Source: Spirochaetaceae bacterium (GTDB taxonomy: Bacteria > Spirochaetota > Spirochaetia > Treponematales > Rectinemataceae). Taken from it: a stretch of DNA of 24,000 bases. This document shows positions 1-24,000 of this stretch, in pieces. The stretch spans positions 1 through 24,000 of the forward strand of contig JANXYQ010000099.1 of assembly GCA_025355995.1 (NCBI GenBank). Reading direction: 5' to 3'. Positions within the stretch are counted from its first letter, which is position 1, and every line of letters starts with the position of its first letter. The notes under the pieces are model-generated. The model was not told the DNA's origin. It did no database searches and saw only the letters and a list, made by a program, of their open reading frames with translations. The position numbers and the translations under genes are program-made.

Positions 1-81
1 CTCGGGCGGCCGGCCTGACGGTCGGCGCTGCCCTCGCGGCCCCGCGCGATTCGGCTTGCGATGCCGCTCACGCGGCCTTCG

Positions 82-1389
82 TTACTTGTTGGCTTTCTCG
101 AATTCGCGGAGCTTCTCGTTGCCGAGCCGCACCATGTTGTCGAGGCCCTGCTTAACCGTGACCTTGCCGGCGAGGATGTCCTCCCACTGCTGGTCCTCGA
201 TCTCGCGGATGGCGGCGAAGTTGCCGAGGCGGAGGCCCTTCGAATTCTCGGTCGGCGCCTTGTTGTTGAGCTGGAGGATGGCGAGCTCGAGGGCTGGGTT
301 GTCCTTGTAGAAGCCCTGGGACTTGGTCAGCTCGTAGGCGGCCATCGTGATGGGGAAGTAGCCGGTGTTCTGGTGCCAGAAGGCCTGGATCTCGGGCTGG
401 GAGAGGAAGCCGAAGAAATCCGCGACGGCCTTGTACTCGGGCTTGCTCTTGCCATTGAAGACCCAGAGGCTGGCGCCTCCGATAATGGAGTTCTGAGGCG
501 CGGCCTTGACGTCGGGGTAGTAGGGGAGGCGGGCGACGCCGAAGTCGAACTTGCAGCTGGCCTTCATCGTGGCGTAGCCGCCGATAGACTCGAAGTGCAT
601 GCCGACCTGGCCCGCTATGAAGAGCGGATTGGCCTTGTTCTCGCGACCGCCGTAGATGAAGGTTTTATCTTTGGACAGGTCGTAGATGGTCTGGAAATGC
701 TTGACCTGCAGCGGGCTGTTGAAGACGAGCTCGGTGTCGAGGCCGGCCATGCCGTTGGTCTTCGTGGCGAAGGGCTGGTTGTGCCAGGCCGAGAAGTTCT
801 CGAGCTGGATCCAGGAGATCCAGTTGGTCGTGAACCCGCCCTCGTAGCCGGCCGCCTTGATCTTCTTGGCGTCCTCGAAGAATTCGGGCCAGGTGACGGG
901 GGGCTTGTTCGGATCGAGGCCGGCTTTCCGGAAGGCGTCCTTGTTGTAGTACATCACCGAAGTCGAGGAATTGAAGGGCATCGAGAGCATTTTTCCATCG
1001 GAGGTGGAGTAGTAGCCCCTCACCGCGGGGAGGTAGACGCTCGGGTCGAACTTCTCGTTATTCTCGGCCATGAGCTGGTAGACGGGCTTTACGGCGCCCT
1101 TCGCTGCCATGAAGGTGGCGGTGGCCACTTCCTGGACCTGGATGATGGCCGGGGCCGAGCCCGCGCGGAAGGCCGCGATGCCGGCGTTGAGGGTGTCGGG
1201 GTAGGAGCCCTTGAACACGGCGACGACCTTGTAGTCGCTCTGGCTGGCGTTGTACTTGTCGCAGACGGCCTGAGTGATATCGCCGTTCTTCCCGGACATA
1301 GCATGCCAGAACTCGATAGTGACGGGTTCGGCCATAGCGGGGATCGCTACGAGGGCCAAGGCTAATAGGGCTAGGACGATGCGCTTCAT
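82..1389 (-). CDS. ugpB: sn-glycerol-3-phosphate ABC transporter periplasmic substrate-binding protein (UgpB type)
   Basis: 435-aa ORF with ATG at 1389 preceded by a GAGGAGGA RBS. N-terminal Sec signal (LALLALALVAIPAMA). Long collinear motif matches to E. coli UgpB as I recall it: GIAAFRxGxAPAIxQV, PFNSSTxVxYYNKDAFxKAGLDP, WIQLENFSAW, APQNxIIGGASLWV, KGLRLGN. Confidence 0.9.
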   Translation of the reverse strand: MKRIVLALLALALVAIPAMAEPVTIEFWHAMSGKNGDITQAVCDKYNASQSDYKVVAVFKGSYPDTLNAGIAAFRAGSAPAIIQVQEVATATFMAAKGAVKPVYQLMAENNEKFDPSVYLPAVRGYYSTSDGKMLSMPFNSSTSVMYYNKDAFRKAGLDPNKPPVTWPEFFEDAKKIKAAGYEGGFTTNWISWIQLENFSAWHNQPFATKTNGMAGLDTELVFNSPLQVKHFQTIYDLSKDKTFIYGGRENKANPLFIAGQVGMHFESIGGYATMKASCKFDFGVARLPYYPDVKAAPQNSIIGGASLWVFNGKSKPEYKAVADFFGFLSQPEIQAFWHQNTGYFPITMAAYELTKSQGFYKDNPALELAILQLNNKAPTENSKGLRLGNFAAIREIEDQQWEDILAGKVTVKQGLDNMVRLGNEKLREFEKANK

Positions 1390-1579
1390 GAAATCCTCCT
1401 CTTTATCCGCGCGCCTTTCTCGGACACGCGTCTGACAGTGTACGCGCCGGGCCTGATTCCCGCAATCGCGAAATGTTAACGAGAGGTTAGGCTTCGGATA
1501 ATGTTTCTATCGGCAGGAGCCTCGCCCGCCGCGCCTTCCACCTTGCGCTACCGACCTCGCCCGGCTATCCTCCTTTCCC
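1390..1579. promoter_or_regulatory. divergent intergenic region between ugpB (-) and the transporter gene (+); promoters presumed but no hexamers assigned
   Basis: 190-nt non-coding gap flanked by two outward-facing start codons. Confidence 0.3.
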
Positions 1580-2863
1580 ATGAGCGAAACTCGAAGCGAG
1601 CGGCCCGCGAGCGCGGGAATCATGATGAGCTACGGCGTGGGCAAGTTCCTCGCCGAGTTCCTGACGGGCGGCATCGCATCTCTGGTCTTCAAATTCTACG
1701 AGACGGAGATAAAGCTGAGCTCGGGGCTCGTCGCCCTCGTCGTCGTTCTCTATTCGGTCTGGAACGCCGTGAACGATCCCCTCATCGGCTTCTTTACGGC
1801 CAGGCCGCTCCGCCTTTCCGCCAGGCTCGGGCGGCGCTTCCCCTGGATCCTCCTCGGATCGGTGACCTGCGGACTCGTGTTCTTCCTGGTATTCGCCCCT
1901 CCCGCCGGCCTGTCCCAGGCGGGCCTCTTCTTCTGGTTCCTGATAACGATCTGCATCTACGACGCCCTCTATTCGACCTGGGAGCTCAATTACCAGTCGA
2001 TCTTCCCCGACCGCTTCAGGTCGGCCCCCGAGCGCGCCAAGGCGGCCGGGATATCCACCCTGATCGGCGTCTTCGGGATAGCGGCGGGGGCCGTGGTCCC
2101 AACCTTCATCGTCAGGTACGGCGCGCCTTCCACCTATTTCACGACCGCCGCGGTCTTCGCAGTCGCCGCGTTCGTCTTGGCCCTCCTCCTCATCCCCGGC
2201 GTGCGCGAGACTCCCGCGATGGTCGCGCGCTACGTCGAGCAGGAGAAGGCCAGGTCCGAGGCCCCCTCGTTCTGGAAGCTCCTGAAAGAGGCCTTCGGGG
2301 TCCGCGACTTCATGGCCTTCATACTCCTGTATTTCTTCTACCAGGCCGCCACCCTCTCGATGACCGCGTCGATACACTACATCGGCGATTACGTAGTGGG
2401 ACGGAGCACTACGCTCATTTTCGCTGGCATGCTCGTCGGCGCCTTAGCCTCGGTGCCGATCTGGCTCGCGATCGGCAAGAAAGTGAAGTCGCGGCAGACC
2501 CTCCTCGCCTCGGCGGCCGGCGCCCTCGCCCTGCTCTGCCTTCCCCTCGTGCTCGTGACGAGCTACTGGGGCTTCGTCGCCGCCATGTTCGGCTGGGGGC
2601 TCGCCTTCGGGGGCTTCTGGCTCATGATGACCCCCGCGATGGCCGACGTCATCGACGGCATCGTCGTGAAGACCGGCCGCCGCGACGACGGCGTCTATCT
2701 AGGCTTCCGCGCCTTCTTCGGCCGCCTCGCCTACGCCGTGCAGGCCCTCTCGTTCTGGCTGGTCCACAAGGCGACGGGCTTCGCGGAAGACCCCCGCTCG
2801 CCCGAGGCCCGGCTGGCATACGGGTGCACACGGCCCTCATCCCGGCCGTCCTCCTGGCGATAG
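1580..2863 (+). CDS. MFS transporter of the glycoside-pentoside-hexuronide (GPH) cation symporter type, with an apparent frameshift near 2805-2820
   Basis: 427-aa polytopic ORF with about 11 hydrophobic helices. GPH-like N-terminus (SYGVGKF..., WNAVNDPLIGFF). The expected last helix and tail (GIRVHTALIPAVLLAIGVIVFLKVNTLDAEKAEAQRL) are encoded in the adjacent frame, 2815-2949. The start could instead be the MMSYG methionines about 40 nt downstream. Confidence 0.75.
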   Translation: MSETRSERPASAGIMMSYGVGKFLAEFLTGGIASLVFKFYETEIKLSSGLVALVVVLYSVWNAVNDPLIGFFTARPLRLSARLGRRFPWILLGSVTCGLVFFLVFAPPAGLSQAGLFFWFLITICIYDALYSTWELNYQSIFPDRFRSAPERAKAAGISTLIGVFGIAAGAVVPTFIVRYGAPSTYFTTAAVFAVAAFVLALLLIPGVRETPAMVARYVEQEKARSEAPSFWKLLKEAFGVRDFMAFILLYFFYQAATLSMTASIHYIGDYVVGRSTTLIFAGMLVGALASVPIWLAIGKKVKSRQTLLASAAGALALLCLPLVLVTSYWGFVAAMFGWGLAFGGFWLMMTPAMADVIDGIVVKTGRRDDGVYLGFRAFFGRLAYAVQALSFWLVHKATGFAEDPRSPEARLAYGCTRPSSRPSSWR

Positions 2864-3015
2864 GCGTGATAGTATTCCTCAAGGTGAATACCCTCGACGC
2901 GGAGAAGGCCGAGGCTCAGCGCCTCGCGTTAGCTGAAAGCGGTCTGTAGCGAATTGACTTGCGCTCCATGCGAGATATACTCCTGGAAAGCAATAATAAA
3001 TTCCCAGGAGGAATC

Positions 3016-4206
3016 GTGAAAAAATCGTCCCGCATCGCTTCCGCTCTCGGCTTCGCCTGTATCCTCTTCGCCTCGGCCCTCCTCGCGTCCTGCGCTGCGG
3101 ACTCGAGCCGCATCGCGGGCATTTTCGACACGACCTACGCGCCCGGATCGGGAACCGGCCCAGCGGACAATCCCTGGGTCACGAGCCTTGCCAAGCAGAG
3201 CGACGACAAGATAATCATCGGCGGCTATTTCACGACGGACGACGGGGCGGCCCAAGGTCACTTCTCGAGGCATCTGATCGACGGGGCCCTGGACAAGACG
3301 GCTTTCCTCTCGGGAACCGGAGCGGACCAAAGAGTCTGGTCTATCGCGGTACAGGACGACGACAAGATCCTCATCGGCGGGGATTTCCTCAACGTGAACG
3401 GCTCGGTACGACAAAAAATCGCGCGGTTCAACTCCGACGGGAGCCTCGATCCGACCTTTAATCCGGGCATCTGGCCCAATGGAGCCGTCATGGCCATCGT
3501 CGTGCAGAGCGACAAGAAAATACTCATCGGCGGCGCCTTTCACACTGTCGGTGCTTCGCGCAATGGGATCGCCCGGTTGAACGCCGACGGCACGCTGGAT
3601 GCCTCGTTCGCGCCGGGGACCGGCACAGACCTTAATGTCCAATGCATCGCTCTGCAGCCTACCGGGGAAATCCTGATCGGCGGCGCCTTCATTAACTATA
3701 ACGGCGTCGCGAGACAGGGCGTCGCGCGCCTTACCGCGACCGGCGCCTTGGATACGACCTTCGATCCCGGTACGGGCATCGATACGGCGAATCATGCTGC
3801 GCTCTGGCCCTGCGTCCTCGGCATGGCCCTTCAAGTCGACGGCAAGGTTTTGATCGGCGGCAATTTCACTAAGGTCAACGGCGTGGCTCAGGGCTATATC
3901 GCCAGGCTCAACGCCGATGGGACCCTCGACAGCGCCTTCAATGCCGGGGGGGGCGGGTTTACCGCCCATCCCCGGGGCGTTCTCGCCCAATCCGACGGGA
4001 AGATCCTCGTCTGCGGGAATTTCTGGTCATACAACGGCGTCGGCAACAACGTCGGCTTCGTGAGATTAAATGCCAATGGCAGCCTCGATGCCGACTTCGC
4101 GCCCGATACGGGTCCCAAGGGGGACATGTTCGGGATCGTCGTCCAATCGTCCGGCAAGTTCGTCCTGGGAGGATGGAACGCGGCCATCGCGCGCTACAAT
4201 CCATAG
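3016..4206 (+). CDS. secreted lipoprotein with a DUF5122/delta-60-type beta-propeller repeat
   Basis: ORF open from 2959. I prefer GTG 3016, which lies 4 nt after AGGAGG and gives a textbook lipoprotein signal (VKKSSRIASALGFACILFASALLAS-C). About seven repeats of R(L/F)N(A/S)(D/N)G(S/T)LD..F.PG(TG) alternate with D.KIL(I/V)GG.F..(V/Y)NG. Confidence 0.8.
   Translation: MKKSSRIASALGFACILFASALLASCAADSSRIAGIFDTTYAPGSGTGPADNPWVTSLAKQSDDKIIIGGYFTTDDGAAQGHFSRHLIDGALDKTAFLSGTGADQRVWSIAVQDDDKILIGGDFLNVNGSVRQKIARFNSDGSLDPTFNPGIWPNGAVMAIVVQSDKKILIGGAFHTVGASRNGIARLNADGTLDASFAPGTGTDLNVQCIALQPTGEILIGGAFINYNGVARQGVARLTATGALDTTFDPGTGIDTANHAALWPCVLGMALQVDGKVLIGGNFTKVNGVAQGYIARLNADGTLDSAFNAGGGGFTAHPRGVLAQSDGKILVCGNFWSYNGVGNNVGFVRLNANGSLDADFAPDTGPKGDMFGIVVQSSGKFVLGGWNAAIARYNP
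3109..4203 (+). repeat. intragenic tandem repeats, about seven ~50-aa beta-propeller blades
   Basis: The RxNxDGxLD motif recurs roughly every 150-170 nt, for example at about 3421, 3571, 3724, 3901 and 4060. Confidence 0.75.
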
Positions 4207-4253
4207 TTCGCCTTCGCTCCGGGCGGCATAACCCGATCGGCGCGGGCGGAGAG

Positions 4254-4961
4254 CTACGGCTTGTACTCCGCGACGATCGAGGCTACGAGCTCCCTCGCGC
4301 TCGTGATGCCGGCGAGGCCGGGCGTAACGGCTCCGCTCTCCCCGCGCAGGGATCCTGTCCCGACGGGAGAGAGCTGGGCTTTCGCCGGGGCGGCGGCGCC
4401 GCCGATCTCAATCTTGCCTACCCAGACTATGGAGGGCTGGCCGTTCACCTCGCTCCAGCGCGGGTCCGGCTTGGGCAGCTTGTCGGGATAGGAGTCGTTC
4501 CAGTCGAAGCTCGAGTTGACCTCGGCCTTGACGACGTAGACGCCCTTGGCGAGGCTAACCGGCGGGCTCCAGGCCTTTTCGAATCCCTTCGAGGGCGTCG
4601 CGCCGGAGATGGCGTCGGGAAGGGGGCTTTTCTTGTCGGGCATGTACAGTCCGTCGGCCGCCTTGATCCCTCGCGCGAAGGACCAGGCGGGCAGGGCCTC
4701 GGGACGCCTGGCCCCGCCGGCGGCGGACCAGGAAGCCGTCGCGCTCTTTCGCGTGACGTAGATCGTGCCGACATATCGCCCCTGGGCGTCCTCGATCCAT
4801 ATCGCCATCTGCGGCGTAACCGTCAACGAGGCCAGGCCGAGTTTCACCTTGTGCGTATATTCGGGTCCCGCCTGGACGGATACAAGTAGCCTTGGCTCGG
4901 CACAGGCTCCCGCCGCGATCGCGATCGCGAGCCCGAGGGCGATCGCGAGAAGTCCCTTCAT
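4254..4961 (-). CDS. DUF2271-like periplasmic protein, probable lipoprotein
   Basis: 235-aa ORF with ATG 4961 after a GAGGAGG RBS. Signal peptide ends in AAGA-C. Motifs recalled from DUF2271: PQMAIWIEDAQGRYVGTIYV, DAISGATPSKG, GVYVVKAEVNSSFDWN. Family assignment by eye only. Confidence 0.6.
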   Translation of the reverse strand: MKGLLAIALGLAIAIAAGACAEPRLLVSVQAGPEYTHKVKLGLASLTVTPQMAIWIEDAQGRYVGTIYVTRKSATASWSAAGGARRPEALPAWSFARGIKAADGLYMPDKKSPLPDAISGATPSKGFEKAWSPPVSLAKGVYVVKAEVNSSFDWNDSYPDKLPKPDPRWSEVNGQPSIVWVGKIEIGGAAAPAKAQLSPVGTGSLRGESGAVTPGLAGITSARELVASIVAEYKP

Positions 4962-5029
4962 ACATGCCTCCTCGGAGAATCCGACTTATACTCTTATCAT
5001 ATTCGGCGGCCTGAGGATACAATCCAGCC

Positions 5030-5770
5030 ATGGACGCCCGCGCCCGCATCCTCGTCGCCGACGACGAACCCAACCTCCTCGCCAACCTGCTCTACGCCTT
5101 CGAGGCCCAGGGTTACGAGGCCGTGGGCAGGCCGGACGGCGAGTCGGCCTGGGAGGCCTTCCGAGCCGCGCGCTTCGACCTCGCGGTGCTCGACATCATC
5201 ATGCCGAGGGCGGACGGCACCGAGGTCCTTCGCCGCATCCGTTCGGCGGACGCCGAGCTGCCCGTGATATTCCTCACCTCGAAGGACGAGGAGTTCGACA
5301 GGGTGCTCGGCCTCGAGCTCGGCGCGGACGACTACCTGTGCAAGCCCTTCTCCCTGCGCGAGCTCGAGGCGAGGGTTAAGGCCCTGCTCCGCCGGTCGCG
5401 CAGGTCCGCCTCTCATGTCGTCGGCCGCACGGCCGCGTCCTTCCCCCTCGTCGCCTCGGGCCTCGAGCTCGATCCCGAGCGCTTCGAGGCGAGGGCCGAC
5501 GGCTCCCCCATGCGCCTCACCGTGACCGAGTTCCGCGTGCTCGCCGCCCTGGTCAACGCGCCTGGGATCGTCAAGAGCCGCGACGCCCTCGTCGCGGCCG
5601 CCTATCCCGAGGAGACCTACCTGAGCGACCGCGCGATCGATTGCCACGTCAAGCGACTGCGGCGGAAGATAGCGGACGCGGGCGGCGATCCCGGCGCGGT
5701 GGAGACGGTGTACGGCCTCGGGTATCGGCTCAAAGCGCCTTCGCCGCGGCTCGGGGACCCCGCGCCGTGA
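5030..5770 (+). CDS. two-component response regulator, OmpR/PhoB family
   Basis: Receiver domain (ILVADDEP, phospho-acceptor context LAVLDIIMPRADG, LTSKD, KPF). C-terminal winged helix (LTVTEFRVLAALV..., VETVYGLGYRL). Confidence 0.92.
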   Translation: MDARARILVADDEPNLLANLLYAFEAQGYEAVGRPDGESAWEAFRAARFDLAVLDIIMPRADGTEVLRRIRSADAELPVIFLTSKDEEFDRVLGLELGADDYLCKPFSLRELEARVKALLRRSRRSASHVVGRTAASFPLVASGLELDPERFEARADGSPMRLTVTEFRVLAALVNAPGIVKSRDALVAAAYPEETYLSDRAIDCHVKRLRRKIADAGGDPGAVETVYGLGYRLKAPSPRLGDPAP

Positions 5771-7371
5771 GGCTCAAGCCGCGCATCGCCCTGCGGATAT
5801 TCGCCTTCAACGCCCTGCTGGTCTTCCTCCCGGTAGCCGCCTTCTCCCTCCTCGGAAGCTACGAGCGCGGCCTCGTGGACTCGCTCGAGCACGCGCTCGC
5901 GCAGCAGGCCCGCATCACGGCCGCCTGGCTGGGGACTAGCCCGCGACTCGACGCGGCCAGCGCCAAGGGCGCGCTCGCCGCGATAGGCGACAGGCGCACG
6001 GCGCGCTTCCGGGTCGTGGACTCGGAGGGGCGGCTCCTCGCCGACAGCTCCGAGGCGCAGGAAGGAGCCGAGCCCGCCCCGAGCGCGGCCGCCGAGGAGG
6101 ACGCCTCGGGCGAACCCCTCGTCTACCGAGTGTTCTCCGCCCCCGCTCGCCTGTGGCGGCGCTTCCTCGCCCCGCCGACCCCTCCCTTCGGCTCCGCCGA
6201 TTTCTACGCCTCGGCGGGTCCCCGGCTCCGGGGCACCGAAATCCTCGAGGCTCTCGCCGGCCGCTACGGCGCCGCGACGCGCGTATCCTCGGGGGGGCAG
6301 GTGTCGGTCACGCTCTACAGCGCGGTGCCGGTGACCTCGGGCGGGAAAGTGCGGGGCGCGGTGCTCGTCTCGCAGTCGACCTATCGCATATTGCGGGATC
6401 TCTACGCCATCCGCCTGGACATAGCGAGGGTTTTTCTCGTCAGCCTCGCCGCGGCGGGCGCCCTGTCGCTCCTCCTCGCGCTCACCATAGTCGGGCCGCT
6501 CAAGAAGCTGGGCGATGCCGCGGCCGCCGTGCTCGGCTCCGGGCGCCCCGCGGAGGGCACGGCCGCCACCTTTCCCGACAGCCGCAGGGGCGACGAGATA
6601 GGGGATCTCCAGCGCTCATTGCGCGCCCTGGTCCTGCGCCTCGACGAGCGAGTGCGGCAGACAGAGCGCTTCGCGGCGGACGCCGCCCACGAGTTCCGCA
6701 ATCCCCTCGCGGCCATTCGCAGCGCCGCGGAGCTCGCCGAGGGGGCCGTCGACGCGGCGGACCGATCGCGCTTCCACGCGGCGATAGTCGACGACGCCGA
6801 GCGGCTCCGCTCGATGGTGGACGGGCTTAGGAGGCTTTCCCTCGCCGAGGGGGCCGCCGGCCAGGCAGCGCGCGCGAGCGTGGCCCTGCCCGAGGCCGTT
6901 CGCGCGGCCTGCGCCCGCGCGGCGGCGCGTTGCGCGAACGAGGCAGCCGCGAAGAGGATCGCCTTCGAGATAGAGGCCGGCGAGGCGGGCTTGAGCGCGG
7001 AGGTCGACCCGACGGCCCTCGACCTGATCCTGGACAACCTCATCGGCAACGCGGCTTCGTTCGCGGCCGGGAAGGTGCGCGTCCGAATCTCGAGGGAGGA
7101 GGGCGCGGGCGCCGCGATCCGCGTCGAGGACGACGGGCCGGGCATCCCGCCCGAGCACCTGGGACGAGTCTTCGACAGGTTCTTCTCCTATCGTCCTGGC
7201 GAGGGGCGCGGCCAGCACACGGGGCTCGGCCTATCGCTGGCACTCGCGCTGGCGCGATCGCAGGGAGGCGATATCGCGGCCGGCAATATCTCGGGCGAGG
7301 GCGACCCTGGCGGCGCCCGCTTCACGCTGCGCCTGGTCTCAAGCCGCCATAATGCCAAGATAGCGCCATAA
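5767..7371 (+). CDS. membrane sensor histidine kinase (ChvG/CreC-like layout: TM, periplasmic sensing domain, TM, HAMP, HisKA, HATPase_c)
   Basis: GTG 5767 overlaps the regulator's TGA (GTGA). Two TM segments. H-box AAHEFRNPLAAI, N-box LDNLIGNAASF, G1 VEDDGPGIP, F-box RVFDRFF, G2 GLGLSLA. The track ORF start at 5641 would overlap the regulator by 130 nt and is unlikely. Confidence 0.9.
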   Translation: MRLKPRIALRIFAFNALLVFLPVAAFSLLGSYERGLVDSLEHALAQQARITAAWLGTSPRLDAASAKGALAAIGDRRTARFRVVDSEGRLLADSSEAQEGAEPAPSAAAEEDASGEPLVYRVFSAPARLWRRFLAPPTPPFGSADFYASAGPRLRGTEILEALAGRYGAATRVSSGGQVSVTLYSAVPVTSGGKVRGAVLVSQSTYRILRDLYAIRLDIARVFLVSLAAAGALSLLLALTIVGPLKKLGDAAAAVLGSGRPAEGTAATFPDSRRGDEIGDLQRSLRALVLRLDERVRQTERFAADAAHEFRNPLAAIRSAAELAEGAVDAADRSRFHAAIVDDAERLRSMVDGLRRLSLAEGAAGQAARASVALPEAVRAACARAAARCANEAAAKRIAFEIEAGEAGLSAEVDPTALDLILDNLIGNAASFAAGKVRVRISREEGAGAAIRVEDDGPGIPPEHLGRVFDRFFSYRPGEGRGQHTGLGLSLALALARSQGGDIAAGNISGEGDPGGARFTLRLVSSRHNAKIAP

Positions 7372-7403
7372 TTCCGCCGCAATCGCCGCGTATCATACGG
7401 CGC

Positions 7404-8735
7404 ATGAAAGACACCGCGACCGCCCAAGAAAGTCCCGCCAAGAAGCCCGGCCTCCTCGGTTCGGGCGCCCTCTCCGGCCCCGGGGGGAAAGCCTTCCTCG
7501 TGGGCTTCCTCATCGTAGCCTTCCTCCTGCCCCTCGCCCTAGTGCAGCGGATCGTCGACGAGCGCCGCTCGACCCGCGATACCGCCGAAGCCGGGATCAT
7601 CGGCCCCGCGGGTGGAAGGCCCAGCGTCTTCGGTCCCTTCATCGCCCTGCCCTACGAGCTGCGCAGGGACAAGGAACTCGTCACGGGCGAGGTCCTCATC
7701 CTCGCGGACGAGCTTAGCCTGGACTGCACCCTCGGCACCGAGACGCGGAAACGCGGCCTCTTCTCCGCGCCGGTCCTCTCGGCCGACCTGGAGATCAAGG
7801 GAAGGCTGAGCGCCAACGCCGCCGACGCCGTTCCCCCAGGCGCCGTCCTGCGCTGGGACAGGGCGCGGCTCGCCCTCGAGCTGCCGGACCTGCGGGCCCT
7901 GAGGGAGACGCCCCTCGTATCCTGGGACGGCCGAGCCCTCGCCCTTCACCCCGACGCCGGCGAGGGCAGGGCTTTCGGCCGGGCCACTTCGGCCCGCGTC
8001 GCGCTCGTCCCCGGCGAGACCCACGGCTTCGCCGCGAGCCTCAAACTGCGCGGCGGGCGCGAGCTCTCCTTCCTCGAGCCCTCGGGGGCGGTGCGCGCCT
8101 CGCTGCGCGGCGACTGGCCCAGCCCCTCCTTCCGCGGCTACGTCTCGCCCACCGAGCGCTCGGTCGCCAAGTCGGGCTTCGCCGCGAGCTGGTACCTGCC
8201 GGAGAGCTCGCAGGGCCTGCCCCGCGCCTTCGACTCGAGGGCCCTCACGAAGTCGAGCGCCGCGGAGGCGGCCTTCGGCGTCGAGCTCCTCGACGGCGTC
8301 GATTCCTACGACATGGCCTGGCGCGCCGTGCGCTACGGCATGCTCTTCATCGTCGTGCCCTTCGCCGTCCTCTTCCTTTTCGAGATCCTGAGCCGCTCGC
8401 GCGTCCACCCCGTCCAGTACCTCCTCATCGGCCTCGCGAACTGCCTGTTCTATCTCCTCCTCCTCTCCCTCTCCGAGGTAGTCGGCTTCGCCTGGGCTTA
8501 CGCCTTGGCCGCCCTGGTCTGTTCGCTGCTGGCGGGAAGCTACGCGGCGGCGGCCCTCCGCTCCCGGCGCGGCCTCCTCATCCTTCCCGCGCTCGCCCTG
8601 CTGTACGCCTACCTCTACGTCGCCCTGAGCTCCGAGGACTACGCCCTGCTGATCGGCTCCCTGGGCCTCCTCGCGATACTGGCGGCGGCGATGGCCGCGA
8701 CGAGGAAGATCGACTGGTACGGGGCCAGGCCGTGA
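7404..8735 (+). CDS. creD: cell envelope integrity inner-membrane protein CreD
   Basis: 443 aa. Collinear matches to E. coli CreD as recalled: N-terminal TM plus VQRIVDER, WPSPSFRGY...SGFAASW, HPVQYLLIGLANCLFYLLLLSLSEVVGF, terminal TRKIDWY. Confidence 0.88.
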   Translation: MKDTATAQESPAKKPGLLGSGALSGPGGKAFLVGFLIVAFLLPLALVQRIVDERRSTRDTAEAGIIGPAGGRPSVFGPFIALPYELRRDKELVTGEVLILADELSLDCTLGTETRKRGLFSAPVLSADLEIKGRLSANAADAVPPGAVLRWDRARLALELPDLRALRETPLVSWDGRALALHPDAGEGRAFGRATSARVALVPGETHGFAASLKLRGGRELSFLEPSGAVRASLRGDWPSPSFRGYVSPTERSVAKSGFAASWYLPESSQGLPRAFDSRALTKSSAAEAAFGVELLDGVDSYDMAWRAVRYGMLFIVVPFAVLFLFEILSRSRVHPVQYLLIGLANCLFYLLLLSLSEVVGFAWAYALAALVCSLLAGSYAAAALRSRRGLLILPALALLYAYLYVALSSEDYALLIGSLGLLAILAAAMAATRKIDWYGARP

Positions 8736-9727
8736 ACGCGCGACGCCCGAGGGTCGCCATCGTATACGGAGGCCGCTCGGCCGAGCGCGAAGTGTCGATC
8801 ATGTCGGCGCGGACGGTCGCCGCGGCCCTCGATGCTGGCAAGTACGAGCGCGTCCTCATCGTCATCGACGAGAAAGGGCGATGGAGTCAGGGCGGAGAGG
8901 AGTTGGGGATCGAGGGCAGCCTAGCCGGCGTCGACGTCCTCTTTCCGTTGCTCCACGGGCCTTACGGCGAGGACGGCTCGATCCAGGGCCTGGCCCGCCT
9001 CGCCGATCTGCCCTGTGTGGGCGCCGAGCTCCTCGGCTCGGCCCTCTGCATGGACAAGGACGCGGCCAAGCGGATGATGCGCGAGGCGGGGATACCCGTG
9101 GCGCCCTTCATGGCCTTCTCCTCGATCGAGAGGGCGCGCAAGGCGCGCGATGTCGTCTTCGAGACCCTCGGCTGGGACCTTTTCGTGAAGCCGGCGAACA
9201 TGGGGTCCTCGATAGGCGTGTCGAGGTCCCGGACCGAAGCCGAGTACGATGCCGCCCTCGAGCTGGCCTTCCGCTACGACTCCAAGGTCCTCGCGGAGAG
9301 CGCCGTGGCCGGCCGCGAGATGGAGGTCGCAGTCCTAGGCCGCCGCGAGCTTCGGGCCTCCCTGCCCGGCGAGGTGATACCGAGGAAGGGCTTCTACGAC
9401 TACGAGTCGAAGTATTTCGACGAGGACGGAGCCGAGATCGTGGCGCCCGCGAGTCTCGAGCCCAGGGAGGCGGAGGCCTGCCGGAAGCTCGCCCTAGACG
9501 CCTGCCGCGCGCTGTGCGTGACCGGAATGGCGCGCGTCGACATGTTCCTGAGATCCGACGGAAAGCCCGTCGCCAACGAGGTGAACACCATCCCGGGCTT
9601 TACCTCGCGTAGCATGTATCCCCTATTATGGGAGGCGAGCGGGCTGCCCCTGGCGCGGCTCGTCGACGAGCTGATAGCCTCGGCGATAGAGGCTCACGAG
9701 GAGAGGGCGGCATGGACAACGGCATGA
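8732..9727 (+). CDS. ddl: D-alanine--D-alanine ligase
   Basis: GTG 8732 overlaps the creD TGA (GTGA). Motifs: VAIVYGGRSAEREVS, HGPYGEDGSIQG, DKDAAKRMM, FVKPANMGSSIGV, omega-loop FYDYESKY, NEVNTIPGFT. Confidence 0.92.
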   Translation: MNARRPRVAIVYGGRSAEREVSIMSARTVAAALDAGKYERVLIVIDEKGRWSQGGEELGIEGSLAGVDVLFPLLHGPYGEDGSIQGLARLADLPCVGAELLGSALCMDKDAAKRMMREAGIPVAPFMAFSSIERARKARDVVFETLGWDLFVKPANMGSSIGVSRSRTEAEYDAALELAFRYDSKVLAESAVAGREMEVAVLGRRELRASLPGEVIPRKGFYDYESKYFDEDGAEIVAPASLEPREAEACRKLALDACRALCVTGMARVDMFLRSDGKPVANEVNTIPGFTSRSMYPLLWEASGLPLARLVDELIASAIEAHEERAAWTTA

Positions 9728-10383
9728 CCGAGCCGGTAGTCGGCCAGTTCGATCGGCTCGCGCGACTTCCCGACTCCTGGGACCACAACCGGCACTATCA
9801 ACGGGACATCCTGAAATTGGTCGGCAGGCGTCACGCCGCCCTCGACCTGGGCTGCGGCACCGGCGAGCTCACGCGGCAGCTCGCCCTGCGCTGCGGCTCG
9901 GTGGTCGGGGTGGACGCCTCCCCCTCGATGGTCGCGGAGGCGCGGAAGCGCAACTGGGGACTCAACATCGACTACGTCGAGGGGGACGCCGCGGCCTTCC
10001 TGGAGGGCAAGGCGGGCTCCTTCGACTGCATCACGAGCGTAGCGGCTTTCCATCATATGGACGAGTGGCGAATGCTCGGGCAATGCAAGACCGCCCTCGC
10101 CCCCGGCGGCATCCTCGTGGTCCTCGACCTGTTCAAGGCCGGCACCTTCGGGGACTATCTGGCATCGGCCGCCGCCGCCGCCCTTAATCCCTTCTACAGC
10201 CTCGTCAAAGGCGGACGCCTGGGACAAAGCCGCGAAGAGAGGGAAGCCTGGGCCGAGCACGCGGCCGATGACCGCCACAAGACCCTGGGCGAGCTCCGAG
10301 CCCTGGCTATCGGCGCCCTGGGCGACTGCTCGCTCGAGCGCAAGCTCTTCTGGCGCTACCTCCTGGCCTACGAGAAGCCCTAG
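9712..10383 (+). CDS. class I SAM-dependent methyltransferase
   Basis: Motif I LDLGCGTGELT, then VVGVDASPSMV, FDCITSVAAFHH, LAPGGILVVLD. The start is either ATG 9712 (after GAGGAGAGGG) or ATG 9724 (ATGA overlap with the ddl stop). The track start 9628 lies deep inside ddl. Confidence 0.8.
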   Translation: MDNGMTEPVVGQFDRLARLPDSWDHNRHYQRDILKLVGRRHAALDLGCGTGELTRQLALRCGSVVGVDASPSMVAEARKRNWGLNIDYVEGDAAAFLEGKAGSFDCITSVAAFHHMDEWRMLGQCKTALAPGGILVVLDLFKAGTFGDYLASAAAAALNPFYSLVKGGRLGQSREEREAWAEHAADDRHKTLGELRALAIGALGDCSLERKLFWRYLLAYEKP

Positions 10384-10610
10384 GCTTTGGGGGAGGCCTT
10401 GGACTCGCGGTACTGGGCGACCACCGCGAGGGCGTCCTCGAGGTCCTCTTCTTTCACTAGTACCTTGATGCCGCCCTCGGAGGGGAAGAAGAGGGGATAG
10501 ACCTCCATGAAATGCTCGGAACCGATCTCGGCCTCTATGCCGGTCGATTCTATGAGGCTCTTTACGACGAGGGCCTCGTCCTGGAACATGGTAGCGAACG
10601 CTTCGGCCAC
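10380..10610 (-). CDS. small DUF2007-like protein (putative signal-transducing fold)
   Basis: 76 aa. GTG 10610 lies 6 nt after GGAAGGAG. The pattern xxxDEALVVKSLIESTGIEAEI ... GIKVLVKEEDLEDALAVV resembles DUF2007. Assignment by eye. Confidence 0.55.
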   Translation of the reverse strand: MAEAFATMFQDEALVVKSLIESTGIEAEIGSEHFMEVYPLFFPSEGGIKVLVKEEDLEDALAVVAQYRESKASPKA

Positions 10611-10669
10611 GATGAACTCCTTCCGCCAGTCCCAATGGTACTGAATTCCCTCGATCTAGTCTCGCAGGC

Positions 10670-10675
10670 TATAAT
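10670..10675 (+). promoter_or_regulatory. perfect TATAAT -10 hexamer 8 nt upstream of the phosphoesterase ATG (possible leaderless transcript)
   Basis: TATAAT at 10670-10675 and ATG at 10684. No good -35 (TTCCCT with an 18-nt spacer), no TG extension and no RBS between them. Confidence 0.25.
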
Positions 10676-10683
10676 CGCGGCGC

Positions 10684-11217
10684 ATGCGCATCCTGGCCGT
10701 CTCCGACTCGCACCACGACATCTCCTCCCTCATCCCCGTCCTGCGGCGCTTCGCCCCCAAGGTAGACCTCATCGCCCACCTGGGGGACGGGGTCGCCGAC
10801 CTCGAGGAGGCCGCCGAGCGGGCTAAGTTGCGCCTGCCCCGCGTCGAGGGCGTGCGCGGCAACGGCGACTACGAGACCGAGCTCTGGCCCCGGCGCCTCA
10901 TCGGCAGCTCAGACAGGCCGATCCTCCTCCTCCACGGCCACCTCGAGGGCGTGAGCGACGACCTCGGCCGCATCGTGGTCGCCGCCGAGTCCTGCGGCGC
11001 GAAGCTAGTCCTATTCGGCCACACCCACCGCCCCTTCTTCGAGGAGTACCGCGGCATACTCGCCCTGAACCCGGGCTCCATCTCGCGCCCCCGCGGCCGC
11101 GACCGCCCGACCTTCGCCGTCGTCGACGTCCCCGACGAGGCCGAGCGCTATTTCGGCATCCAGTTCTACGAGGTCGGGACGGGGATCGGGAGGATCCGGG
11201 AGATAGACATCTACTGA
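10684..11217 (+). CDS. YfcE/MJ0936-family metallophosphoesterase
   Basis: 177 aa. Metal-binding motifs in the canonical order: AVSDSHHD, HLGDG, GNGD, LLHGH, FGHTHRP. Confidence 0.85.
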   Translation: MRILAVSDSHHDISSLIPVLRRFAPKVDLIAHLGDGVADLEEAAERAKLRLPRVEGVRGNGDYETELWPRRLIGSSDRPILLLHGHLEGVSDDLGRIVVAAESCGAKLVLFGHTHRPFFEEYRGILALNPGSISRPRGRDRPTFAVVDVPDEAERYFGIQFYEVGTGIGRIREIDIY

Positions 11218-11270
11218 CTCGATGCCTCGTCTGGCGGCGCGCGGGGCCTATCGCCGTCGAGGATCATGGC

Positions 11271-11639
11271 TTACGGCCTCTTGAGCGTGATCGGCTGCAG
11301 CCTCTGGACGCCCGCCTTTATGACGAGCTTCTGTTCCCACGCTACGGCGCCATCCTGGCCCAAGACCCTGAGGTAGTAGTCGCCCGGAGAAATGTTCGCC
11401 AAGGAGAAGCGCCCTAAGGAGTCGGTGAACACCGGCTTCGACCAGACCTGACCCTTCGTATCGAAGAGGTAGACGGAAAGTCCGACCTCCGGGTCGGGGA
11501 CGGATGCGTTCGGATTCTGCAGGAAGAAGGAGCCGGTAACCCTGGAGTCCTGGGCGAGGCAAGGGTACAGGCCGACGACGAAGAATAGCGCGATCGCGGC
11601 GGTTCGCGCCATCCAACCGGTTTTATTGGGCGTGGTCAT
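11271..11639 (-). CDS. small secreted protein with a carboxypeptidase-regulatory-like beta-sandwich (operon gene 9)
   Basis: 122 aa with a signal peptide (ARTAAIALFFVVGLYPCLAQ). TDSLGRFSLANISPGDYYLRV is typical of the CarboxypepD_reg fold. The ATG overlaps the upstream TGA (ATGA). Confidence 0.6.
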   Translation of the reverse strand: MTTPNKTGWMARTAAIALFFVVGLYPCLAQDSRVTGSFFLQNPNASVPDPEVGLSVYLFDTKGQVWSKPVFTDSLGRFSLANISPGDYYLRVLGQDGAVAWEQKLVIKAGVQRLQPITLKRP

Positions 11640-12313
11640 TGGTCACCTCCCGATATCGGCGGCAATGACGCCATCTCCGCCGTGACCGGAGGAAGGGGCG
11701 TCGGAGTGTTTTGGGCTTGCTGTTCGTGGGCGCTCGGGACCGGAGATATCTCGATCGGAGCCGGGAGCTTCGCGAAGGTGTCTTGAATCGGGATTAGGTA
11801 GGTCTTGCGCCAAAATGGATCGGTGCTAACCTCGAGCTGTTTCTTGTCCGGCTTTATGATGATCGTGAGCGTCACGGGATAGGTTTTCGGGGACTCGAAG
11901 AGAACGCTCTGCTGTTTGTCGCCGTTTCTCAGCGGGAAGCTGAAATTGCCGTCGCCTCGAACCGCCATCTCCGGGGGGTAGGCGTAGATCTTCTCGCCCG
12001 GGCCGACAAGGCCGAGGTAGCCGTCGATCCCCCCCAAGAGTACGGTCTTGGATTGGGGAAGCGGACGGTCGAGCCAAGCTAGATAGGCCGGCAGAGCGAT
12101 GGCGACGATGGCCGCGATGACGTAGAGGGCGACCGTCGGGACATTCGTCGAGATCTTCAGCTTGTCCGCCACCTCGATCCTGAGAGCCTCGGGTTGGCGA
12201 TCCGAAGCCAAGATGTCCCGGATCGTGTTGCCCCGACGCGACATCAGCCATGCAGCGATAGCGGCGAAACCCAGCCCGCACGCGAGACAAAGCACGAGAG
12301 ATAGTATGAACAT
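11636..12313 (-). CDS. hypothetical 2-TM membrane protein with a beta-rich ectodomain and Pro-rich tail (operon gene 8)
   Basis: 225 aa. ATG 12313 lies 6 nt after AGGAGG. Two hydrophobic helices (residues about 1-24 and 58-81), then a beta-rich domain (GDGNFSFPL...), then a PTPLPPV tail. Confidence 0.6.
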   Translation of the reverse strand: MFILSLVLCLACGLGFAAIAAWLMSRRGNTIRDILASDRQPEALRIEVADKLKISTNVPTVALYVIAAIVAIALPAYLAWLDRPLPQSKTVLLGGIDGYLGLVGPGEKIYAYPPEMAVRGDGNFSFPLRNGDKQQSVLFESPKTYPVTLTIIIKPDKKQLEVSTDPFWRKTYLIPIQDTFAKLPAPIEISPVPSAHEQQAQNTPTPLPPVTAEMASLPPISGGDQ

Positions 12314-12342
12314 CTTTTTCCTCCTTCGAACGCGCGTAGCCG

Positions 12343-12768
12343 CTAGAGCGTTCTGTAAATCCGCTTCGAGTCCATATTCCCCCTGCGTACGGTCAACGAG
12401 CCGCCCTCGATCGGATCGTAGGTCACCTTGCCGTCACGCCCCGCCACGAAATGGTGGAAATTCTTCGCGGGGTTGTACCAGCACTGGATCTCGAATTCGC
12501 CGTCTTTCGCGGCGTAATCCTTGTCCATCTTGCCTAGGAACTTGATTTTTTTGGGCGCGACGAAATCCACCAGTCGCTGCGGATCCTGCAAATAGCACTC
12601 GGCCTCGATCTCATGCGAGCTCAAGGCTTGATCGTAGATAGCCATGACCTTGGCGTGGCTCATCAGGGCTATTCCGAGGCGGCTCTCGAGCTGAAACAAG
12701 AGGGAGAGGAAATAGCAGCCGAAATGCCGGATGTCGTACGGAAAGGCGTCGTCGGTTTGATAGATCAT
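12343..12768 (-). CDS. hypothetical cytoplasmic protein with a papain-like Cys-His-Asp arrangement, C39-like peptidase or amidase candidate (operon gene 7)
   Basis: 141 aa with no signal peptide or TM segment. Cys18 in HFGCYF, His105/106 in NFHHFV, Asp118 in VTYDP. This order and spacing resemble C39-type papain-fold enzymes. ATGA overlap with the upstream gene. Confidence 0.5.
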   Translation of the reverse strand: MIYQTDDAFPYDIRHFGCYFLSLLFQLESRLGIALMSHAKVMAIYDQALSSHEIEAECYLQDPQRLVDFVAPKKIKFLGKMDKDYAAKDGEFEIQCWYNPAKNFHHFVAGRDGKVTYDPIEGGSLTVRRGNMDSKRIYRTL

Positions 12769-13385
12769 GGCGTCTTCTTTGCCGATTCCGCTTTCAGCGA
12801 CTCTATCGCCTTCGACCCGAAATAGAAGGCCACTACCATTTCGACGACCGCGATTAGGTGAGTGTAGGATTCCTCGATGGGCCTGCTGCTGAAAATATTC
12901 ACGCCCTCCATGACGGCGAAAAGGACGATTGCGGTCAGCGCGATGATACCCCTGATCGTATTTGGCGGGAGGCCGAAGGAATCGTTCTTGTAGGGATTCT
13001 CGGTCGGCTCGTCGATGGGCGGCGTCCCCGCGGTATCGGGGCTCGCTTTACTTTCGCTGACGAGCGTTTTCTTCAGTTCCTCGTACAGCTTCAATTGCGC
13101 TTTGCCCTTCGCGTAGATTTTAGGATATAGAATTTTCCATTCATGGTCGCTGAGGCCGAAGTTGACGGTATATCTATGGATTGCCCACGCGAGATACAGC
13201 ACGATCAGGACCAGCCAGGCCGCCAGGACGCTTCCTGCGATCATGAGCACCGCCGGATCGGCGTTGGCGCCATTCGTTGTCACCATTGTCACCTTTGGCA
13301 TCGTATTTTCGGGATCCACGGCGAAGGCCGACGCGCCGCACAGAATGAGCGAGAATAGGACAAAGACGCCTTGCTTGGTTTTCAT
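12765..13385 (-). CDS. hypothetical membrane protein: signal peptide plus three TM helices (operon gene 6)
   Basis: I prefer ATG 13385 (MKTKQGVFVLFSLILCGASAFA), preceded by GGAAGGTGA. The track's GTG 13394 would give a 4-nt overlap instead. TM helices lie at about residues 48-73, 148-166 and 178-193 of the 209-aa track ORF (GTG 13394 start), with a 75-aa charged loop between the first and second. Confidence 0.6.
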   Translation of the reverse strand: MKTKQGVFVLFSLILCGASAFAVDPENTMPKVTMVTTNGANADPAVLMIAGSVLAAWLVLIVLYLAWAIHRYTVNFGLSDHEWKILYPKIYAKGKAQLKLYEELKKTLVSESKASPDTAGTPPIDEPTENPYKNDSFGLPPNTIRGIIALTAIVLFAVMEGVNIFSSRPIEESYTHLIAVVEMVVAFYFGSKAIESLKAESAKKTP

Positions 13386-13390
13386 GCTTG

Positions 13391-13960
13391 TCACCTTCCC
13401 GTTAAGGCTTGGATGCCGAAGGCCAGCACAGCGCCTAGGGCGGTCCCGATCGAAGCTCCTAGCAGACCGAAGGAACTCTTGGAATTGTCGACCAATCCGC
13501 CCGCAACGCCACCCACGAGGCCGCAGGTGGCATAGGAAACCAGCCTGACTTTCTTCGCGTAGGCCAGGGCCGCGTCGGTATTGTCGGTCGCTCGCTTGAC
13601 GAGGGCCTCGGTGTCGGCTTGCTTTCGCAGCAAGTCGGCGAAGGCCTTATTCTGGATGTCGTTGAGTTCCGCATACTTTACGGAGAGCGCCTCGTAGCTG
13701 GATTCGAGCCCGGCGTAAATCGTTTTCTCTTCTTCGAGCGCATCGTTTATCGCGTCAAGCCTCCTTATCGTGCCGAGGAGGTCATTCGCGGTCTTTATAT
13801 TGACGACATACGCCAGGTTTCGATCATTGTAAAAGGACTGTCCCTTTTTTAGCCAAATGGATTCAGGCTCGTCGTCGGCATTGACGAACTTCTCCTGAGC
13901 CTGTACGGCCATGACGCCGACGGCGAGGCAAAGCGAAAGGACGAGTAAGGGCCCTTTCAT
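13391..13960 (-). CDS. hypothetical secreted coiled-coil protein with a C-terminal glycine-zipper membrane hairpin (operon gene 5)
   Basis: 189 aa. Signal peptide (LLVLSLCLAVGVMAVQA), heptad-like central region, C-terminal GLVGGVAGGLV ... GLLGASIGTALGAVLAFG. AGGAGA RBS and ATGA overlap. Confidence 0.6.
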   Translation of the reverse strand: MKGPLLVLSLCLAVGVMAVQAQEKFVNADDEPESIWLKKGQSFYNDRNLAYVVNIKTANDLLGTIRRLDAINDALEEEKTIYAGLESSYEALSVKYAELNDIQNKAFADLLRKQADTEALVKRATDNTDAALAYAKKVRLVSYATCGLVGGVAGGLVDNSKSSFGLLGASIGTALGAVLAFGIQALTGR

Positions 13961-14463
13961 AGGTTTCTCCTTTTTTTTACTCCTGCCAAGGCGTCCAAGG
14001 CGGCCAGCACCTCCTCGTCGCTCAATCCGGCGGAAAATTCACTGGGCTTCATCGCCTTCAACCTGATGATCTCGGCGTCGATGGCCTTCAGGCTCTCGTT
14101 CTTGCTCGCGATGTCGTCCTTGATCGCGTCGATCTCCTTGAGTTTCGCCGCAAGCTCCGTATCCCTCCATTGGACTATCCCCGCGACCTTGGCTTCGATG
14201 TCCGCGAGGTCTTTCTTGATCTTCTCGTTCTCCTCGGCTATCCGCTTCTCCTCCCCGCTTATGGGGAAGAGCTTGGAGCGCCAACCTCCGAGGCTCTTGA
14301 AGGCGTAGAGGATGGGCGCCAGGAGGCCGACCAGCCAAATAGGCACGTTGCTCTTCTTCAGCCCCTCCGCGAATGTCCTGATGTCGGGGACGAAAAAAGT
14401 CAGGGCGAACAAGGCGGCGCAGATTAGGGCGATGACGAGAATTATCAGCCACAGTTTTTTCAT
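13957..14463 (-). CDS. hypothetical 2-TM protein with a long C-terminal coiled coil (operon gene 4)
   Basis: 168 aa. Two N-terminal hydrophobic helices, then a charged heptad-rich region (EEKRIAEENEKIKKDLADIEAKV...). GGGAG RBS. Confidence 0.6.
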   Translation of the reverse strand: MKKLWLIILVIALICAALFALTFFVPDIRTFAEGLKKSNVPIWLVGLLAPILYAFKSLGGWRSKLFPISGEEKRIAEENEKIKKDLADIEAKVAGIVQWRDTELAAKLKEIDAIKDDIASKNESLKAIDAEIIRLKAMKPSEFSAGLSDEEVLAALDALAGVKKRRNL

Positions 14464-14486
14464 TCGGCTCCCTCGTTACCGAGAAA

Positions 14487-17400
14487 TCACGGATGCGGCA
14501 TCGGTCCCAGGCCCGCGATTTTCCGTATGTCGATCAGGGGTCCCAGAGGTATCTTGATTCCGCCGATGCCGATATCGAGTATTTGCGGCAAGCCCTGCGC
14601 CAGGTCTGCCTTCGATAGCTCGACCTCGTAGATCCCGTCGTACAGGTCCTTGACGATCGTCCCCGGCAGCTGGCTCAAGTCCACGGCCGTCGCGAGGCCG
14701 GGGCCGCAGGGCTGGCCGAGCTTGTCCTTCAATACGAGGGTCGCGACTGGATTGCCGTTCGCGCCTTGGGCGATGCTTACCGTGGTCTTCGCGGGATCGG
14801 GTATGGAGTGGACAGCGAGGCTGCCTACGACGACGCGCTGGAAGTTCCCGGTCTTCGAGCCGCCTCCGGAGATCCTCGCCTCGAGGTAGTAGCTGCCCGC
14901 CGTGTCGGTCGCGCATTGGGCGATTCCCGAGCCCTGAGCGGCGGAGACCGGAGTCGAGACTACGCTTTTGCGGTTGAGCAGGGGGACAGCGGCCGGGTTT
15001 TGACGGAGGATGCTGTAGGCGTCCAGCCGCGGGTCCAGCGCGGGGTCGAGCTTGGGCGCGGCCGCGGCCTTCGAGACGATCTGGGGCTGGGGTTTCGCTA
15101 TCGGATACTTCGCGAGGACTACGGCTGGCGACACGAAAGGTTTGACGACGCTCAGCGTAGAGGGGCGGAGGAATACGCCGCTCAGGCCCTTGCCAGCGGC
15201 TTGGACCGAGATCGGTGCCGATTCGCCCGTGCCCACGGCTTGGGCAGGGGTCTGCGCGACGAGGCGCAGTTCCGGGTCGCGGACCATGACAGCCAGGTAA
15301 TATTGGATCGCCTTGTCGGCATTCGGCTTCGCGCGCTCGATCTTCGCCGAGAATTGCCCCTGCGGACCGACCCCTACATAGCGCCATTCCGGAAGCTTGT
15401 CGATGAGCTTTTTCCATTTCGGGAAAAGCTTCGCGATCAGCCAATGCCAGAAACGCTTATGGGGCACGAGCTTGGGATAGGCATAGAGCGCGGAGCGAAA
15501 GCCCGCCCGCGCGTCGGAGGAGGCCGGGACCAGGGTGACTCCGCCCTGGTCCGCCAGCGAAACCTTCAGGTCCTCGCCGCCGAGCCAGGTAAGGTACAGA
15601 TAGATCGAGGTAATGCTCTTGTTCATGAGCGCCGGCACCGAGACCGAAGCCGAGCCTGCGGCGAGGGTGTCGCTCTTGATCGTCGCGAATTGGATCGCCT
15701 TGTCGCTCTTCAGGGTCGTCAAGCCGGCGAGGAGGTAGCTGTGGATATCGGGGAACATCGGCGGATCCTCGTAATGAGTCCCCCCGGTCCCGGTCGAGAT
15801 CGCCATAAGATTCGCCTGGAACAAGGATCCCGCCCCGTCGGCGATGCCTATCGTATCGACGGGAATTCCCGTATCGGGATACTTGTACTTTTTCTCGTCC
15901 GTGGGGAGGGTCAGGCCGGTTAAGCCGGCGCAATTCGATACTCCCCCATCGAAGTCGTAGCAGACCGTAGGCGGGCTTCCAGGATTGGTGAATACGAGAT
16001 TCTTCACGCCTCCGACATCCTCGAAATAGGCAAAGGGGCGTCTGTTCTGCAGGCCGTCCGTGAAGAGGATCACCTTGCCCTTAGTCGCCGCGGGAACGAT
16101 GGCCTTTATCGCCTGAATCGCGGCGGCCAAGCCGGCGCCCATGGCGGTAGACCCGCTGGCCGCTATCGGCGTCAGGGCGGCGGACAGCTGCGCTTGGACC
16201 GCGTCGCTCATCGACGGCTTGAAGACCATCGTCCCGCCCGTGTCGAAGCAGGACAGGATGTGGTAATCGGTCGAGTAGGTAAAGGCTCCCACGACATCGC
16301 CCCAGGCGAGGATTCCCTTCATCAGGAGGGCGGTATTCAAGACCGCGTTTTTCAGGTGCTGGATCTTCGGGGTACCGCCGTCGTCGTCTCCCATGCTCCC
16401 CGAGACGTCCAGCACCAGGACCACCGACTGCTTGGCGCGGCAGGCGTAGACAAGAGGCGCGGATGCCGTATCGAAAGGATTCCCGGCCAGGTCGGCGATG
16501 GTGGAAGCAGCCTTCGGCCGTATCTTAACAAGATACGTTTCATCCGCCCCAGTCGCCGCGGGAAGATCGCCGGAGATCGTCAGCGTGACTTCCGTCCAGG
16601 TCTTGCCGCCGTCCATTATTTTTGCGGCCGACGCTGTTGCTATGCTCAGTCCCGCGATGGCGCTTCCCGCATCATCCGTGATCTCCCAATTTGCGGGTAC
16701 GTCTCCATTGTTGATCTCTTCGGTAAATGGAACGAGGATCGAGCCGAAGGCGCTCACGGGTCTGCCGTTGACGAGATGGTTTACGCTGTCTGGGTAGGGG
16801 GAGATGGCGTTGAAGGCAGCTGTCGAGGGCGAGGTGAAGTCGATCTTGGGGGCGGTCTTGTCGAGTTTGAAAGCGATAGTCGTTGCCGATACCGCGTTGC
16901 CCTCGGTGTCGGTTATCCCGGAAATAACCAGTTGGTATGCCCCCTCGGCGAAGCCGCCGGCGGGAGGCGAAAGGCTACGTATCTCTTTTCCGGCCGCGGC
17001 GAGGTAGCTCGAGGCTAGAAGCATTCCCGCAGGATTGACCGTGAACGAAGAAACCGTCATGCCTTCGCAACTAAGCGAATAATTCGAAGTATCCCAAGCG
17101 CCGTATACTTTCTCCGAGAAAGTAATGACGATATCCGAAAGTTCCTTTACAAAGCTGCCATTGGCTGGAACGACACTCGTTATCGATGGAGCGGATGAAC
17201 GCATATTGGTGATTCTGCCGGCGATGAAGGATCTCAGATTCGTTTTAGTCACGGGACTCCAATCGAAGTTCGTCAGGTTGTTTACCGATCCTGACGCCGC
17301 TTGACCCGCGTTGTTATCCGAATCGGAGATTTCGTATTGGTCCGCTACTTTCCCCGTAGTATCCAGGAGGTATCCCCACCAGAATTCCGAGCCTGCAGTT

Positions 17401-17828
17401 TGGCTTCCGGCATAATCGAGAAGATGACTCTGCGCATAGGCTTCATTCGTAGGGCTTGGCGTATTATCCCATGCCGCGTCCATCAGCACGGCTATTGAAG
17501 CATCGAGGCTTCCACCTCCTTTATCGTCTATCCAGGCCGTGCTGACCGGGCCGGAATACGTTGTCGTTCCGATTGTCTCGGTATCTGTTTTATAGTTGAA
17601 AACGACGGCGACTATCTTCACGGCTGCTTTCGTCGCGGCGTCGAAGGAACTTTGTAGCGCCGAAAGCTCATTCATCCAGCCCCAGCCCCTAATAATATCC
17701 ACAAAGGAAAATATGATGATCTTGCCGGAATAATCACTGAGGTTGGCTGGATTATTTGTGGAATAATCGGTCAGGCCCGAAGGATAATCAAGGAAGGATC
17801 CGCCGATCGTTGCCTGCGATAATGGCAT
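14487..17828 (-). CDS. 1113-aa vWA (MIDAS) domain protein with a thioredoxin-like N-terminus lacking CxxC and SbsA/Big_5-type Ig-like domains; no signal peptide (operon gene 3)
   Basis: ATG 17828 lies 6 nt after AGGAGG, and no in-frame start codon lies upstream within the open frame (the track reports the longest ORF). Complete MIDAS: DVSGS (16395-16409), ASGSTAMG, ILFTDG. The vWA domain spans about 15729-16430. Ig-like segments include APSITSVVPANGSFV...ITFSEKV and ...ADLAGNPF. Confidence 0.85.
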   Translation of the reverse strand: MPLSQATIGGSFLDYPSGLTDYSTNNPANLSDYSGKIIIFSFVDIIRGWGWMNELSALQSSFDAATKAAVKIVAVVFNYKTDTETIGTTTYSGPVSTAWIDDKGGGSLDASIAVLMDAAWDNTPSPTNEAYAQSHLLDYAGSQTAGSEFWWGYLLDTTGKVADQYEISDSDNNAGQAASGSVNNLTNFDWSPVTKTNLRSFIAGRITNMRSSAPSITSVVPANGSFVKELSDIVITFSEKVYGAWDTSNYSLSCEGMTVSSFTVNPAGMLLASSYLAAAGKEIRSLSPPAGGFAEGAYQLVISGITDTEGNAVSATTIAFKLDKTAPKIDFTSPSTAAFNAISPYPDSVNHLVNGRPVSAFGSILVPFTEEINNGDVPANWEITDDAGSAIAGLSIATASAAKIMDGGKTWTEVTLTISGDLPAATGADETYLVKIRPKAASTIADLAGNPFDTASAPLVYACRAKQSVVLVLDVSGSMGDDDGGTPKIQHLKNAVLNTALLMKGILAWGDVVGAFTYSTDYHILSCFDTGGTMVFKPSMSDAVQAQLSAALTPIAASGSTAMGAGLAAAIQAIKAIVPAATKGKVILFTDGLQNRRPFAYFEDVGGVKNLVFTNPGSPPTVCYDFDGGVSNCAGLTGLTLPTDEKKYKYPDTGIPVDTIGIADGAGSLFQANLMAISTGTGGTHYEDPPMFPDIHSYLLAGLTTLKSDKAIQFATIKSDTLAAGSASVSVPALMNKSITSIYLYLTWLGGEDLKVSLADQGGVTLVPASSDARAGFRSALYAYPKLVPHKRFWHWLIAKLFPKWKKLIDKLPEWRYVGVGPQGQFSAKIERAKPNADKAIQYYLAVMVRDPELRLVAQTPAQAVGTGESAPISVQAAGKGLSGVFLRPSTLSVVKPFVSPAVVLAKYPIAKPQPQIVSKAAAAPKLDPALDPRLDAYSILRQNPAAVPLLNRKSVVSTPVSAAQGSGIAQCATDTAGSYYLEARISGGGSKTGNFQRVVVGSLAVHSIPDPAKTTVSIAQGANGNPVATLVLKDKLGQPCGPGLATAVDLSQLPGTIVKDLYDGIYEVELSKADLAQGLPQILDIGIGGIKIPLGPLIDIRKIAGLGPMPHP

Positions 17829-17838
17829 GCATTTCCTC

Positions 17839-20163
17839 CTATTCGAACGCGCCTATCGACCAGTATCCCGTGCTCGATCGCGGATTCCCATCCATATCCG
17901 TGGAAAAACCTTCAGTGGAAAGGTTCAGCCCCGGTCCGGATACCGTAGCCTTAAGCGTGCTCGTCGCTTGCAGGTGATAGTCGGTTCCCGAGACGAATGA
18001 CGGGGTGATCGCGAGATTTTTCCAATACCCGAGCGTATGAGTGCCTTCCTGGGTAATCACGTTCGTAACGAGATCGATGACCCGAACTACCGCGGGAGTC
18101 GCGTCATAATCGCGATAGTATCCGTTAGAAGCCCCAACGGAGATATAAAAATCGTTATTGTCAACGGCGGCCGGGTTTGAGCTACTGTTGTATTCGTACA
18201 GCCCCCATGCCGAAGTATTGCTTCCGTTGAAGAGGATATTATTCTTCACGGTGGTGTTGCCCGCATAGCGGTTATAAATGCAATACGCCGTCGCTCCCTG
18301 CCCACAGTAGATGTCGTTATTGTAAATCTTAGGCGATACATACGACATGATTCCGTAGGTAGTAGTCGTGCTGTTCGTATCCCCGCCGCCGAGTATCACG
18401 TTGTTTCGAATCATTGATACCGCCGTGGTACCCGAGGCTGCCGTGCAAAAGATGCCCCCGGCGGTCGCGCCGGATGCCCCTGTAGAATGAGTCGTTGTGT
18501 TAAGATAGTTTCCTTCGATTATAGACACGACCGTTGTCGGATTCGTCGGGTTTCCGATCACCTTAATGGCCCAGGATTCTCCGGAATTGTTATAGCCAGG
18601 CTCGATCGTGTTTTTCCTGATTACGGGAGCGCTTTGATAAACATAGATGCCGAAATACCTCGATCCGGAGTATGTCACTTCCGATAGCGTTCTTCCGAGG
18701 ATGATGTTATTGCTGATCGTCGCCGCCCCAGCGGAGAATATGCCCGCATTGTAATCTCCTCGGCCCATCTTGATCGTGAAACCATCCAATACCGCGGAAG
18801 TTGTGACGGACGAGGCGCAATCGACAGGCCGCTTTGGGTCAGCCTCGCTTCCTCCTGATGTCGTAGTGTTGCTGTCCACGATCGTCGTCGTATTATCCGT
18901 GGAATTCCTTGCCGACCAATCGATTGGCGAGGCTATCAATGGAGGATAGCCCCCTAAAACGGATATTCCATCTTTCATCGAGACGCGATTCGCTGGGCTA
19001 TTGCCGTCCATCGAATATGTCGCTTTCGAAACCCTCACCTCACAGGGCCGCGCCGAAGAATACTTCGTATCCGCATAGTTGACGGCGGCGGTTATTGAGG
19101 CGAATGGCTTTTGCGCGCCGTTATCGTCAGAGCTCGCTGAACCTGTGCCCGTCTCAGAAACGCAGGCCCCATAGAAAACGTTATAGGTCGCCGTCGCCGT
19201 GACAATCGATATCCCGAATTTAGTCTTCCCACTTATGGTTAGGTTTTGATCGTAGGTAGTACCCGTGCTGCGAGGCCATAGTGTGGAGGGTTTAACGGGC
19301 AAGGAAACGTGGCTTGAGTCCCAATCGCCCGGTACGGGAGTGGCGGGAGTCATCGTTCCGCCAGTGAATGAAATGGATGCGGGATCCATCTCGAAATCAA
19401 AACCGATAGTAAGCCGTTCATGGCCCGTTATTACGTTAGTGGTCATTGTTGGGAAATGCGCGGTACGGGAGTTGATAGCTACGCTTAGCGCCATGGATAC
19501 CGCGTTCACAAGTCCCTTGTCGTTCTTTGCCCAGGCATAGACCGTGTGCGTTCCCGAGGCGAGAGATACCGTATAACTCGTGGGAGCGGCGCTCAGGTTC
19601 ACATCGGCCGCCGCTGGCACCGACGAGCTCTCGTTTACGAGCCAGCCGACGATCGAGGAAGCTCCCGCCCCGAAACCGCTCGTCGAGAGGTTGAAGGTCA
19701 CCGTCGGGTCGTCCGTCGGAGTAGCGCTCGTCCTATTGAATGTGTCGATGACGGGCGATGCGTACGAGGTAATCGTCACCGTCGCCGATTTCGCGTCGCT
19801 CACCAGGCCGGGGGCGCTTTTTCCCCAGGCGTAGAGGGTCTTTAAACCGAGGCCCGCGGAGACAGTATAGGTGGCGGGCTTGGCCGCCGACCAGCCGGGG
19901 TCCGCGGCCGCCGGCTTGGCCGGGGCTTCGTTGACGAGCCAGGCGCTCACGTCGGTGGAACCTTCGAGGGTGACCGGGACGAAGTCGTCGTAACGGACGT
20001 CGGGACCGATGACGAAGACGGTGATCGTCGGGATGACGCTCGAGGCGTGAAACGCCGAGACGTCCTTCTTGACCACGTCGGTGAGGCCGTTGCTGCACGA
20101 GGTGGCGGACGCGGCGAGCAGGAAGGCCGCTATGCGGACGGCCGCTTTCATGATCGGATTCAT
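17839..20163 (-). CDS. 774-aa putative lipoprotein: two Ig-like modules plus a right-handed parallel beta-helix (DUF1565/pectate-lyase-like fold) (operon gene 2)
   Basis: The signal ends in AASATS-C, a non-canonical lipobox. Beta-helix rungs repeat (ISNNIILG, IRKNTI, IRNNVILGG, IYNNDIY, VKNNILFNG). PFASITAAVNYA and the terminal DMDGNPR...WSIGAFE are typical of this fold. ATGA overlap with the upstream gene. Confidence 0.8.
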   Translation of the reverse strand: MNPIMKAAVRIAAFLLAASATSCSNGLTDVVKKDVSAFHASSVIPTITVFVIGPDVRYDDFVPVTLEGSTDVSAWLVNEAPAKPAAADPGWSAAKPATYTVSAGLGLKTLYAWGKSAPGLVSDAKSATVTITSYASPVIDTFNRTSATPTDDPTVTFNLSTSGFGAGASSIVGWLVNESSSVPAAADVNLSAAPTSYTVSLASGTHTVYAWAKNDKGLVNAVSMALSVAINSRTAHFPTMTTNVITGHERLTIGFDFEMDPASISFTGGTMTPATPVPGDWDSSHVSLPVKPSTLWPRSTGTTYDQNLTISGKTKFGISIVTATATYNVFYGACVSETGTGSASSDDNGAQKPFASITAAVNYADTKYSSARPCEVRVSKATYSMDGNSPANRVSMKDGISVLGGYPPLIASPIDWSARNSTDNTTTIVDSNTTTSGGSEADPKRPVDCASSVTTSAVLDGFTIKMGRGDYNAGIFSAGAATISNNIILGRTLSEVTYSGSRYFGIYVYQSAPVIRKNTIEPGYNNSGESWAIKVIGNPTNPTTVVSIIEGNYLNTTTHSTGASGATAGGIFCTAASGTTAVSMIRNNVILGGGDTNSTTTTYGIMSYVSPKIYNNDIYCGQGATAYCIYNRYAGNTTVKNNILFNGSNTSAWGLYEYNSSSNPAAVDNNDFYISVGASNGYYRDYDATPAVVRVIDLVTNVITQEGTHTLGYWKNLAITPSFVSGTDYHLQATSTLKATVSGPGLNLSTEGFSTDMDGNPRSSTGYWSIGAFE
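19471..20031 (-). repeat. two tandem ~90-aa Ig-like modules inside the 774-aa gene
   Basis: Shared pattern WLVNE(A/S)..PAAAD....A.P(A)T(S)YTVS...G..T(L/V)YAW(G/A)K...GLV in residues about 45-132 and 137-231. Confidence 0.7.
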
Positions 20164-22304
20164 TGTCCCTCCCAGAAAACCGCCTTTTGCCCGGCTGTCG
20201 CGTCGGAAGCGCGTTCGACGCCGGACGCGGCCTCGGCGCCCAGGTAGGCGAACTTCTGCGCCGCTCCCGAGTCGAGGGCCTTGGCCTTGGCGTAGAGGTC
20301 GGAGGCCGTGGAGGAGTCGTTCAGCTCGTAGGCCGCCCGCGCGACACCCAGGAGTATCCTCGGGTTGGAAGGATCGAGTCTGACCGCCTTTTCGTAGTAA
20401 TCGCGCGAGCTCTTCCAGTCGCCCCTGAGGTAGGCGACGTTGCCCAGGTTAACCAACACCGGCGCGTAGGGCTTTCCCACGATGGCCTTGTTGAACTGGG
20501 CGATCGCCTCGTCGAAGCGGCCATAGCGGGCGTAGAGGATCCCGTATCTGTTGAGCGCGTCGCGGTCGGTCTTGTTCCTCACGAGAGCCGCCTCTATCGT
20601 TTTCGCCTGCGCCCTTATCTCGGCTTCGATGAAGGCATTCAGCTCCTTCGAAAAGGCGGCGATCGTCTTGTCCTTGGGCGGCATGGAAATCTCGGCGCCG
20701 CTGCCCGGCAAGCCTACGGCCTCGAAGACGTCCCAGGCCTTGTGCATGGGATAGAAGGCGGCGGCGCCTTTGGCGTCGTTGTCGCGCCATTCCCTCGCGC
20801 CCGTTCTCCACGCGTGGAAGAAGCCGTTCGTGATGTCGGTGATCTCGATGGGCACCCAGGCGACATCGCCCTTGAGGATGAGGTCGTCGGTCGACGAGAA
20901 TACCCGCTTCGCCTCCACGGGGCTCAGGTCCAGGGCGAAGGCCATGTAGATGTGCCCCGGTATGGTGATGAAGGCGGTATCCACGCCGATGGATTCGAGG
21001 AGGGCGCAGTTCAGGATCGAAAGGTCGTCGCAATCGCCGCCCTTGTAGGCGAGGGTCTGTCGGGGGAATTGGAGGAAATCAGCGCCGCTCTTGCGCGTCG
21101 ATTGCTCGGCGTACGAGGACTTGGGGTCGACGATGTAGGTTATGCCGTAGAGGGCAAGGGCCTCGTGCAGGGCGACGGCGGCGGCGAGCTTGTCGTCCAC
21201 TCCGCGGAGGGCGAAGTCGCGCAGGAAGCCCGATACGTTCTTCGAGAAGGAGAGGACGGCCGGGTCCTTCGCGGTGACGAAGGCGGCGGCGCGGCGGTCG
21301 TCGTCCCAGGTCATGGCGTTGCGGTCGAGTATCCGCATGGATTCGACCTTCTGCGCGCGGTAGGGCGTCTCGGACATGCGATAGTCGATCGATACTTCCG
21401 CGGCCGCCTTGGTGGCCTCGGTGACGCCTAGGACGCTGTCGTTGAACAGGCCGAAGACGGATACCTGCGCTGTCGAGCCGGCCTCTATGCGCCCCATCGA
21501 GGTGGTCTTCGGCGCGTCCATGTATTCCTTTATGAATAGGCTGATCGTAGCGTCCGAAACGGCCTGGCGCTCGTTGTTCTTGACCCGTACTATGCCGACG
21601 GGATGGTCGTCGTAGTATTTTCGGAAGACGGGGAACACGGATTCGAGCTCTACCCCGTCTATGGAAAGACCCTTGCCGGGAGGAGCGACCTTGAACCCTT
21701 TGATGAGCTCAACGTCTATAGGCTGGGCCGAGCGAATTTGGTTCTGGCGGGACTCCTTGCCCGAGAGAAATACCGTCGAGCCCAGATAGACGCCCGCGGT
21801 CAGAGGCAGGCCAAAATAGTCGCTCACGGTTCCGCCCAGATTGATGCCGAGGGTCGGCGAAATGAGGAGGTCGACGCCGAGACCTCCCGTCGCGTAGAGG
21901 CTCGACCCCGAATCGGAGGTGGATTGGTTCTTGAAACCATAGTTGTAGCCCGCCCCCCCGAAGGCTTCCATCCTAAAGCGCGGAGCGAAGGCGAAGGTGT
22001 AGCCCGCGTCCGCCGCCAGGGAAAAAAGCGATAGGGAGTTCCCTCCGACATAAGGGCTGTAGGCGTACTCGAAGGCGCCTCGCAGGAAAAAGCCCCCGGG
22101 CTGGCTCAGGTCGTATTGGAGGTATAGGTTGCTCGAGCCGCCGATGGAATAGTCGCTTGCGCCCGATCCTATCGGTATTTGCAGAGTCGGGGCGATGCCG
22201 AGGGAGAGGGCTGCGGACGAGGGGGCCAGGTTCCCCTGCGCGATGATAGACGCGAAAGCCGTAATGTGGAGATAAGTAATCAGAAAATGCCTTTTTTTCA
22301 TCAT
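20160..22304 (-). CDS. 714-aa tripartite protein: N-terminal OM beta-barrel-like domain, transglutaminase-like Cys-His-Asp/Glu core, C-terminal TPR repeats (operon gene 1)
   Basis: Signal peptide. Residues about 25-182 show alternating Gly/aromatic beta-strand patterns like 8-stranded OMP barrels. TGase-like core: GGDC(425)DD, PGH(451)IYMAF, WVPIE(487)ITD. TPR region: LNRYGILYARYGRFDEAIAQFNKAI ... YYEKAVRLDPSNP. The second ATG (22301) has the better GGAGG spacing. Confidence 0.8.
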   Translation of the reverse strand: MMKKRHFLITYLHITAFASIIAQGNLAPSSAALSLGIAPTLQIPIGSGASDYSIGGSSNLYLQYDLSQPGGFFLRGAFEYAYSPYVGGNSLSLFSLAADAGYTFAFAPRFRMEAFGGAGYNYGFKNQSTSDSGSSLYATGGLGVDLLISPTLGINLGGTVSDYFGLPLTAGVYLGSTVFLSGKESRQNQIRSAQPIDVELIKGFKVAPPGKGLSIDGVELESVFPVFRKYYDDHPVGIVRVKNNERQAVSDATISLFIKEYMDAPKTTSMGRIEAGSTAQVSVFGLFNDSVLGVTEATKAAAEVSIDYRMSETPYRAQKVESMRILDRNAMTWDDDRRAAAFVTAKDPAVLSFSKNVSGFLRDFALRGVDDKLAAAVALHEALALYGITYIVDPKSSYAEQSTRKSGADFLQFPRQTLAYKGGDCDDLSILNCALLESIGVDTAFITIPGHIYMAFALDLSPVEAKRVFSSTDDLILKGDVAWVPIEITDITNGFFHAWRTGAREWRDNDAKGAAAFYPMHKAWDVFEAVGLPGSGAEISMPPKDKTIAAFSKELNAFIEAEIRAQAKTIEAALVRNKTDRDALNRYGILYARYGRFDEAIAQFNKAIVGKPYAPVLVNLGNVAYLRGDWKSSRDYYEKAVRLDPSNPRILLGVARAAYELNDSSTASDLYAKAKALDSGAAQKFAYLGAEAASGVERASDATAGQKAVFWEGQ

Positions 22305-22610
22305 GCCCTCCGGACGAGCGGCAAGTGTTATTGAGATAGATCCTTACACATACCATATCACGGTTTTTAGCGAACACCTAAGTAATGTTTTGTTTATCCG
22401 AATCGTCAGCGTAATTTCCTAATCGAACGCCGATCTTGTCAAAAGAAAAGAAAGTATAACTCGGATTCCGGTGTTCGCGGGCGCGATTCGCATGGGTGCA
22501 AAATTATAAATAAATTATTCCAGTATTAATATTTACGAGAAAAAACCCATAGGATCCCTGTGCCGCCGGTCGATGTGGTGTTTACTGTTCCCGTGCAAAC
22601 GGCAACGGCG
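22305..22610. promoter_or_regulatory. divergent AT-rich control region for the minus-strand nine-gene operon and the plus-strand rseC/rnfC genes
   Basis: 306-nt gap. Line 22501-22560 is 25% GC against 65-78% in the flanks. Several TATAAT-like strings occur (TATAAC 22455, TATAAA, TATTAAT), but I could not pair any with a properly spaced -35. Confidence 0.4.
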
Positions 22611-22942
22611 ATGGAACAGTTTCAAATCGGAGTCGTGGCGGCGATCGAGGGCGCCTACGCGCGCATCAGGGTCTCTGCCCAAGGCGAATGCTCCGAGTGC
22701 GGCGCCTGCGGCGGATTGGCACTGACGTTACTCGCGCATTACGAGATAGGCGCCGTTCCCGGAGACAGGGTCCGCATCGAGAACTCCGCCAAGGGCATGA
22801 TCGCGGTTGCCTTCGTGCTGTTCGCCGTCCCGACGCTCGCCGCGCTCGCGGGCGCCGGCACTGGGGATCGGATCTTCCCTCGGCGGCGGCATCGGCGGCG
22901 GCTATCCGGATCATCGATATCGTGGAGGGCGGATGTCGCTGA
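22611..22942 (+). CDS. RseC/MucC-family (Rnf-associated, SoxR-reducing-system-type) small membrane protein with a probable frameshift
   Basis: ATG 22611 gives MEQFQIGVVAAIEGAYARIRVSAQGECSECGACGG...VPGDRVRIENSAKGMIAVAFVLFAVPTLAALAGAG, with the cysteine cluster, GDxV and a TM helix as in RseC. This frame never reaches a stop inside the window, so it is absent from the ORF track. The frame ending at TGA 22940-22942 is a different one. Confidence 0.45.
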
Positions 22943-23463
22943 AGATAGGCCGAGGGGTCCATCCCTCGGGGAACAAGCGGATCACGGAATACCAGCCTTC
23001 CGAGCGCATGCCCGTGCCCGAGAGGCTGACGATCTCGCTGCGCCAGCACTTGGGCGAGGCCGCGGCCCCGATCGTCGCTCGAGGCGATCGCGTCTACAAG
23101 GGACAGCCCATCGCGGCTTCCGAGAATCCGCGGGTACCCCCCATCCATGCCTCCACCTCCGGCACGATTTCCGAGATCGGCGTCGGCGCCCATCCTCAGT
23201 TCAGCTCCGCGCCTTTCATCGCGATCGCGTCGGATGGGCTGGATCAGTGGCTGCCCGGCCAGCTCCAGGCCCGAGATTGGCGGACTCTGTCCCCAGCCGC
23301 CATAGTCGCGGCCATCAAGGAGGCGGGCATCGTCGGCATGGGAGGCGCCGCCTTCCCGACGCACGTGAAGCTCTCCCCGCCGGCGGAGTCCCCCCGAAGG
23401 TTCGCGAGATTGCCGAGGTTGATGAGGGCGGGCAGGTATTCCTCTTTCGCCACGATCGCTTGA
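22933..23463 (+). CDS. rnfC: RnfC/RsxC N-terminal fragment; family similarity ends near 23385 and the remaining 26 codons are antisense to the neighbouring gene
   Basis: ATG 22933 after GGAGGG. MSLKIGRGVHPSGNKRIT..., LRQHLGEAAAPIVARGDRVYKGQPIA, IHASTSGTISEI and AGIVGMGGAAFPTHVKLSPP match the RnfC N-terminal domain. The NADH-binding and 4Fe-4S regions that should follow are absent. Confidence 0.75.
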   Translation: MSLKIGRGVHPSGNKRITEYQPSERMPVPERLTISLRQHLGEAAAPIVARGDRVYKGQPIAASENPRVPPIHASTSGTISEIGVGAHPQFSSAPFIAIASDGLDQWLPGQLQARDWRTLSPAAIVAAIKEAGIVGMGGAAFPTHVKLSPPAESPRRFARLPRLMRAGRYSSFATIA

Positions 23464-24000
23464 AATTGCCTCTCGGCCTGGTCGAGCTGTCCATAGCGGG
23501 CGTAGAGGACGCCGAGCTTGTTCATCGTCTTCGAGCTGCCGCTCTGCTTGGCGAGGGCTGCCTTCAGGTCCGCCACCCTCGGCCCGATCTCGCGGTCGAC
23601 GAAGCCGGAGACCTCGTCCTTGTAGCGCGAGACTACGGCGGATTCAGCCGGTTGCGAAATGGCCGCGGGAGTCCCGGGCAGGCCCACGGGCTCGAAGGCC
23701 TTCCACGCGTCGGCGAGGGGGTAGAAGTTGGCCTGGCCCTTGGCGTCGTTCTCGCGCCACTCCTGGGCGGCGGTCGCCCAGGCATCGAGGAAGCTCGCCC
23801 TCGTTTGGGTGATCTCCACGGGGACCCAGGCCCTTCCCGCCTTGAAGATCAGATCCTCCGGATGAAGGAAGCTCTTGCGCGCGTCCGAATCCTCCGTCTC
23901 CAGGGCGAAGGCCATGTAGATGTGGCCGGGCACGGTGATGAAGGCGGTGTCCACGTTGAGCGACTCCAGCAAGGCGCAGTACAGTATGGAAAGGTCGTCG
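23244..24000 (-). CDS. paralogue of the 714-aa TGase-like/TPR gene; 5' end lies outside the window and the 3' end is truncated or chimeric
   Basis: Reads ...DDLSILYCALLESLNVDTAFITVPGHIYMAFAL...WVPVEIT...LGVLYARYGQLDQAERQF...LINLGNLANLRGD. It is collinear with residues 426-629 of the 714-aa protein at about 50% identity by eye. After LRGD (23388) the ORF runs 48 more codons through the antisense of rnfC. Confidence 0.7.
   Translation of the reverse strand, partial: DDLSILYCALLESLNVDTAFITVPGHIYMAFALETEDSDARKSFLHPEDLIFKAGRAWVPVEITQTRASFLDAWATAAQEWRENDAKGQANFYPLADAWKAFEPVGLPGTPAAISQPAESAVVSRYKDEVSGFVDREIGPRVADLKAALAKQSGSSKTMNKLGVLYARYGQLDQAERQFQAIVAKEEYLPALINLGNLANLRGDSAGGESFTCVGKAAPPMPTMPASLMAATMAAGDRVRQSRAWSWPGSH
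23388..24000 (-). repeat. dispersed direct paralogous repeat of 20418-21030 (offset 2970 nt)
   Basis: Identical 24-mer cagggcgaaggccatgtagatgtg at 20931-20954 and 23901-23924. Identical 15-mer ggtgatgaaggcggt nearby. The offset is the same at both ends of the aligned block. Confidence 0.8.

Follow-up and report, generated by a model that had tools for sequence, protein, structure and literature searches.

A nine-gene envelope cluster in a Spirochaetota genome, probably a lineage-specific fusion of three independent modules

Layout of the locus

Nine ORFs lie end to end at positions 11271-22304 of the window, that is, the whole stretch of 24,000 nucleotides of Spirochaetaceae DNA that was analysed. 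As an earlier sequence-only reading had reported, all of them are on the minus strand, and they are here called g1 to g9:

22305-22610 (306 bp), no strand: AT-rich divergent intergenic region, characterised by its sequence and GC content
20160-22304, minus strand: g1, 714 aa, first gene of the cluster
17839-20163, minus strand: g2, 774 aa
14487-17828, minus strand: g3, 1113 aa
13957-14463, minus strand: g4, 168 aa
13391-13960, minus strand: g5, 189 aa
12765-13394, minus strand: g6, 209 aa, or 206 aa from a downstream ATG
12343-12768, minus strand: g7, 141 aa
11636-12313, minus strand: g8, 225 aa
11271-11639, minus strand: g9, 122 aa

Recomputed from these coordinates, the junctions from g1 to g9 are -4/+10/+23/-4/-4/-4/+29/-4 nt, exactly as first described, and the alternative start of g6 that had been proposed (junction of +5) agrees with an independent Logan assembly, in which the gene was called at 206 aa. 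The overlaps of -4 fall within the modules discussed below (g1/g2, g4/g5, g5/g6, g6/g7 and g8/g9), and the largest spacers, +23 between g3 and g4 and +29 between g7 and g8, coincide with module boundaries, the spacer between g2 and g3 being +10. A GGAG-like Shine-Dalgarno sequence precedes all nine start codons, that of g7 being the weakest, and the GC3 of the cluster (0.67-0.83) is lower than that of the flanking housekeeping genes (0.83-0.95).

Judging from the spacing, g1-g9 are probably transcribed as a single unit. Internal promoters and terminators had been thought to be absent, and consensus matches inside the cluster are indeed at or below the expectation from shuffled sequences, both for promoters (2 vs 4.1) and for terminators (8 vs 12.3). 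The AT-rich region upstream of g1 was also borne out (44% GC for 22305-22610 vs 55-74% elsewhere). This region is shared with a divergent plus-strand rseC-like/rnfC′ pair and is presumed to contain the promoter and 5′ region of both g1-g9 and that pair; no Rfam family matched it, and a consensus promoter scan of it gave no convincing promoter.

The surface-protein genes g1, g2 and g3

The product of g1 consists of a signal peptide, a small outer-membrane beta-barrel (residues ~17-180), an Ig-like beta-sandwich, a transglutaminase-like core and C-terminal TPRs. The barrel, the transglutaminase-like core and the TPRs are the parts that had been read from the sequence, and in Pfam the TPR match is strong, while the other two are weak (OMP_b-brl, E 3e-4; Transglut_core, 16.8 bits vs a cutoff of 23, i.e., below the cutoff). 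The transglutaminase-like assignment is consistent with C425, H451 and E487, which are invariant across the 30 sequences aligned, and with a Foldseek search using the AF2 model, where TG2, TG3 and protein 4.2 were retrieved at a probability of 1.0, but with E of about 6e-3 and ~115 aligned residues. Additionally, residues 238-508 match positions 14-291 of the anti-phage protein ProA (NCBIfam NF058533, E 4e-14), so that g1 and the N-terminal ~290 aa of ProA have the same beta-sandwich and transglutaminase-like region. By contrast, ProA is 1903 aa long and its profile has a cutoff of 1500 bits, of which g1 reaches 51, meaning that the domain alone is shared; in the PADLOC defence models, none of the nine proteins found a match. 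By its sequence, g1 is a member of a large, multi-copy Spirochaetota family, with more than 1382 homologues (39-63% identical, with 91-100% of the length aligned), 565 genomic matches and several copies per genome.

The gene that follows, g2, overlaps g1 by ATGA and codes for a lipoprotein with two Ig-like repeats and then a parallel beta-helix. The earlier description as a beta-helix lipoprotein is sustained by the lipobox Cys, by a family profile match to PDB 9rx2 and by a Beta_helix match in one homologue. Such coupling is general in the family, as in 65 of the 70 evaluable loci another ORF of the same strand begins where the g1-type gene stops (54 overlapping the stop codon, 60 with a lipobox), and translational coupling to a lipoprotein gene thus appears to be the rule for g1-type genes, with few exceptions. 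The partners have in common a post-Cys motif, C-x-N-x-L-L-D-x-V-K-x-D-V, that would form an amphipathic helix and that the post-Cys helix of g2, SC-SNGLTDVVKKDV, fits. Their domains are otherwise hypervariable, with 72 Pfam families among 49 partners and the Cys as the sole invariant column. We define this cassette type by full-length homology to g1 and a downstream overlapping gene for a lipoprotein with the post-Cys helix, both of which are found in g1/g2, and we found no earlier description of a spirochaete barrel/transglutaminase-like/TPR protein with a coupled lipoprotein.

The third gene codes for the large protein that had been described as a signal-less vWA-MIDAS giant, and the searches bear this out. 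From the N-terminus, it comprises a degenerate thioredoxin-like domain, a Big_5 Ig domain, a vWA domain with a complete MIDAS and C-terminal beta-rich domains. VWA_2 reaches 41.2 bits in Pfam (cutoff 27), and the DxSxS...T...D motif is found in the translation as LDVSGSM, GSTAMG and LFTDG. The N-terminus lacks a hydrophobic segment, and no in-frame start precedes it. A homologue search found nothing full-length except g3 itself, and its N-terminal domain is common only to the third genes of the loci L005/6, L007 and L010, which are also signal-less. At these same loci g2 homologues come after g1 homologues, so that the g1-g2 pair and the N-terminal part of g3 recur as a triad. The closest syntenic genome, L007, keeps only g1-g2-g3-like genes, without any of g4-g9, and, consequently, module A (g1-g3) does not need the remaining modules.

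Module A may therefore be pictured as a single copy of a cassette that is widespread in spirochaetes and present several times per genome. The role that we infer for g1 from its architecture and its gene coupling is that of an outer-membrane-anchored periplasmic protein made in a fixed ratio with a lipoprotein partner, in which the lipidated Cys and the amphipathic helix would be conserved and the remainder would be a variable adhesin- or enzyme-like ectodomain (a beta-helix in g2). By recognising the post-Cys helix, g1 could dock, process or present its partner at the outer membrane. The closest clade would add a third, signal-less giant protein, here g3 with its vWA-MIDAS, which could alternatively be located in the cytoplasm.

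This arrangement resembles that of Slam in Neisseria. In both cases, a TPR outer-membrane protein is encoded beside a lipoprotein with a variable surface-type ectodomain on which it is presumed to act, and several such pairs are present per genome; for g1, the two genes are neighbours at 60-65 of the 70 loci, their relation as sorting protein and substrate being putative. However, in Slam the TPRs are N-terminal and accompany a DUF560 barrel, whereas in g1 they form the C-terminus, after a small N-terminal barrel and a transglutaminase-like core; Pfam gave no DUF560 match for g1, and no homology to Slam was found. To our knowledge, the post-Cys helix has no Slam counterpart. The resemblance of g1-g2 to a Slam pair would thus be a functional analogy only.

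The small membrane and secreted proteins g4 to g9

Hydropathy confirmed the transmembrane layout first described for g4, g5, g6 and g8. In g4, one or two N-terminal TM segments are followed by a coiled coil of ~100 aa; g5 starts with a signal peptide and a small beta N-domain, continues as a coiled coil and ends in a hydrophobic glycine-zipper segment (with a weak match to PF05433); and g6 is a three-TM domain with NPY..FGLPPGT(V/I)RG as a conserved loop and AFYFGS in a helix. When the three families were collected by exhaustive phmmer, g4-g5-g6 were found adjacent and in the same order in other bacteria, in non-phage contexts (L100, L101-103, L104, L110 and the P0145 contig), where no large cargo gene adjoins them. 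None of g4, g6 and g8 has relatives in IMG/VR or in GenBank phages, and their contexts are chromosomal. No holin family matched g6, and no spanin family matched g4 or g5.

Some of the g6 homologues have a C-terminal hydrolase domain, namely Muramidase in 9 of 51, DUF5675 in 5 and Peptidase_M15_3 in 1, and homologues also match PHROG endolysin families, with phrog_30036 lying on the C-terminal domain. From these fusions, the g6-type membrane domain is predicted to be the N-terminal anchor of peptidoglycan hydrolases in the homologues. The closest ones (those of P0145 and L100) run on into a linker, and that of P0145 has a hydrolase-like domain; g6 itself stops at 209 aa, right after the membrane domain, and has no hydrolase domain.

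The following gene codes for a member of DUF261 (PF03196; 60.9 bits vs a cutoff of 26.1, covering profile positions 4-136 of 137). The earlier assignment of g7 as a papain-like Cys-His-Asp protein agrees with Q4, C18, H106 and D118 being invariant in an alignment of 18 sequences (g7 and metagenomic relatives). The protein has no signal peptide, and its AF2 model has a pLDDT of 95; structure comparison gave Tae4 and C39-like folds as weak matches (TM 0.25-0.45) and one strong match to a viral structure. In tblastn, g7 matches Borrelia BppB/DUF261 genes with 30-34% identity, and outside the source genome phage contigs and Borrelia cp32-like plasmids were the only places where relatives turned up, with none in GenBank phages. 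In six phage contigs, these relatives adjoin genes for two-TM holin-like proteins and for proteins with a signal peptide, a coiled coil and a C-terminal TM segment, one of them with a weak match to an Rz-like spanin. Although BppB and g7 are both DUF261 members, the neighbours of bppB are bppA, ssb and bppC, on plasmids that resemble prophages, while g7 is inside a chromosomal envelope cluster. Our searches found no published function for either protein.

As a candidate peptidoglycan hydrolase, g7 might make up for the domain that g6 lacks. As g7 is signal-less, whereas a periplasmic location is predicted for the hydrolase domains of the g6 homologues, it would not be a simple like-for-like replacement. 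With this proviso, module B (g4-g7) looks like a cell-wall-cutting device with an enzyme otherwise seen in spirochaete phages. It would cut peptidoglycan as a unit with the build of a lysis cassette: g4 would place a coiled coil in the inner membrane and g5 a secreted one with a glycine-zipper anchor, and the hydrolase, which relatives of g6 carry on the predicted periplasmic C-terminus as a muramidase, M15 or lysozyme-like domain, would be supplied in trans by the phage-type DUF261 cysteine enzyme g7.

The last two genes form a pair with an ATGA overlap. A ~155-aa ectodomain and a conserved RRGNTIRDIL loop accompany the two TM segments of g8, and g9, previously taken for a secreted beta-sandwich protein, has a weak CarboxypepD_reg match that fits this description. 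Homologous pairs, also with the -4 overlap, stand alone in L090-L099. Module C (g8-g9) is a conserved membrane/secreted pair that may have been carried along.

One system or three modules

The sequence-only reading took the nine genes for a self-contained module. The comparisons did not bear this out and agree in part with that reading's own refuting condition, as synteny elsewhere was found within g1-g2[-g3], g4-g5-g6 and g8-g9, each of which occurs without the others, but not for the full set of nine. We consider it somewhat probable that three independent envelope modules were joined by a lineage-specific fusion into this tightly packed and probably co-transcribed cluster of a Spirochaetota genome. 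The best reading of the sequence data would be that surface-protein genes are co-expressed with a lysis-cassette-like, peptidoglycan-opening unit. The link between modules that we infer is that module B might open the cell wall locally, which would make it easier to install or release the bulky proteins encoded by module A. The other proposal of the earlier reading, a domesticated lysis or release device, gains support for g4-g7 only, from the endolysin fusions of the g6 domain and from the phage holin/spanin-like cassettes with g7 relatives.

Type 10 secretion systems are phage lysis cassettes in domesticated form, as in ChiWXYZ of Serratia, TtsA/STM0015-16 of Salmonella and Yersinia entomophaga. 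These systems and lysis cassettes share with the cluster a small set of membrane proteins and a candidate wall-cutting enzyme beside a large protein that has no Sec signal (here g3), as well as coiled-coil envelope proteins of spanin-like architecture. They differ in that no sequence match to a holin, a spanin or a characterised Type 10 hydrolase was found, the match being one of architecture, and in that the putative enzyme is here a DUF261 papain-like protein. In addition, the g4-g6 triad is chromosomal and was not found in the two phage collections searched, and g5 ends in a glycine-zipper segment and not in a lipid anchor. Type 10 systems have been recognised by the close proximity of genes for a holin, a peptidoglycan hydrolase and a cargo protein (PMC10109510), and such proximity is found here with g6 and g7 as candidate holin and hydrolase. 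The nine genes might, consequently, form one integrated, novel system of this kind, with g4/g5 as spanin-like proteins, g3 (perhaps also g2) being released and g1 anchoring at the surface. Although g3 lies only 23 nt upstream of the holin-like, hydrolase-like and coiled-coil set and all the genes are tightly packed on the same strand, L007 has a g3-like gene (as do L005 and L010) without g4-g9 downstream, the g4-g6 triads elsewhere lack an adjacent large cargo, and the combination is seen in the source genome only. We therefore regard such an integrated system as unlikely.

That g4-g7 are the remnant of a decaying prophage lysis cassette, with the nine genes brought together by rearrangement and sharing no function, seems rather improbable. 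Phage contigs are, Borrelia plasmids aside, the context of every g7 relative whose surroundings were examined, the GC3 of the cluster is below that of its flanks, and the spot is rearranged: the cluster is inverted relative to L007 and adjoins a g1 paralogue and rnfC′, both truncated at ~23385, just upstream. However, no ORF is disrupted, Shine-Dalgarno sites and stop/start overlaps are in place, g4, g6 and g8 have no relatives in IMG/VR or GenBank phages and occur in chromosomal contexts, and the 24-kb window has no integrase, tRNA, att-like repeat or phage structural gene. Profile searches likewise agree with the earlier statement that the cluster contains no ATPase, secretin, usher, sortase, integrase or phage structural gene: none of the nine proteins has a phage structural, integrase or PHROG lysis match, and the ten plus-strand ORFs of the flanks gave none in Pfam. 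By these searches, the cluster does not lie in a phage or prophage genome, as a phage lysis cassette would. The truncations at ~23385 are a suspicious breakpoint that could betray a chimeric contig, but an independent Logan assembly (L003) is 100% identical across g2′-g9 and in relatives g2 is linked in conserved synteny to both g1 and g3, which makes an assembly artefact very improbable. Finally, the co-occurrence of vWA-MIDAS (g3) and transglutaminase-like (g1) proteins is reminiscent of Bat/aerotolerance or MoxR-DUF58-vWA-TgpA loci. The earlier reading had dismissed these, and we concur in giving them practically no credence: the window has no MoxR AAA+ ATPase, DUF58 protein or BatA-D match, and the partners of the g1 family are lipoproteins, not vWA proteins. 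Such a locus is refuted by the absence of its defining ATPase and DUF58 genes.

Beyond the fusion of three modules, a bolder possibility, which we hold to be quite unlikely, is that g1-type proteins are a spirochaete-specific surface-lipoprotein machinery (recognising the helix, and processing or tethering through the transglutaminase-like Cys) and that here one such cassette recruited a holin-like/DUF261 unit to export a signal-less vWA adhesin. If this were true, the g1-type machinery would do the work of Slam or of sortase-type sorting without being homologous to either, export of the vWA adhesin through a recruited wall-opening unit would be a new envelope export route, and DUF261, including BppB of Borrelia, would be identified as the endolysin of spirochaete phages.

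Layout and surroundings of the cluster

The nine genes considered here, g1 to g9, had been described in the sequence-only reading as a tight same-strand array, and this layout stands. The ORF table places all nine ORFs on the minus strand at the coordinates originally assigned, the junctions are -4, +10, +23, -4, -4, -4, +29 and -4 nt, as claimed, and the +5 alternative proposed for g6 agrees with an independent Logan assembly, where the gene is called at 206 aa. The gene-by-gene product descriptions were likewise borne out by Pfam, NCBIfam and simple hydropathy, from which the features listed below are taken.

Features of the cluster and of the region upstream of it (coordinates, strand, description)
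20160-22304, minus, g1: weak OMP_b-brl match (aa 17-163), weak Transglut_core match, strong TPR matches
17839-20163, minus, g2: lipobox Cys
14487-17828, minus, g3: Big_5; VWA_2 with the motif DxSxS...T...D; N-terminus not hydrophobic, and no upstream start possible
13957-14463, minus, g4: long coiled coil behind one or two TM segments at the N-terminus
13391-13960, minus, g5: signal peptide, coiled coil and glycine-zipper tail
12765-13394, minus, g6: three TM segments
12343-12768, minus, g7: Pfam DUF261 (60.9 bits)
11636-12313, minus, g8: ectodomain and two TM segments
11271-11639, minus, g9: small secreted protein with a CarboxypepD_reg-like domain
22305-22610: AT-rich divergent intergenic region, 306 bp, 44% GC
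22611-22929, plus: rseC-like ORF, starting from the divergent region, as does an rnfC N-terminal fragment

A GGAG-type ribosome-binding site is present at each of the nine starts, that of g7 being the weakest. Overlaps of 4 nt are found at five junctions (g1/g2, g4/g5, g5/g6, g6/g7 and g8/g9), all of them within the three modules that we distinguish, A (g1-g3), B (g4-g7) and C (g8-g9), while the widest spacers, +23 and +29, are the two module boundaries; g2 and g3 are separated by the +10 junction. Within the cluster, matches to promoter and terminator consensus sequences do not exceed shuffle expectation, and searches of the window returned no Rfam family, tRNA or att-like repeat. As the g2'-g9 segment is 100% identical in an independently assembled Logan contig (L003), the contiguity of the cluster is not an artefact of a single assembly. 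GC3 is lower in the cluster (0.67-0.83) than in the flanking housekeeping genes (0.83-0.95). Additionally, a patch of still lower GC3 at about 16600-19600 (0.56-0.64, against 0.79-0.84 in the remainder of g2 and g3) lies across the 3′ three-quarters of g2 and the first third of g3, which suggests that a segment was recently exchanged across the g2/g3 junction.

A second g1 paralogue occupies 22927-24000 on the minus strand and runs past the end of the window, with 47% identity to aa 426-632 of g1 and a 102-nt stretch at 84% DNA identity. Its homology and that of the plus-strand rnfC fragment, which comes after the rseC-like ORF, both end at about 23385; two convergent genes are thus cut at a single position, which suggests either a real rearrangement or an assembly chimera. 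At the other end of the window, codon-position GC marks the longest plus-strand ORFs (61-1365, 1501-2949 and 4173-4889) as probable antisense shadows, in place of which the following genes are likely.

Likely genes at the start of the window (coordinates, strand, description)
82-1389, minus: GC3 0.90; N-terminus resembling a secreted solute-binding protein
1580-2863, plus: GC3 0.89
4254-4961, minus: GC3 0.84

Sequence searches against the PDB gave nothing useful for g2 or g7 and led from g1 to TPR proteins only. In profile searches, the g2 family matched a parallel beta-helix protein of solved structure (9rx2, E 9e-5), DUF261 had no match, and g8 had only weak matches to designed Ig proteins; a Beta_helix match is also found in one g2 homologue. 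When the nine proteins were compared with PHROGs, no lysis or structural family was obtained.

The g1 family, its lipoprotein partners and g3

The g1 family has more than 1382 members, about 710 aa long and with 39-63% identity; where a name is given, it is Spirochaetes, Spirochaetales or Spirochaetia. Scanning a single genome per species yielded 565 stretches encoding g1 homologues, frequently several per genome; for instance, the MAGs CAZKGO01 and CAYGXO01 contain four g1-family loci each. A few matches come from short contigs that were assigned to Planctomycetota, WOR-3 or Pseudodesulfovibrio bins, possibly by mis-binning.

Partner genes were counted in 70 g1 loci whose 3′ end is intact and followed by sufficient sequence, taking ORFs of at least 150 aa. 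A same-strand ORF starts at the stop of the g1 homologue in 65 of these loci, and in 54 of the 65 it overlaps the stop, the usual overlap being 13 or 16 nt. A lipobox-like Cys is present in 60 of the 65 partners. The partners range from 156 to 1739 aa and jointly match 72 Pfam families (Ig-like, PKD, CARDB, FG-GAP, RCC1, NHL and FGE-sulfatase among them), and the lipobox Cys is the sole invariant column of their alignment. Immediately C-terminal to this residue there is an amphipathic pattern, with N at +2 (24/59), L at +4 (27/59) and +5 (31/59), and L, I or V at +8 and at +12 (42/59 each), and g2 matches this pattern (SC-SNGLTDVVKKDV). In the loci closest to that of the window, L005/6, L007 and L010, the g1 homologue is followed by a true g2 homologue (32-40% identity). 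The g1 copies of a single genome each have a different lipoprotein partner (L010-L089; for instance L027, L040, L043 and L088, from one MAG).

In g1, residues 188-560 were modelled with AF2 (pLDDT 78) as a beta-sandwich followed by an alpha/beta core. Foldseek matches this core, at probability 1.0 but with modest E-values, to transglutaminases 2 and 3 and protein 4.2. Across 30 sequences, C425, H451 and E487 do not vary. The region from aa 238 to 508 also matches the first ~290 residues of the NCBIfam family 'anti-phage protein ProA' (E 4e-14), the common part being the beta-sandwich and the transglutaminase-like region.

The pair formed by a g1-type gene, for an outer-membrane transglutaminase-like/TPR protein, and a lipoprotein gene is a large, multi-copy and apparently undescribed feature of free-living Spirochaetota, in which the lipoproteins have nothing in common but a short helix behind the lipid anchor. 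To our knowledge, the sorting and display of surface lipoproteins in spirochaetes are poorly understood, and it is on these processes that the pair could bear.

For g3, a search of 5.8 billion proteins returned no homologue but itself. Only its degenerate thioredoxin-like N-domain is seen again, in the genes that stand third in L005/6, L007 and L010, all of them signal-less like g3. L007, a 1.3-Mb contig (JGI 3300048576), has the same flank genes as window positions 5030-22304 (response regulator, histidine kinase, CreD, Ddl, methyltransferase and metallophosphoesterase), and its g1-, g2- and g3-like genes are reversed in orientation relative to the window, with no g4-g9 after them and an unrelated convergent gene instead. 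Consequently, the window locus is inverted and extended with respect to L007.

The g4-g5-g6 triad, DUF261 and the g8-g9 pair

An exhaustive phmmer search with the concatenated small proteins gave separate families for g4, g5, g6 and g8, and a sparser one for g9, and no protein was matched by more than one of these families. The g6 domain forms the N-terminal part of many longer proteins: among 51 homologues, Pfam identifies Muramidase in nine, DUF5675 in five and Peptidase_M15_3 in one, and PHROGs identifies endolysin families in nine and phrog_30036 in 14, the last being a lysozyme-like C-terminal domain in the homologues P0145 and P0149. Two 'short' homologues, P0151 and P0159, proved to be genes cut by contig ends, uninformative about split forms. 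The positive-inside rule and TM counts predict that the C-terminus of g6, and hence the hydrolases fused to it in homologues, is periplasmic. In the window, g6 has nothing behind its membrane domain, and its end overlaps the g7 start.

Adjacent g4-like, g5-like and g6-like genes, in this order, are found in L100, L101-103, L104, L110 and the P0145 contig, with HMM support for the family assignments in L100, L101 and L104. Their products have 153, 156 and 670 aa in L101-103, the last with a muramidase, and 172, 189 and 739 aa in L104, the last with M15.

Triads and DUF261 cassettes on other contigs
L101, 2537-5510: triad
L104, 8903-12220: triad
L110, 1760-3718: triad
L001, 7139-8431: DUF261 cassette
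L002, 3243-4592: DUF261 cassette
L106, 5680-7329: DUF261 cassette
L107, 5412-7533: DUF261 cassette
L108, 5609-6632: DUF261 cassette

The triad is surrounded by ordinary chromosomal genes (citrate synthase, QueG, sigma-54 activator, patatin), and neighbours such as a Por_Secre_tail gene in L101 suggest that it may also occur outside Spirochaetota. By tblastn, g4, g6, g7 and g8 had no match in GenBank phages, and the g4 and g8 families had no relative in IMG/VR viral contigs. This conserved chromosomal triad, a hydrolase tethered to a membrane domain together with two coiled-coil partners, resembles lysis cassettes and could be their cellular relative; its function appears to be undescribed.

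The g7 protein has only 18 relatives in a large protein database, and Q4, C18, H106 and D118 are invariant in an 18-sequence alignment of g7 and its metagenomic relatives. Fold searches with its AF2 model (pLDDT 95) retrieved an unnamed viral protein as the one strong match (TM 0.83); Tae4 cell-wall amidases, a phage C39 peptidase and a CdiA-CT were matched weakly. Six phage contigs, two from assemblies (L001, L002) and four from IMG/VR (L105-L108), encode g7 relatives, flanked, where readable, by a small TM/coiled-coil protein and one to three two-TM proteins of 55-84 aa. In four of them, the flanking proteins include one that combines a signal peptide, a coiled coil and a TM segment at the C-terminus, and one such protein has a weak match to an Rz-like spanin PHROG. 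The make-up of the cassette is constant while its neighbours vary, being a portal and prohead protease in three contigs and a large ORF, a candidate tail fibre, in two. The Borrelia member of the family, BppB, adjoins bppA, ssb and bppC on a cp32-like plasmid.

Because g7 relatives lie beside holin-like and spanin-like genes in the six phage contigs, DUF261 and, by extension, BppB are candidates for the wall-cutting enzyme of spirochaete phages. Literature searches on DUF261 and on a cp32 endolysin found nothing pertinent, and no paper proposing DUF261 or BppB as a spirochaete-phage endolysin. The other eight proteins of the cluster had no match to these contigs, and HMMs of g4, g5, g6 and g8 gave nothing significant, so that the likeness of the locus to the phage cassettes is architectural only. 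In module B, a cellular membrane-tethered hydrolase triad would have lost its own hydrolase domain and gained a phage-type enzyme, g7, in trans, although the absence of an export signal in g7 is a weak point of this replacement.

Homologues of g8 occur on ten metagenome contigs, directly followed by a g9 homologue in seven of the ten and with a -4 overlap in L098 and L099. In L098 and L099 the gene before the pair is on the opposite strand, and housekeeping genes lie around it, for instance those for an MFS transporter and GroEL. No g4-g7 homologue adjoins the g8-g9 pairs of the metagenome contigs.

Interpretation of the whole cluster

The sequence-only reading regarded the nine genes as a self-contained envelope module, an interpretation that is supported in part; the locus does not appear to be a single new nine-gene system. 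The full g1-g9 set was found only in this genome, and we therefore read the cluster as three modules that were fused in this lineage and are probably expressed together. A Bat/MoxR reading was discarded, with neither an ATPase nor a DUF58 protein found. The same applies to anti-phage defence, for which PADLOC returned nothing meaningful from the nine proteins, the ProA match concerns a common domain only and the literature on ProA offered nothing relevant.

Under the three-module reading, a lysis-cassette-like wall-opening unit would be sited behind genes for bulky envelope proteins. Large envelope machines have dedicated peptidoglycan hydrolases, a precedent for such an arrangement. The layout also recalls that of holin, hydrolase and cargo genes in Type 10 secretion (PMC10109510). 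Membership of that system is not established, because the identities of the holin and the hydrolase are inferred and L007 keeps g3-like genes without the unit.

The nine-gene fusion may be a one-off, which would limit its importance. The locus does reveal two conserved and apparently undescribed modules, together with a candidate function for DUF261.

Follow-up and report, generated by a model that had tools for sequence, protein, structure and literature searches.

A candidate phage-derived lysis-type cassette with a DUF261 protein downstream of a signal-less vWA protein

The window analysed here covers 24 kb of a 34.8-kb source contig, with about 11 kb lying outside it. Nine minus-strand genes, p714 through p122, form a single operon-like block with apparent co-transcription, and a module of six small genes (11271-14463) occupies its downstream end, 3' of p1113 (Table 1). 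The initial annotation had placed these six genes directly after a signal-less protein of 1113 aa, and the ORFs and their coordinates were confirmed; the genes are tightly coupled. A 23-nt gap separates p1113 from p168. At four of the junctions among the six small genes the reading frames overlap by 4 nt; the fifth is a gap of 29 nt with a GGAGG site. No terminator-like or promoter-like site was found inside the minus-strand region 10900-14700. Farther upstream, p714 and p774 overlap by 4 nt and p774 is separated from p1113 by 10 nt. Hydrophobic segments and topologies were called by hydropathy and coiled coils by a crude heptad scan; the membrane topologies of the small proteins came out roughly as first described.

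Table 1. Genes of the operon-like block, listed from upstream to downstream (window positions)
Gene	Position	Strand	Features
p714	20160..22304	-	First operon gene; signal-like N-terminus, OMP-beta-barrel-like N-domain, transglutaminase-like core, C-terminal TPRs
p774	17839..20163	-	Large protein with lipoprotein-type N-terminus
p1113	14487..17828	-	Putative cargo; Ig-like (Big_5) and vWA domains, signal-less
p168	13957..14463	-	Membrane-anchored coiled-coil protein, 168 aa
p189	13391..13960	-	Signal-like N-terminus, coiled coil, C-terminal Gly-zipper hydrophobic hairpin
p209	12765..13394	-	GTG start; signal-like N-terminus and three TMs, charged C-tail
p141	12343..12768	-	DUF261; cytoplasmic, signal-less, no hydrophobic segment
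p225	11636..12313	-	TMs 1-26 and 54-83; beta-rich domain, Pro/Thr-rich tail
p122	11271..11639	-	Last operon gene; small exported beta-sandwich-like protein, signal-like segment 10-29

The three large proteins differ in how much can be read from them. The first, p714, belongs to the context of the six-gene module rather than to the module itself. It matches Pfam TPR families (E 1e-13 to 1e-6) and, below the cut-off, OMP_b-brl (E 3e-4) and Transglut_core (E 8e-3). Against the PDB it gave TPR matches only, and its N-terminal region partially matches the anti-phage protein ProA at 51 bits, against a cut-off of 1500. The N-terminus of p774 (...LAASATSC, as read from the sequence) precedes a protein with no match in Pfam, NCBIfam, PHROG, PADLOC or PDB sequences that also forms a singleton cluster. 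In p1113, a large adhesin-like protein, we identified VWA_2 (E 2.8e-10) and Big_5 (E 8.7e-7) domains, a MIDAS-type motif (DVSGS, fitting DxSxS on reading the sequence) and weak similarity to CLCA-type vWA proteins, including a weak CLCA1 VWA match; searches for homologues found none. These domains are of extracellular type, yet a signal peptide is absent. Hydropathy shows no hydrophobic segment at the N-terminus, and a hidden signal peptide has no room because only 10 nt lie between p1113 and the upstream stop.

The small protein p141 is a member of Pfam DUF261 (PF03196; E 1.8e-16, 60.9 bits against a gathering cut-off of 26.1), a family of which no mention was found in the literature searched. 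Members are about 140 aa long, stand-alone and without signal peptides, as are canonical holin-dependent endolysins. In a set of 80 diverse members every one keeps His106 and Asp118, and at least 90% keep each of Gln4, Gly17 and Cys18; no second Pfam family was found among them. A faint GspA_C39-like match occurs in one family member. The conserved set in p141 is Gln4/Cys18/His106/Asp118. The AF2 model of p141 (pLDDT 95.3) is papain-like, with Cys18 starting a helix and His106 and Asp118 on or beside consecutive strands. The signal-less papain-like Cys-His-Asp protein of the initial annotation is this DUF261 member.

In Foldseek searches p141 matched a viral DUF261-like model strongly, and Tae4 peptidoglycan amidases, a CdiA-CT toxin and a C39-like phage protein weakly. 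None of the matches to solved structures was significant (best E 0.09), and profile searches of PDB sequences found nothing. As in Tae4, NlpC/P60 and CHAP enzymes, p141 consists of one small domain (about 140-160 aa), with a Cys at a helix N-terminus and, after it, His and Asp on neighbouring strands. Its Cys-to-His spacing is 88 residues and its His-to-Asp spacing 12, both close to those of Tae4. Several Tae4 structures are among the top Foldseek matches, but not significantly (E 0.25-1.2, TM about 0.25), and neither sequence nor profile searches linked p141 to a solved structure, so that membership in the Tae4, NlpC/P60 or CHAP groups is not established. We infer that DUF261, an uncharacterised cysteine peptidase family, cleaves peptidoglycan, and the cassette's candidate peptidoglycan peptidase, or endolysin, is p141.

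The closest relatives of p141 are 45-57% identical to it. All readable settings of its homologues, several of the closest included, are phage-type; phage-borne copies share 50-57% identity with p141, and contigs carrying the 54-57% relatives are among the phage-type ones. At about 20 phage-type loci DUF261 lies in a recurring cassette of small 2-TM and membrane-anchored coiled-coil proteins. The cassette comprises a membrane-anchored coiled-coil protein, DUF261, a small 2-TM protein, and an N-TM coiled-coil protein with Rz-like spanin matches, whose gene is overlapped out of frame by one encoding a signal-peptide/coiled-coil/C-terminal-TM protein. The same cassette was found in a second, divergent DUF261 clade, which comes from viral contigs of 32-49% GC. 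Across 22 loci, N-TM-plus-tail ORFs occur at 0.41 per kb near DUF261 versus 0.012 per kb elsewhere, and ORFs with a signal peptide and a C-terminal TM (SP-x-CTM) number 11 near DUF261 versus 0 elsewhere. The commonest PHROG matches of the N-TM coiled-coil neighbours are Rz-like spanins (phrog_739 in 5 of 16 and phrog_2466 in 2 of 16; best E 1.4e-5 each). These phage surroundings of DUF261 support the holin/endolysin/spanin-like logic proposed for the module, and more strongly than the sequence alone could show. The accompanying statement that resemblance to phage lysis genes is only topological does not hold for p141, with its DUF261 membership and close phage homologues. It stands for the other five small proteins, for which blastp, phmmer and hhalign found no homology to phage cassette proteins.

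The position of DUF261 in phages varies and is not always lysis-like. In one group of homologues it has a lambda-type portal on one side and an S49 protease on the other, or it follows tail-fibre-like genes, surrounded in each case by small TM and coiled-coil proteins; at several viral loci the cassette is directly 3' of large signal-less tail-fibre-like proteins. A second group (45-49% identity) adjoins phage early-type genes. In some phage contigs a Metallophos gene follows DUF261, with ERF, YqaJ and HNH genes nearby. Borrelia BppB, encoded on cp32-like prophage plasmids and lp54, belongs to the same Pfam family (25-32% identity over the full length) and keeps the Gln/Cys/His/Asp set. Its gene neighbours ssb and bppA/bppC or lies close to genes of plasmid maintenance, away from the blyA/blyB holin genes. 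The BppB-carrying element is a prophage (PMC10016077).

Such placements in a head-morphogenesis block (portal-protease) or beside DNA-metabolism genes could also suit a papain/C39-like protease that stays in the cytoplasm and processes a protein substrate, a virion or regulatory protein in phages and here perhaps p1113, with membrane neighbours unrelated to lysis. The C39-like phage peptidase among the few fold matches and the faint GspA_C39-like member point the same way, as does a Gly-Gly at residues 9-10 of p1113 (N-terminus MPLSQATIGG-S in our reading of the sequence). Known double-glycine leaders are, however, much longer than 10 residues and differently spaced, so that the p1113 'leader' is far too short and its spacing does not fit. 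Small TM and Rz-like proteins accompany DUF261 wherever it is placed, head-block insertions included, which is the pattern of a lysis cassette, and no candidate substrate is conserved across loci. We consider a cytoplasmic processing role very unlikely.

The proteins encoded around p141 are all predicted to be membrane-bound or exported. Given the translational coupling of the block, chance is an unlikely explanation for five such neighbours out of five (roughly 0.3^5). The first holin candidate is p209, because it is translationally coupled to p141 (4-nt overlap). Hydropathy indicates a signal-like segment (7-28) and TMs at about 45-75 and 144-170, with a further one at about 179-198 by eye, and a charged loop of about 70-75 aa between TMs that is probably cytoplasmic; the expected 3-TM protein with a 75-aa charged loop was thus recovered. 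Its candidacy is by topology only, and no holin family match was obtained. In another assembly the start is placed at the next ATG, giving 206 aa. Next to the single homologue found (P0176, 57% identity, contig L010), the following gene encodes no DUF261 protein; its product belongs to a phage protein family (phrog_30036, E 3e-9) with Thermus phage TMA/YS40 proteins, which their depositors label 'peptidoglycan-binding domain containing'.

Amphipathic heptad stretches were detected in p168 (68-139) and p189 (66-106) only. p168 had been described as a 2-TM protein with a long coiled coil; the first TM (1-32) is clear, and the second (40-58, KD 1.7) is only borderline. Were both real, the coiled coil would face the cytoplasm, and may therefore be cytoplasmic rather than periplasmic. 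The protein has weak Pfam matches to coiled-coil families only, and searches linked it neither to phage cassette proteins nor to spanin PHROGs. It may correspond to the anchored coiled-coil proteins that phage DUF261 cassettes encode, as an i-spanin-like or a class II holin-like protein. In p189, the signal peptide, coiled coil and glycine-zipper hairpin all reappeared, the last as a C-terminal Gly-rich hydrophobic region weakly matching the Pfam glycine-zipper family Rick_17kDa_Anti (E 0.03). Its architecture (SP-x-CTM) is that of the second protein encoded by the overlapping gene pair of the phage DUF261 cassettes, with whose proteins it shares no sequence homology.

Both TMs expected in p225 were recovered by hydropathy. 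Its beta-rich domain is probably periplasmic, and the protein may be accessory or a second candidate for the holin/antiholin role. It has no family match or viral relatives, and its single-sequence AF2 model (pLDDT 51.6) is too low to use. The reading of p122 as a small secreted beta-sandwich agrees with its signal-like N-terminus and a sub-threshold CarboxypepD_reg match (E 1.9e-5, 25.4 bits against a cut-off of 32.3); it also weakly matches a T9SS sorting domain (E 0.006).

The exported beta-rich domains of p225 and p122 are without counterpart in phage cassettes, p714 and p774 are exported envelope-type proteins of the same operon, and the glycine-zipper end of p189 is of a kind found in outer-membrane lipoproteins. 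Flagella and type III/IV secretion systems use specialised lytic enzymes to open local gaps in peptidoglycan. The nine genes might likewise build a surface or periplasm-spanning structure from an outer-membrane barrel/TPR protein, a lipoprotein and a vWA/Ig protein, with p141 as a dedicated wall-remodelling enzyme opening the gap, p1113 travelling by another route and the small membrane proteins serving as structural or anchoring parts rather than as holins or spanins. A signal-less p141 would nevertheless still need a holin-like route to peptidoglycan, p1113 carries no export signal that could be recognised, and the window encodes no other secretion machinery. Moreover, the readable settings of p141 relatives are all phage-type (lysis-type or early-gene), with 0 assembly operons. 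This makes an envelope-assembly role quite unlikely.

The window itself does not look like a phage. The flanking plus-strand genes are housekeeping ones, encoding a two-component system, CreD, Ddl, a methyltransferase and a phosphoesterase. Phage structural, integrase and regulatory genes are absent from the 24 kb, neither a tRNA nor an att-like repeat was found at the locus, and the large proteins of the operon have no PHROG structural match. A prophage may lie beyond the right end of the window, within the remaining ~11 kb of the contig. Within the window the setting is chromosomal and non-prophage, which fits a co-opted cassette. A stranded prophage remnant would also leave a phage lysis cassette here, possibly lethal or decaying, placed by chance beside unrelated envelope genes and unlinked to p1113, unless p1113 is itself a phage fibre-like protein. 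Phage lysis cassettes often follow signal-less tail-fibre genes, as several viral DUF261 loci do; operon GC (51-62%) is below that of the left flank (62-74%); the right-hand boundary is a rearrangement or assembly join; p141 is close to phage-borne copies; and the vWA partnership is seen nowhere else. Yet the six ORFs and the catalytic residues are intact, stop/start junctions overlap, and the short gap and lack of a terminator tie the six genes to p1113. The export signals of p714 and p774 are not phage-virion-like, and neither p774 nor p1113 has a PHROG match. We therefore hold a remnant to be unlikely.

The six genes are likely to be a phage-derived lysis-type cassette. Among the known systems closest to it are phage lysis cassettes with Rz/Rz1-type spanins, which include lambda S-R-Rz/Rz1, the embedded, overlapped and separated spanin architectures, and the T1 unimolecular spanin. 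As in Rz/Rz1 cassettes, the phage relatives of p141 stand beside small 2-TM proteins and N-TM coiled-coil proteins with Rz-like PHROG matches, and the coiled-coil gene is overlapped out of frame by that of a second exported protein. Out-of-frame overlap of two genes is a known signature of two-component spanins. Unlike Rz1, this second product is long (95-200 aa) and has a hydrophobic helix at its end; in most cases its signal is of the signal-peptidase-I type instead of a lipobox. These features bring it closer to a unimolecular spanin. In the window the two protein types are encoded by adjacent, separate genes (p168 and p189). The locus differs from phage lysis cassettes in not being phage, in the lack of sequence similarity of p168 and p189 to phage proteins, and in a gene order (coiled-coil pair, p209, DUF261, p225/p122) unlike that of the phage DUF261 module.

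Type 10 secretion employs phage-derived holin and peptidoglycan-hydrolase modules, with spanins optional, that adjoin large cargo proteins without signal peptides and work with or without lysis (PMC13284979, PMC10847048, PMC12485765). Named systems are Serratia ChiWXYZ, Salmonella TtsA and ChiH/ChiP, Yersinia entomophaga YenLC (Tc toxin) and Clostridioides difficile TcdE/TcdL. They share with this locus phage-derived small membrane proteins, a signal-less wall hydrolase (a candidate here) and the lack of an ATPase (PMC13284979, PMC10847048). Both lie outside prophages, adjoin and are apparently co-transcribed with a large signal-less protein, and have optional coiled-coil partners of spanin type. 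The hydrolase candidate here is a DUF261 Cys-His-Asp peptidase. Known type 10 systems use muramidases or an L-Ala-D-Glu metallopeptidase. The membrane proteins here match no known holin or spanin family, p225 and p122 are extra genes without counterpart, and the presumed cargo is an Ig-like/vWA protein rather than a toxin or chitinase, with one locus known.

The initial annotation proposed that the module might release the vWA protein. This specific proposal is not supported; its only basis is adjacency and apparent co-transcription at one locus. A vWA partner is absent from all of the approximately 35 DUF261 loci examined and from the only p209 homologue locus. Homologues without such a partner had been set beforehand as the outcome counting against the proposal, and their presence at DUF261 and p209 loci argues against a dedicated, conserved vWA-export system. 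It does not argue against one-off recruitment of a phage cassette. Release of p1113 in the manner of type 10 secretion is plausible, though doubtful while it rests on this one locus.

In such a recruited cassette, the enzymatic core would be p141, synthesised in the cytoplasm as a DUF261 Cys-His-Asp peptidase that lacks a signal. One or more multi-TM proteins, p209 in the first place or alternatively p225 or p168, would permeabilise the inner membrane, so that p141 could enter the periplasm and cut the peptide stems or cross-links of peptidoglycan. The anchored coiled-coil proteins p168 and p189 would next act on the outer layers in a spanin-like way. The resulting breach, either local or through lysis of a subpopulation, could free the folded Ig-like/vWA protein by the logic of type 10 secretion. 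Overall, a phage-derived lysis-type cassette in a chromosomal nine-gene operon, releasing p1113, is our best explanation of the locus, with a probability of roughly 0.45.

Among the six small genes that follow p1113 (operon proteins are named here by their length in amino acids), the one encoding p141 belongs to a recognised family. p141 is a member of DUF261 (PF03196), with a score of 60.9 bits against a gathering cut-off of 26.1 (E = 1.8e-16), and the match is full-length (residues 3-139 aligned to profile positions 4-136 of 137). The initial annotation had credited the small proteins with topological resemblance only to holins and spanins; this fails for p141, which is related by sequence to a family with phage members. 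We propose that the six genes are a phage-derived lysis-type cassette in which DUF261 is the hydrolase, and give this reading a probability of roughly 0.7.

A word-index search recovered 17 relatives of p141 at 37-57% identity, and an exhaustive profile search identified 719 representative DUF261 clusters at E ≤ 1e-3. With few exceptions these are stand-alone proteins of ~140 aa that start at the first residue of the family, and the N-terminal extensions of the few longer members contain no signal or SAR-like sequence. All 80 aligned relatives match this Pfam family alone. Cys18, His106 and Asp118 are invariant in 18 close sequences; across 80 diverse ones neither His106 nor Asp118 varies, and conservation at Gln4, Gly17 and Cys18 is 90% or higher. 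Among the papers searched, none mentioned DUF261 and none dealt with the function of DUF261 or of its Borrelia member, BppB.

p141 is soluble and has no hydrophobic segment. In the AF2 model (pLDDT 95.3, pTM 0.90), Cys18 forms the N-terminal end of a helix, and consecutive strands bear or precede His106 and Asp118, which as modelled is a papain-like arrangement. Foldseek comparison with the PDB gave weak matches, to a CdiA-CT toxin (E = 0.09) and several Tae4 peptidoglycan amidases (E = 0.25-1.2), whereas among viral models a DUF261-like protein matched strongly (E = 1e-10) and weaker matches included a phage protein with a "peptidase C39 domain". Searches of the PDB with DUF261, by sequence and by profile, returned nothing. 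A papain-like fold class is thus likely, with peptidoglycan as a candidate substrate. The same soluble Cys-His-Asp protein might instead be a cytoplasmic protease, which we consider very improbable given the gene neighbourhoods of the family.

Close relatives of p141 occur on phage-type contigs, and ~20 phage-type loci carry a DUF261 cassette. The DUF261 gene lies between genes for a lambda-type portal and an S49 prohead protease in L002, L003 and L013, and after tail-fibre-like genes in L007, L009, L016, L018, L020 and L024. The cassette opens with a gene, often overlapping the next by 4 nt, for a protein of 80-195 aa that combines a coiled coil with a single TM segment at the N- or C-terminus. 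DUF261 comes second, followed by one to three ORFs of 55-99 aa that usually encode two hydrophobic segments, then an N-TM coiled-coil protein of 90-171 aa, and finally a protein of 95-200 aa that begins with a signal peptide, contains a coiled coil and ends in a TM segment, and whose gene overlaps the fourth almost entirely and out of frame. Across 22 loci, ORFs with an N-terminal TM segment plus tail reach 0.41 per kb near DUF261 versus 0.012 per kb elsewhere on the same strand, and signal-peptide/C-terminal-TM ORFs number 11 near DUF261 versus 0 elsewhere on that strand. When 16 of the N-TM coiled-coil neighbours were scanned against PHROGs, Rz-like spanin families were the commonest matches (phrog_739 in five and phrog_2466 in two, best E = 1.4e-5 each); phrog_89, phrog_214 and phrog_1403 were also matched. 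We read these loci as lysis cassettes with DUF261 as their sole enzyme-like component.

The last two genes form an overlapped pair, encoding the N-TM coiled-coil protein with Rz-like spanin matches and the out-of-frame signal-peptide/coiled-coil/C-terminal-TM protein (Table). Dual coding is probably real, since both frames are open even in phages of 32-35% GC. The pair is like an embedded Rz/Rz1; unlike Rz1, the second product is long and resembles a unimolecular spanin. In phages, i-spanins have an N-terminal TMD and a periplasmic coiled coil, o-spanins are outer-membrane lipoproteins with a lipobox, and u-spanins combine a lipoprotein signal with a C-terminal TMD.

Three further contig sets depart from this pattern, with DUF261 followed by a Metallophos gene or near ERF, YqaJ and HNH genes; where DNA was available, the region 0.2-2.6 kb downstream contains a small membrane-like ORF along with one of the signal-peptide/coiled-coil/C-terminal-TM type. 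Larger Metallophos genes directly follow DUF261 in two other contig families (those of P0014 and P0017; L033, 1370-2332), and in the window a Metallophos_2 phosphoesterase gene (10684-11217) is convergent to the operon end. This recurrence is probably a coincidence. A tblastn search of 50,697 records of isolated phage genomes with two DUF261 proteins detected no copy, and a genome-collection scan with DUF261 gave no match.

In Borrelia, the family is represented by bppB of Borrelia duttonii pl27 (L004, 2049-2465) and by a gene of Borreliella tanukii lp54 (L005, 8986-9417). BppB retains the Gln/Cys/His/Asp set, and Gln4, Gly17-Cys18, His106-Phe107, Asp118 and Arg136 are all kept in both p141 and BppB. 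To our knowledge, the cp32/phiBB-1 prophages of the Lyme-disease spirochaete have holin genes and no assigned endolysin. By analogy with the phage-cassette context of DUF261 elsewhere, BppB is a candidate for that endolysin, despite its gene on cp32-like plasmids standing beside ssb and bppA/bppC and away from the holin genes blyA/blyB. The lp54 copy lies near plasmid-maintenance genes, also away from blyA/blyB (background on cp32 prophages is given in PMC10016077).

In the window, nine genes run in one orientation on the minus strand (Table). Overlaps of 4 nt occur at the p714/p774, p168/p189, p189/p209, p209/p141 and p225/p122 junctions, and the remaining junctions are gaps of 10, 23 and 29 nt. 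From 10900 to 14700 the minus strand showed neither a terminator-like nor a promoter-like site, the region upstream of p714 yielded no convincing promoter, and an Rfam search of the window matched no family. The gene order is identical in an independent assembly from another sample (L001), and the operon proteins on record are all singletons in a 15-billion-protein collection.

Table. Coordinates of the operon genes and of the overlapped gene pairs of phage-type DUF261 cassettes
Feature	Sequence	Range (first gene of pairs)	Second gene of pair	Strand	Remark
p714 gene	window	22304..20160		minus	operon gene 1
p774 gene	window	20163..17839		minus	operon gene 2
p1113 gene	window	17828..14487		minus	operon gene 3
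p168 gene	window	14463..13957		minus	operon gene 4
p189 gene	window	13960..13391		minus	operon gene 5
p209 gene	window	13394..12765		minus	operon gene 6
p141 gene	window	12768..12343		minus	operon gene 7, DUF261
p225 gene	window	12313..11636		minus	operon gene 8
p122 gene	window	11639..11271		minus	operon gene 9
Overlapped pair	L013	3748-4215	3800-4306
Overlapped pair	L014	5410-5811	5414-5890
Overlapped pair	L008	9669-10040	9685-10152
Overlapped pair	L007	10519-11034	10571-11173
Overlapped pair	L016	6598-6966	6614-7039
Overlapped pair	L017	6829-7131	6785-7195
Overlapped pair	L020	6612-6884	6616-6960
Overlapped pair	L021	1360-1713	1364-1807
Overlapped pair	L024	7903-8352	7979-8413
Overlapped pair	L025	2755-3159	2762-3244

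The plus strand from 1 to 11217 carries chromosomal genes, encoding a DUF5122 beta-propeller, a response regulator, a histidine kinase, CreD, a D-Ala-D-Ala ligase, a methyltransferase and a YfcE-type phosphoesterase. The beta-propeller protein (2959-4206, 415 aa) has six DUF5122 repeats with a DNA period of ~153 nt and is unrelated to the cassette. GC content is 51-62% over the operon (11000-23000) versus 62-74% in the left flank, with 68-74% in the two-component/CreD/Ddl genes (5000-10000); this lower GC suggests horizontal acquisition of the operon. In phages, homologues of the candidate hydrolase occupy lysis cassettes, with the Borrelia and the Metallophos/ERF-type contigs as exceptions, whereas the window itself shows no sign of a phage or prophage genome over its 24 kb: no phage structural gene, integrase, tRNA or att-like repeat was found there, and the flanking genes are of housekeeping type (the source contig is 34.8 kb, with ~11 kb outside the window). 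A stranded prophage remnant, which would share the phage relatives of p141, is in our estimate unlikely beside a phage-derived cassette in a chromosomal setting. From ~23440 to beyond the right end of the window, the minus strand carries a paralogue of p714 that lacks its 3' part and shares direct repeats with p714, spaced 2970 apart. Directly adjoining it on the plus strand is an rseC-rnfC fragment (~22620-23460), likewise truncated at the 3' end. The two share one truncation point, a sign of rearrangement or of a join made in metagenome assembly.

Hydropathy, a crude heptad scan and family scans reproduced the initial description of the other small proteins. In p168 one N-terminal TM segment is clear, a second is borderline, and a heptad stretch of ~70 residues follows (68-139). 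If the borderline segment is real, the coiled coil would face the cytoplasm rather than the periplasm. p189 is signal-like at its N-terminus, where LSLC Cys11 or an AQA-type site may be cleaved; a heptad stretch follows, and the protein ends in a Gly-rich hydrophobic hairpin with a weak glycine-zipper match. p209, counted as having three TMs, begins with a signal-like segment and a TM, which a charged loop of ~75 residues separates from further TM(s) and a charged tail. p225 has two TMs (an AF2 model computed without an alignment was discarded at pLDDT 51.6), and p122 has a signal-like segment and a CarboxypepD_reg-type beta-sandwich match below threshold. By topology, therefore, the p141 gene is adjoined by small membrane-protein genes, with p209 overlapping it and p225 next.

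While homology and structure searches gave p141 a family and a papain-like model, they gave the other small proteins no family. Against Pfam, NCBIfam, PHROGs and PADLOC these produced just sub-threshold coiled-coil and TM noise; p209 and p225 matched no holin family in Pfam, NCBIfam or PHROGs, and p168 and p189 no spanin family in PHROGs. No match emerged when p168 and p189 were compared by hhalign with alignments of phage proteins of the N-TM coiled-coil and the signal-peptide/C-terminal-TM types, or when IMG/VR was scanned with p209, p225 and p189. p168, p189, p209, p225 and p122 have no sequence similarity to the phage cassette proteins, so their roles are set by architecture only. Missing sequence similarity is usual for holins and spanins.

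When all window proteins were compared with every ORF of 36 loci (blastp, phmmer), relatives were found for p141 and p209 only. The single homologue of p209 lies on a 1.3-kb contig (L010), where the next gene (737-1300) encodes not DUF261 but a member of the uncharacterised phage family phrog_30036. This family is common to Thermus phages YS40, TMA and MN1 and a Tunturiibacter jumbo phage (L011, 2483-3187, is Thermus phage TMA_054); its proteins carry the depositor label "peptidoglycan-binding domain containing" and a conserved motif FE…NFDGQxLSxGxLQWN, and it could be another wall hydrolase. The L010 protein matched nothing in Pfam, NCBIfam or the PDB, with a five-sequence profile included, and for that reason we do not use it to argue that p209 has alternative wall hydrolases as partners.

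Known phage lysis and type 10 secretion systems combine a holin, a signal-less hydrolase, optional spanins and a large cargo, and act lytically or non-lytically (PMC10847048, PMC13284979, PMC12485765). The window fits this lysis/type 10 template in its parts and their linkage. With the phage DUF261 cassettes it shares an anchored coiled-coil protein (p168) and DUF261, and p189 was classed like the phage signal-peptide/C-terminal-TM proteins by the same script. Multi-TM p209 is translationally coupled to DUF261; the part types are those of the phage cassettes, but their order differs, and p225 and p122 are exported or membrane proteins without a counterpart there. p141 has phage ancestry and is encoded in a chromosomal setting, with the hydrolase and holin here being candidates. 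As in type 10 secretion, the genes are linked to a candidate cargo, p1113, predicted to have no signal peptide. Unlike known type 10 systems, the window has a different hydrolase family, no recognisable holin or spanin family, two extra genes and a different type of cargo. By analogy, the locus may work like a type 10 secretion system or a lysis cassette, with membership partly supported.

p1113 contains Big_5 and VWA_2 domains; its N-terminus lacks a hydrophobic segment, and the 10-nt gap after p774 leaves no room for an overlooked signal peptide. The p168 gene starts 23 nt after p1113 on the same strand, without a terminator between them. A word-index search with p1113 found only itself, and a genome-collection scan gave no match. 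Its N-terminus, MPLSQATIGG-S, places Gly-Gly at residues 9-10, whereas a classical double-glycine leader would be longer and differently spaced; residues 25-171 have a weak thioredoxin-like AhpC-TSA match (E = 0.004). p714 and p774 have export-type N-termini, and none of p714, p774 and p1113 matches a PHROG structural family. The small genes could alternatively serve wall remodelling or assembly for a surface structure made of these three proteins, which their shared operon would allow; given the phage cassettes of DUF261 elsewhere, we hold this to be improbable.

Residues 238-508 of p714 partially match the NCBIfam model "anti-phage protein ProA" in its N-terminal region (E = 3.8e-14), adjoining a weak transglutaminase-core match. 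A defence-system reading was dropped, as PADLOC found no match in the window and the ProA match covers a partial domain at 51 bits versus a 1500-bit cut-off. Small transglutaminase-like proteins occur beside DUF261 cassettes in L009 (9157-9597, a sequence reading) and L037.

If the lysis-type cassette acts as proposed, a holin would let the signal-less hydrolase p141 reach the wall, spanins, where present, would act on the outer membrane, and the large folded cargo encoded alongside, p1113, would be released by subpopulation lysis or non-lytically. Export of the vWA protein, as the initial annotation had proposed, is something we infer from this single locus. That release of p1113 is the job of the cassette here is, taken singly, doubtful; the joint reading of a phage-derived DUF261 lysis-type cassette that releases p1113 falls somewhat short of even odds. 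More tentative is the widest reading, in which DUF261 would be an unrecognised Cys-His-Asp peptidoglycan-peptidase endolysin family of uncultured, probably spirochaete-infecting phages, including BppB of cp32/phiBB-1, with a near-fully overlapping, dual-coded spanin-like pair, and the window would be its domestication into a non-proteobacterial, type-10-like release of a signal-less Ig-like/vWA surface protein.

Were neither a DUF261 endolysin nor the release of p1113 to hold, the locus would be an ordinary stranded phage lysis cassette. If the cassette does release p1113, holin/hydrolase secretion would reach beyond Proteobacteria and Clostridia, type 10 secretion would gain a different hydrolase chemistry and, in an adhesin-like vWA protein, a new type of cargo, and the question of local breach versus altruistic lysis would have a further case. 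Should DUF261 prove to be an endolysin, a family listed for 25 years as a "domain of unknown function" would gain a role, the cp32/phiBB-1 prophages would gain a candidate in BppB, and a new enzyme class against spirochaete cell walls would become testable. The most testable pay-offs are the DUF261-endolysin lead and its bearing on the Borrelia prophages.
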